Assembly (NCBI GenBank): GCA_046581755.1 | Contig: JAYGFR010000283.1 | Coordinates: 1-43,909 of the forward strand | Source: Nitrospinota bacterium | GTDB lineage: Bacteria; UBA8248 | Direction: 5' to 3' | Length of the DNA stretch: 43,909 nt | Shown here: positions 1 through 43,909 of the stretch, one piece after another | How the letters are laid out: each line of letters starts with the position of its first letter | Position numbering within the stretch: the stretch's first letter is position 1 | The notes under the pieces: model-generated | The model's input: the letters and a program-made list of their open reading frames with translations, nothing else | What the model was told of the DNA's origin: nothing | The model's database searches: none | Position numbers and translations under genes: made by a program

Positions 1-240
1 TTCCTCGTTCCAGAGCATGATCGAAGCCGCCTCGGCCTCCATCATCTCCATGGCCATCACCATGATCCGGTTCATGACTTCCTTGAGATTCAGGCTGGAC
101 GACACAAGGGCGGACACATCGATGAGGCGCGAGAGATAATTCACACGGGCCCGAAGGTCTTCGAGCTCGTTTGCGGCGGCGGTTTCCGGGGAGTCGGACA
201 TCGGGGCGCCCCCGGGCGCATCCTGAGAGGATGCCGACAT
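1..240 (-). CDS. GAF-domain signalling protein, N-terminal part (runs off the window edge)
   Basis: Not in the ORF track. Manual translation from ATG 240 gives MSASSQDAPGGAPMSDSPETAAANELEDLRARVNYLSRLIDVSALVSSSLNLKEVMNRIMVMAMEMMEAEAASIMLWNEE. The SSSLNLKEVM..I...A......EAASIML pattern is typical of the start of a GAF domain. Confidence 0.65.
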   Translation of the reverse strand, partial: MSASSQDAPGGAPMSDSPETAAANELEDLRARVNYLSRLIDVSALVSSSLNLKEVMNRIMVMAMEMMEAEAASIMLWNEE

Positions 241-505
241 CCAGGCCCCATCCTCTGTTTGAATCAGGCGCCCGGACCCCGGCGTCCGCGGGGCCACCCA
301 CGGCCGCATGGCGGGGCGGGGCAAGTTGGTTTTCCACCTGAAACAATACCATTTAAGTAGTTAAATCTACAATAATTAACGTCAACAGCAAGGATATATA
401 TAAAGTAAATAATAGGAAACAGACAATAATACATTGAAACATATACACTTGCCACATATTTCATGCGAACTGTGGCCACTCCCGGACGCTATTCACATCC
501 AAAGA

Positions 506-1495
506 CTAAAGACCCGCCCGGTTGTTCTCCTTCACCTTTCGGTTGACAACGTTGGTCGGCCATTCTCCGGAGAGGAGCCGGCGAACCTCGTTCGGTGCCC
601 CATGCTGGAGGCCCTCCATGGCTTCGAGGCTGTACCAGGCCGCATGGGGATTAATGATCACGTTGTCCCGGCCCCGGAGGGGGTGCGGATCGGGAAGCGG
701 TTCGGGCTCGGTCGTATCGAGGCCGCAGCCGCCGATCTCGCCCGCATCGAGGGCGCGCACGAGGGCATCCGTGTCGATGATCGGCCCCCGGGAGCAGTTG
801 ATGATGTAGGCAGTCGGTTTCATCTGACCGAACACCTCATCGTTGATCATTCCCCGCGTTTGGGGGATGAGGGGGGGGTGGACGGACAAAAAGTGCGACG
901 CGGCGTAAAGCGCTTCGGGCTCGACTTTTTTCCCGGGCGCCTCGAACTGGCCCTCTTCGACGAAGGGATCCGAGAACAACACATTTATCCCGAACGCCGC
1001 CGCCCGGATGGCCACCTCGCGGGCGATGTTCCCGAAACCTACCAGCCCGAGCGTGCTTCCGTTGAGGCGGAACATCGGCTTTCCGGCCATGACGTTCCAC
1101 TCGCCGCCGCGCACCTGGCGGTCGAAAAAGGCCACCCGCCGCGCGCAGGCCAACAGCAGGGCCATGGCGTGCTCGGCGACCTCCTGGATGCAGTAGGTCG
1201 GATTGTTCGTCACGATGATGCCCGCCTCGGTCGCCGCGTCGAGATCGATCGTATCCACACCGATTCCGTAGCGGGCGATAATTTTGCATTTGGGCATCTG
1301 CGCCATCGCCTCGGCCGTGATGGGGCCCGCGTAGGTATTCAGGATAGCGTCGCAGTCCCCGGCCTCAGGCAAAAACTCCTCGGCCGTTTTCGTCTGGAGG
1401 GCCACGATGTCGGCCAGCCCCTTGAGCGCCTCTTCCTCGACCGCGAGCGAGTCCCACACATAGTCCGTCAGAACGACCTTGGCGTTGCCGTACAT
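506..1495 (-). CDS. D-isomer-specific 2-hydroxyacid dehydrogenase (CtBP/SerA-like)
   Basis: RYGIGVD, GLVGFGNIA Rossmann motif, INCSRGPII, DTTEPEP, NPHAAW. AAGGAG RBS 7 nt before ATG 1495 (alternative start 1501). Confidence 0.9.
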   Translation of the reverse strand: MYGNAKVVLTDYVWDSLAVEEEALKGLADIVALQTKTAEEFLPEAGDCDAILNTYAGPITAEAMAQMPKCKIIARYGIGVDTIDLDAATEAGIIVTNNPTYCIQEVAEHAMALLLACARRVAFFDRQVRGGEWNVMAGKPMFRLNGSTLGLVGFGNIAREVAIRAAAFGINVLFSDPFVEEGQFEAPGKKVEPEALYAASHFLSVHPPLIPQTRGMINDEVFGQMKPTAYIINCSRGPIIDTDALVRALDAGEIGGCGLDTTEPEPLPDPHPLRGRDNVIINPHAAWYSLEAMEGLQHGAPNEVRRLLSGEWPTNVVNRKVKENNRAGL

Positions 1496-1676
1496 TTTCA
1501 TTCTCCTTCTTTTCCCCCGGAGCCGGGTGCGATGATGTCGAAACGATAAGGTAACGGATACCGGAGCGGATGCTATCCCAGCCCACCTGGCGGATCAAGA
1601 CGTTGAATTCCTTGACCCTTCCATGGCGGTATGTTACCAGCTAGGAAGATTTCCAACGCCCCGCCGCGGAGGCCCA

Positions 1677-2243
1677 ATGGCCGACATTCAGGACTTCCGG
1701 CTCACGCCGGACGGCTGCGTTCTGGTCGTAATCGATGTCCAGGAAAGACTCATGGCCGCTATGCCGGAAGGCATCCGCGAGCGGACCCTCTCCAGCATCC
1801 AGGCCCTGATCGAGACATCGAAGCGGCTGGGGTTTCCGGTCCTGGCCAGCGAGCAATATCCCAAGGGGCTCGGAGCGACGGTGGCCGAAATCGCCGGGAC
1901 AGTTCCGGATTTCTCTCCCTTCGAAAAAATGACGTTCAGTTGCGCGGGCGCCGGGGAGTTTATCCCGCGCCTCCGGGAGCTGGGCCGCTCCAAGATTCTA
2001 CTCACCGGATGCGAGACCCACGTTTGCTGCTTCCAGACCGCCCTCGACCTGATGGAACAAGGGTTTATCGTCCACTCGGTGGCCGATGCCCTCTGCTCGC
2101 GCCGAAAGCTCAACTGGCGGATGGGCCTCTCGGCCCTGGAGGGGGCGGGCGCCATACCGACCACAACCGAGCAAGCGCTTTTCGATTTATTGAGAGTGGC
2201 CGGCAGCGATGATTTCAAGGCGCTCTCCCGGCTGATTAAATAA
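1677..2243 (+). CDS. Isochorismatase-family hydrolase
   Basis: LVVIDVQERL, SEQYPKGLGAT, EKMTFSC, GCETHVCCFQTALDL. GGAGG RBS before ATG 1677. Confidence 0.9.
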   Translation: MADIQDFRLTPDGCVLVVIDVQERLMAAMPEGIRERTLSSIQALIETSKRLGFPVLASEQYPKGLGATVAEIAGTVPDFSPFEKMTFSCAGAGEFIPRLRELGRSKILLTGCETHVCCFQTALDLMEQGFIVHSVADALCSRRKLNWRMGLSALEGAGAIPTTTEQALFDLLRVAGSDDFKALSRLIK

Positions 2244-2315
2244 CGCCGGATATTTGCCCGCCGGGCCGTTGGCGGGACCGGCATTACCCCGCCCGGGGAA
2301 AGAGAGACGCACAGC

Positions 2316-3413
2316 ATGGCGGCACCTCAAGGCGGCAAGATACGCGTGGGAGTCATCTTCGGCGGACGCTCGGCTGAACATGAGGTCAGCCTGGCCTCGG
2401 GCAAGGCGATCATGGGCAACCTCGACCCGGACCGCTACGATGTGCTCCCCCTTCTCGTCACCCGGGAGGGCAGGTGGCTTCTCCTGCCCGGTGCCGGGGA
2501 GGAGCCAGAGCGGGGGCGCGAGGTCCATTTTCCGCCCGAGCCGGGCAGAAATTCCCTCCTCACCGCCAATGCCGGCAACGCCGTGGGCGTGGACGTTCTC
2601 ATTCCCATGATTCACGGAACCTACGGCGAGGACGGCACCCTGCAGGGGCTTCTCGAGATGGCGGAAATTCCGTTCGTGGGCTCGGGCTGCCTCTCCTCGG
2701 CCGTCTCGATGGACAAGGCGGCGGCCAAGGCCATCCTCCGTGCGGGCGGCCTGCCCGTCCTTCCCTCGCTCACCATCTCCCGGGAGGAGTGGGGCTCCAA
2801 CAAAGCGGGCGTTCTGGAGGATGCCGAGTCCAACTTTGGATTCCCGCTATTCGTCAAGCCCACCTCCCTGGGGAGCAGCGTGGGCATCCACCGCATCGAG
2901 GAGGCCGCCAAGCTCGAGGAGGCCATCGAGGACGCCCTCTCCTACGCCTTCAAGATGCTCATCGAGGAGGAAGCCCGGGGACGGGAGTTCGAGTGTGCCG
3001 TTCTCGAGGACCCCGAAGGCGACCGTCCGCTGGCGAGCCCGCTGGCCGAGATCAAGCCCAAGGAGGGCTGGTACGACTACGAGGCCAAGTACACGCCCGG
3101 AATGACGGACATCATCATTCCGGCCGAACTGGACGGCGGCGTCGTCAGCCAGATGCAGGCCCATGCCCGGACCGCCTTCTCGGCCCTGGGCTGCTCGGGC
3201 CTGGCGCGGGTGGATTTCTTCTACCGCGAAACCAGGGGCGAGATTTACATCAACGAGCTCAACACCCTTCCCGGCTTCACCGAACTGAGCGGCTACCCGA
3301 AGATGATCGGCGAAGCGGGGATTCCCTATCCGGCCATGCTGGATCGGCTCATTGCCTGCGCCTTTGCCCGCCACGCCCGCTCGCGGGAACTCACCATCCG
3401 CCAAGCGGATTAG
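2316..3413 (+). CDS. ddl: D-alanine--D-alanine ligase
   Basis: FGGRSAEHEVSLAS, HGTYGEDG, GSSVG, YDYEAKY omega loop, ARVDFF, NELNTLPGFT. Confidence 0.95.
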   Translation: MAAPQGGKIRVGVIFGGRSAEHEVSLASGKAIMGNLDPDRYDVLPLLVTREGRWLLLPGAGEEPERGREVHFPPEPGRNSLLTANAGNAVGVDVLIPMIHGTYGEDGTLQGLLEMAEIPFVGSGCLSSAVSMDKAAAKAILRAGGLPVLPSLTISREEWGSNKAGVLEDAESNFGFPLFVKPTSLGSSVGIHRIEEAAKLEEAIEDALSYAFKMLIEEEARGREFECAVLEDPEGDRPLASPLAEIKPKEGWYDYEAKYTPGMTDIIIPAELDGGVVSQMQAHARTAFSALGCSGLARVDFFYRETRGEIYINELNTLPGFTELSGYPKMIGEAGIPYPAMLDRLIACAFARHARSRELTIRQAD

Positions 3414-3552
3414 GCCGAAACGCTCATCCAGGGAATTAAGCCGAATCCGCGCTTCCCCTTGTCAGCACTCACTCTTTTTCGTCAAAATAATTCCCGGACC
3501 GGCATACGGGCGGCCTCATCCCGCCCTTCGGGGCGACCAGGGAGCGAGGGGC

Positions 3553-4449
3553 ATGGGCCTTTTTCTGATAGTCGTGATTTTCGCGCTCATCCTTTTCGTC
3601 TTCGCCCACATCGCTGCCTACGCCATCCGCTGGGTGGAGGAAGGAAAATGGGCCGGGGACAAACGCTCCATCACCGAGGCCCCGCTATCGGACGGGCTCC
3701 ATATCCTGGCGGAGCTTCTTTGCAGCTTCATCATTCTCTCGCTGTCGATTCTCGACCTCATCCTCAGCCTCCGGAATTTCCATTGGAGGCGGAAAAAACC
3801 CGCGTCCGCCCCGCCCCCATCGGCTGCGCCTTCCGCCCCGGCCGCCGCCACGCCGGACACCGCCGCCCCGGCCGGAAGACCCATCGTCCTCCTGCACGGG
3901 GCCGGAATGCGCGGGCTCTCGATGGCGCCCCTCGCCAGAAAGCTCCGGGCCGAGGGCCGGACGGTTTTCTCCTTTACCTACTGGCCGCCAGGCATGCCGT
4001 TCGCCGCCTATGCCCGCCAGCTGTCGGATTATCTAGATTCCATCGGGAAAGAGCGCGGGTTCACCGAATTTGACGCGGTCGGCCACAGCGCGGGCGGGGT
4101 GATCCTCCGGCGGTTTTTGGCGGCACATAACGATCCCCGGCGCATCGTGCGAATCGTCACCCTGGGCGCCCCTCACGGCGGCTCCGAGCTCTGGCGCTTC
4201 GCGCCCTCGGAGCTGGGCCTTCAGTTGCGCCCTGGAGGGCCGTTTTTAGAGCGCCTGGACGAGGGGGGCCTTCCCCCCGGGATGGAGGCAACCGCCATTG
4301 CGGGCGATTTCGATCAGTTCGTCATCCCCAACGCATACGCGCGCTGGGAGAGCCCGGGCGTCTCGAACCACACCATCCAGAACGCGGGCCATGCCCGCCT
4401 CATCTTTCACCCGGAAACCCTCCGCATCATCCGCCAAGCACTCTCCTAG
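3553..4449 (+). CDS. Membrane-anchored alpha/beta hydrolase (lipase/esterase-like)
   Basis: Two N-terminal hydrophobic segments, Pro/Ala linker, VLLHG oxyanion motif, GHSAGG nucleophile elbow, TLGAPHGGS, C-terminal GH. Start moved to ATG 3553, which follows an RBS. Confidence 0.8.
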   Translation: MGLFLIVVIFALILFVFAHIAAYAIRWVEEGKWAGDKRSITEAPLSDGLHILAELLCSFIILSLSILDLILSLRNFHWRRKKPASAPPPSAAPSAPAAATPDTAAPAGRPIVLLHGAGMRGLSMAPLARKLRAEGRTVFSFTYWPPGMPFAAYARQLSDYLDSIGKERGFTEFDAVGHSAGGVILRRFLAAHNDPRRIVRIVTLGAPHGGSELWRFAPSELGLQLRPGGPFLERLDEGGLPPGMEATAIAGDFDQFVIPNAYARWESPGVSNHTIQNAGHARLIFHPETLRIIRQALS

Positions 4450-4500
4450 CGGAGCGCTCTCCCGGCCGGGCGGCCGGGCGGGGTGGGAGAGGGGGCGGGA

Positions 4501-5486
4501 TCATTCCCATCCCTCGAGACAGGCGGCGAGATAGGACAGGACGCAGCCCTCGCCCCAGTATTCGGGAGCGCCCGGATTTCTCCCCCCGATGAACCCAGCG
4601 TGCCCTCCGGCCGGAAGAAACAAGCCCCGCAGCCAGGGCGAAGTGCGGACGGCCTCGGCGGGATAGCTCCGCTCCGGAACGATGGGGTCGTTCCGGGCGC
4701 TCAGAATAAGCGCCGGAAGCCGGATCTCGGGGATATCCTCGATCGAGCTTGCCGCCGCGTAGTATTCGCGCTCATCGGCGTATCCGTGAACGGGCGCGGT
4801 CGCCCAGCGGTCGAACTCGACAAAGGTCCGCGCCCGGCGGACGCGCTCGGTGTCGATGATACCGGGGTAGCGCGCGGACAGTTCCTGGCATTTCGCGCGC
4901 AGGGTGGACAGAAGGGGCCGGCGGTAGATCGCCCCGCCAGGCCGGTCGATTACCCTGGCGCACTCGCCGGCCTCGAAGGAGGCCGAAACGGCCGCCGCCC
5001 CGCGCAACGAAGGAGGCAGCCCCTCCCCTCTTTCGCCCAGCCATTTCAACAAGACGTTTCCGCCCAAGGAGAATCCGGCGATCAGGAGCGGACCCTTCAC
5101 CCGCCCGGCCAGCCGGCGGGCGGCGAAATCGAGATCGCCCGTCTCGGCGGAATGGTAGAGGCGCGGCATGCGGTTGGGCTCGCCGCTGCAGGAGCGGAAA
5201 TTCAGGGCGGCGGCACACCAGCCAAGGGCCGAGGCCCCCGCCGCCAGGCCGCGGATATAGTGGGAATCGGACGAACCCTCAAGACCGTGCAACAGGAGAA
5301 GGGTGGGCGCCTCCGCCCGCCCCGGGTCCACGAAGTCGATATCGAGAAAATCGCCGTCCGGAGTGTCCCACCGCTCGCGCCGCCAGGGGACTCGCAGCCC
5401 TCCCCGGAACAGGGCGCCCCAAAAGCTCTGAAAATGCGGCCCCTGGCAGAACCAGGAAGGCCGAAAGGGCGCGGGCGCCCATTCAC
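4501..5486 (-). CDS. YheT-family alpha/beta hydrolase (start uncertain, possible frameshift near the 5' end)
   Basis: PHFQS, RERWDTPDGDFLDIDF, LHGLEGSSDSHY, NFRSCSGEPN, GFSLGGNVLLKWLGE, NDP, GGHAGF. There is no in-frame ATG/GTG/TTG between 5601 and the conserved N-terminus. Confidence 0.8.
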
Positions 5487-5530
5487 GTAAGCCCCGCGGC
5501 GGTAATCGAGACGAGAGCCTTCCCTCCCTT

Positions 5531-6448
5531 TTAATCGCCGCCGAAGAAGAAGGGCGCGTAAATGTCCTCGCGGGTCGAGGGAAGGTGATGTTCCCGGACA
5601 ATCTTGTGCTTCTGGAGGAGAACCTGATAGAGCCCGAGCGAGCCCGAATAGAAACACTCGGCCGAGTTGACCAGCCAGAGGCGGTAGATCCGGTAGGTGC
5701 GCTCTCCGACGATTTCCTTGATGCGCCCGGCGTTGCGCTCGAGATTGTCGTACCACTGGTGGCAGGTCCGCGCGTAGTGGAGGCGGAGATTCTCGACGTC
5801 GAGGATCTCCCAATGCTCCCGTTCTATGATGTCCATGATATGGGAGAGGTTGTCCATCTCGCCGTTGGGGAAAATGTAGCGCCTGAGAAATTCCCATTGG
5901 CTCGTCCATTTCCAGAACTTGGTGTGGGTGATTCCGTGATTGAGGAATAGTCCGCCCTCGCGGAGGCGGTTGTGGACCCAGCCGAAATAAAACGCATAGT
6001 TCGCGATGCCGATGTGTTCGATGATCCCGATGGCCGATATTTTCCGATAGGTCTGCCCCTCGGGAAGGTCGCGGTAGTCCTTGTGATAAATCTGGCACCG
6101 GTCCCCGAGCCCTTCGCGGCGGACCCACTCCTGGCCCCATTTGGCCTGCTCGATCGAGAGGGTGACGCCGGTGGTCTTGACGCCGTAATTCTTGGCCGCC
6201 CAGATGGCCAGGCTACCCCAACCGCATCCGATGTCGAGATACTCCTCGCCGGGCGATAGGCGGAGCTTGCGGCAAACAAGGTCCATCTTGTCCATCTGGG
6301 CCTGGGCGAGGTCCCCTTCGGGGTCGCGGTAGTAGGCGCAGGTGTAGAGCATGTTTTCGCACAGGAATTGTTGGTAAAATTTATTCGACAAATCGTAGTG
6401 ATGGGAGATCGCCTCGGCGTCGAACTCTTTCGTCCAGGACTTAATCAT
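5531..6448 (-). CDS. Cyclopropane-fatty-acyl-phospholipid synthase-like SAM methyltransferase, catalytic domain only
   Basis: ISHHYDLSNKFY, MLYTCAYY, LDIGCGWG, GVTLSIEQ, IGIIEHIG, LNHGIT, RYIFPNG, ENLRLHYARTC. GAGGAG RBS before ATG 6448. Confidence 0.9.
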   Translation of the reverse strand: MIKSWTKEFDAEAISHHYDLSNKFYQQFLCENMLYTCAYYRDPEGDLAQAQMDKMDLVCRKLRLSPGEEYLDIGCGWGSLAIWAAKNYGVKTTGVTLSIEQAKWGQEWVRREGLGDRCQIYHKDYRDLPEGQTYRKISAIGIIEHIGIANYAFYFGWVHNRLREGGLFLNHGITHTKFWKWTSQWEFLRRYIFPNGEMDNLSHIMDIIEREHWEILDVENLRLHYARTCHQWYDNLERNAGRIKEIVGERTYRIYRLWLVNSAECFYSGSLGLYQVLLQKHKIVREHHLPSTREDIYAPFFFGGD

Positions 6449-6475
6449 GACTCTCTCCTCCGGCAAATGAGCAAA

Positions 6476-7588
6476 TTATCCGATCCCGAAAGCGCCTTCG
6501 AGCACGACGCGTCTCCTGAGCCAAGCGTTCCCGCACATTCGTTTCGCAACGGATTGGATCAACCGATCCGGAATAATTTTCACCACCTTGTCCACGAAGC
6601 CCTCCTCGCCCGCGCCGTAGACTTCCGCCAGGCGCTTTGAGTAGGCCTCCAGGGAGGAGCGGCCTTCGAGCCAATCGTGAATCGTCTCCGATGCCATGCG
6701 CGCGCTTCGCACGGCGGGGCCGATGCCCTCTCCGCTGAAATCCTGGGCCAGACCCGCCGCATCGCCCACCAGAAGAAATCGCTCCCCGGCGGGATTCCTC
6801 GCCTTGCCCCGCTGGATGGAATAGGCGTGCCCCTTGAAGGGCGTCAGTTCGATGTCCTCCGGGAGCCTGCCGCTCCGCCTCAGAGTCTCCAGGAACGCGT
6901 CCCGCCGTGCATGGACGATCGGCCTCTTGCCGACGCATCCCACCCCGATGTTCAAAAATCCACCCTTGGTGAAGTACCAGGCGTATCCCTTGAAATCGGG
7001 CTCGGCGAACAGCTCGGGGCGCCCATAGTGGGGGGCGATTTCCTGGAGGGTCGCGGCGCCGACCTCGGTTTCGCTCTCCTGGGTGAGGACGACGACCTCC
7101 TCCCTCGAAACGCTGCCGAGCGCACGGGCGATAGGGCAGGCATGGCCTCCCGCGCCGATGACCGCCTCACCCTCGATCCATCCGCCGCCGGTATCGAGCC
7201 GGACGCCATCCGGCCCCGCCTCGACCGCCCGCACCCGGACCCCCTGGCGAACCTCGGCGCCCGCCTCCTCGGCTCGGCGCAGGAGGTAGCCGTCGAATTC
7301 GCTCCGGATGATTCCGTAGCTCGCCGGCTCGTGCCAGCGCGTTTCCTTCAGCTTGCCGTCGTATCCGACGAATATCGAATCGAACGCCTGGATGGTGTGC
7401 GGATAATCCTGCGGATTCAGTTCGAGATCGGCCATGCATTTTTTCGTCACCCATCCGGCGCAGAGCTTCACCCGGGGAAATTCCATCGCCTCGAGAACGA
7501 GAACCCTCCTCCCGACCCGGGCCAATTGCCAGGCGGCCGTGCTGCCCCCGGGTCCGCCGCCGACAACGATAACGTCCCAATCGCTCAT
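6476..7588 (-). CDS. Geranylgeranyl-reductase-family FAD-dependent oxidoreductase
   Basis: VVGGGPGGS, FPRVKLCAG, IIRSEFDGYL, GYAWYFTK, LVGDAAG...GEGIGPA. The ATG overlaps the upstream stop (ATGA, 7588-7585). Confidence 0.85.
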   Translation of the reverse strand: MSDWDVIVVGGGPGGSTAAWQLARVGRRVLVLEAMEFPRVKLCAGWVTKKCMADLELNPQDYPHTIQAFDSIFVGYDGKLKETRWHEPASYGIIRSEFDGYLLRRAEEAGAEVRQGVRVRAVEAGPDGVRLDTGGGWIEGEAVIGAGGHACPIARALGSVSREEVVVLTQESETEVGAATLQEIAPHYGRPELFAEPDFKGYAWYFTKGGFLNIGVGCVGKRPIVHARRDAFLETLRRSGRLPEDIELTPFKGHAYSIQRGKARNPAGERFLLVGDAAGLAQDFSGEGIGPAVRSARMASETIHDWLEGRSSLEAYSKRLAEVYGAGEEGFVDKVVKIIPDRLIQSVAKRMCGNAWLRRRVVLEGAFGIG

Positions 7589-7938
7589 TCCGGAATCCTC
7601 TTGACGCGCAGCCCGATTTTGAGCTTTTGCCAATACGAGATATCCAACTCATCGATGGAGTCGGCGACCTTCATGACATCGAACAAATTCCCGAGGAGGT
7701 CGATATCTCCGTCGCAATACGCCTGGGCAAACGCCGCCGATGTCGGATTCATCAAAAGCCTCTTGAACGCGCGCACCGAGGGGATCACCACGGTCACAGG
7801 GCCGACATCCCGGCCCAGCGGCACCTCGTTTTGATCCCACAGGCGAATTTTAAATCCATTACGAACCGAGGAAAAAATTTCCTGAAGCAATACACTCGCC
7901 TGGACGGCGGACGGTTCCAAGGATAATTCAGAGCCCAT
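7585..7938 (-). CDS. Stand-alone Cfa N-terminal (lipid-binding/dimerisation-type) domain protein, 117 aa
   Basis: FKIRLWD...VTVVIPSVRAFKRLLMNPTSAAFAQAYCDGDIDLLGNL matches the N-terminal domain of two-domain CFA synthases (irlWDG ... lgeAYv.GdiDieGdl). AAGGGGAG RBS. Confidence 0.7.
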   Translation of the reverse strand: MGSELSLEPSAVQASVLLQEIFSSVRNGFKIRLWDQNEVPLGRDVGPVTVVIPSVRAFKRLLMNPTSAAFAQAYCDGDIDLLGNLFDVMKVADSIDELDISYWQKLKIGLRVKRIPE

Positions 7939-8215
7939 CGGCCGCTCCCCCTTATCGTTAAAGAGGTCAAATCGGCAAGAACCCAGGAAACATCGCGGCC
8001 CCCGGATTCCGGGCGCCACGAACCCGATTTTACCCCATGATACAATCGATCGACACCAAAGAAAGTTCTTTTAATTCGATTTTTGCGGAAAAAAGGCATT
8101 ATCAACCGGCTCTCGGCGGGGCCGGTCCGGCTAGCGGGCCTCCCGCCGGAAACGCGCGGCCAATGGTGGATTGGAAGGGGTATCGAAGGGCCTCGGGCGG
8201 GGGACCGTGACCCGT

Positions 8216-9181
8216 TCAGCCCGAGCGGCGGTCCAGGACTTCGGCGTTGACCAGGTTGATCGGGCGGGCGCCCGCTATGGCCCGGCGGATATTCTCGGCG
8301 GTGCGCCCGAGGGCCGCCGCGTCGGTCTCTTTCGTCCGCGAGGCATGATGGGGGCTAATCAGTACGTTGGGAATCGCGCGCAGGGGATGATCCGGAGCGA
8401 GCGGCTCGGGGTCGGTGACGTCCAGCCCGAGGCCTGCCAGGCGGCCCTCCCGCATGGCGTCCAGCAAATCCTCCGTCACGGCGGTGGGCCCGCGCGAGAC
8501 GTTGATCAGGATGGCGCTTTTTTTCATCCGGGCGATGGACGCCGCGCATAGGATCCCGCGCGTCTCCTCCGTCAGGGGCATGCAAAGGACCAGATAATCC
8601 AAGCGCGGCAAAAGCGCTTCGAACGAGCAGAACTCCAGCGGCGTGCCGGGAACCCGCGCCGGGTCCGGGGTGCGCGTGTTGACGAGGATCTTCATGCCGA
8701 ATCCATTGCCCATCCGGGCCAGGCTTTTTCCGATATCGCCCAGCCCCACGATTCCCAACGTTTTTCCGCCGAGTTGGAGCATGGGCGTGGTTTCCCAGGC
8801 GGGCTCGTCCTTCATCCAGGCGTTCCGCGAGAGGTAGAGCATCAGGAAAACGGCGTGCTCGGCCACGGCGGGCCCGCGCACCCCCTCGACGTTGCACACC
8901 ATGACCCCGCGCGTGGTCGCGGCCTCGACATCGATGTTGTTGTAGCCCGCCCCGGGCTTGGCCACCGCCTTGAGACCCTCGCCGCAGGCGTCCATCATCT
9001 CGGCCGTGAAGGGGTCGAAGCAGGTCACCACCCCATCGGCCCCCGGGAGGAGCGGCATCAACTCCTCGGGCGAGTATCCTCCGGGCCAGACCATCTCGTA
9101 TCCCGGCCCGAACCAATCCTCGCCCGTATCCCAGTGGTCCATCCGGACAAAAATCGGGTCCGCTATCACGATTTTCGGCAT
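8216..9181 (-). CDS. D-isomer-specific 2-hydroxyacid dehydrogenase
   Basis: GAGYNNID, GIVGLGDIG, INVSRG, LDVTDPEPL, ISPHHAS. Confidence 0.9.
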   Translation of the reverse strand: MPKIVIADPIFVRMDHWDTGEDWFGPGYEMVWPGGYSPEELMPLLPGADGVVTCFDPFTAEMMDACGEGLKAVAKPGAGYNNIDVEAATTRGVMVCNVEGVRGPAVAEHAVFLMLYLSRNAWMKDEPAWETTPMLQLGGKTLGIVGLGDIGKSLARMGNGFGMKILVNTRTPDPARVPGTPLEFCSFEALLPRLDYLVLCMPLTEETRGILCAASIARMKKSAILINVSRGPTAVTEDLLDAMREGRLAGLGLDVTDPEPLAPDHPLRAIPNVLISPHHASRTKETDAAALGRTAENIRRAIAGARPINLVNAEVLDRRSG

Positions 9182-9210
9182 ATCGATCCTTTTCGGATGG
9201 CCGCCCGGCG

Positions 9211-10242
9211 CTAATCGGACTCCAGAATCTCTTCCATCGTCACCGCCCGCCGCTCGGCGTGGCTTCGCAGCATGGCCCGCATGACGGCCAGCGCGCGCAC
9301 GCCGTGGACCCCGGTCACCTCGGGTTCGCCCTCTCCTTTGATGCAGCGCGCCAGATCGGTGAACTGCTCGGCGTTGGCGCCATCGCGGCCGTCCCAGAAA
9401 CCGGGGACGCCTTCGAGTTCCTTCGCCTCATTCATCTGCTCGCCCATTTTCTGAAAGACTGGCGGGCCGGCGCTCGAAATGTGGAGCGCCCCCTCGGTCC
9501 CCTCGATTCCGAACCTGAAATGGAAGGGCGCCATGTAGCTGCCCGAAAGGATTCCGAGCATCCCGCTCCGGAAGCGGAGCACACCCGCCGCCACATCGTC
9601 CGTCCGGGACGGCCCGCCGACCTTTCCGCAGGAGGCCTCGACGCTCTCCACCTCCCCGAACAGGGTCTCCATCAGGTCCCCCAGGTGGAGCGTATAGCTA
9701 TAGAGGGGGCCGCCGGGGTTTTCGACCGGGTCCCAGCGCATGCTCTCCGCACCGGCGGTGAGCCCGAGATTATTCGAAAAATGCCCCAAGGCCAGGCTGA
9801 TCGTGCCCAGTTCGCCGGCATCGATCATTTTTTTTGCATGGCGGAACATGGGCCAGCGGCGGAAATTCTGGCCGATGGAGAGCTTGACCCCCGCCTCCGC
9901 GCAGGCGGCGACGATTTCCTGGGCGTCGGAGACCGAGAGCGCCATCGGCTTTTCGAGATGGACATGCTTTCCCGCCCGGGCCGCCGCGACGGCCTGCTCC
10001 TTGTGGACGGCGTTCGCCGAGGCGATGACGACGGCCTCGCAGGCCGAATCGTCCAGCAGCTCATCGAGCGAGCCGTAATCGCGGCAACCGTACTTGGCGG
10101 CGAAGCCGGCCCTCGTGGCCGGCGTCCGGGCGTACCCCCCGGCGATGGAAACCGCTCCCGATGCCTGCGCGGCGCCGGCGAGCACTTCGCCCCACCAGCC
10201 CAGACCGATGAACGACACCCCCGGCAAACGATTCGCGCTCAA
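9211..10242 (-). CDS. Gfo/Idh/MocA-family oxidoreductase
   Basis: IGLGWWG, AAARAGKHVHLEKPMA, GQNFR, GGPLYSYTLH. TTG start after a GAGGAG RBS. Confidence 0.9.
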   Translation of the reverse strand: MSANRLPGVSFIGLGWWGEVLAGAAQASGAVSIAGGYARTPATRAGFAAKYGCRDYGSLDELLDDSACEAVVIASANAVHKEQAVAAARAGKHVHLEKPMALSVSDAQEIVAACAEAGVKLSIGQNFRRWPMFRHAKKMIDAGELGTISLALGHFSNNLGLTAGAESMRWDPVENPGGPLYSYTLHLGDLMETLFGEVESVEASCGKVGGPSRTDDVAAGVLRFRSGMLGILSGSYMAPFHFRFGIEGTEGALHISSAGPPVFQKMGEQMNEAKELEGVPGFWDGRDGANAEQFTDLARCIKGEGEPEVTGVHGVRALAVMRAMLRSHAERRAVTMEEILESD

Positions 10243-10361
10243 AATTTTTCTCCTCGAATTATGGCCGGGACAAACCGGTGCTCCGCTCCTCCGCAGGCGA
10301 AAGCACAAGGAGACCCTCGACCGGTTCGGCCTGCTGATGGCGGGCGCCGGAGAGGGCGCGG

Positions 10362-11453
10362 TTACCCGATGATCTTCAACTCGGGCACGCTGAAGGGCGC
10401 CGATGAATTATGGATGGCCACTTGAAGCGCGACGTTGCGCGCGGCCTCTCGAAAGGCCTTCGCCACGGGGCTGTCCGGCTCGCTGACGACCACCGGCTCG
10501 CCCCGGTCGCCGCCCAGGCGGATTTTGATGTTCAGGGGAATTGCGCCCAGAAAGGAGACCTCGTAGCGCGCGGCGGCGCGCTCGCCGCCCCCGGTGTCGA
10601 AAATATCCTCCCGGTTGCCGCAGCTCGGACACTCGTAGTAACTCATGTTCTCGATAATGCCGAGAATCGGGACCTCCGTCTTCCGGAACATCTGGAGGCC
10701 CTTGCGCGCGTCGAGCAGGGCGATCTCCTGCGGGGTGGTGACGATGACGGCCCCGGAGAGGGAGACCTGCTGCACGATCGTCAGTTGGGCGTCGCCCGTT
10801 CCCGGAGGAAGGTCGAGGAGCAGATAATCCAAATCCTCCCAGAGGGTCTCCCCCAAAAACTGGACGAGGGCCTTCATCACCATGGGGCCGCGCCAGATGA
10901 CGGGGCTGTCCCCTTCCACCAGAAATCCCATGGACATGACCTGCACGCCGTGGGCCTTGAGGGGAAAGATGCGGTTATTTTCGTCCGCCGTGGGTTTTTC
11001 GTTCGGAATCCCGAGCATCTGGGGCTGGCTCGGCCCGTATATATCCGCGTCGAGCACGCCGATTTTCGCGCCCTCGGCCACCAGCGCTAGCGCCAGGTTC
11101 GCGGTCACGGTGGATTTACCCACCCCGCCCTTGCCGCTGGCCACGGCGATGATGTTCTTCACGCCATCAACCGCCATCTTCCCCTGGGCGGCGGCCCGGG
11201 CGGTGACGTGGCTCTCCAGGCGAACGTTGACGGTGGCCACGCCATCGAGCGTACCGACGGCCATCCGGCATTCGTCCAGAAAATAATCTTTTCGCGGATG
11301 GGCCGGCGTCGTCAGCTCCAGGGTAAAGGCCACCGCATCTCCGCAAACTAGAACGTCCTTGATCATTTTCAGGCTGACCAAATCCTTGCCCAGGTCCGGG
11401 TCCTTGACTGATTTCAGGGCATCGAGAATCTGTTCGCTCGTGACTTCAGGCAT
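10362..11453 (-). CDS. apbC: Mrp/ApbC/NBP35 Fe-S cluster carrier ATPase
   Basis: VKDPDL N-domain, SGKGGVGKST, DADIYGPS, VIWRGPM, DLPPGTGD, ENMSYYECPSC. Confidence 0.92.
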   Translation of the reverse strand: MPEVTSEQILDALKSVKDPDLGKDLVSLKMIKDVLVCGDAVAFTLELTTPAHPRKDYFLDECRMAVGTLDGVATVNVRLESHVTARAAAQGKMAVDGVKNIIAVASGKGGVGKSTVTANLALALVAEGAKIGVLDADIYGPSQPQMLGIPNEKPTADENNRIFPLKAHGVQVMSMGFLVEGDSPVIWRGPMVMKALVQFLGETLWEDLDYLLLDLPPGTGDAQLTIVQQVSLSGAVIVTTPQEIALLDARKGLQMFRKTEVPILGIIENMSYYECPSCGNREDIFDTGGGERAAARYEVSFLGAIPLNIKIRLGGDRGEPVVVSEPDSPVAKAFREAARNVALQVAIHNSSAPFSVPELKIIG

Positions 11454-11781
11454 CGAATTCAACTCCCCTGGCGCGTATCCGCGCGACGGATAGACATTGG
11501 ATAACCGGGCCCAGCGCGGCGGCCGCAACGGCCATCGCCTCAACTCTCCTGCCCGGAACAGTGGCCTATAGTAGGGTTCGGTTTTCGGCAGTGTCAAACT
11601 CTTGGAACTCCCGATTTCAGACCTTTACGACCTTATACTCGGAAAAATTCTTCGGTCCGGTTGACGCCGTGTCGCCCGAGGGACTAAATGTTCCCTGGCC
11701 TTCCCCGGCACGGCCGAAGGACCGTCGCGAAGGCCCTATCTTCAGGAATTTTTCATTATCGAGCAGAGGGGAAGCGGGAAA

Positions 11782-12582
11782 TTGGACATCATCGTATGCG
11801 TCAAGCAGGTCCTCGACCATGACATTCCGCCCAGGGATTTCAAGGTGGACGAGGAAAATCTCACCGTGGTTCCACCGTCGAACGTATCGCCGGTCATCAG
11901 CAACTTCGATGAATACGCCATCGAAGAGGCCATCATTCTGAAGGAGGCCCACGGCGGTAAAATCACCGTCGTCACCGCCGGAGGTGACAGCGCCAGGGAC
12001 CTTCTTAAAAAATGCCTGGCCATGGGTTGCGACGAAGCGGTCCTCCTCCAGGACGAGAGTTTCGACGGTTCCGACTCGTTCGGGATCGCCCGGATTCTCG
12101 CCGGCGCCATCCAGAAAATCGGCGCGTTCGACATTATCCTTTGCGGCCGGATCAGCAGCGACTGGAGCCAGGGAACGACATCCCTCGCCCTGGCCGAGGC
12201 CCTGGATCTCCCCAGCGTCTCTCAACTCATCAAGATCGAAGTCAACGGAAACGCCCTCCGCTGCGAGCGCGTCCTCGAGGACGGAGAAGAGGTGGTCGAG
12301 GTCACCACCCCCTGCCTGCTCACGACGAGCAACGAGATCAACTCGCCACGCCTCCCCTCGGTGAAGGGAATCCTGATGGCCTCGCGGAAACAGATCCCCG
12401 TTTGGGGGGCCGGGGACATCGGCGTGGACCCGGCGGCCGTGGGCGCGGGAGCGTCCACGCTCGAGCTCACCAAACTCTATAAACCCAATCTGGGCTCTCA
12501 GTGCGAATTTATCGAGGCCGACTCGCTCGAAGAGGCCGCCGACAAACTCGGAGATCGGCTGCGCGAAGACAAAATCATATAA
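11782..12582 (+). CDS. etfB: Electron transfer flavoprotein beta subunit
   Basis: IIVCVKQV, FDEYAIEEA, AMGCDEA, DIILCGRISSD, INSPRLPS. TTG start. Confidence 0.92.
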   Translation: MDIIVCVKQVLDHDIPPRDFKVDEENLTVVPPSNVSPVISNFDEYAIEEAIILKEAHGGKITVVTAGGDSARDLLKKCLAMGCDEAVLLQDESFDGSDSFGIARILAGAIQKIGAFDIILCGRISSDWSQGTTSLALAEALDLPSVSQLIKIEVNGNALRCERVLEDGEEVVEVTTPCLLTTSNEINSPRLPSVKGILMASRKQIPVWGAGDIGVDPAAVGAGASTLELTKLYKPNLGSQCEFIEADSLEEAADKLGDRLREDKII

Positions 12583-12604
12583 ATTCATCCGGAGAGATAT
12601 TTTC

Positions 12605-13597
12605 ATGTCGAACGACGTACTCATTTTAGCCGAAAGCAACAATGACAGACTCACGATAGTTAGCAGCGAGCTTTGCCAAATCGGGCGAAAGCTCGCCGAC
12701 GAGAAGGGCGGCTCCCTGATCGGCCTGCTGCTGGGCGGGGCGGGAACCAAAGAACTCGCCAAGGGGATAATCGCCCTGGGGGCCGACAAGGTCCTCGCCG
12801 CCGAGGCGGACATTCTCGCGGGATACAACAATGCCGCCTATACACAGGTCGTCAGCGGCGCTGTCGCCGAGACCGGCCCCGCCATCTTTCTGCTGGGCTG
12901 CACCTCGATCGGGCGCGACGTGGCGCCCCGCGTCGCCTTCCGCCTCGGCGCCAGCTATGCCAACGACTGCACCGAGCTATCCCTCGAAGAGGGTGTGCTG
13001 GCCGCGGTGCGCCCCGTGTACGGGGGCAACGCGTTGAGCCATGTCCGCTCGAAGCCGGGCCTTATTGCCATGGCCTCCATCCGGATGAAGGCTTTCCCGC
13101 CCGCCGACATCGAGGAGGGGCGGAGCGGCGAGCTGGTCGAGGTCGCCGTTTCGGTCGAGTCCGGCGAACTCAAGATGAAATTCGTCGAGACCCGGCAGGT
13201 CGAGGCCGAGGGCGTTCGCCTCGAGGATGCCGAATATGTAGTGAGCGGCGGCCGGGGCCTGGGCGGGCCGGAGAATTTCGAACAACTCAATAAGCTGGCC
13301 AAGGTTCTCAAGGCGGCCGTGGGCGCCAGCCGCGCAGCCGTGGACGCCGGATGGGTGCCCACCCATATGCAGGTGGGCCAGACGGGCAAAATCGTGAGTC
13401 CGATGCTCTATATTGCTGTGGGGATTTCGGGCGCCATGCAGCACATGGTGGGGGCCGGACCGAGCAAAAACATCGTGGCCATCAACACCGACCCCGATGC
13501 GCCGATCTTCCAGCGCGCGCGCTACGGCATCGTGGGCGACTACAAGAAGGTCGTTCCGGCGCTGACCGAAAAACTCCAGAAGCTGCTCGAAAACTAA
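12605..13597 (+). CDS. etfA: Electron transfer flavoprotein alpha subunit
   Basis: [59 protein letters not shown]. Confidence 0.95.
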
Positions 13598-13609
13598 GGC
13601 GGGCGCCGC

Positions 13610-14329
13610 TCAAACCAGCGGCTGATAGGCCCAGACCACACGGCCCAGGATCCAATCATCGGGGCTATCCGAGTTCAGGTCGATGTGGACCACGGGCTCG
13701 TCGCGGTTTTCGGGCACCAGCCAGAGGCGGGGCGGCGTCCATTGCAGCCGCTTGAGGGTGCATCCCCCCGAATCGTCCCGGACCGCGTATATTCCGTTTT
13801 CGGCGATGACCTTGTCCCGCCGGTCGATGACCACGACCGCGCCGGGCTGGATGAGCGGAAGCATGCTCCGGCCCATTTTCCGATCCACGCGAACGGCCAC
13901 CAGGTCGGTTCTGCCCGTCACCTGGGAGATGTGGATCAGGGCGTATTCCTCGATCTCCTCGTCCACGATCAGGGCTCTTCCCGCGGCGATGGAGTCCGAA
14001 ACGAGGGGAACGGCGCGGAACTCGCTCTCATCGACACTCCCCGGGCCCTGAATATTTTCCGACATGCGCACCGCCACATCGATGGGCCCGGCCGCCATCG
14101 TCTCATGGGCGCCCTTGCGGCCCATGAGCCAATCCGCCGAAACCCCCAGGGCCTCGGCGATGCGAAGGAGCTTGCCCGCGCTGGGCTCGTTTTCTCCCTC
14201 TTCGTAGCGGACGAGATTCGCCCAGCTCAGGCTGGAGGCCTTGGCGAGCTGGTTGCGGTTCCAGCCACGACGCTCGCGGGCCTCGGAGATGCGTCTTCCA
14301 GTTTCTGAAAATTTCGCGGATTTAGCCAT
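13610..14329 (-). CDS. XRE HTH plus S24 peptidase repressor (CI/LexA-like)
   Basis: N-terminal HTH (RISEARERRGWNRNQLA...RYEEGENEPS...IAEALGVSADWL), IAAG autocleavage site, GRSMLP catalytic Ser, TLKRL catalytic Lys, ILGRVVW. Confidence 0.88.
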   Translation of the reverse strand: MAKSAKFSETGRRISEARERRGWNRNQLAKASSLSWANLVRYEEGENEPSAGKLLRIAEALGVSADWLMGRKGAHETMAAGPIDVAVRMSENIQGPGSVDESEFRAVPLVSDSIAAGRALIVDEEIEEYALIHISQVTGRTDLVAVRVDRKMGRSMLPLIQPGAVVVIDRRDKVIAENGIYAVRDDSGGCTLKRLQWTPPRLWLVPENRDEPVVHIDLNSDSPDDWILGRVVWAYQPLV

Positions 14330-14479
14330 TATGCGAATCGGGATGATCGGCTCCCACGTTTCGGCGGCGGGGGGGTGCACAATGTTTCAACGCTCTGATC
14401 GCTTAAATTCTAACACTTTGCACAAGGGCCGAAAAGAGATGGTACCTCCGAAAATATTCCCGAAAAAATGAAAAATTTT

Positions 14480-14506
14480 AAAAAAAAGCGCCCCGGAAAG
14501 GGACGC
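14480..14506 (-). terminator. Intrinsic terminator after the cyclase gene
   Basis: On the minus strand GCGTCCC-TTTCC-GGGGCGC is followed by T8, about 20 nt after the cyclase stop. Confidence 0.75.
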
Positions 14507-14525
14507 CCGCGGCGGTCAAGGGCTG

Positions 14526-15215
14526 CTAATCCTCGAAAATGGCGACGGCTCGGACGGGAGAGCCCGTGCCGCCCCTGAACTTCAGGGGAAAACACACGAA
14601 GCGGAACTGCCCCTGGCCGAGGAGTTGTTCCAGATTGCACAGGCTTTCCAGATGGGTGATCCCTTTGTCGCGGCAGGCCTTGTGGACGAGGGAATTCTCG
14701 TCTCCCATGGGACCGGGACGCATGGAGTCAATGCCGAAGTGGACCACCCCCTGCTCGGCGAGCCACTCGGTGGCGGGAACGGTGACGCCGGGGTTGTCGG
14801 TGCTGTAGGCCGGGGTCGGGTAGGTGCGCTCGTGGTGGCCGGTGCAAAGCAAAACGGTGCCGCCCTTCACGAGGGGTTCGCCGGATTTTTCCACCGCGGC
14901 CGCGAGGTCGTCGGGGGATATCCACGCCTTGGGCTCCATGTGGCGCAGGTCGATGCAGGTCCCCATGACGTAGCAACTTTCGAGCGGATACTCGTTGATG
15001 GGCGTGCCGGTGACCGAAAAGTGGCGCGGTGCGTCCAGGTGGGTTCCACCGTGATCGGGCATGGAAAAGTACATGACGCTGTTTCCGTGGACGTTTCCCG
15101 AATCGGCATAGGCTTCATCGTGCGATTTCCAGACGCCGTGAATGATGGGCGGCTGGCCGGGATAGGCCGGCGCCCGGTGATAGAGTTCACGGCTGAGATC
15201 GACGATCTTCGGCAT
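14526..15215 (-). CDS. Cyclase-family (kynurenine formamidase-like) metal hydrolase
   Basis: IVDLS, HGGTHLDAPRHF, GIDS, HLESLCNL, FPLKFRGGTGSPVRAVA. Confidence 0.9.
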   Translation of the reverse strand: MPKIVDLSRELYHRAPAYPGQPPIIHGVWKSHDEAYADSGNVHGNSVMYFSMPDHGGTHLDAPRHFSVTGTPINEYPLESCYVMGTCIDLRHMEPKAWISPDDLAAAVEKSGEPLVKGGTVLLCTGHHERTYPTPAYSTDNPGVTVPATEWLAEQGVVHFGIDSMRPGPMGDENSLVHKACRDKGITHLESLCNLEQLLGQGQFRFVCFPLKFRGGTGSPVRAVAIFED

Positions 15216-15456
15216 GATTTCTCTCCTGTGCGGGCCGCGCGGATTTTCGGCGGGCCGGTATGAATTTCCGGATGATTCCGCGGCGCAACGGCCCGGCTCG
15301 AAATGCCGGGAGCGCCTTCATTTGCAGGTGACCCTATCTATGTACCCCAGCCTGGAGCGGTGGTAAAGTTGCCCGGCCATTTCGAGGGGACACATCAACG
15401 ATCAAGTGGCGCCGGGATGAGCGGCGGCGCGATTGTCTTCCAGAAAGGGATTTCCC

Positions 15457-16221
15457 ATGCCCTCGCCCGGGGTGGATTTGTCCGGAAAGACCGCCATCGT
15501 CACCGGTGCCGGCCAGGGGCTCGGAAGAGCGATGGCGACCGCGCTGGCCGGGGCTGGAGCGAATATCGTACTTGTCGGACGGACCCCCGAAACCCTCGCC
15601 GATGCCGCCCGGGAGTGCGAGGCCCTCGCCGCGGGGGCGCTGCCGGCGGTGTGCGACGTGACCGAGCGGGACCGGGTGGACGCCCTGGTAGATCAGGTTC
15701 GAAAGGAACTCGGCGGGCCGCATATTTTGATCAACAACGCGGGAATATCCCGGCCCAGCCCCATCGGGGAGATGAGCGACGAGCTCTGGCACACCACGCT
15801 GGAGACCAACCTTTCGGCGGCGTTTTATTTTTGCCGGGCGGCCGGGCGCTACATGCTGCCCGCCGGGGAGGGAAAGGTGGTCAACGTCGGATCGAGCGCC
15901 GGGAGCCGGGGACGCCCCAACCAGGCGGCCTACGCCGCGAGCAAGGCGGGAATCGACGGCCTCACCAAGGCCCTCGCCGTCGAATGGGCGCCCAGCGGCA
16001 TCCAGGTCAACTGCATCGCGCCGGGGCGCTTCCGCACCCCCCTGGCCGCCGAGCGCATCGACGATCCCGAGGAGAGCGAGCGCTCCCTCCGGATGGTTCC
16101 GATGAAGCGCTACGCCGCGCCCGGGGAGATCGGGGAACTGGTTCTTTTCCTTTGAGGGCCCGGGAGCGATTTCATGACCGGCCAGATCGTCCACTTCGAC
16201 GGAGGCAGCGCGGCCCTCTGA
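15457..16221 (+). CDS. Classical SDR oxidoreductase interrupted by an in-frame TGA at 16153-16155 (recoded or nonsense allele)
   Basis: TGAGQGLG, NNAG, YAASK, VNCIAPG. After the TGA the frame continues GPGSDFMTGQIVHFDGGSAAL*, the conserved SDR C-terminus. Confidence 0.85.
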
Positions 16222-16249
16222 TCGCCTCCGGCGGAGCTGAGCCCCTTCC

Positions 16250-17044
16250 CTAGACCCGGACGGCGTTGCACTCTCCGCCATCGACATTGATCGAATTTCC
16301 GGTGACGCAATCGGCCAAGTCCGAGACAAGGTAGAGAACCGTCTTGGCGATATCGTCCGAGGAAATGAACCGCCCCATCGGGATCGCCTTCAGGCGATCC
16401 TCCATCACCTCCTCGATACTCTTGCCCGTCAGCTCCGAGGCGCGCTTCGTTTGCCGTTCCATGCGCGGGGTGACGGTCGCTCCCGGATTGACCATGTTCA
16501 CGCGGATGCCATCCGGGGCCAGCCGCTTGGCGAGCTGGTGCTTGAAGGCGGCCAGGGCCGCGTTCGGCATGCACCCGGAGCCGTGAAAAACGTGGGTGTG
16601 AACATGGCTCAGGCCCGAGGTGAAGATGATGTTTCCCCCGCCCCGGGCGCGAAGGTGGGGCACGGCCGCGCGCGTGGTGGCCACCGCCGAGCGCAACTTG
16701 AGATCGATCGCCAGGTCGATGTCATCGTTCGACACATCGATCGGGTCCGATCTCCGGCTCACCCCCGCCACGTTGATGACGATATCCAGGCCCCCGAAGC
16801 GCCTGGCCGTCTCGTCCACCGCCCACTCGGGTTTTCCCTCCTCGGTCAGATCAAGCGGAAGCTCCTCCGCCCGGCCGCCCTCCCGGCGGATGCCGGCCGC
16901 CACTTCGGCCAGATTCTCCGCGTTCCGCGCCGCAAGCGCGACCCCCGCGCCCGCCCTGGCGAGCCACTCGGCGCAGGCGCGGCCGATCCCCTGGCTGGCG
17001 CCGGTCACGAGGGCGCACTTTCCGCTCAAATCGATGGAGATCAT
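16250..17044 (-). CDS. Atypical SDR oxidoreductase
   Basis: TGASQGIG, INVAG, VNMVNPG, YLVSD...VTGNSINVDGG. YxxxK is replaced by GCMPN. Confidence 0.88.
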   Translation of the reverse strand: MISIDLSGKCALVTGASQGIGRACAEWLARAGAGVALAARNAENLAEVAAGIRREGGRAEELPLDLTEEGKPEWAVDETARRFGGLDIVINVAGVSRRSDPIDVSNDDIDLAIDLKLRSAVATTRAAVPHLRARGGGNIIFTSGLSHVHTHVFHGSGCMPNAALAAFKHQLAKRLAPDGIRVNMVNPGATVTPRMERQTKRASELTGKSIEEVMEDRLKAIPMGRFISSDDIAKTVLYLVSDLADCVTGNSINVDGGECNAVRV

Positions 17045-17204
17045 CTCCCCCTCCCTGTTTCATTTCGGTGGATGAATGCCGGAGCGCAGGCAGACCGCCG
17101 ACGCATTCCTGAAATTTGGGCACAAGAATAGGGCCGCGCCAATGGGGGGCGCAAGCGCGCGGAGGGCCGCCGATGGTCCGGGACTACATGCTGATGGTCC
17201 GAGG

Positions 17205-18182
17205 CTACATGAAGTAGCGCCTGTTCTTGAGGTCTGGATACATGTGGGCCACCCACTTGCCGTATCCGTTGAAAATCTGGGTGGGCCGGCGCTTCCCGGT
17301 GCCCAGTATCCTCTCGGACTTCTGGGACCACCTGGGATGGTCGAAGGCGGGGTTCACGTTGGCCCAGAAGCCGTATTCGGTGGGCGCGGCGCGCTCCCAG
17401 AAGGTCTTGGGGCGCTTTTCGGTGAACTCGATGGAGACGAGCGATTTTCCGCTCTTGAAGCCGTACTTCCAGGGAAGAACGAGGCGGATGGGCGCGCCGT
17501 GCTGCTGGGGCAGGGGCTTGCCGTAGATGCCCGTGCAGAGGAGGGCCAGATTGTTCATCGCCTCCTTGATCGTCAACACCTCGGTATAGGGCCACGAGTA
17601 CCAGACCTGGAGCTGTCCGAGCGCCTCCGAGGGCCGGTAGAAGGTCTTGAAGACGATGTACTTGGCGTTGTTCTTGGGCTCGACCGCCTTGATCAGGGCG
17701 CTGATCGGGAACCCGGTCCAGGGAACCGCCATCGCCCACGCCTCGACGCAGCGGAAACGGTAGAGGCGCTCCTCGAGGGGCATCGAGTGGATCAGATCGT
17801 CGATGTCGTAGGTCTTGGGCTTTCGCACCAGGCCGCCCACCTTGACCTGCCAGGGGCGGATCTTGAGGCGCTTGGAGAGCCAGAAGATCCCCTTCGTGCC
17901 CCCGAACTCATAGAAATTATTATAGGTGGCGGCCACCTGCTCCTCGGTCAGCGGGCGGTCCAGCTTAAATTCCGGGTTCCGCTTGGCGGGATAGAGGCTA
18001 AGAGTCTTGTCCTTGGGCGCCTCGGCCCCTTCAGCCCAATCGAGGGCGCCGATTCCCCCGAGCGCACCGGCCGCGACAGCCCCGGCGGCGCCCGTCATGA
18101 ATTTGCGCCGGTTGAAGAAAACCGTCTCCGGAGTCGTTTCCCCTTCTGGAATGGCCCATTCCGGCCTGTGGATAATGTTCAT
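17205..18182 (-). CDS. msrP: Protein-methionine-sulfoxide reductase catalytic subunit (molybdopterin, Tat-exported)
   Basis: TPETVFFNRRKFM Tat motif, YNNFYEFG, RFRCVEAWAMAVPW, HGAPIRLVLPWKYGFKS, EYGFWANVNP, HPRWSQ. Confidence 0.93.
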   Translation of the reverse strand: MNIIHRPEWAIPEGETTPETVFFNRRKFMTGAAGAVAAGALGGIGALDWAEGAEAPKDKTLSLYPAKRNPEFKLDRPLTEEQVAATYNNFYEFGGTKGIFWLSKRLKIRPWQVKVGGLVRKPKTYDIDDLIHSMPLEERLYRFRCVEAWAMAVPWTGFPISALIKAVEPKNNAKYIVFKTFYRPSEALGQLQVWYSWPYTEVLTIKEAMNNLALLCTGIYGKPLPQQHGAPIRLVLPWKYGFKSGKSLVSIEFTEKRPKTFWERAAPTEYGFWANVNPAFDHPRWSQKSERILGTGKRRPTQIFNGYGKWVAHMYPDLKNRRYFM

Positions 18183-18400
18183 TGCATCTCCTCGGCGCAT
18201 CCGGGACCCGGCGGCCTCCGGTCCCGCGATATTTTTGTTCGAAAATTCGAAACGCTCTCATTCGGTGAGAACAACCCTGACATATGATAATGTTCGGGAT
18301 AGAGTCCGAAATCAACCATTTTTAAGAAATCTTTATAACTCCCCTTCGCGGCGGAGACTGGCGAAAGCCGCCCCGGGAGGTCATCATTTCAGGAGAAATC

Positions 18401-19456
18401 ATGGAAGATACGCGGTTTCCGGTGGATCGGCTGGAAAAATTCATCCTCTCGGCGGCAACGGCCCAGGATGTTCCCGAGGATCACGCCAGGATCTTCGCCC
18501 GGCGAATGATCGAGGCAGACCTGCGGGGAATGCACGGTCACGGGCTCATGCGCCTTGCCCCATACAGCCGCCGCATCCGGGAGGGAGGATACAACCTCAG
18601 GCCTCAAATCCGGGCCGAGCGCGAATCGCCCGTCAGCGCCCTCGTGGACGGGGACAACGGCCTGGGACAGGTGGTCATGACCTTCGCGGCCGACCTCGCC
18701 ATCGAAAAGGCCCGGGAGAGCGGCATGGCCTGGGTGGGTATCCGGCGGGGAAACCACGCGGGAGCGGGCGGGGTGTACGCCGCCCTCGCTCTTCCCCACG
18801 ACATGATCGGCATTTACATGGCGGTCGCCAACGCCAACCACATGCCCCCCTGGGGGGGAATCGATATGCTCCTCAGCACCAACCCCATGGCCTACGCGAT
18901 ACCCACGGGCGAGGAGCCGCCATTCGTCCTCGACATGGCGACCACGGTCGCCTCTTACGGCAAGGTCAAGGTCTACGCCCAAAGCGGCAAGCCCATGCCC
19001 GAGGGATGGATGATCAACGCCAAGGGAGAGTCCATCACGGACGCCTCCCGCGCGAACGAGGGGTTTCTTCTCCCCATCGGCGGCCACAAGGGCTACGGGT
19101 TGAACCTGATGATCGGAATGCTGGCGGGGGTGATGAACGGCGCCGCCTTCGGCAGCGACATTGTGGACTTCAACGCCGACTTCGCCACCCCCCTCAACAC
19201 GGGCCAGGCCTACTTCGCCATGCGGCCCGACCTTTTCCGGGAGCTGGACGAATTCAAGGCCGAGATGGACGCCAAAATCCGCGAGATCAAAAACTCCACG
19301 CCCATGGAGGGCAAGGGCCCCGTCCGAATCCCCGGCGAGGCGGCCATTGCGCGCGAAAAGGAAATGCGCCGGAGAGGCATTCCCGTCGCCGCGCCCGTCC
19401 TCAAAGCCGTCCGCGAGTTAGCTGGGAGCTTGGGGCTCGAGGACCGGCTAGAATAA
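18401..19456 (+). CDS. Ldh_2 family (malate/L-lactate/sulfolactate-type) dehydrogenase
   Basis: ADLRGMHGHG, VDGDNGLGQV, NHAG, LSTNPMA, LDMATT, GGHKGYGL, VRIPGE. Confidence 0.9.
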   Translation: MEDTRFPVDRLEKFILSAATAQDVPEDHARIFARRMIEADLRGMHGHGLMRLAPYSRRIREGGYNLRPQIRAERESPVSALVDGDNGLGQVVMTFAADLAIEKARESGMAWVGIRRGNHAGAGGVYAALALPHDMIGIYMAVANANHMPPWGGIDMLLSTNPMAYAIPTGEEPPFVLDMATTVASYGKVKVYAQSGKPMPEGWMINAKGESITDASRANEGFLLPIGGHKGYGLNLMIGMLAGVMNGAAFGSDIVDFNADFATPLNTGQAYFAMRPDLFRELDEFKAEMDAKIREIKNSTPMEGKGPVRIPGEAAIAREKEMRRRGIPVAAPVLKAVRELAGSLGLEDRLE

Positions 19457-19543
19457 CGCCCGGGCCTGAAAATACCCCTCTCCCCCGGCCTGGAAGGTCA
19501 CCTCCCCCGCCCTCACTGGCCGGAACCCTGAGCGAGGGGTTGG

Positions 19544-19600
19544 AGAAAACAATAAAGGGGAAAAAGGCAGCGGAAGCCCTTCTCCCCTTTATTGTTTTCT
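19544..19600. terminator. Long inverted repeat, probable bidirectional terminator between convergent genes
   Basis: AGAAAACAATAAAGGGGA (19544-19561) is the exact reverse complement of TCCCCTTTATTGTTTTCT (19583-19600), with further inner pairing. Confidence 0.75.
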
Positions 19601-19625
19601 TTCGCCGAACCAATCGGGCCGGGCG

Positions 19626-20864
19626 TTAATCCTGCTCGATCAACTCCTCGCAATAGGGCGCGCGGGTCATGTAGACCGGATCGCCATCGGTGATGAGGAT
19701 GTGATCCTCGATGCGCACCCCGGCGCCACCCGGAATTCCGGGCACGAAAATGAGCGGCTCGACGGCGAAAGTCATGCCGGGCTTGAACTCGACGCTCTTG
19801 GCTCCCGGCATCACCTCGCCGATATAGGGCGGCTCGTTGGGCGAGATGCCGCAGCCGTGGCCGATGAAGAGCTTGATGAAATTCTCCTCCAGGCCCGCCA
19901 AGCGCGCCACCTCGAGAAATTCGACCGCCGAATCGTCATTCGTGTAGCCGGGCCGCATCTTCTCGATCCCCGCCTTCAGGGACTTATAGACCGTGGTGTA
20001 GACCTTCTTTTGCATGGGGTGGGGAGGCCCCCCGGCGATCTTCGCCCGCCCGCAGTCGCCGAAGTAGCCGTTCCAGCAGGCGCCGATGTCGATGAAGACG
20101 ATATCGCCGTTGCGGATGATCTTGTCGGTGGGAAACCGCGTCGGAGGGGCCATGTGCTCCCCCGAGGCGACGAAGGGCGAGGCCAGGTGCCCGAACTCGC
20201 CCCCGTGGGTGAAGAGGGTCTTCATGGCCTCGGCGGCCACGTCGAACTCACGGACGCCCGGCTTCGCCGTTTCGAGGGCGGTGATCGTCACCGCGTCGGC
20301 GATGGCGCAGGCCTGGTGAAGGCAAGCCACCTCGTCCGGGGTCTTCTGGACCCGGCTCATGTACATGAACGTCTCCCCGTCCACGAAGGTGGCCTCGGGG
20401 AGGTACTTATCGATGGCCGCGCGCTGCATGAAGGTGTGGCCGTCGAGGCCGATGGTGCCGTTCGCAACGCCCCAGTCCTTCATCCGCTTGGCGATTTCGT
20501 CGCGCACGGTGATCTCGACCAGGCCGGGCTCCTCCAGGATGCCGATGGGAATATAGTCGTCGATCCAGGGCATGCACTCTTCGATACGGTGGGCCTCGCC
20601 CGATGACGCCATCAGGGTGGGCTGGCCCTCCTGGCGGAGGAGGACGCCGTAGGTCGTCGAGGAGCGGTACTGAATCATGATCACCCGCGCGCTCGTCAGG
20701 TAGCGGACGTTTTCGTCCTTCCAGAGAATCAGGGCGTCGATGCCGGCTTCTTTCATGGCGGTCTGGGTTTTGGCGACCCGCTCCTTCCGCATGCCTTCCA
20801 TGTCAATCCGGTGCTCCCAATCGACCATCATCCCTCCACGTGCCCAAGTGGGATAATCCGTCAT
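19626..20864 (-). CDS. M24-family Xaa-Pro peptidase / creatinase-like protein
   Basis: ENVRYLT N-domain; metal ligands in FIDIG, FGDCGR, IGHGCG, AVEP and RIEDHI. Confidence 0.88.
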   Translation of the reverse strand: MTDYPTWARGGMMVDWEHRIDMEGMRKERVAKTQTAMKEAGIDALILWKDENVRYLTSARVIMIQYRSSTTYGVLLRQEGQPTLMASSGEAHRIEECMPWIDDYIPIGILEEPGLVEITVRDEIAKRMKDWGVANGTIGLDGHTFMQRAAIDKYLPEATFVDGETFMYMSRVQKTPDEVACLHQACAIADAVTITALETAKPGVREFDVAAEAMKTLFTHGGEFGHLASPFVASGEHMAPPTRFPTDKIIRNGDIVFIDIGACWNGYFGDCGRAKIAGGPPHPMQKKVYTTVYKSLKAGIEKMRPGYTNDDSAVEFLEVARLAGLEENFIKLFIGHGCGISPNEPPYIGEVMPGAKSVEFKPGMTFAVEPLIFVPGIPGGAGVRIEDHILITDGDPVYMTRAPYCEELIEQD

Positions 20865-20963
20865 TCGGCCATTCCTCCTGTCTCGGTCGGATAAATTTCC
20901 ATATCGGATGCCGGGAGGGGTTCTCCCGGATAAAGGGTCTTGCCGGCTGGATTTCAGGGCGCG

Positions 20964-20992
20964 ACGCTAGCACCCCGGCTCCAGGGTGTCAA
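20964..20992 (-). promoter_or_regulatory. Sigma70-type promoter of the M24 peptidase gene
   Basis: Minus strand TTGACA, 17 nt spacer ending in TGc, then TAGCGT. Confidence 0.55.
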
Positions 20993-21063
20993 CAAATTCC
21001 CGCTCGCGCCAAGCCCCCGGCGGCGGTATAATAGGACATTCCACCGCCCACTCGGACGCTCTC

Positions 21064-21912
21064 ATGGGCAGGCGCCGGAACACCCCCGACTTCAAGCGCT
21101 CCAGCCGGATTCACCGGGTCAACCTCAACCCGTCGGCCGAGGAACGCGAGATCACGAAAAAACTCATCGAGCCCGGCCGCGCCGGCGCGCGCGAGGCCTA
21201 CGGCCAAAAACTGCTGAACAGCCTCTGCGCCCGGGTCCGGGTGGCTCCCGTGCGGCTCCATGTCCACGACGTGAACCAGCCCCACAAGAAACACGGCGGG
21301 CGGCTGGCCTACAAGGAATATGGCGCCTACTACCTGGACGAGGAGGTCATCCGTATCGCCAACCTGACGGCGGTGCGGGGCCAGACCGTCGCCGGAAAAA
21401 CGTTTTTCGACACCCTGATTCACGAACTCATGCACCACCTTGACCGGAAACTCCTCAAGATTCCATCCACCCCGCACAGCCCCGGCTTCTACAACCGGAT
21501 CGACGATCTCAAGCGCAGGCTCATGGACGGAGACCCGGATGCCCCCGCCGATGAAAACGGCGGCGGCGGACAGTGGGAGGCTCCTCCAAAGGGCCTGATG
21601 GCCGCCGTCGAGCGCGCGGCCCGAGAGGCCCGGGAGGCGGGGTTGAAATTGGAGGCAAAAGGCGCGGCCTCGGGCCTCACGCTCGGGGCGCGCATCCCGA
21701 GGTGGCCGCGGGATCGGGGGGGGCTATTTTCAACCGGAGAGGATTCGGGCGAAATGGCCGCCGCACCGGCGGCGGGCCGGGCCAAGTCCGGTTCAGGGCG
21801 CCGCGATGGGGGCGGGACCGAATCCGGCAAGGGAGCGCCGCCGCGCCGGGAAGCATCCGCCCCGGCCGGGGAAACCGGGGAAAACCAGTTGACCCTCGAT
21901 TTTGAAGGGTAG
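21064..21912 (+). CDS. SprT/WLM-like zinc metalloprotease-domain protein with a disordered tail and C-terminal QLTLDF motif
   Basis: DTLIHELMHHLD (21421-21435 encodes HELMH), third His in PHSPGFY, Gly/Ala/Arg low-complexity tail. Perfect TATAAT at 21027-21032 upstream of ATG 21064. Confidence 0.7.
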   Translation: MGRRRNTPDFKRSSRIHRVNLNPSAEEREITKKLIEPGRAGAREAYGQKLLNSLCARVRVAPVRLHVHDVNQPHKKHGGRLAYKEYGAYYLDEEVIRIANLTAVRGQTVAGKTFFDTLIHELMHHLDRKLLKIPSTPHSPGFYNRIDDLKRRLMDGDPDAPADENGGGGQWEAPPKGLMAAVERAAREAREAGLKLEAKGAASGLTLGARIPRWPRDRGGLFSTGEDSGEMAAAPAAGRAKSGSGRRDGGGTESGKGAPPRREASAPAGETGENQLTLDFEG

Positions 21913-22027
21913 AAAATGCCTGCCGATTATGGAAATATCCCGGTTTCGGAGTTGTTCTTTTTTTGATATGAAACGCTGAGAGAGCGAAAAACCTTGTTTC
22001 CCGCGGCTTAAAAATGGAGCGAACACG

Positions 22028-22720
22028 ATGCGGCCAGCAAATGATTTTATCCGAAAGCCGACCGGTCCCATGATGGGCATGTGGTCCTGGCAGTATCTGA
22101 ACATCTGGAAAACCATCAAAATGATCAACAGCAAGCGCGTCAAGGGGTTCTACGAAAGGTTTTCGTCGATTTTTCCTCCGGGCGAAAATTTTCCGGATAT
22201 CGAGCTAAAGGACCTGGAGGGCGCCTCGCACAAGATGTCCGATTATTTTGGCAAAAAACACCTCGTTGTGACGACCGGCGCAATCACCTGACCGCCCTAC
22301 CGGCGGCAGGTGCCGTTTTTCGAGGAATTGGCCGAGAAATACGCGGACCGCGACGTCAAGGTGTTCAACATCTACGTGCGCGAACCGCATGCCGGGGAGC
22401 GGGGCTTCCCGGACATCCAGAATCACGAAAATTACGAGCAAAAGCTCGGATACGCGAAAGAACTGGCCCGGATAAAAAGGATGAAGAACACAATCCTGTT
22501 GGATGAAATGGACCAAAAGGTCCACGAATTGCTCGGGAATCTTCCGAACTTCGTTTACCTGGTCGGAAAGGATGGGCTGGTGAAATACAAGGCCACTTGG
22601 TCCGATGCCGAGTACGTGGAACAACACCTGGCCGAGTTGGTCAACGGCGATCCCGCCTTCGCGGACATGCCGAAAATGGAGCAAACCATCTTCACCAGCC
22701 ATGCCACGACCGACATATAA
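22028..22720 (+). CDS. Deiodinase-like (thioredoxin/peroxiredoxin-fold) selenoprotein, Sec at TGA 22289-22291, 230 aa
   Basis: ORFs 22028..22291 and 22310..22720 are in the same frame. Read-through gives FPDIELKDLEG...LVVTTGAIT-U-PPYRRQ...FNIYVREPH...LLDEMD...LPNFVYLVGKDG, matching the deiodinase GSxTUPPF / YIxEAH motifs. Confidence 0.88.
22302..22317 (+). promoter_or_regulatory. Bacterial SECIS hairpin
   Basis: GGCGGC-AGGU-GCCGUU stem-loop starting at +11 after the UGA. The GCAGGU apical sequence and the spacing resemble the E. coli fdhF SECIS. Confidence 0.75.
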
Positions 22721-22743
22721 TACCGGCTCCGACCCGCAATTCC

Positions 22744-22773
22744 CGCGCCCCCGGCCTCCGGGAGCGCGTTTTT
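22744..22773 (+). terminator. Intrinsic terminator after the selenoprotein gene
   Basis: CGCGC-CCCCGG-CCT-CCGGGA-GCGCG hairpin followed by TTTTT. Confidence 0.7.
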
Positions 22774-23773
22774 ATTGGAGGGCGGGGATGGTGGCGATGC
22801 CCTGGAGGACTTCCGCTTCATCCATCTCGTCCGGCAGCCGGAGGATGGGATGCGTCACCCCGGCCTGGCGAAGACGCTCCAGCCCCTCCCGGCACCGATC
22901 CACGGGGCCGCAAAGCGCCAGATCGTCCACCAGATTGTCCGGCACCGCCCTGGCCACGGCCTCCCGGCCGCCATCCTTCCAGGCGCCGCGAATCCGGTCC
23001 GCCTCGTCCCCATAGCCCCACCGGGTAAGCTGGCCATGGTAATAGTCCCCCATCGCCCCCACATAAAAACCGATGATTGGCCTCAAAAGGTCCCGGGCCC
23101 GGCCCGTGTCCTCGTTCGGGGAATACAGGACAAACGGAGCGGTATCGATCTCCGGCGCGGGTCTTTGGCCTCTCCGGGCTCCCTCCTCCAGGATCGCATT
23201 GGCCTCTTCAAACCTCGAAAAGGGAATGAGAAATGGAATCCACCCGTCGGCCACCTCTCCCGCCAGCCGGGTATTGGCCGGCCCGTTGGCGGCCAGATAA
23301 ACGGGCATTTTTTTCTGAACCGGCCGTTGGCGAAGCCGGAACCCCTCCATCTTCACCATCTGGCCCGCGAAATTCACCCGCGCTCCCTCGAAGGCCTGCC
23401 GGAGAACGGAAATGACTTCCCGGGTGCGGACCAGCGGGCGGTCGAAGGACTGGGAATGCCAATTTTCGATAACTGCCCTGCCGCTCACGCCAATGCCCAG
23501 GGTGAACCTTCCCCCCGATAGAACGTCCAGTTCGGATGCGGTCTGGGCGAGTTGGCCGGGGCTTCGGCTATAAATGTTGAAAATACCCGATGCGATGCGG
23601 ATTCTCTCCGTCGAATAGGCCGAGATCGCCAGCTGGACGCTGGCATCCCGAACCCAGGTTTCGGGAATCCACAACGTATCCATCCCAGCATCCTCCGCGC
23701 CGCGGGCGAAACGCACCAATTCATCGGTCTTGATCTGATCATGGCGCCAAAGGACGATGCTGGTCCGGCTCAC
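22772..23773 (-). CDS. LLM-class (luciferase-like, probably F420-dependent) oxidoreductase
   Basis: WIPETWVRDA, STERIRIASGIFNIYSRSP, LDVLSGGRFTLGIGVS, VYLAANGP, AGEVADGW. GTG start after a GGGAGG RBS. Confidence 0.88.
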   Translation of the reverse strand: MSRTSIVLWRHDQIKTDELVRFARGAEDAGMDTLWIPETWVRDASVQLAISAYSTERIRIASGIFNIYSRSPGQLAQTASELDVLSGGRFTLGIGVSGRAVIENWHSQSFDRPLVRTREVISVLRQAFEGARVNFAGQMVKMEGFRLRQRPVQKKMPVYLAANGPANTRLAGEVADGWIPFLIPFSRFEEANAILEEGARRGQRPAPEIDTAPFVLYSPNEDTGRARDLLRPIIGFYVGAMGDYYHGQLTRWGYGDEADRIRGAWKDGGREAVARAVPDNLVDDLALCGPVDRCREGLERLRQAGVTHPILRLPDEMDEAEVLQGIATIPALQ

Positions 23774-23865
23774 GGGGTATCCTCCCGTCCACCGGGCGCG
23801 TCCGTTGCGCCCCCGAAAATCCTCAAATCTCCCATAATGCAAATATCTCCATGATTTTTCTCGCC

Positions 23866-23894
23866 TTGACACACCGGACCGGCTCACCTATAAA
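23866..23894 (+). promoter_or_regulatory. Near-consensus sigma70 promoter of the DEAD-box helicase
   Basis: TTGACA (23866-23871), 17 nt spacer, TATAAA (23889-23894). Confidence 0.7.
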
Positions 23895-24026
23895 CAGCCG
23901 CGTGAGGAATATTGAGTCTATACTGGCACAATTCACCCATTATGAATCCCCTGGCAACCCGCCTTTCATTTTCAGCCAGTTCCTCATTTGTCTCCACCCC
24001 AACCGTTTTTCGAAGGATATCGCATT

Positions 24027-25571
24027 TTGACCATCTCCCACGATACCGGCGCCTCGGGCAGCCAACCCTCCCGCCCATCCGATGAAGGCCCGAAGAAAAA
24101 ATCCGCGTCATCCGCCAACCGGCGAAAAAAACGCCGCCGGCCGCCCTCCGGCGGAAAGAGCGGCGCGGGAAGTTCCGATCGGAGTAAATCCCCTTCCGGG
24201 AAAATAAGCCAATCCGGTTCGCGGCGTCCCGGCCAGAAGGACCATTTCAGGCCACCTCCCGCAACTGTGCCTCCCCCCATCGATCCGGCGGATTTACCTC
24301 CCATCAAGACGATTGGGGAATTCGACGATTCCATCATGTCCGAGGGTTTCCGCTCGCTGAATCTCCTCCCGCAGTTGCTGCACGGGGTGAACGACTTCGG
24401 GTACCAGGAACCCACCCCCATACAGATGGAGGCCATTCCGCTGGCGCTCGAGGGGCACGATCTCACCGGATGCGCACAGACGGGCACCGGCAAAACGGCG
24501 GCGTTCGCCCTTCCGGCCCTCCAAAAAATGGTGGGGGGCAGCGGAACCCGGGTGCTCGCGCTCACGCCGACCCGCGAGCTCGCCATCCAGGTGTCCGAAC
24601 AGTTTGTAAAGCTTGGCAAATACCTGACGACCCGCGTCGCCCTCGTATACGGAGGCGTCGATTATGAGCCCCAGACCGAGGCCCTCACTACGGGTGCGGA
24701 TATTGTCGTGGCCACCCCGGGCCGTCTTTTGGACCACATGAGAAGAAAAACGGCGAATTTCCGCTATCTGGAAATCTTGATCCTGGACGAAGCCGACCGG
24801 ATGCTCGACATGGGCTTCGCCGAGGAAATCAACGATATTCTCAACCGCCTTCCCGAAAACCGCCAGACCATGCTTTTTTCGGCGACGATTCCTCCTACTA
24901 TCCAGAACCTCGCGAGGAAGGCGCTCCGCTCTCCCGTGGAAATTTCCATATCTCCCCCATCGACTCCAGCCGTCGGGATTTTTCATGGCGTATATCCGAT
25001 CAGCGCGATGAACAAGCCAAGGGCGGTTCTTGAAATCCTCAAATCCGAAATTGCCAAATCCGTACTCATCTTCACCCGGACCAAGGCCGGTGTGGACCAG
25101 CTTTGCAGCGCTCTGGAGCGGGCGGATATTTCCGTCGCGCGCATCCATTCGGACCGGAGTCAGCACCAGCGGGAAAAAGCCCTCAGCGGTTTTCGGAATG
25201 GAGACCACAGGGTCCTGGTCGCGACCGACATCGTCGCCAGGGGGATCGATGTGACGGAAATTTCACACGTTATCAATTTCGACGCCCCGGAGTATCCCGA
25301 GGATTACGTTCACCGGGCGGGCCGGACCGCCAGGGCCGGACTCATCGGATACGCTTTCACGCTCATGGCGCCCGCTGAGATCATGCTCGTCAAAAATATC
25401 GAGCGGTTCGTCGGCAAGGCAATTCCCCGCGTCTCCCTCCCCGGCTTGGCGGATGATGTTCACCAAACCAACCTCGAGCAAGATCCCAAGCCCCTCAAGA
25501 ACCAGCCAGCCGTGGCGCGATACAACCGCAGGCGGAAAATGACCCGCCGCACAGGTTTGTCGCTGCGATAA
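24027..25571 (+). CDS. DEAD-box ATP-dependent RNA helicase (RhlE-like) with a basic N-terminal extension
   Basis: Q motif PTPIQ, AQTGTGKT, PTRELA, TPGRLLD, DEAD, SAT, ARGID, HRAGRTAR. TTG 24027 follows GAAGGA (start uncertain). Confidence 0.93.
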   Translation: MTISHDTGASGSQPSRPSDEGPKKKSASSANRRKKRRRPPSGGKSGAGSSDRSKSPSGKISQSGSRRPGQKDHFRPPPATVPPPIDPADLPPIKTIGEFDDSIMSEGFRSLNLLPQLLHGVNDFGYQEPTPIQMEAIPLALEGHDLTGCAQTGTGKTAAFALPALQKMVGGSGTRVLALTPTRELAIQVSEQFVKLGKYLTTRVALVYGGVDYEPQTEALTTGADIVVATPGRLLDHMRRKTANFRYLEILILDEADRMLDMGFAEEINDILNRLPENRQTMLFSATIPPTIQNLARKALRSPVEISISPPSTPAVGIFHGVYPISAMNKPRAVLEILKSEIAKSVLIFTRTKAGVDQLCSALERADISVARIHSDRSQHQREKALSGFRNGDHRVLVATDIVARGIDVTEISHVINFDAPEYPEDYVHRAGRTARAGLIGYAFTLMAPAEIMLVKNIERFVGKAIPRVSLPGLADDVHQTNLEQDPKPLKNQPAVARYNRRRKMTRRTGLSLR

Positions 25572-25939
25572 ATGATTTTTCATTTCCCCGGGGTCTGGTA
25601 TAAACGGCATCCATTGAATCATTGGAACCCATGTGATTCACCGGACGGCGGCGGGATCGGCATGTCCGAGCCTGAAGATTGTCCGCCCGCGGCTGTGCCA
25701 TTTTCGCTCACCAACCGCTGCTTGTTTTTTATATTCAAAAGGATACCCATTCCTTTTTCAACCGGCGCCGAAGTGCGCCAGCTGGATGGATTGACTCCGG
25801 GCGATGGCGGGAGCTGTTCGATTCTGAACAAAATTAAACTTCTTCCCGGCGGCGGCCGGGCCACGCGTGATCGGGCGGCCCCGGAATGTGACACAAGACA
25901 ATTTTCAAAAAAAATCTCAAAAAAAAGTAACAAATCTTG

Positions 25940-25968
25940 TTGACGTTCTAATAGGGCTGGGATAGATT
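25940..25968 (+). promoter_or_regulatory. Sigma70 promoter of the HU gene with upstream A-tracts
   Basis: TTGACG, 17 nt spacer, TAGATT. A-tracts at about 25907-25926 resemble an UP element. Confidence 0.6.
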
Positions 25969-26043
25969 CGTTTGTCTGGAATAATTCAATAAGCACCACA
26001 TCGTCTTCTTCTTCTGGCTTTCGGCCACGGGGGGATTTTATTC

Positions 26044-26316
26044 ATGCAGAAGTCTGACCTGATCGGAAAAATTGCTAACGATGCCGGGATTTCGAAAGCC
26101 GCCGCCAACCGCGCCCTGAGCTCCCTCTTCAGCAACATCACCAAGACGCTGAAAAAAGGCGACCGAATTTCCCTCGTGGGATTCGGAACCTTCTCCATCT
26201 CTAAGAGGGCCGCCCGAATCGGACGCAACCCCCAGACCGGCGCGGAGATAAAAATCAAAGCCACAAAGGTTCCAAAGTTTTCCGCAGGAAAATCGCTGAA
26301 AGAAGCTGTCAGATAA
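26044..26316 (+). CDS. hup: DNA-binding protein HU
   Basis: [45 protein letters not shown]. 90 aa. Confidence 0.96.
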
Positions 26317-26391
26317 TCAACGGGCCATCCGGTAGAAAGCGGCGCATTTGCCGCACGAAAAACCCCATCGTTGCGCCTGAAGGGCGCCCTC

Positions 26392-27501
26392 TCAGGACCC
26401 CCCGCCGGAGAGGAGAATTTGCGCCAGAGCCTCGATGAGCCGGGCGTTTTCCTCCGGAACCCCAACGGTGACGCGGATCCATTCGGGACACCCGAAAGCG
26501 CCGCCGGGACGAACGATGAGCCCTCTTCTCGCGAGCGCCTCGGTGGCGCCGTCTCCGTCGCCGATCCGGACGAACACGAAATTCGCCTGGCTCTCGATAA
26601 ATTCGAGGCCCATCTCCTCGAAGGTAGCGGTATACCGCTTCCGCTCCCTGGCTACCTCCCGGATGATACGCGCGCGGAATTCATCATCCCCCAAAGCGGC
26701 CGCCGCCGCTGATTGTGCCAGCTGGTTCACGTTGAACGGCTCCCGCACCCGGTCCATATAACCGATCAGCCCACTGTCCCCGATCCCGAACCCCACCCGG
26801 AGCCCGGCGAGCCCGTAAATTTTCGAAAACGAGCGTAAAACGATGAGCGGAAACCGGTGGATGAGCGCCAGGCTGTCCGGCCAGGCCGGGTCCTCGACGA
26901 AATCGCCATAGGCCTCATCGAGCAGGACGAGAATCCCCTCGGGCAAATTTTCCAGGAACGCCAATAGATCGGCTTCGGGGATAATCGTCCCGGTGGGATT
27001 ATTCGGGCTGCACAGAAAAACCAGCTTCGTCCGTTCGCCCGCCCTAGAGAGCACATCCTCGAGATCAATCCGGAAATCCCGCAGCGGGCTGAACACGATC
27101 CGGGCGCCCATCACCCGGCTGACGTGGGCGTAGGGGCTGAAAGTCGGCCGGGGGATGATGACCTCATCCCCCTCGTTCAGGAAGGTCCGGGCCAGCACGG
27201 ACAGAACGTCGTCCCCGCCGTTTCCGGCGAAAATATCGCCCTCCGCCACCCCCAGCTTTTGGGCCAGGCGCTCGCGCAGGACACTCGCCCCTCCGTCGGG
27301 ATACCTGTGAAGGCCCTCCAGAACGCCCTGGATAGCCCGGAGAGCAGCGGGAGAGGGTCCCCAAGCATTTTCGTTGCTCGCAAGCTTGAAAACCTCGCTC
27401 AGGCCGTATTTTTTCGCTACCTCATCAATCCCCCGGCCCGGAACATAGGCCTGGAGCGAATCGATACCGCGCCGGAGAAACTGCTCCGCCCGAAAAGCCA
27501 T
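26392..27501 (-). CDS. hisC: Histidinol-phosphate aminotransferase
   Basis: KLASNENAWGPSP, RYPD, GNGGDD, CSPNNPTG, DEAY, RSFSKIYGLAGLRVG, PFNVN. Confidence 0.92.
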   Translation of the reverse strand: MAFRAEQFLRRGIDSLQAYVPGRGIDEVAKKYGLSEVFKLASNENAWGPSPAALRAIQGVLEGLHRYPDGGASVLRERLAQKLGVAEGDIFAGNGGDDVLSVLARTFLNEGDEVIIPRPTFSPYAHVSRVMGARIVFSPLRDFRIDLEDVLSRAGERTKLVFLCSPNNPTGTIIPEADLLAFLENLPEGILVLLDEAYGDFVEDPAWPDSLALIHRFPLIVLRSFSKIYGLAGLRVGFGIGDSGLIGYMDRVREPFNVNQLAQSAAAAALGDDEFRARIIREVARERKRYTATFEEMGLEFIESQANFVFVRIGDGDGATEALARRGLIVRPGGAFGCPEWIRVTVGVPEENARLIEALAQILLSGGGS

Positions 27502-28072
27502 ATTCCAGATATCTCCTCAAAAAACAAAATTTCGTTGGCGGAGGCGGCCCCTTGGATCGCCCCGAGGGAATCCATATGGGATTTCGGGTGAAATATCAAT
27601 GGAGAACCCGGTCCAGCCTAGACTCCCCCCAACGGCGGACACGCCGGGAGCGGTCGGGCCATTGAGCTTAAAATCCCCGGTTCCGCATTTTCCAAACTTT
27701 TCCCCAGATTATGCCAAATCCGCCCCAAAAAGTACCCGGCATTTTTGTGGGGGTCGGGAGCGCGGGGACTCGGTCCTGACCGGTCATGTCTATCCCACAT
27801 GAGCATGAGGGTGTCAGCGAAGGAAAACCGGTCCATGGGAGACGCCTGTCCGCGAAATACCCATTGCGTAAAATGCACCTGTACCGGATTGTCTCCCGGG
27901 AGTGGAGGCGGGTTGTTGGGGACAAGAGCCGATCGCCTGGAAAGAATCGTAGCGTGAAACGGCCAATGGAGGCTACAATGCCTCTACTCAGTAACCAAAT
28001 GAAAAATGCCGGATTGTTCAGGCTCACGCCAATCGATTGCGTTTCGGTTTTTCTCCCGGAGGATGGCGCGCC

Positions 28073-28531
28073 ATGCGCATGAGGTCAAAGGTACTTGCAC
28101 TTTTCTTTATCATTGCGATCCCGCTCGTTCTCTCCTCATGCAGCACTATGGGCCCGGACGCTAAATTGCCGCCCAACAAGGTTCTGTATGCAAAGATTAC
28201 CGAGGTGGGGCGCGCCATAGGCATGCCCCTCGTCTACGAGGACAAAAAAGAAGGCTTGTTCATCTTTCGCTTCGGGACAGGCAGGTCCGATGGCAGGTTC
28301 GTCTGGTATGCAAAGCGGGCCGGAAACGGCTTGGCGGTCGATGACCCGGCAACGCTCAGGGGAAAGCGGGGAATGTGCGGCCTGAATACAGAGCGGGTGC
28401 CTCAAATGCAGGAAGAATTCAAGCGGCGCTTCTTGGCCTTGGCCGGGCCAATTCGCCTGAGGGCGCCCGGCAAAACCCATTCGGTTAAGAAAATGATGGA
28501 TGCCATCTCCGCATCGCGCAAGAAAAAATGA
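28073..28531 (+). CDS. Hypothetical lipoprotein
   Basis: GGAGG RBS; basic N-terminus, hydrophobic core and LSS-C lipobox (MRMRSKVLALFFIIAIPLVLSSC). Confidence 0.65.
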   Translation: MRMRSKVLALFFIIAIPLVLSSCSTMGPDAKLPPNKVLYAKITEVGRAIGMPLVYEDKKEGLFIFRFGTGRSDGRFVWYAKRAGNGLAVDDPATLRGKRGMCGLNTERVPQMQEEFKRRFLALAGPIRLRAPGKTHSVKKMMDAISASRKKK

Positions 28532-28834
28532 TGCGTCATTCATGCCATCGCATGAAGATAAAATAGAACTGCATGAATGGTTCCAGATGGGAGAATGATT
28601 CCATATCTCCCCATCGCCCGTTTGCCGCGGCCCCGACCCACGGAATCATCCCCCCGAATCGCCTATTCTCCCACTGCCGCGAACCTCCGCGTATTTCCGG
28701 TTGCCCGAATTTCATCGATCGGATGTATGTTTTACGAGCCAAGCGGATGCTCCGCCGGCGGATACGGAAGCCCCGCCTGCCGAGAAGGGTTTCGGGGGAT
28801 TTTGGGAGTTTGCGAGTGATCGTTTACTACCTAA

Positions 28835-29202
28835 TTAATGGGGGACGCGGACCTGCCTGGTTTTTCCGCCCCAGCCCGCGGCGGAGTCGCGGGCGTCCAC
28901 GACGACCTGGCGCACCTCGGGCGGGATTTTCACCCCGGTAAGGGAGCGGGTGAAGGGCTGCTCGTTCACATGGGGGTGGTAGAGAATCCGGGTGCCGAGG
29001 ACCTGGTTGTCCAGCGTTTTGACGCGGAAGGCGTTGGCATACTCTTTCCATCCGGTATCGGGAGAGGAGATGGTCACGTCGAAGCGGAACACGCCGGGCG
29101 CCGTCCGGGTGGCGCGAACCTGGAGAACGTCGGCGTGGACGCGCTGGCCCATGAAAAAAAAACTGTCGAAATTGATGCGGCCATAAATCCGGCTTTCTTC
29201 AT
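28835..29202 (-). CDS. Small exported protein (HPH motif) whose signal peptide is out of frame at a T9 run
   Basis: Mature part DVLQV...FRFDVTISSPDTGWKEYAN...LGTRILYHPHVNEQPFTRSL. The RBS-led ATG at 29202 (MKKAGFMAASISTVFF) is 50 nt from the in-frame ATG at 29152, so it needs one extra base. Confidence 0.7.
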
Positions 29203-29353
29203 CCTTATCTCTCCTGTTCCATTCTCGATACTCGCGGCTGCCCCTGCCGTTTCATCCTACCACAGTGGATCGCGCGCTTTGCGGGGGGCGTTCGTTGCCC
29301 CCGCCCTGTGGCCGGGGTAGAATCTTTCGAAATTCGACAAGGGAGGCTTTCTG

Positions 29354-30202
29354 GTGGCCAACATGACATCGCAAGACAAATTAGAGAGGGTGCGCGCCAT
29401 CCTCCGGGAGATGGATGGGGTGATCGTCGCCTTCTCGGGCGGGGTGGACAGCGCTTTTCTTTGCGCCCTCGCGCAGGACATTTTGGGCGGGCGGGCGTTG
29501 GCCGTGACGGGGCGCTCGGTAACGCTCGCGCAATCGGAGTATGAGGATGCGATCAAGGTCACCCGGCAGATCGGGATTCGCCACCGAATCGTGGATACGG
29601 CTGAAATCCAGGTAGAGTCGTTCGGGAACAATCCTCCAAACCGTTGTTATTATTGTAAAAATGAACTTTACTCCCTTCTCCGCTCTATCGCCGGGGAAGA
29701 GGGTCTACCCCACATCATCGACGGCTCGAACGCGGACGATACCGGGGATCACCGCCCGGGCATGAAAGCGGCCCGGGAGCTGGGGGTGCGGAGCCCGTTG
29801 ATGGAGGCGGGAATGGGGAAGGCGGAGATTCGAGATTTTTCCCGGAGGTTCGGCCTGCCGACCTGGGACAAACCGGCGATGGCCTGCCTGTCGAGCCGGA
29901 TTCCGTACGGGGAGAAGATCACGCCCGAAAAATTATCCCAGGTCGAGCGCGCCGAGGCCGCTCTCCGGGCCATTGGGTTTCGAGAAATACGGGTTCGGCA
30001 CCACGGTGACGTCGCGCGAATCGAAATCCCGCGCGGGGAGATTCCCGCCCTGTTCTCCAACGGGCAGGCCGAGGATGTGGTCCGTTGCGTCAAGGAGGCG
30101 GGATTTGTGTACGTGGCGCTCGATATGGAAGGGTTCCGCTCGGGAAGCATGAACGAAGTGCTCTCCGGCCGGAAGCCGATTCCGGTGCCCGTCCTGCCGT
30201 GA
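29354..30202 (+). CDS. larE: NPN-cofactor sulfur transferase LarE (PP-loop, CxxC+C type)
   Basis: AFSGGVDS, NPPNRCYYCK, DGSNADD.GDHRPG, SPLMEAG, TWDKPAMACLSSRIPYG, RVRHHG..ARIE, GFRSGSMN. Confidence 0.93.
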   Translation: MANMTSQDKLERVRAILREMDGVIVAFSGGVDSAFLCALAQDILGGRALAVTGRSVTLAQSEYEDAIKVTRQIGIRHRIVDTAEIQVESFGNNPPNRCYYCKNELYSLLRSIAGEEGLPHIIDGSNADDTGDHRPGMKAARELGVRSPLMEAGMGKAEIRDFSRRFGLPTWDKPAMACLSSRIPYGEKITPEKLSQVERAEAALRAIGFREIRVRHHGDVARIEIPRGEIPALFSNGQAEDVVRCVKEAGFVYVALDMEGFRSGSMNEVLSGRKPIPVPVLP

Positions 30203-30957
30203 ACCCCCAGGACTTGCAATCGCTTCTCGAGCGCGTGCGTGCGGGAGAGATTTCGCCCGGCGAGGCGGCTGGACACCTTCGCAAGCTGCCCTTCGAAAAC
30301 CTGGGCCACACCCGGGTGGATCATCACAGAAACCTGCGGACCGGATCCCCCGAGGTGATTTACGGGGAAGGAAAATCTCCCACACAGGTGGTGGAGATTG
30401 CGCAATCGCTGGCGAAGAGCCGCCAAACCGTCGTCGTGACGCGCGCCACGCCCGACCAGGCCGATGCGGTGCAAGAAGCCTTGCCCGGGGCCGTTCACCA
30501 TGCCGAGGCGCGGATGATCGTTGTGGCCCAGTCCCCGCCCCCCGCCCGGACCGGGTGCATATCCGTCGTCTCCGCCGGAACGGCCGATATGCCCATTGCG
30601 GAAGAGGCCGCCGTTACCGCCGAATCCTTGGGCTCCAATGTCCAGCGCATCTACGATGCCGGCGTCGCCGGGCTCCATCGGCTTTTGGCGGAACTGGACT
30701 CGCTCCACAGCTCGAACGTCATCGTCGCCGTGGCGGGCATGGAAGGCGCCCTGCCATCGGTGGTTGCAGGCTTGGTGGGCGCGCCTGTCATCGCCGTTCC
30801 CACCTCGGTGGGCTACGGCGCGAGCCTCGGCGGGCTGACCGCCCTCTTCGCGATGCTGACCTCATGCTCAGACGGCATTTCGGTCGTCAACATCGACAAT
30901 GGTTTCGGCGCGGGCTGCCAGGCCCACCTCATCAACCGGCTGGCTTCGAAACCATGA
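30199..30957 (+). CDS. larB: NPN-cofactor biosynthesis carboxylase/hydrolase LarB
   Basis: VDHHRNLRTGSPEVIYGEGK, SAGTAD..IAEEA, DAGVAGLHRL, AGMEGALPSVV, VPTSVGYG, VVNIDNGFGAG. The GTG overlaps the larE stop. Confidence 0.95.
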   Translation: MNPQDLQSLLERVRAGEISPGEAAGHLRKLPFENLGHTRVDHHRNLRTGSPEVIYGEGKSPTQVVEIAQSLAKSRQTVVVTRATPDQADAVQEALPGAVHHAEARMIVVAQSPPPARTGCISVVSAGTADMPIAEEAAVTAESLGSNVQRIYDAGVAGLHRLLAELDSLHSSNVIVAVAGMEGALPSVVAGLVGAPVIAVPTSVGYGASLGGLTALFAMLTSCSDGISVVNIDNGFGAGCQAHLINRLASKP

Positions 30958-32192
30958 AAACCATCTATTTCGATTGTTTCGCCGGGGCGAGCGGTGACAT
31001 GCTCCTGGGGGCGATGCTCGATCTGGGCCTTTCCCTGGACGCTCTGAAAGAGCATCTCGGCAAACTCGATTTGGCCGGCTACGATATTACTCTTGAGCCG
31101 GTCGTGAAATGCGGTGTGACCGCGAAGCAATTCCGGGTCAAAACCCACCCCGCTCAAAGCGGCGGCGGCGCCCATCACATAGGAAGTCCGGCCACCCATG
31201 GGCGCTCCCTGAAGACCATCGAGCGGATCATCGGGGAAGCGCAAATCCCGCCTCGGCCGCGGGAACGGGCGCTCAAGGCCTTTCGGCGGCTTGGAGCCGT
31301 GGAGGCCGGCGTCCACGGGGTTCCGGTGGAATCGGTCCATTTTCACGAAATCGGCGCGATCGATTCCATCGTCGATATCACCGGATATTTCCTCGCCCTC
31401 GAACTCATGGATATCGAAAGGGTTGTCTCCTCCCCCCTTCCGCCCGGAAAAGGATTCGTCCAGACCGCCCACGGGCGAATGCCTGTGCCGGCTCCCGCGA
31501 CCGCCAAACTCCTGGAAGGAATCCCCGTCGCCGATAACGGGATGGAGGGCGAGATCCTGACGCCAACGGGGGTGCTCCTTCTCTCGGAGAGCGCCGAAGC
31601 CTTCCAGGCAATGCCCTCGATGACGGTCACCGCCGTCGGCCATGGCGCGGGAGAAAAGGAGCAGTCCATTCCCAATATTGTGCGCGCTTTTTGGGGTGAA
31701 GGCGGCACGGTCCCGCTCGCCGCCTCTCAGCCGGATACGATTTCCATCCTGGAAACCAATATCGACGATATGAGCGCGGAAATTTTTCCCCACGTCATCG
31801 AAGGGCTCATGTCGCGTGGCGCTCTGGACGCATTCGTCATCCCCACCATCGGGAAAAAAGGGCGGCCCGCCTCCCTACTTACCGCCTTGTGCCCAACAGA
31901 GAAACACGATGCCCTTATTCTCTATTTATTCCAGGAAACGACGACCCTTGGTGTTCGCCACAGGATATCCGCGAGAACAACTGCGGAGCGCGACTGGATA
32001 GATGTGAAACTTCCCTGGGGGCAGGTCCGGGTGAAGCGGGCGCGTTATCAGGGACGGGCCGTCAATCTCGCTCCGGAATTCGAGGATTGCCGGAATTTGG
32101 CCGAATCGGCCGACGTTCCACTAAAAGAGGTCCTGAATGCGGCTGCCGCCTGCGCGAGGCGCATTTTGACGGGAGAGCAGGAGAAGCCGTGA
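30954..32192 (+). CDS. larC: NPN-cofactor nickel insertase LarC (single full-length ORF)
   Basis: YFDCFAGASGDMLLGA, VHFHEIGAIDSIVDI, HGRMPVPAPAT, TPTG, LETNIDD, KKGRP, ETTTLGVR, APEFEDC. The ATG overlaps the larB stop. Confidence 0.95.
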   Translation: MKTIYFDCFAGASGDMLLGAMLDLGLSLDALKEHLGKLDLAGYDITLEPVVKCGVTAKQFRVKTHPAQSGGGAHHIGSPATHGRSLKTIERIIGEAQIPPRPRERALKAFRRLGAVEAGVHGVPVESVHFHEIGAIDSIVDITGYFLALELMDIERVVSSPLPPGKGFVQTAHGRMPVPAPATAKLLEGIPVADNGMEGEILTPTGVLLLSESAEAFQAMPSMTVTAVGHGAGEKEQSIPNIVRAFWGEGGTVPLAASQPDTISILETNIDDMSAEIFPHVIEGLMSRGALDAFVIPTIGKKGRPASLLTALCPTEKHDALILYLFQETTTLGVRHRISARTTAERDWIDVKLPWGQVRVKRARYQGRAVNLAPEFEDCRNLAESADVPLKEVLNAAAACARRILTGEQEKP

Positions 32193-32431
32193 AAATCCAG
32201 CTCCGCCTCTATGCGGATTTCGAGGAGAAAATGCCGTCCACGTTGGAGGAGGACGGCTCGGCCAGCATTGAATTTGAGAAAGGCGCAGAGGTGAAGGACA
32301 TCCTGGATCGATACAAAATTTCCTATGAGGACGCTTACGTCATTCTCCTGAACGGCCGCCACGCAAAAAAAGAAACGCTCCTCATCGAAGGCGCTGAGCT
32401 TTGCATATTCCCGCCGGTTGTCGGCGGTTAG
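32189..32431 (+). CDS. ThiS/MoaD-family sulfur-carrier protein, 80 aa
   Basis: KIQLRLYA...ILLNG...IFPPVVGG* ubiquitin-like fold ending in Gly-Gly. The GTG overlaps the larC stop (GTGA) and follows an AGGAG RBS. Confidence 0.88.
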   Translation: MKIQLRLYADFEEKMPSTLEEDGSASIEFEKGAEVKDILDRYKISYEDAYVILLNGRHAKKETLLIEGAELCIFPPVVGG

Positions 32432-32435
32432 AAAG

Positions 32436-32897
32436 CTATTCTTTCCGAGCGACCATCAATACAAATTCACCTTCCTGGACGGTCTCTTCATTTTGATTCA
32501 TCAATTTTATGCCCAGGGTGACCAGACCCTGCCCCTTGTTTGTCAGCCGGGTCATTTTCACTTCGACTTTCGCATGAACCGTATCATCGAACATGATTGG
32601 TTTTCGAAACCGCATCTCAACGCCCATGAAAGCCTCAACCGTACCCTCTAGGATACCCAGCCGGGTGATAAGTCCGGACAGATAGGAGAGCCCCAAAAGG
32701 CCATGCGCGATGCGGTCGCCGAAGGGCGACTTTGATGCGGCCTCGGCGTCCGTATGCAGGTAGGTGTAATCCCCGGTAAGCCCCGCGAACGCAGTGACAT
32801 CCGCCTCCCCGATGGTCCGCGCGGCCGTTTCCCAAATGCGGCCCGCCTCAAAATCTTCAAAGTACAGGCCCGTTGGAGCATTGCCCACAACCAGCAA
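32436..32897 (-). CDS. MaoC-family dehydratase
   Basis: YFEDF, RTIGEADVTAFAGLTGDYTYLHTD, PFGDRIAHGLL, RFRKPIMFDDT. Confidence 0.88.
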   Translation of the reverse strand: MLVVGNAPTGLYFEDFEAGRIWETAARTIGEADVTAFAGLTGDYTYLHTDAEAASKSPFGDRIAHGLLGLSYLSGLITRLGILEGTVEAFMGVEMRFRKPIMFDDTVHAKVEVKMTRLTNKGQGLVTLGIKLMNQNEETVQEGEFVLMVARKE

Positions 32898-32932
32898 GCC
32901 TCCCGGTAAAATTCATTTCAGCTAGATTCGGG

Positions 32933-33769
32933 CTAGCGAATCCGGAAGCGGTAAATGATCTGGCCCCACTCCTCGCGCGGGGGCTCATCATGGCGAAGTG
33001 CGGTGAAGCGCCACTGCCTCAGATTATTTCCCGCGATTGCCTCTAGATACGCGCTACCCTTTCGGATGGGAACCACACGCCCCACCGTGCCGTCGGACAA
33101 GACCCAAAACCGAAGTTCAATGTCACCCGAGGATTCGAGATTCTTCACTATCGGCGGCGGGGGACGGAAAACGATTCTTCTCGCGGCGGCAGGTCCGCGA
33201 ATGGATTGCCGCCCGGTCCCCGCACCGCCCACTAGCGCGTATTTGGATACTTCTCTTTCGAAATCTCGAATTTCTCCCCTGCCCAACCCAGCCAACGGAT
33301 TTTTCCCTGGAATCAGACTCTTCCCCGCTCCCGGCTTACCGAGTGGGAGGAAAACCTCTTCGGGCGTGACAGAGGAATTTTCCTTTTTCTGAAATGCAAG
33401 CATGTCCAAAGGCGTCACCGGCTGCGGCATGTTCAGTCCCGGCATACCAGCTGCCAAAATGCTCCTTGGAATATTCCGGGGCGGCGGAATTTTATGTTCT
33501 ACATTAATTTTTGGATTGGATTTTTCCAGCCCCCTCCCTTTCTTTATCAACAAACGCTTCAAATCGAGGGGTTCAGGCTGGGAAACCTCCGGAATGGGTT
33601 TGGGGCGGAGAGCATCGGGAATCGGCACTACGCGGCGAAGCATCTTCACTTCAATGGAATCTTCTGGAATTTCCTCGATTAGAATCGGACGAATTCCGGG
33701 ACCAAAAATAAATAGCGCCGCATGAACGACCATAGACAACACCATCGCGGATATCAGTGTGCCACTCAT
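32933..33769 (-). CDS. TonB-like energy transducer
   Basis: N-terminal TM with SMVVH (SxxxH motif), Pro-rich periplasmic linker, C-terminal domain GDIELRFWVLSDGTV...LRQWRF. Confidence 0.8.
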   Translation of the reverse strand: MSGTLISAMVLSMVVHAALFIFGPGIRPILIEEIPEDSIEVKMLRRVVPIPDALRPKPIPEVSQPEPLDLKRLLIKKGRGLEKSNPKINVEHKIPPPRNIPRSILAAGMPGLNMPQPVTPLDMLAFQKKENSSVTPEEVFLPLGKPGAGKSLIPGKNPLAGLGRGEIRDFEREVSKYALVGGAGTGRQSIRGPAAARRIVFRPPPPIVKNLESSGDIELRFWVLSDGTVGRVVPIRKGSAYLEAIAGNNLRQWRFTALRHDEPPREEWGQIIYRFRIR

Positions 33770-33805
33770 CGCCTGCCTCCGTTTCCGTCTTGGCTGGAAG
33801 AGGAG

Positions 33806-34225
33806 CTATTTCTTCTCTTTTGGCCGCCTGGTGGGCGAGGTCGCTATGGCAATCCGATCCGCCCCGGCTTGTTTGGCGACGTCCATCACCCGAACCACGA
33901 AGCCGTGCGGAACGTCGCGATCCGCACGGAGAATCAGAGCCGCTCCGCGTTGGAACTTGAGTTCATTTTCGAGGCGTCCCCAAAGTGCTTTGAACTGGAC
34001 AAGCTCGTTGTTGAGGAATACCCGCTTGTCCTTTGCAATGATTAAAATCAGATCCTTCCGGGCGGGCTGCTCGGATGTTACGGTTCGCGGGAGTTGAACC
34101 TTGATTCCAGGCTGAAGAATGAAAGAAGAACTCAGAACGAAAAAAAGGAGCAAAAGGAAAATTATGTCGATCATCGCAGTCATACCCGGTTCAGCCTGAA
34201 TGCGTTTGCGTTCCCTGATTTTCAT
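33806..34225 (-). CDS. exbD: ExbD/TolR-family protein
   Basis: MTAMIDIIFLLLLFF, IKVQLP, LRADRDVPHG.VVRVMDVAKQAG. Confidence 0.88.
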   Translation of the reverse strand: MKIRERKRIQAEPGMTAMIDIIFLLLLFFVLSSSFILQPGIKVQLPRTVTSEQPARKDLILIIAKDKRVFLNNELVQFKALWGRLENELKFQRGAALILRADRDVPHGFVVRVMDVAKQAGADRIAIATSPTRRPKEKK

Positions 34226-34226
34226 G

Positions 34227-34826
34227 TCATCTCTTTAGCATATCGACGAGACGGAAAGAATATTTTTCCATTTCAAGAATCAGCCGGTCGGATTTGATGG
34301 TGAAATAATTATAAAAAATAAGCGCCGGAATGGCGACGACAAGCCCCGATGCAGTCGTGATCAGGGCCTCGCTGATGCCGCCGGCCAGTTGGCTGGGATG
34401 GGCTATGCCTTTTTCGCTAATGACGGTGAATGTTCGAATCATTCCGAATACCGTTCCCGTAAGCCCGAGCAGCGGGGACACTGCCGCGATGGTTCCGAGC
34501 ATGCCCAGATAGCGATCCAGGGTAGGGACTTCCTGCCTGGCTGCATCCTCGACGATGGTTTTGAGTTCTTCCCGGTCCCGATCATGATTCATGATAGCAG
34601 AAAGAAGAATTCGTCCCATCACCGAGGGCTGCCGCCGACAAACGGTCATCGCCTCCCCGATTTGGTTATCAGCGAGAAGCTCCTTCACCCGCTGAAGAAT
34701 ATCGAGACGAAGGATGCGGTTGGTTCTAAGACTGAATGAACGCTCCAAAATGATCGCTAAGGTAATGACAGAGAATATCCCCAATGGAATCATTATCACG
34801 CCTCCGCGAGCCAAAAAATCAATCAT
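34227..34826 (-). CDS. exbB: MotA/TolQ/ExbB proton-channel protein
   Basis: GGVIMIPL, LGTIAAVSPLLGLTGTVFGMI..F, LAGGISEALITTASGLVVAIP. Confidence 0.9.
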   Translation of the reverse strand: MIDFLARGGVIMIPLGIFSVITLAIILERSFSLRTNRILRLDILQRVKELLADNQIGEAMTVCRRQPSVMGRILLSAIMNHDRDREELKTIVEDAARQEVPTLDRYLGMLGTIAAVSPLLGLTGTVFGMIRTFTVISEKGIAHPSQLAGGISEALITTASGLVVAIPALIFYNYFTIKSDRLILEMEKYSFRLVDMLKR

Positions 34827-34895
34827 CGCGGTCCATCCTTTCATTCATCGAAAGAGGAAAATGCATCAGAAAAATTGCGAAACGTATAAATCCTC

Positions 34896-37800
34896 CTACC
34901 GGCGGGAGCCCGTCTTTTTCATAAGACGCGCAACCGCATCCTCGGCCACTTTTCGCATCGCACCCTTGGGGGCAACCAGCCGCATTTTCTGAAAAATGCG
35001 AAGTGCAGTCGTATGCCTTCCGGCTCTTTCATACAATTCGCCCGCCCGCGCGAGCGCTCGCGTAATCCATATTGTCTGCTTTGGATACCGATAGGTCAAC
35101 TTGAGAAATTCCGACGCCGCCATCCGGTCCCCTCGACGGGAAAGGAGGACTGCCCGGCTGTATTGGGCCTCCGCCGCCACTTTGGGATCGTCCGACAAAA
35201 GAGCGAACTTTAGAGCCTTGGCCGCATCATCGAGTTTCCCCTGCTTTGAAAGCAAGGCCGCCAAAAGAAGGGCGGAGGTAGTTTGAAGCCCGCTGCCCCT
35301 GATTCTTGAATCCTCAACCACCTTCTTCAGGTAAATTACCGCTGTGGCACCATCGCCGAGCTTTGCCGCACAGCGGCCCGCCTCAAATAATGCAACCGGA
35401 ATGTAATTGTGCCCGGGGTAGCGCCTGATAAATTTCCCTAGCCTCTCTTTGGCCTCGGCGCACCGGCCCACACTTGCCAAAGATTCGGCTATCCCAAAAA
35501 CAGCGTCTGCACGCAACGGGCTCTGGGGATATCGGGCAATCAGCGACTCATATGTATCGAGGGTCGCATCCAGCTTATTCCGGCGTTTGTGGATGTTCGC
35601 GATTCGCAACAAGGCCTGGGCGGCCAAACGGTTCGACCCATGGCGAGTAAGCAACTCCCGGTAGGTGCGAAGAGCGGCGTCATAATCTCCCTGCGCCAGG
35701 AGAATTTCCCCCATTTGGAAACCTAGGGAAATAGCGAGTTCATCACCCCCGTATTTTCCAATAAACTTCGTGGACTCCGAAAAGAACATTGGATAATCCT
35801 TTTGCCGCAAACGGGTCAATATCAGGCCATATTCCGCATCCCTCCGTCGAGGATGTTTCGGGAAGCGGTTTATCATCAAGCGATACGCACGATCAGCCTG
35901 CGAGTAGCGGCCTTCATTGTAGAAAGCATCCCCGACGCGCAAATACGCTACCGCAACAAGGGGCGACTTGGAATGGCGTTCGGAAAAATCCAACAATTGG
36001 TTGCGAGCAATGGCGTAGCGCCCCTGCTGAAACAAAATTAGCGCTATCCAGAATTCCACCTCAGAAGCGGCGGCGCTTTTGGGGTATTTTTTTAGATATC
36101 GCGTGAAAATATCGGTAGCTTCGTCAAGCCGGTATCTTCGGAAAAGAAGTTTTCCTTTTTCGAGAAGCGCCTCTCTCGCAACATCCTCGCCGGCAAATCC
36201 CTTTTCAATTCGCTCAAACGCGCGGAGGGCCCCCGCATAATCGCCTAGATTGAATCGAGCCTCCCCCGCACGGGCAAGTGCCTCAGCGGCAAGGGGACCG
36301 CGCGGCTTCATCGTAAATATGCGGTCGAATACAACGGCTGCCTGCTTCCACTCTTTTTTTCTGTAATGAATCCAGGCAAGAGCCGCCTGGGCCCGGTACC
36401 ATTCATCCGAATTTCGGGGAATTTTTTTTAAGGCGCGGCGAGCCAGGTCAAGAGCCCCTGCTTCAAACGCCGCCTCTCCATACCAAAGAGCGGCCTCATC
36501 ATCCGAGGCCTTAGCATTCTTTGAGGCTCCTGCGAAAAAAGCCCAATGGTTGAGCACTTCCTGCGCTCCCGCGTAGTCTTTCAATCGAAAAGCGGCAAAT
36601 GCGGTCGCCATGGCTGCCGAGCGGGCAACGCTGCTTTCGGCCCCGCGCAACCTCTTTCCCACAGGCGGCTTCTCGGCTCCTGACCTCAAGATACCGAAGG
36701 CTTCTCTCACTTTTCCCAGATGGTACAAGCTTAATCCTTCAATGATTCGCCCAAGGCGGTATATGCGTCCCAATGGGTGATTATCGCTAACGGATGCAGC
36801 GAGTTCTTGCGCCTTTTGGTAGTCGCGCTCCCGAAATAGAGCCCATGCCGTTTGAAGTTGCAAAGGTGCGATCTGATCGCTTCCAGGATACTTTTGGGAA
36901 AATTCTTTTAGCAGGCGCTTCGCCTTGGCCGAGTTGGTCTCAATTTGCGCGGCGAGTGCGCCTGCCTCGGCGGACTGCACAAGCTGGTGACCTGGATGCC
37001 TTCGAAAGAAGAGGGCAAAGGCGTGGCCCGCTTCTTCCGTCTTCCCGAGAAGAAGGCGCGACCACCCCACTCCGTTGAGTGCCTCACCCAACAGATCAGA
37101 ATCTTTCTTTCCTCTCGGGGTACGAGTCGATTCAGCCTGCAGGTATGCCTTTTCGGCGCTTGAAAGGTTCCCTGCCATTAAATGTAAATGACCTATCGAT
37201 ACAAGGGCTTTTAGGGCATGCGGATTTTTCTCCACCGCCAATATCCGGAGAACTTCTATCGCCCGCCGATGGGCACCCAACTTGATATGGGCCCAAGCTC
37301 TGAGAAAATGCGCCTCGGCTGATGCAAACCCGCCCAGCGGCCATTTCCCCGAATCGAGCCATCGCAAACACGCCTCGTACTCCCTTTCCTCGCAATGGTT
37401 CGCGGCAAGCGCGTACCGGGCAGCCGCCCGATAGCGGCCGGCCGATGAGGAATTCATTTTCAAGAGACTTTTTCTCCCTTGAATGCTCTCCTCCCGCCGG
37501 CCAAGTTTCATCAAAGTCTCAGCTGCCCAAAACTGAGCAGCTGCCTTCAAGCGAAGCGATTTCGCCAATTTCAAAGTTTCGTCAAACAAGGCAAGTGCCT
37601 CGACGGGTGCATTCTTTTTCAAGTAGGCCAAACCGCTCTCGAATACCTTCTTTACGTCCCCAAAGAGACGCGAAAAAGTGCCTGAAATCTCGGTCAACTC
37701 CGGGTCCGGATCATCTTCCGGGGGAATCGGACGGGGAAGAAAGGGTATTTCCGGAATAGCCGCACGGGGAAAAATTTTCGGAATCCGGATCCCAAGCTGG

Positions 37801-38027
37801 CTAGGCGGGGTGGGGCGGACACGCTGGGCAATGAGCCGCTCGATATTGGGCGACTCAATGACAACCTCCGGAAGGGAAACGGAGAGTTTTTTCCCGGACG
37901 TATCTTCCGCACCAAATACGGCGCCTCCATAAATTCCGAGGACGAAGATGAAAAATACGGCCCGAATTCGAGGGATGACCCCAAATGTAAATTTGCGCTG
38001 CCGAACCGAGTCTCTCATTGTCATCAC
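34896..38027 (-). CDS. Large exported tetratricopeptide-repeat protein (about 1040 aa)
   Basis: N-terminal hydrophobic signal segment and Pro-rich linker, then many BamD/CpoB-style TPRs (YPKS..A, FP.HP, A.LR.GD motifs). Confidence 0.8.
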   Translation of the reverse strand: MMTMRDSVRQRKFTFGVIPRIRAVFFIFVLGIYGGAVFGAEDTSGKKLSVSLPEVVIESPNIERLIAQRVRPTPPSQLGIRIPKIFPRAAIPEIPFLPRPIPPEDDPDPELTEISGTFSRLFGDVKKVFESGLAYLKKNAPVEALALFDETLKLAKSLRLKAAAQFWAAETLMKLGRREESIQGRKSLLKMNSSSAGRYRAAARYALAANHCEEREYEACLRWLDSGKWPLGGFASAEAHFLRAWAHIKLGAHRRAIEVLRILAVEKNPHALKALVSIGHLHLMAGNLSSAEKAYLQAESTRTPRGKKDSDLLGEALNGVGWSRLLLGKTEEAGHAFALFFRRHPGHQLVQSAEAGALAAQIETNSAKAKRLLKEFSQKYPGSDQIAPLQLQTAWALFRERDYQKAQELAASVSDNHPLGRIYRLGRIIEGLSLYHLGKVREAFGILRSGAEKPPVGKRLRGAESSVARSAAMATAFAAFRLKDYAGAQEVLNHWAFFAGASKNAKASDDEAALWYGEAAFEAGALDLARRALKKIPRNSDEWYRAQAALAWIHYRKKEWKQAAVVFDRIFTMKPRGPLAAEALARAGEARFNLGDYAGALRAFERIEKGFAGEDVAREALLEKGKLLFRRYRLDEATDIFTRYLKKYPKSAAASEVEFWIALILFQQGRYAIARNQLLDFSERHSKSPLVAVAYLRVGDAFYNEGRYSQADRAYRLMINRFPKHPRRRDAEYGLILTRLRQKDYPMFFSESTKFIGKYGGDELAISLGFQMGEILLAQGDYDAALRTYRELLTRHGSNRLAAQALLRIANIHKRRNKLDATLDTYESLIARYPQSPLRADAVFGIAESLASVGRCAEAKERLGKFIRRYPGHNYIPVALFEAGRCAAKLGDGATAVIYLKKVVEDSRIRGSGLQTTSALLLAALLSKQGKLDDAAKALKFALLSDDPKVAAEAQYSRAVLLSRRGDRMAASEFLKLTYRYPKQTIWITRALARAGELYERAGRHTTALRIFQKMRLVAPKGAMRKVAEDAVARLMKKTGSRR

Positions 38028-40714
38028 CGAAAAAGCGGAACTTGTCTTTTTACTTTCTCTTTCCGCTCTTCAATCTCTTTGAGATAGGCTTCAATCTGGT
38101 TTGCCCGGGCCGTTGCCCGGCGTCCTTCCCGGACCCTGGGGTCATCCTCGGCTCCATCGGCCGGGATAATCTTGCTAATGCGCGAGTAATAAGATAAAGC
38201 GCGGTTCCATTCCCCGCGCCGCTCCAACAAGGCCGCCGCATGCCATCCGGCAGCCCTGCGCCATTTAGATTTTGACAATTCCCCTGACGCCAAGCGCTCG
38301 AAGGAGGCAAGCGCCTCTTTCAGCTTTCCCCGATCCTCGAGATCCAGAGAAATTTGGTATCTCGCCGACTCAAAAATTTGCTGCCGGGGGGAGCGAACAG
38401 CAAGGCGGTAGGCCTTCAGAGCCGCCTGCCGATTCCCCTCCGCATCCCTCAAACTTCCCAGCCGAAACGCCGCCTCCGTTACCAAGGGATGGCCAGGAAA
38501 ACGATCCACAAACGAACCGTAGGCGTCCGCCGCCCGGCCCAATTCCTCGGTCTGCTCAAAAACGACACCCATTTGATAGGCCACTTCGGCATCATCGGGA
38601 TTCAACACTAAAATTTCCTTGAAGAAGGCCGACGCATCGGTGAATTTATTATCCTTCAATAAACATGATGCGGAAATACGCAACAGGCCCAAACGCCGGG
38701 AATTATCTATCTCGCCGGCAAGCGCTTTCTCCGCCATTTCGACTGCAAGGGGGCACTTGCTCAACTGGAAAAGGACCTGCACCCATAAAATCTGTCCTTC
38801 CCGCCGATCGGAAGGAGATAAATCATTCCAATTTTCAAGCGCCTCGCTGGCCTTTGTCCATTCACCCGCAGATGCCGCATCATGCGCCAGGAGGAGCCAA
38901 ATTTCCCTTCTTCGTTTGGCGTTTCCCTTTTCATCCTTCGCATAAGGCAGGAGAACGACCCGGCTCTCCTTGATTTTCCCCATCTCCCGATACAGCCGGC
39001 CGGCATTCAGCCGCACCTCCCTCTGCATTTTCGCTGGCAAAAGAGGAAGAGCCTCCATCAACCCCCGCAGTGCTACCTCTTTATCTCCCCGCGCCTCAGC
39101 AATTGCAGCCAAACGCAGACGGGCGCTGGATGCCAGTTCCGGGCGCCTTGCACCTATTAAAACCCTTCTGAAATAGATCTCGGCCTCCTCGTAGCTTCCC
39201 AACTGATAAGCGCACTCCGCGCGAAGAGAAGCCACCTCGGCCCTGTTTTTAACCGGAACACGCGCTCGGGGAACCAACTTGGCCAGCCGAACGGCGGGCT
39301 TGCATTTGCCCTCCCGGAAATGAATGCCCGCCGCACGGAGGACCCCCCGATACGACCCACTCAATAGTTCGGGATGAGCCTTCTTTTCGTCATCCTTGAG
39401 GCTTACGATTCGGGATAGCAATTTTTCATATTTTGCGGCGGCATCCTTGAGATGACCTGACTTTTCCAAAATCTCGGCTATTTGTAAATCAGCAGCAATT
39501 CCAACTGGCAATCGACCGGACGATTGAGCGACAATTCCATAATGCTCCATCGCCTCAACTTTCATGCCGGCGGATTGAAGGCACCCCGCGAACAATAACT
39601 GATCGCCTGGAGTCAACTCCGCCCCCCGTTTTGCGGCCTCATTGGCAAACCGAAGCGCCTCGCGGCCGCTCCAGCCGCACCCGCCGGAATACTTTACGCC
39701 CCGGAGAAATCTGCCAAGCAACCTGGACGTTCCCATTTCCGCTGAAACTATTCGGCGGTAGACTTTAGCCGCCCGTTGGTATTCCTTTTTCGCCCACCAC
39801 GAATCAGCCGCACCGCGCATCGCTTTTTGGCGTTGGCGGGCGGATAAAAGAAGAGCGAGTGTTTCCTCGAACGTCACAGCAGCTTTTTGATATTTTTTTT
39901 GGCCATAGAGACTCGCCGCAAGCGCCAGGCGAAACTCGGGACGACCCGCATCTTTCGGGTTCTTATCCATGACGTCCCGAAAAGTAGTTTCGGCCCGCGC
40001 ATATTTTTTTAAATGGAACTGAATAAATCCCAGGCGCAGCCGAGCCGTCCGGCTTCTGGCGCTTTTAGGATAACGGCCAATATTTGATTGATATAAAGCC
40101 TCGGCCTCTTCATAGCGTTTTAATTGGTCAATCGTTCTTGCCCGTTCGAATTCGACCGCCTCCACACGAGGGTCGTCCGGCAAAAGATCGACAAACTCTT
40201 TCATCGCGACCGCAGCGCCCATCCACTCCCGGGCCTTGAGGCGAATTTGCGCCATCCTGTACACCGATTCGGCGCGAAACGGCCCTTTGGGAAGCGATGC
40301 ATACACTCTGGCTGCACTCGAATTATCGCCTATTTTTTGAAACATTTCGGCCAATTGAAACCGGATTTTCGGCGCCCTCTTGTCTTTTGAGTGGCGCGTC
40401 AGAAACTCCCGGTGCACCGAAATTGCCTCTTTATATTTCTCAGCGTGCCGCAAGGCTTTGGCAAGAAAATATCGAGCGTTCGCCGCTCGCGGACCTCCGG
40501 GTTGGACATTCAAATAGCGCGCAAGAGCATCGGCGGCCGGGTCATAGAATCCATCCTGATACGCTTTCAGGCCGAAAAGAAGGATGTTTTCGGGTTTTTC
40601 GCGGTCTTGAGTGAAGGCTGATGAGGCCATCAAACCCGCAACTGCCCCCACCACCAGAAAAAGGCAAACCCTATCCCTGAGGTTTGTGCCCCCTCCAAAT
40701 TCCCAAACATTCAT
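38024..40714 (-). CDS. Large exported tetratricopeptide-repeat protein (about 900 aa)
   Basis: Signal peptide (LFLVVGAVAGLMASSAFT), repeated TPR motifs (GLKAYQDGFYDPA, YPKSARSRTARLRLG, FPGHPLVTEAAFRLG). The stop overlaps the next gene. Confidence 0.8.
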   Translation of the reverse strand: MNVWEFGGGTNLRDRVCLFLVVGAVAGLMASSAFTQDREKPENILLFGLKAYQDGFYDPAADALARYLNVQPGGPRAANARYFLAKALRHAEKYKEAISVHREFLTRHSKDKRAPKIRFQLAEMFQKIGDNSSAARVYASLPKGPFRAESVYRMAQIRLKAREWMGAAVAMKEFVDLLPDDPRVEAVEFERARTIDQLKRYEEAEALYQSNIGRYPKSARSRTARLRLGFIQFHLKKYARAETTFRDVMDKNPKDAGRPEFRLALAASLYGQKKYQKAAVTFEETLALLLSARQRQKAMRGAADSWWAKKEYQRAAKVYRRIVSAEMGTSRLLGRFLRGVKYSGGCGWSGREALRFANEAAKRGAELTPGDQLLFAGCLQSAGMKVEAMEHYGIVAQSSGRLPVGIAADLQIAEILEKSGHLKDAAAKYEKLLSRIVSLKDDEKKAHPELLSGSYRGVLRAAGIHFREGKCKPAVRLAKLVPRARVPVKNRAEVASLRAECAYQLGSYEEAEIYFRRVLIGARRPELASSARLRLAAIAEARGDKEVALRGLMEALPLLPAKMQREVRLNAGRLYREMGKIKESRVVLLPYAKDEKGNAKRRREIWLLLAHDAASAGEWTKASEALENWNDLSPSDRREGQILWVQVLFQLSKCPLAVEMAEKALAGEIDNSRRLGLLRISASCLLKDNKFTDASAFFKEILVLNPDDAEVAYQMGVVFEQTEELGRAADAYGSFVDRFPGHPLVTEAAFRLGSLRDAEGNRQAALKAYRLAVRSPRQQIFESARYQISLDLEDRGKLKEALASFERLASGELSKSKWRRAAGWHAAALLERRGEWNRALSYYSRISKIIPADGAEDDPRVREGRRATARANQIEAYLKEIEERKEKVKRQVPLFR

Positions 40715-40717
40715 CTG

Positions 40718-41572
40718 TTAAAGCTCCAACGGGATGTTATCGATCAGGCGCGTCGCTCCAATATGAGCGGCTACGGCTATCCGAGCGGATATATCGACCC
40801 GCTCAAGGGGCTTTAGGGTATCAGGATCGACAACCGCGATATAATCAATTTTAGCCTCCGCCATTTCGAGTTCCTGGCTGACCGCCAGGATCAGGATCGA
40901 CGCTTCCTTTTCCCCCGCAGCGAAAAGCTCGGTTGCCTTGCGCAATCCCCGACTCAGGGAAAGAGCCCTTTTACGCTCATCTCCCTGAAGATTGACATTC
41001 CGGCTGCTCAACGCCAGGCCATCCTTTTCGCGCACCGTTGGGCAACCTACAACCTCAATGCCCAGGTTCAAATCCAAGGCCATCCGCCGAATCAAAATAA
41101 GCTGCTGATAGTCTTTTTCGCCAAAATATGCCCGGTCAGGTTTACAGGCCGCGAACAATTTGGCAACGACCGTTGCTACTCCCCTGAAATGACCCGGCCT
41201 GTGTGGTCCGCACAGGCCCTCGGCCAATGAAGGGACCTCAATCAAAGTGGAAAATTCTTTTCCGTACATAGCATCGGCCGTTGGTGAGTAGATGGCGACA
41301 ACGCCTCTTGAGCGGCAAATGCGGATATCCGATTCATAATTTCTTGGATAGGTGCCATAATCCTCTCCTGGGCCAAATTGAGTGGGGTTCACGAAAATGC
41401 TGACGACAACAGTTGGACACTCTGAAACCGCGCGGTCGATTAAATGGATGTGCCCCTCATGAAGGGCTCCCATGGTCGGCACCAAGCCGAGCGGCCCATC
41501 ATTCGCCCGCAAAGACCCCGCCAAATTCCGCATTTCAGCCGGAGAGGAGACAATTTCCACGATATTGTCCAT
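40718..41572 (-). CDS. panC: Pantoate--beta-alanine ligase
   Basis: VPTMGALHEGH, SIFVNPTQF, RPGHFRGVATVV, FGEKDYQQL, REKDGLALSSRN, RLIDN. Confidence 0.96.
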   Translation of the reverse strand: MDNIVEIVSSPAEMRNLAGSLRANDGPLGLVPTMGALHEGHIHLIDRAVSECPTVVVSIFVNPTQFGPGEDYGTYPRNYESDIRICRSRGVVAIYSPTADAMYGKEFSTLIEVPSLAEGLCGPHRPGHFRGVATVVAKLFAACKPDRAYFGEKDYQQLILIRRMALDLNLGIEVVGCPTVREKDGLALSSRNVNLQGDERKRALSLSRGLRKATELFAAGEKEASILILAVSQELEMAEAKIDYIAVVDPDTLKPLERVDISARIAVAAHIGATRLIDNIPLEL

Positions 41573-41795
41573 TTAGCCCCAAGCCGCGCCATCCACCAGA
41601 CAGGCCGTCCAGATCCTCGGCCACCGACCTGTGAATGCCCTGCCCAGGCAATGAGGCGGAAACCGCACATTCCTGATCAACAGGCCCCTGTTTGCACCCT
41701 AAATTCCGGCGGACTAAGCGAATACTCTCAGATTTTGAGGGATGAAAACAAGACAAGTTTTATACGGCAAATGATTTTAGAAGATCCCCCCCGCC

Positions 41796-42305
41796 CTAGG
41801 TCCATTGCTCATCGAGGCGCTTGATCCAAGGCCCTCCTACGGGCAATTCGCTGAGGAGTTGCGCCGCCGTTTTCCCGATAGAGGGATGGATCATTTCAGG
41901 AGCCAGTTCGGCCAGTGGCTCCAGGACAAATCGCCGCTCATGCATGCTTGGATGGGGCACCCTGAGACCTGGAGATTCGATTGTCCGGCCAGCGTACAAA
42001 AGAAGGTCAATATCGATCCTGCGAGGCCCCCAGCGAACAGTTCTTTTTCGGCCCATCTCCTCTTCCACTTGGAGAATGGAGGCCAAAATCTCCATGGGAG
42101 AGAGACGTGTTCTCCACTCAGCGACGGCATTGAAAAACTGAGGCTGTTCGACTGGACCTACAGGCTCGGTGAGGTAGAAAGATGAAATTCCATGGAAATG
42201 GAGACCGGGGACTTTTTTCAGTCGTTTTACTGCCTCTTTAAGCTGGGCGGCAGGTTCATCCAGATTCGCGCCGAGCGAAACAAAGATACGCGATTCTTCG
42301 CTCAA
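41796..42305 (-). CDS. folK: 2-amino-4-hydroxy-6-hydroxymethyldihydropteridine pyrophosphokinase
   Basis: SLGANL, YLTEPVG, QPQFFNAV, RWGPRRIDIDLL, LRVPHPSMHERRFVLEPL. Confidence 0.95.
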   Translation of the reverse strand: MSEESRIFVSLGANLDEPAAQLKEAVKRLKKVPGLHFHGISSFYLTEPVGPVEQPQFFNAVAEWRTRLSPMEILASILQVEEEMGRKRTVRWGPRRIDIDLLLYAGRTIESPGLRVPHPSMHERRFVLEPLAELAPEMIHPSIGKTAAQLLSELPVGGPWIKRLDEQWT

Positions 42306-43477
42306 TACCCTGCTTTCTGAATACGGGCGATGGCCTCGCGAATGCGGTCTTCGGGAACGGTCAGCGCCATGCGAATGTACCCTTCACCGGTGGGGCCAAA
42401 TCCGTTGCCAGGGGTCGTTACCACGCCGCAGTTTTTCAAAATATGCCCGGTAAATTCAGACGAAGAATAGCCCTCCGGGCATTTTATCCATACATAAAAT
42501 GTCGCTTTCGGTGTATTGGCCTCCAGACCAAGCTCCGCAAGGCCTTCGAGCATCACATCACGCCGCCCTTGATAGGTTTTACACATATCCGCGACACACT
42601 CCTGGTCAGCACCCAGTGCGCCTATCGCGGCTTCCTGGACCGCCTGAAATACACCCGAATCCACATTGGTCTTGATAGCCCCCAGGCCGGCCAAAACATC
42701 TGAGTTTCCCACGGCAAAGGCAATGCGCCAGCCCGTCATGTTGTATGTCTTGGACAGCGAATGAAATTCCACACCGATTTCTTTTGCTCCCTCGGCATTC
42801 AAAAAACTCACCGGACGATAGCCATCGAATGCTATCTCCGAATAGGCGATGTCGCTGCAAACAATGATGGCGTAACTTCGGGCGAATTCGACCACCTCAT
42901 TGTAAAATCCCACTTCAGCGCAAGCGGATGTGGGGTTATTTGGATAGTTCAGAAACAAGAGTTTTGTACTTTTGGCAACCTCAGAGGGAATATCACCCAA
43001 ATTGGGCAGAAAACCCCGCTCCTCGGCCAAGGGCATAAAGTGGACCTGCCCATCGGCAAAATAAGTTCCGATTTCGTATACGGGGTATGCTGGATCGGGA
43101 ACAAGGGAATAATCTCCCGGATTGATGAATGCCAATGGAATATGGGCGATTCCCTCCTTTGAGCCAATCAAGGAGAGAACCTCGGTCCCCGGATTGAGAT
43201 TGACCCCAAATCGGCCTTCGTACCAATCGGCACAGGCCTTCCGAAATATTTCCATCCCCTCATAGGAAGGATATCGGTGATTTTGGGGGCGTCGGGCGGC
43301 CACGAAAAGCTCATTTATAATATGGTCAGGCGTCGGCAGATCGGGGTCGCCAATGCCCAAACTGATGATGTCCCATCCCTCGTCCTGGGCTTCTTTCTTC
43401 ATGCGGTCAATTTCAGCAAAGAGATACGGAGGAAGACGCTTGAGGCGCTCGGCCCGCTCAAAAGAAAATGAAGACAT
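42302..43477 (-). CDS. dapL: LL-diaminopimelate aminotransferase
   Basis: RLKRLPPYLFAEID, ISLGIGDPDLPTP, HRYPSYEG, LIGSKEGI, NYPNNPT, EFHSLSKTYNMTGWRI, TPGNGFG..GEGYIR. Confidence 0.85.
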   Translation of the reverse strand: MSSFSFERAERLKRLPPYLFAEIDRMKKEAQDEGWDIISLGIGDPDLPTPDHIINELFVAARRPQNHRYPSYEGMEIFRKACADWYEGRFGVNLNPGTEVLSLIGSKEGIAHIPLAFINPGDYSLVPDPAYPVYEIGTYFADGQVHFMPLAEERGFLPNLGDIPSEVAKSTKLLFLNYPNNPTSACAEVGFYNEVVEFARSYAIIVCSDIAYSEIAFDGYRPVSFLNAEGAKEIGVEFHSLSKTYNMTGWRIAFAVGNSDVLAGLGAIKTNVDSGVFQAVQEAAIGALGADQECVADMCKTYQGRRDVMLEGLAELGLEANTPKATFYVWIKCPEGYSSSEFTGHILKNCGVVTTPGNGFGPTGEGYIRMALTVPEDRIREAIARIQKAGY

Positions 43478-43770
43478 CAGTCACCTCAAAATGAAGACCA
43501 AATAGCCATTTTATTGGAAAATTTCAGTAAATTTCAAGGTTTCCCGTGAAACGTGGTGGAAACCTAGCATGTCACCTCCTCACCAGCAAGTCAGTTCAAA
43601 AAATCAGGCCAATATTATATATATCAATTAAAAACACCTAATTTCATCTAAAATGGTTGAACTTTATCCGATGAATCATTGGAAATAATGGTTTTAATCG
43701 ATCATAAATAGTGGTAGGTTAGTTTTGAGTGATGGTGATGTTTATAAGATATTGATTTCAAGTGGTATAA

Positions 43771-43909
43771 TGTACAGCTAGCCTTCTTCCGTGACGATTT
43801 AACGAACTTCTCCACGGTGTCAAGCGGTCGCTTTCCCATGTTCCTGTAGCCCTGGTGGGGGCGCTCGGTGTTGTAGAACCGAAGGTATTTATCCAGGTCC
43901 TTCTGGAGC
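43771..43909 (-). mobile_element. Right end of an IS481-family insertion sequence (transposase C-terminus, partial)
   Basis: Minus-strand translation LQKDLDKYLRFYNTERPHQGYRNMGKRPLDTVEKFV is a typical IS481 transposase C-terminus. The putative terminus reads 5'-TGTACAGCTAGCC at 43771 (IS481 ends begin with TGT), and the DNA turns abruptly AT-rich beyond it. Confidence 0.75.

Follow-up and report, generated by a model that had tools for sequence, protein, structure and literature searches.

The question raised by this locus is why the two domains of a cyclopropane fatty acid synthase (Cfa) should be encoded by separate genes with a flavoprotein gene between them, and what such a trio would make. 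The locus lies on a 43,909-nucleotide contig of a Nitrospinota bacterium of the UBA8248 lineage (JAYGFR010000283.1), referred to here as the window. The first-pass annotation had proposed that a Cfa N-terminal domain, a flavoprotein of the geranylgeranyl reductase (GGR) family, and a Cfa catalytic domain act together in methylenation followed by reduction, as an enzyme pair different from those known. It correctly placed the BfaA/TmsA reductases outside the GGR family but missed TmpA. The pairing of a Cfa-like methylase (TmpB) with a GGR-like flavoprotein (TmpA) is already published as the tmpBA operon, named for "ten-methyl palmitate" (PMC7791843), and is not new; the reductase in the window groups with TmpA-type proteins. 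Hosts of tmpBA include Desulfobacter, Desulfobacula, Marinobacter hydrocarbonoclasticus, and Thiohalospira halophila. Table S2 of the same study gives 10Me16 production for each of the five tmp-operon hosts (PMC7791843). The Marinobacter and Thiohalospira TmpB proteins gave 10-methylene fatty acids in Δcfa E. coli (PMC7791843). Because TmpA gave no activity in E. coli or in yeast, and none was ever shown (PMC7791843), the reduction step is deduced even for this reference operon.

A Cfa-family methylase in two pieces

The trio runs along the minus strand in the order N-domain, reductase, catalytic domain, with all three open reading frames where the first-pass annotation had placed them. The N-domain gene (7585 to 7938), whose ATG is preceded by a ribosome-binding-site-like stretch, AAGGGGGAG (7945 to 7953), encodes a free Cfa lipid-binding N-terminal domain, 117 amino acids long, with a predicted SCP2-like fold. 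The protein matches PF25371/DUF7884 (30.3 bits; cutoff, 27) and aligns to residues 5 to 81 of the CfaB model NF040703. When a profile built from 29 free N-domains of this type was searched against longer proteins, a Cfa catalytic domain was present in 64 of the 66 matched. Two apparent fusions, one of part of the N-domain with the reductase followed by junk (P0140) and one of part of the N-domain with TetR-C (P0135), look like frameshifted single-contig artefacts and were rejected. The AlphaFold model (pLDDT 87.7) came closest to solved Cfa structures, in their N-domains (7QOS, Foldseek E = 5.7e-4; 5Z9O, a middling Z of 6.9, with rmsd 3.4 over 90 aligned residues). Likeness was weak both to UbiJ-SCP2 (Foldseek E = 4.8e-3) and to free SCP2-fold carriers (E = 5e-3 to 1e-2; Z = 3.8 to 5.7, the best with rmsd 4.2 over 88 aligned residues). 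We conclude that the 117-amino-acid protein is a stand-alone N-terminal domain of Cfa, homologous to and descended from that of the full-length enzymes, and that its weak likeness to UbiJ and SCP2 carriers is one of fold only.

The third gene (5531 to 6448, minus strand) encodes a stand-alone S-adenosylmethionine (SAM) methyltransferase catalytic domain of the Cfa family, 305 amino acids long (PF02353, 292 bits), that spans residues 99 to 393 of NF040703. Judged from sequence, the ATG at 6448, which lies behind a ribosome-binding-site-like GGAGGAG (6455 to 6461), is a likelier start than the TTG at 6466. Residues C37, G141, E144, H171, and Y225 are unchanged in 76 of 76 cassette copies; the bicarbonate ligands E144, H171, and Y225 correspond to E. 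coli E239, H266, and Y317, and these, C139, and the SAM motif (E. coli numbering) are all retained. The spacing from the WD to the HYD motif, summed over both halves, is 101 residues, compared with 97 to 127 (median, 113) in 41 full-length relatives. Like two-domain Cfa enzymes (E. coli 6BQC, Aquifex 7QOS, Lactobacillus 5Z9O, and NF040703), the cassette thus has both domains, the invariant catalytic residues, and nearly the whole linker length; unlike them, it encodes the domains as separate polypeptides and adds a partner reductase.

To place the proteins, we ran quick IQ-TREE analyses with SH-aLRT support only, on chosen subsets of 123, 61, 47, and 25 rows. In the 61-row tree, which held no Desulfobacter-type proteins, the split methylases formed their own clade (support 100), nearest to full-length CfaB-like proteins and distinct from both the Marinobacter-type TmpB-like proteins and those of E. 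coli. A long-branched full-length Cfa (L206) is placed within this clade, though its position is unsure. Substitutions invariant in the clade and particular to it are A139 for S, I143 for F/L, and C229 for L. The NCBIfam model that fits the split methylase best is CfaB, which is named as a cyclopropane synthase (319 bits, below the cutoff of 650). By sequence, then, the split methylase belongs to a CfaB-like lineage of its own and is no orthologue of the tested TmpB. Sequence cannot tell methylene-forming from cyclopropanating enzymes, because the two share the bicarbonate ligands and a Desulfobacter-type TmpB-like protein scores 586 against the E. coli Cfa equivalog cutoff of 400.

Across the 160 loci fetched with the reductase, the trio was intact in 144, and no fusion of N-domain and catalytic domain occurred among these. 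The hosts are UBA8248-like, Rokubacteria, Binatia, and Myxococcota-labelled genomes. In 100 of the 131 triplets scored, the stop of the N-domain gene and the start of the reductase gene overlap (−4 or −1). Given this shared order and these conserved overlaps, the split is neither chance, nor an assembly break, nor a frameshift artefact. Within the phylum that contains Rokubacteria, 93 of 251 genomes have the reductase gene, counted there without regard to the rest of the trio; so do 23 of 24 genomes related to the host genome at family level. What is new here is the conserved split, which is the norm in cassette loci although activity is sharply lowered when E. coli Cfa is split or its linker altered (PMC11387697). 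No description of this layout was found in the open-access literature searched.

The YheT-type hydrolase gene that the first-pass annotation saw behind the trio (207 bits against PRK10985, below the cutoff of 267) does follow it in 27 of 35 family-level loci but in only 1 of 45 others, itself Nitrospinota labelled. It was therefore rejected as a fourth cassette member. In the window's copy, the purine-rich stretch that follows the methylase stop and the first conserved motif have no ATG, GTG, or TTG between them. Among 44 loci outside the family, no other conserved fourth gene was found, and recurrent neighbours were lineage bound. Positions 4300 to 8400 held no match to a sigma-70-like promoter. 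Short pieces of the reductase, methylase, and YheT genes, but none of the N-domain gene, turned up in RNA-library contigs of three seawater studies; such contigs cannot show transcription. One run that is probably DNA gave contigs over all four genes.

A TmpA-like reductase between the halves

The middle gene (6476 to 7588, minus strand), whose start and the N-domain stop overlap in an ATGA (7585 to 7588), encodes a 370-amino-acid FAD flavoprotein (P0002) with the motifs FPRxKxCAGW (containing Cys43), GYAWYF, and GDAAG. Its score against TIGR02032 (167.2 bits; curated cutoff, 158.8) confirmed the GGR-family assignment; it falls below the cutoffs of the ChlP, BchP, MenJ, and DGGGPL reductase models. 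It shares with the archaeal digeranylgeranylglycerophospholipid reductase 3OZ2 and with TIGR02032 the fold, the FAD motifs, the conserved cysteine, and a YxWxF-type motif; 3OZ2 is the closest structure to its model (TM 0.75). It differs from 3OZ2 in being 23% identical and in its CAGW signature, which is present in 157 of 157 cassette-type reductases, whereas generic GGRs carry CGGG or CAGG there. In the alignment, Cys43 coincides with the archaeal GGR cysteine described as essential (PMC10821996).

In the 47-row tree, the cassette reductases cluster as a single clade (SH-aLRT 100), and a further split (SH-aLRT 95) divides them and the TmpA-type reductases of intact operons from generic GGRs. 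The cassette clade may be either nested among the intact-operon reductases or sister to them; in the smaller 25-row tree, eight of the latter fall on one side (support 91). The cassette clade is 29 to 40% identical to TmpA-like proteins from intact operons, and P0002 is 38% identical over 372 amino acids to one of these. The trees were built with TmpA look-alikes. Comparison by eye alone found FPRxKxCAGWVT, GAGGHxCP, PELxF, KGYAW, FKGHAY, and GEGIxPA in both P0002 and the published Marinobacter TmpA. A plasmid search for the reductase returned distant GGRs only (best, 33.5%). The trio thus resembles tmpBA in joining, in one operon, a Cfa-family methylase with bicarbonate ligands and a CAGW-group, GGR-like flavoprotein. 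It differs in that tmpBA has a single full-length tmpB followed by tmpA, whereas here the methylase is cut in two around the reductase, belongs to a CfaB-like lineage, and is paired with a reductase of its own clade.

TmpA-type reductases adjoin Cfa-family genes from three different lineages. In one phylum-level sample, a Cfa-family gene lies beside 17 of 19 reductase matches (15 intact tmpB-tmpA and 2 split); the remaining two branch outside the TmpA-type group, and no Cfa was seen in their genomes. A second sample gave 5 of 5 (4 intact and 1 split). Four kin genomes (G041-G044) retain a cassette-clade reductase as their sole reductase match, have lost both flanking halves, and each carry an orphan full-length TmpB-type methylase elsewhere; this swap is a single event among kin. 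G733, a close relative, combines the split cassette with such a TmpB-type methylase, while four other cassette genomes have the split methylase without a TmpB-type one. All three cassette genes are absent from G004, a genome from the window's own genus that is 97% complete.

Probable mid-chain methyl branching and its alternatives

From the gene families, coupling, intact catalytic residues, cross-phylum conservation, and TmpA-type grouping observed for the trio, we consider it probable that the cassette is a split version of tmpBA in which methylenation and then reduction yield mid-chain methyl (10-methyl-type) acyl chains on membrane phospholipids. The chemistry proposed in the first-pass annotation is thus supported as the likeliest. 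It is favoured by the near-constant pairing of TmpA-type reductases with Cfa-family genes, by the 10-methylene products of TmpB, and by the natural methylase swap in G041-G044. The free N-domain would dock in trans on the catalytic domain via a conserved FAEAY..D.EGDL segment and draw an unsaturated acyl chain from the membrane, as the tethered domain would in E. coli Cfa. The FAD protein would turn the methylene into a methyl group, probably with a ferredoxin- or ETF-like electron donor; the methylene would present an isoprenoid-like branched double bond, the kind that GGRs reduce. A membrane desaturase-family gene in the host genome is a possible source of substrate, and such genes occur in 5 of 5 cassette hosts tested. 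A proposed methylene branch followed by reduction is also the scheme of actinobacterial bfaAB/tmsAB (tuberculostearic acid). However, P0002 scores above the TIGR02032 cutoff and shows the GGR fold, whereas BfaA, which uses NADPH, has no homology to TmpA or GGR (PMC7791843, Fig. 1 legend and Table S3), and BfaB is one chain.

Several observations count against this reading: the CfaB-like lineage of the split methylase, the inactivity of TmpA in both hosts tried, the low activity of split E. coli Cfa, and the single occurrence of the methylase swap. Nor did the open-access literature yield a lipid profile for any organism that bears the cassette. Methylomirabilis produces 10MeC16:0 (PMC6581649), but the cassette was rejected as its source, since none of 10 pmoA-bearing genomes of its phylum holds a Cfa gene (an 11th, with a weaker pmoA match, was left out; genome completeness was not given); 10-methyl lipids can therefore arise without the cassette. 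In five pmoA-bearing genomes checked for the reductase, only a generic GGR (about 175 bits) was present.

If the halves instead rebuild an ordinary cyclopropane fatty acid synthase, the flavoprotein would share its promoter but perform a separate lipid task, for example the saturation of leftover double bonds or quinone tails. This would suit the CfaB-like character of the nearest full-length relatives and best NCBIfam model, the retention of every cyclopropane-synthase catalytic residue, and the split methylase being the only Cfa-family gene found in the genome. A separate task does not predict that the reductase group nearly always adjoins a Cfa-family gene, from three lineages, or that it was lost with both halves in G004 yet retained with a TmpB-type methylase in G041-G044, and we regard this explanation as unlikely.

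There is also a low probability that the methylase forms some other branched product, for instance a chain with a methyl branch next to a shifted trans double bond (the UfaM/MmaA1-like product), which the flavoprotein reduces, isomerises, or oxygenates to something other than a plain 10-methyl acid. The methylase clade does have its own invariant substitutions, TmpA chemistry is unproven, and the flavoprotein fold is common to halogenases and monooxygenases (Foldseek ranks 2 to 9); yet the top structural match is the archaeal lipid GGR, Cys43 coincides with the cysteine described as essential in archaeal GGR, and G141 preserves a bicarbonate-type site. An isoprenoid or ether-lipid chain (a quinone tail or polyprenol), carried by the SCP2-like domain, C-methylated, and then saturated, appears very unlikely as the substrate. 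Although isoprenoid-chain reduction is characteristic of GGR-family enzymes and the N-domain model also resembles UbiJ-SCP2, the methylase is far closer to fatty-acyl Cfa enzymes than to terpene C-methyltransferases (PDB E = 2e-59 versus 4e-6), and prenyl or quinone genes are not recurrent neighbours of the trio in the 44 loci outside the family.

Within the split-tmpBA reading, a possible but doubtful extension is that the freed N-domain serves as a shared SCP2-like carrier, passing one acyl chain from methylase to reductase in a three-protein complex. UbiJ serves several enzymes within one complex, and, like UbiJ and free SCP2-fold carriers, the cassette has a small stand-alone domain, of predicted SCP2-like fold, beside lipid-modifying enzymes. 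That predicted fold would fit a shared carrier, as would translational coupling of the N-domain gene with that of the reductase; the intact tmpBA operons and the four kin genomes with the reductase but no adjoining free domain argue against the need for one.

Implications of a naturally split Cfa

How Cfa enzymes extract the acyl chain is stated as unknown (PMC11387697), and a conserved, naturally split pair offers a way to probe the role of the N-domain in trans. The cassette clade supplies over 150 new candidates for a TmpA-type methylene reductase; the desaturase-family genes of its hosts may mean oxygen tolerance, which could aid branched-lipid lubricant production. In sponges, mid-chain branched fatty acids make up 20% or more of fatty acids, with producers unresolved (PMC7840048). 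If the proposed chemistry is true, the source assignment of methyl-branched lipid markers would have to be revisited. If the shared-carrier reading is also true, the Cfa linker would be dispensable in nature, TmpA-type reductases would require a lipid-presenting partner, and Rokubacteria, Binatia, and UBA8248-like bacteria would be unrecognised makers of those mid-chain methyl fatty acids that serve as biomarkers in soils and sponges.

A divided Cfa and its flavoprotein partner

Three closely spaced open reading frames on the minus strand of the window encode a 117-aa N-domain protein (7585-7938), a 370-aa flavoprotein (6476-7588), and a methyltransferase consisting of a Cfa catalytic domain (end at 5531; likelier start, the ATG at 6448 after GGAGGAG). 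The first-pass annotation had described a small protein resembling the Cfa N-domain, a methyltransferase starting at the catalytic domain, and ATGA coupling of the first two genes, and each of these was borne out. The small protein passes the Pfam PF25371/DUF7884 cut-off; on the CfaB model it aligns with positions 5-81 and the methyltransferase with positions 99-393; and the N-domain stop and flavoprotein ATG overlap as ATGA at 7585-7588. No Cfa-family gene other than that of the methylase was found in the host genome (96.5% complete), whose lineage label is presumably UBA8248, with records titled Nitrospinota or Tectomicrobia.

A profile built from 29 small N-domain proteins matched 66 longer proteins, 64 of which carry a Cfa catalytic domain, and matched the N-domain of Lactobacillus Cfa in the PDB (E 3.5e-5). 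Structural comparison of the predicted model (pLDDT 87.7) placed the N-domains of Cfa enzymes at the top, followed by SCP2/UbiJ proteins, with middling Z values; UbiJ has its role within a multi-enzyme complex. Across 128 sequences, the best-kept columns were W34-D35-G, F-A-E-A-Y..D.E-G-D-L-F at 70-86, and a basic residue at 105. Judged by sequence length, the break between the two Cfa halves falls in the linker, because the WD-to-HYD distance summed over both (101 residues) matches that of 41 full-length relatives (97-127). We infer, on fair grounds, that the free N-domain docks in trans on the methylase catalytic domain.

Methylase residues C37, G141, E144, H171, and Y225 (E. coli C139, G236, E239, H266, and Y317) were invariant in 76/76 copies. 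The bicarbonate site that the first-pass annotation had seen is thus kept, E239, H266, and Y317 being described as the bicarbonate ligands of E. coli Cfa (PMC11387697). The available portion of that paper notes many short Cfa homologues without an N-domain and does not mention a separately encoded one. Methylene- and cyclopropane-forming Cfa enzymes are indistinguishable by sequence. UfaM/MmaA1 chemistry leaves a methyl branch beside a shifted trans double bond.

Conservation and genomic neighborhood

Among 24 family relatives, the N-domain was found in 22, the methylase in 23, and a close reductase in 23, and gene order was kept in 21 of 22 fetched neighborhoods, the remaining one ending at a contig edge. 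None of 16 more distant genomes yielded an N-domain (0/16 hits), and G004, a genome of the window's genus (97% complete), lacks all three genes. A reductase alignment gave 200 genome and 534 metagenome loci, and the 80 best of each set were retrieved; these include kin and duplicates and are not independent. The full trio was present in 33/35 family-level, 38/45 other genome, and 73/80 metagenome loci, so that the conserved gene order anticipated earlier was recovered in 144/160. Nine of the other loci were cut by contig ends and seven had no N-domain gene beside the reductase; no fusion of N- and catalytic domains occurred among the fetched loci. N-domain stop and reductase start overlapped in 100/131 triplets. 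Record titles and tree labels place the cassette in Nitrospinota/Tectomicrobia, Rokubacteria/Methylomirabilota, Binatia, Myxococcota, and one Planctomycetota genome, and the reductase occurred in 93/251 genomes of the phylum of genome G049. Outside the family, identity to the window proteins was 54-59% for methylases (n = 39), 49-58% for reductases (n = 44), and 27-46% for N-domains (n = 39).

The YheT-type hydrolase reported to follow the trio does so within the host family and not outside it, and no other neighboring gene recurs beside the trio across phyla. In the window (4501-5530, minus strand), its GFSLGG, D, and H motifs look intact; no in-frame ATG, GTG, or TTG follows the methylase stop. 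In a close relative (locus L127), an ATG occupies the corresponding position; the gene is absent from three genomes of the window's genus. The window copy may be in decay. Most family loci (L024-L042) hold about 1 kb more between the 2-hydroxyacid dehydrogenase and N-domain genes than the 278 bp of the window, which its genus resembles. In a Binatia-like lineage, a diiron-type gene (L088:7120-8019, minus strand; also L083, L098, L115, and L079) converges on the reductase locus; the L088 copy weakly matches acyl-ACP desaturases (PF03405, 20 bits; cut-off, 22.7), and its product could supply unsaturated substrate. Elsewhere, the window encodes a LexA/CI-like HTH-S24 regulator (13610-14380, minus strand), and its last 12 kb (31000-43909) suggests foreign DNA, because G+C drops from ~63% to 52-55%.

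Relationship to tmpBA

The flavoprotein passes TIGR02032 (GGR family) and no specific GGR model; its predicted structure (pLDDT 90.6) most resembles 3OZ2, a lipid reductase from archaea. FPRxKxCAGW was kept in 157/157 reductase copies. In S. acidocaldarius GGR, the cysteine at the CAGW-motif position is described as essential, and several GGRs require ferredoxin or dithionite (PMC10821996). Genes for an Mrp/ApbC Fe-S carrier and ETF beta/alpha lie at 10362-13597 of the window and remain close to the cassette throughout the host family, though not in other phyla; on synteny alone, ETF is a possible electron donor.

The earlier proposal of a different enzyme pair was not supported: a Cfa-like TmpB and a TmpA resembling archaeal GGRs, not BfaA, are already published as tmpBA (PMC7791843). 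As reported there, 10-methylenepalmitate was formed in E. coli with four of the five tmp operons and the methyl product with none of them; yeast likewise showed no tmpA activity. TmpA-type reduction is therefore putative even for tmpBA. By eye, the window flavoprotein shares the motif series of the printed TmpA sequences.

For quick trees on chosen subsets (SH-aLRT support), we fetched intact operons from two samples (4 and 15), of two types resembling Marinobacter and Desulfobacter proteins. In the second sample, a Cfa-family gene lay next to the reductase in 17/19 matches; the two exceptions branch outside, and no Cfa was seen in their genomes. Counting both samples, intact tmpB-tmpA-like operons were present in 19 genomes from two phyla (L211-L214, L221-L227, L229, and L231-L237), a wider range than the five published hosts.

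Cassette reductases formed one clade (100) that grouped, either nested or as sister, with intact-operon reductases against generic GGRs (95), similarly in a second tree. Split methylases also formed one clade (100), nearest CfaB-like proteins and apart from TmpB-like proteins and E. coli Cfa. It includes one long-branch full-length Cfa (L206:4600-6126, minus strand, genome G043), which may have been re-fused or may be misplaced by the tree. The methylase tree differs from the reductase tree; TmpA-type reductases thus have methylase partners from three or more Cfa lineages. We do not class the cassette as tmpBA, because two of the features tested, gene structure (split) and methylase orthology, differ; by inference, it would nonetheless work like tmpBA. 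A search of the open-access literature turned up no account of the split layout.

Proposed methylase replacement and function

Four related genomes (G041-G044) carry a cassette-clade reductase alone, as their single reductase match. Each also has, at a separate locus where no reductase lies within 5 kb, a full-length Cfa that groups with intact TmpB-like proteins (99). The reductase can therefore persist without the free N-domain. G733, whose reductase belongs to that subclade, carries the split trio together with the TmpB-type methylase of these four genomes (73% identical), and four other cassette genomes have the split methylase only. The simplest reading is that a TmpB-type methylase was gained and both halves were then lost while the reductase was kept, which implies a shared methylene intermediate; the swap is a single occurrence within related genomes, and the order of its steps is unrooted.

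The split cassette is a genuine, widely conserved feature and represents a variant of a pathway type that is known, though half proven. Methylenation followed by reduction to mid-chain methyl fatty acids is, with modest confidence, our best explanation for the trio. A less likely combined case is that the free N-domain would be a lipid carrier shared by both enzymes and cassette hosts a source of the mid-chain methyl fatty acids used as biomarkers. Against the best explanation weigh the putative status of TmpA-type reduction and the likeness in sequence of methylene- and cyclopropane-forming enzymes. We found no lipid data for a cassette-bearing host, and contigs from RNA runs were uninformative on the cassette. 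A further point against it is that Methylomirabilis is reported to make 10MeC16:0 (PMC6581649), yet a Cfa gene was found in 0/10 pmoA-bearing (Methylomirabilis-like) genomes of that phylum (G398, G399, G402, G403, G407-G410, G412, and G417); 10-methyl fatty acids are therefore likely also made by a third, unknown route. The sponge producers of mid-chain branched fatty acids are described as unresolved (PMC7840048), and the biomarker case, if true, would bear on their identity.

Follow-up and report, generated by a model that had tools for sequence, protein, structure and literature searches.

A predicted Wss1/SPRTN-fold zinc metalloprotease with a clamp-type terminal motif in a Nitrospinota bacterium

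Wss1 and SPRTN are eukaryotic proteases of DNA-protein crosslinks. Wss1 has a long tail with short docking motifs (SUMO/Cdc48), and SPRTN carries a PIP box, a possible counterpart of the terminal motif described below. The evolution of Wss1 and SPRTN is said to be treated by Reinking et al. 2020, who may also discuss bacterial relatives. Papers cited here by accession or preprint number are cited for the excerpts available to us. According to these, the zinc site of SPRTN is formed by three His (PMC7213743), and an inactive Wss1-like fold occurs in Tiamat (bioRxiv 10.64898/2026.09.30.754977); excerpts of PMC6219452 were also used for the comparison with known systems. For bacteria, the excerpted PMC13705206 reports no clear evidence of dedicated crosslink proteolysis, and another excerpted study suggests that Lon may help against Dcm crosslinks, with ClpP having no effect (bioRxiv 10.1101/2020.10.27.357855). 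In E. coli, small peptide crosslinks are substrates of excision repair and large proteins are not (PMC13705206, in part), so that a protease that trims crosslinks would be useful. Our literature search, with most subscription papers and supplements outside its scope, found no description of the family reported here or of a clamp-binding bacterial protease, and no dedicated bacterial enzyme that clears protein roadblocks at replication forks.

We analyzed a stretch of 43,909 nucleotides (referred to as the window), which is contig C290 of a host genome of 4.2 Mb with 60% GC. The gene of interest and its features are as follows, with residues numbered by the translated protein:

21004..21032, + strand: putative sigma-70-like promoter, recognized by its sequence, with TCGCGC (21004-21009), a 17-bp spacer and TATAAT (21027-21032)
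21064..21912, + strand: gene for a 282-aa protein, from the ORF translation
21064..21531, + strand: residues 1-156, basic (pI 10.2) zinc-metalloprotease-like core, with a Wss1/SPRTN-like fold and an extra N-terminal helical part according to the predicted model and a profile match
21421..21435, + strand: HELMH, in which H120 and H124 are predicted to bind zinc and E121 to be catalytic, all three invariant in 134/134 aligned sequences
21475..21492, + strand: H-x-x-G-F-Y motif with H138, predicted to be the third zinc ligand; conservation is at least 90% for H138 and G141, and complete for F142
21574..21648, + strand: residues 171-195, a W-xx-PP-plus-helix element in the tail, at 48% mean identity against 15-16% in its flanks, with a helix at 178-195 in the full-length model
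21649..21885, + strand: residues 196-274, a divergent linker, predicted to be disordered (15% mean identity; pLDDT mostly 45-53, without secondary structure)
21886..21903, + strand: QLTLDF, a hexameric beta-clamp-binding-type motif that fits the published consensus (Q275 97%, L276 94% and F280 81% identical in 32 aligned homologues)

A first-pass annotation made from the letters had placed HELMH at 21421-21435, a third His within PHSPGFY at 21475, and QLTLDF at 21886-21903, two residues before the stop codon; translation confirmed all three, as residues 120-124, 138, and 275-280 respectively, the last two residues being EG. The TATAAT box lies 31 bases upstream of the gene start. Of 32 close loci retrieved, 28 were examined for this box, and 24 of them have an exact TATAAT in the 130 nt before the start. 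In RNA libraries, positions 20935-21100 are covered by one contig of 167 bases, which is not proof of transcription; two further runs may be DNA. Comparison by eye of the gene's upstream region with those of recA and lexA, made with SOS control in mind, revealed no common palindrome. The sole lexA match in the genome (L082; G000:C208, about 46790-46850) contains a frame change near its 5' end, so that either the assembly is wrong there or the gene is broken.

When 134 family members are aligned, the invariant positions are H120, E121, H124, D127, F142, and R145. The core is probably an active peptidase. The first-pass annotation had also pointed to an Arg/Lys-rich N-terminus. The composition holds, with 7 Lys/Arg versus 1 Asp/Glu in the first 20 residues, but the region does not extend freely from the domain. 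A motif common to the whole family lies in it, with S13 nearly invariant among the 134 sequences, and the core model shows it as ordered. A basic character is common in the family (pI above 9 in 94% of 139 distant cores); it would be compatible with nucleic-acid binding and does not demonstrate such binding.

The protein is a member of neither curated family, WLM nor SprT-like. Its match to Pfam WLM (PF08325) reaches 12.8 bits against a gathering cut-off of 26 (E 0.13), SprT-like PF10263 gives no match at E up to 1, and, except for the weak WLM match, no Pfam or NCBIfam family was found for it. Among the 134 members, weak Pfam matches are to SprT-like (55 members, best E 1e-4), WLM (35, best E 2.8e-5), and peptidase M76 (29), and NCBIfam gives weak HExxH matches only, in 11 and 3 of 90 members. 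One member has a Trp-repressor match, whose source was not traced among 12 candidates. The nearest ESM Atlas clusters consist of hypothetical proteins, one of them automatically named SprT-like and one with WLM in 11% of its members. Single-sequence searches of PDB and NCBIfam returned nothing useful, and a match obtained with a 32-sequence profile was judged to be due to chance. When the profile of the family was searched against PDB at E up to 10, the sole match was S. pombe Wss1 (5jig, E 0.016), in a segment of about 55 residues that takes in HExxH and the sequence before it.

The full-length model has a pLDDT of 69 and gave weaker fold matches than the core, and the core was therefore remodelled separately. 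The resulting model of residues 1-156, built from 115 sequences, has a pLDDT of 96.7 and a pTM of 0.91. Among 48,161 chains, its top three matches are yeast Wss1 (Z 8.4, rmsd 2.9, 102 aligned), SPRTN (7.7, 3.3, 110), and S. pombe Wss1 (7.4, 3.2, 95), followed by jannalysin (6.9), a YbeY-family protein, selecase, and PprI (6.5 each), CapP (5.9), and ArdC (5.0), where matches within 1 Z are tied and a Z below 8 may reflect a common arrangement. Foldseek likewise ranked Wss1 first (E 0.012, probability 1.00), with no match at E 0.001. These rankings therefore indicate a small zincin that is closest, by a modest margin, to the two eukaryotic crosslink proteases. The fold is almost certainly as proposed, judging from the predicted model, and the SprT/WLM-type assignment of the first-pass annotation is thus borne out, although the protein scores below the curated thresholds. 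The zincin fold with HExxH and a third His expected of a WLM protein is found on the predicted model.

In fold and layout, the protein as modelled works like SPRTN/Wss1. It resembles Wss1 (5xbn, 5ln5, 5jig) as the best fold and profile match, in HExxH plus a third His, and in a small catalytic domain followed by a long tail. It differs from Wss1 in about 36 extra N-terminal residues outside the aligned range, in the position of the third His 14 residues after HExxH, and in a tail that bears a bacterial clamp-type motif where Wss1 has SUMO/Cdc48 motifs. With SPRTN (6mdx) it shares a fold match tied with that of Wss1, H120/H124/H138 at the places of the three-His zinc site, and, if the PIP box is taken as the counterpart, the combination of a protease with a distal clamp motif; unlike SPRTN, it lacks ubiquitin or p97 elements, and identity in the structural alignment is 14%. 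The structural match stops at 6mdx residue 147, and since the protein has one Cys (C55), no SPRTN-type Cys/His zinc-binding subdomain is present. The archaeal minigluzincins (jannalysin, selecase, and abylysin; Z 6.0-6.9) are small stand-alone HExxH domains, like the tail-less family members discussed below, but have about 105 residues, lack the N-terminal helices and the tail, and superpose with a worse rmsd of 3.8-4.0.

The bacterial, DNA-linked zincins among the fold matches raise the main alternative, namely a protease that is activated by DNA and acts in signalling, as IrrE/PprI and CapP do. It would sense ssDNA at stalled forks and cut one specific repressor or replisome factor, and in some lineages the clamp would serve to locate it. 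PprI (Z 6.5, rmsd 3.2, 100 aligned, model residues 10-152) and CapP (Z 5.9) come near Wss1 in the fold comparison, ArdC has the same zincin fold (Z 5.0), and this alternative would account for the optional tail. We know of no clamp motif in IrrE/PprI, CapP, or ArdC. The excerpted PMC7213743 describes the cutting of the repressor DdrO by IrrE, and a Glu as the third ligand in ArdC. These proteins are, however, multi-domain (PprI and CapP have 240 and 278 residues respectively and are larger), and sequence profiles match the family here to Wss1 and not to IrrE, with no profile match to CapP or ArdC either. Instead of the peptidase plus HTH/GAF and cognate repressor of the IrrE/PprI/CapP systems, no conserved repressor or other regulator gene was found beside the bacterial genes, and the HTH/S24 gene of the window lies 6.7 kb off. 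We regard a signalling role as rather unlikely.

Matches to YbeY-family chains (Z 5.3-6.5) suggest a further alternative, in which the zincin fold hydrolyzes a non-protein substrate, for example a nucleotide or nucleic acid near the fork. YbeY has a three-His site without the HExxH glutamate, and the YgjP/Upp family likewise hydrolyzes something other than protein. The strongly basic core would suit such an activity, and the association with DinB_2 described below may hint at small-molecule chemistry. Against this, E121 of HExxH is invariant in 134/134 sequences, the YbeY-family fold matches are weaker, with Wss1 ahead by 1.9 Z units, and YgjP/DUF45 is not among the 25 Pfam families (of 61) listed for the 134 members, and therefore matches at most one of them. 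A hydrolase of this type appears quite improbable.

The second part of the comparison concerns the C-terminus. In the excerpts of a 2024 review, clamp-binding motifs follow the consensus Q-phi-x-[L/M]-[F/L] or Q-phi-x-[L/M]-x-[F/L], QLxLxF is a high-affinity form, and LQLELDF was a phage-display winner for E. coli DnaN (PMC11139829). QLTLDF, which fits the hexameric consensus and lies in a terminus predicted to be disordered, is one residue away from LQLELDF, and resembles the hexameric QLxLxF at the disordered termini of Pol II, Pol IV, Hda, and Pol III alpha (PMC11139829, in part). The word "protease" occurs 0 times in the main text of that review.

A lone match of this kind is weak, since a relaxed match is present in the last 20 residues of 31/7,608 ORFs of at least 150 aa in the same genome. 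Twelve of these 31 were scanned, and the eight with Pfam matches comprise seven non-DNA proteins and one radical SAM protein. Conservation is a different matter: among 78 close sequences (two of which are the 282-aa protein itself), a relaxed QLx[L/F]x[F/L]-type motif is present in 69 and the strict consensus in 23, versus a shuffled mean of 0.6. The motif occurs in 28/30 genomic loci. In one of the two exceptions the gene runs off its contig, and in the other the motif is still in frame behind a stop codon. As a control, 22 neighbouring ORF clusters (some of them shadow frames) gave 0-1 motif matches each. Thus the conservation of the motif, not its single occurrence, exceeds chance, and the check proposed in the first-pass annotation, a constant terminal motif next to a diverging linker, came out in its favour (69/78 close sequences at 15% linker identity), the motif being present also in distant branches. 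On the side of the clamp, R152, T172, G174, H175, R176, L177, P242, and V247 of the host DnaN, encoded at L001:1498-2595, are invariant in 27 sequences, these pocket residues having been paired to the list in the excerpted PMC11139829 by number and residue, without an alignment to E. coli DnaN. We consider binding of DnaN by the QLTLDF-type motif very probable. The radical SAM protein among the relaxed matches (L113:571-1257 (-), G000:C314; cut by the contig end) ends in QLSLF plus three residues, and is itself a likely second clamp partner.

Chance matches at the ends of non-DNA proteins in the same genome would also fit a terminal motif kept for another partner, such as an adaptor, an unfoldase, or the protein's own active site, with the protease unrelated to the clamp. 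Phe-4 and polar position-2 variants are common, which would fit as well; a clamp motif with Phe-4 reportedly occurs in B. subtilis MutS. The gap between strict and relaxed counts above is mostly due to QLSFDF, whose Phe-4 is outside the consensus in the excerpts of PMC11139829. On the other hand, Q at position 1, hydrophobic residues at 2 and 4, F/L at 5 or 6, a free position 3, and both pentamer and hexamer spacing reproduce the clamp grammar published there, and the phage-display winner is only one residue away. We consider a non-clamp partner the least probable of the alternatives weighed here.

Between core and motif, the first-pass annotation had described about 120 aa of low-complexity linker, which corresponds to residues 157-274. 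Residues 171-195 are an exception to this description: their mean identity of 48% compares with 16% and 15% for the linker on either side, 65% for the core, and 67% for the motif. The helix of this element looks amphipathic. Elsewhere in the family, several branches without the clamp motif end in another conserved helix (tails of P0238, P0202, P0185, and P0148), and in a further branch a conserved terminal segment, W-x(8-10)-I-[D/N]-W, replaces the disordered tail (L064-L068, L070, L071, L073-L075, and L078-L081).

The family, large and without a name, comprises at least 4,210 proteins. A profile search returned 616 cluster representatives, mostly about 150 aa long; the larger figure comes from a search with a second branch (about 30% identical to the protein), in which at least that many of 8,000 candidates were scored. 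Tails shorter than 25 aa are the rule, as in 106 of 139 distant representatives; the motif is present in 5/139, or in 5/33 of the distant representatives with a tail of at least 25 aa (shuffled mean 0.37). Among the 120 second-branch matches listed, 70 are short-tailed, 12 are DinB_2 fusions, and 38 have tails of 25-129 aa. In these 38 (among the matches listed), the strict motif occurs in 10 and the relaxed motif in 13 (shuffled mean 0.19), and a looser Q-x-x-[L/M]-x?-[F/L/I], a pattern picked post hoc, in 22/38 (shuffled mean 0.34), although these sequences are kin and the counts are not independent events. The clamp-type motif thus appears again and again at the ends of family tails that cannot be aligned. 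As most members are tail-less, the clamp motif is an optional add-on and does not define the family. The first-pass reading is supported in part: of the outcomes that it named as refuting, neither loss of the motif from homologues nor a fold unlike SprT/WLM was observed, and the proposed substrate, a DNA-protein crosslink or another replisome obstacle, is an analogy.

In a tree of 45 cores (LG+G4; cores hand-picked, one long-branch warning, unrooted), the motif changes six times, with four changes forced by starred branches, and the motif-bearers as one clade are rejected (p-AU 3.1e-5). A quick unrooted tree of 144 cores has four motif changes, only one of them forced on starred branches. As both trees are unrooted, repeated gain is indistinguishable from repeated loss. 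No fused forms turned up among proteins of 413-2,000 aa, although this is weak evidence. The 12 DinB_2 fusions noted above include P0283 and P0290, and a separate DinB_2/mycothiol-transferase-like gene is near the family gene in 19 related loci (e.g., L038:6687-7208). It is possible that the association with DinB_2 reflects a link to thiol or electrophile chemistry.

Within the phylum, the gene is present in 37/51 genomes. A single-copy match was found in 35/41 other genomes of the same taxonomic family (one in two pieces), and the gene is absent from several relatives, including 4/4 small genomes of one genus. In another phylum, 26/93 genomes have family versions, with tails of at most 21 aa. 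The locus is syntenic in the lineage, where its neighbours are genes for an M24 peptidase, dehydrogenases, a luciferase-like protein, a DEAD-box helicase, and HU; none of these neighbours is a DNA-repair gene. No neighbour is common to the distant bacterial loci, no DNA-repair neighbour is common to the 56 distant loci, and a uracil-DNA glycosylase gene is nearby in four related loci only. Gene context is therefore neutral on a role in repair.

Viral loci of the family number 50, some on contigs of 200-380 kb. Neighbours in phage loci include PAPS-reductase-like, ASCH, WYL_2, HNH, and terminase genes, and in other phage loci the homologue is between nrdD/nrdG-like and ssb-like genes (named by eye from sequence). 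One PHROGs family, unnamed, was matched by 3/115 members, and tblastn with one tail-less member against annotated phage and plasmid collections gave no match. On a 165-kb viral contig (L128:902-6694; contig shared with L164), the homologue belongs to a series of small basic genes that immediately precedes the terminase genes; these small genes start with MATR(R/K)K or MATRR, and many end with NG, KG, or QG. MARR/MARK starts are seen in three other loci (L141-L143). The common MATR(R/K) start looks like a signal that would direct proteins into the phage head for co-injection.

These loci suggest that the family might at root be one of phage conflict proteases, serving in anti-defence or host takeover, which some bacterial lineages domesticated. 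The clamp motif would then direct the protease against replisome proteins, foreign or of the host, and not against lesions. Besides the phage neighbours and the copy with the MATR(R/K) start, the patchy cellular distribution would agree with such an origin, as would the jumbo-phage SprT-like peptidases proposed to cut host proteins in the excerpted PMC7824862, whose membership in the family here is not established. Yet the lineage studied here has the gene as one syntenic copy surrounded by metabolic genes, none of the 134 members has a match in PADLOC, and the motif is absent from all phage homologues examined (0/46). We rate this alternative as low as the hydrolase one.

We favor, at a probability of roughly 0.4, a clamp-tethered, DNA-dependent zinc protease that removes DNA-stuck proteins at or behind the replication fork. 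In this mechanism, H120, E121, H124, and H138 would bind zinc and hydrolyze peptides, and the basic core, which alone constitutes most family members, would bind DNA. QLTLDF would dock in the DnaN pocket, with the tail of about 120 residues as a tether that concentrates the protease at forks in some lineages. The substrate would be a protein bound to DNA covalently or trapped on it tightly, which the protease would cut down to a peptide removable by excision repair. Weighing against this reading are the many relatives without the motif, the Phe-4 motifs outside the strict consensus, the middling fold scores with other zincins close behind, the lack of DNA-repair genes nearby, the single Cys, the absence of the gene from several relatives, and the single forced motif change in the larger quick tree. 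Granted the fold, the peptidase activity, and the binding of DnaN, we would give a DNA-stuck protein as substrate about an even chance. The computational case for a clamp-binding bacterial protein of the Wss1/SPRTN fold is good. The broader proposal, namely that bacteria have their own replication-coupled DNA-protein-crosslink protease, in a widespread Wss1/SPRTN-fold family that repeatedly gained or kept a clamp motif, mirrors the SPRTN-PCNA pair, and includes tail-less phage copies, is conceivable but somewhat less than even. As a concrete candidate for such an enzyme, the family offers a domain of 150 residues whose catalytic residues can be named and which, in several lineages, is joined to a clamp handle of six residues. 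Should the substrate be something else, recruitment of a protease by the bacterial sliding clamp would still define a new class of clamp partners, and more than 4,000 proteins of a family without a name would gain their first functional handle.

Two further genes of the window deserve mention. At 13610-14380 (-) is a repressor-like gene (HTH plus peptidase S24) among metabolic genes, with no prophage evident in a Pfam scan of the window. The next gene downstream of the protease-like gene, 22028-22720 (+), contains an in-frame TGA (22289-22291) in the context TGAIT-TGA-PPY, beyond which the frame continues to 231 aa. This TGA is conserved in 25/25 related loci where the pattern was found, and the product has a weak AhpC-TSA match. 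The gene likely encodes a selenoprotein of thioredoxin-like fold, and the UPP context at its TGA is, we presume, deiodinase-like.
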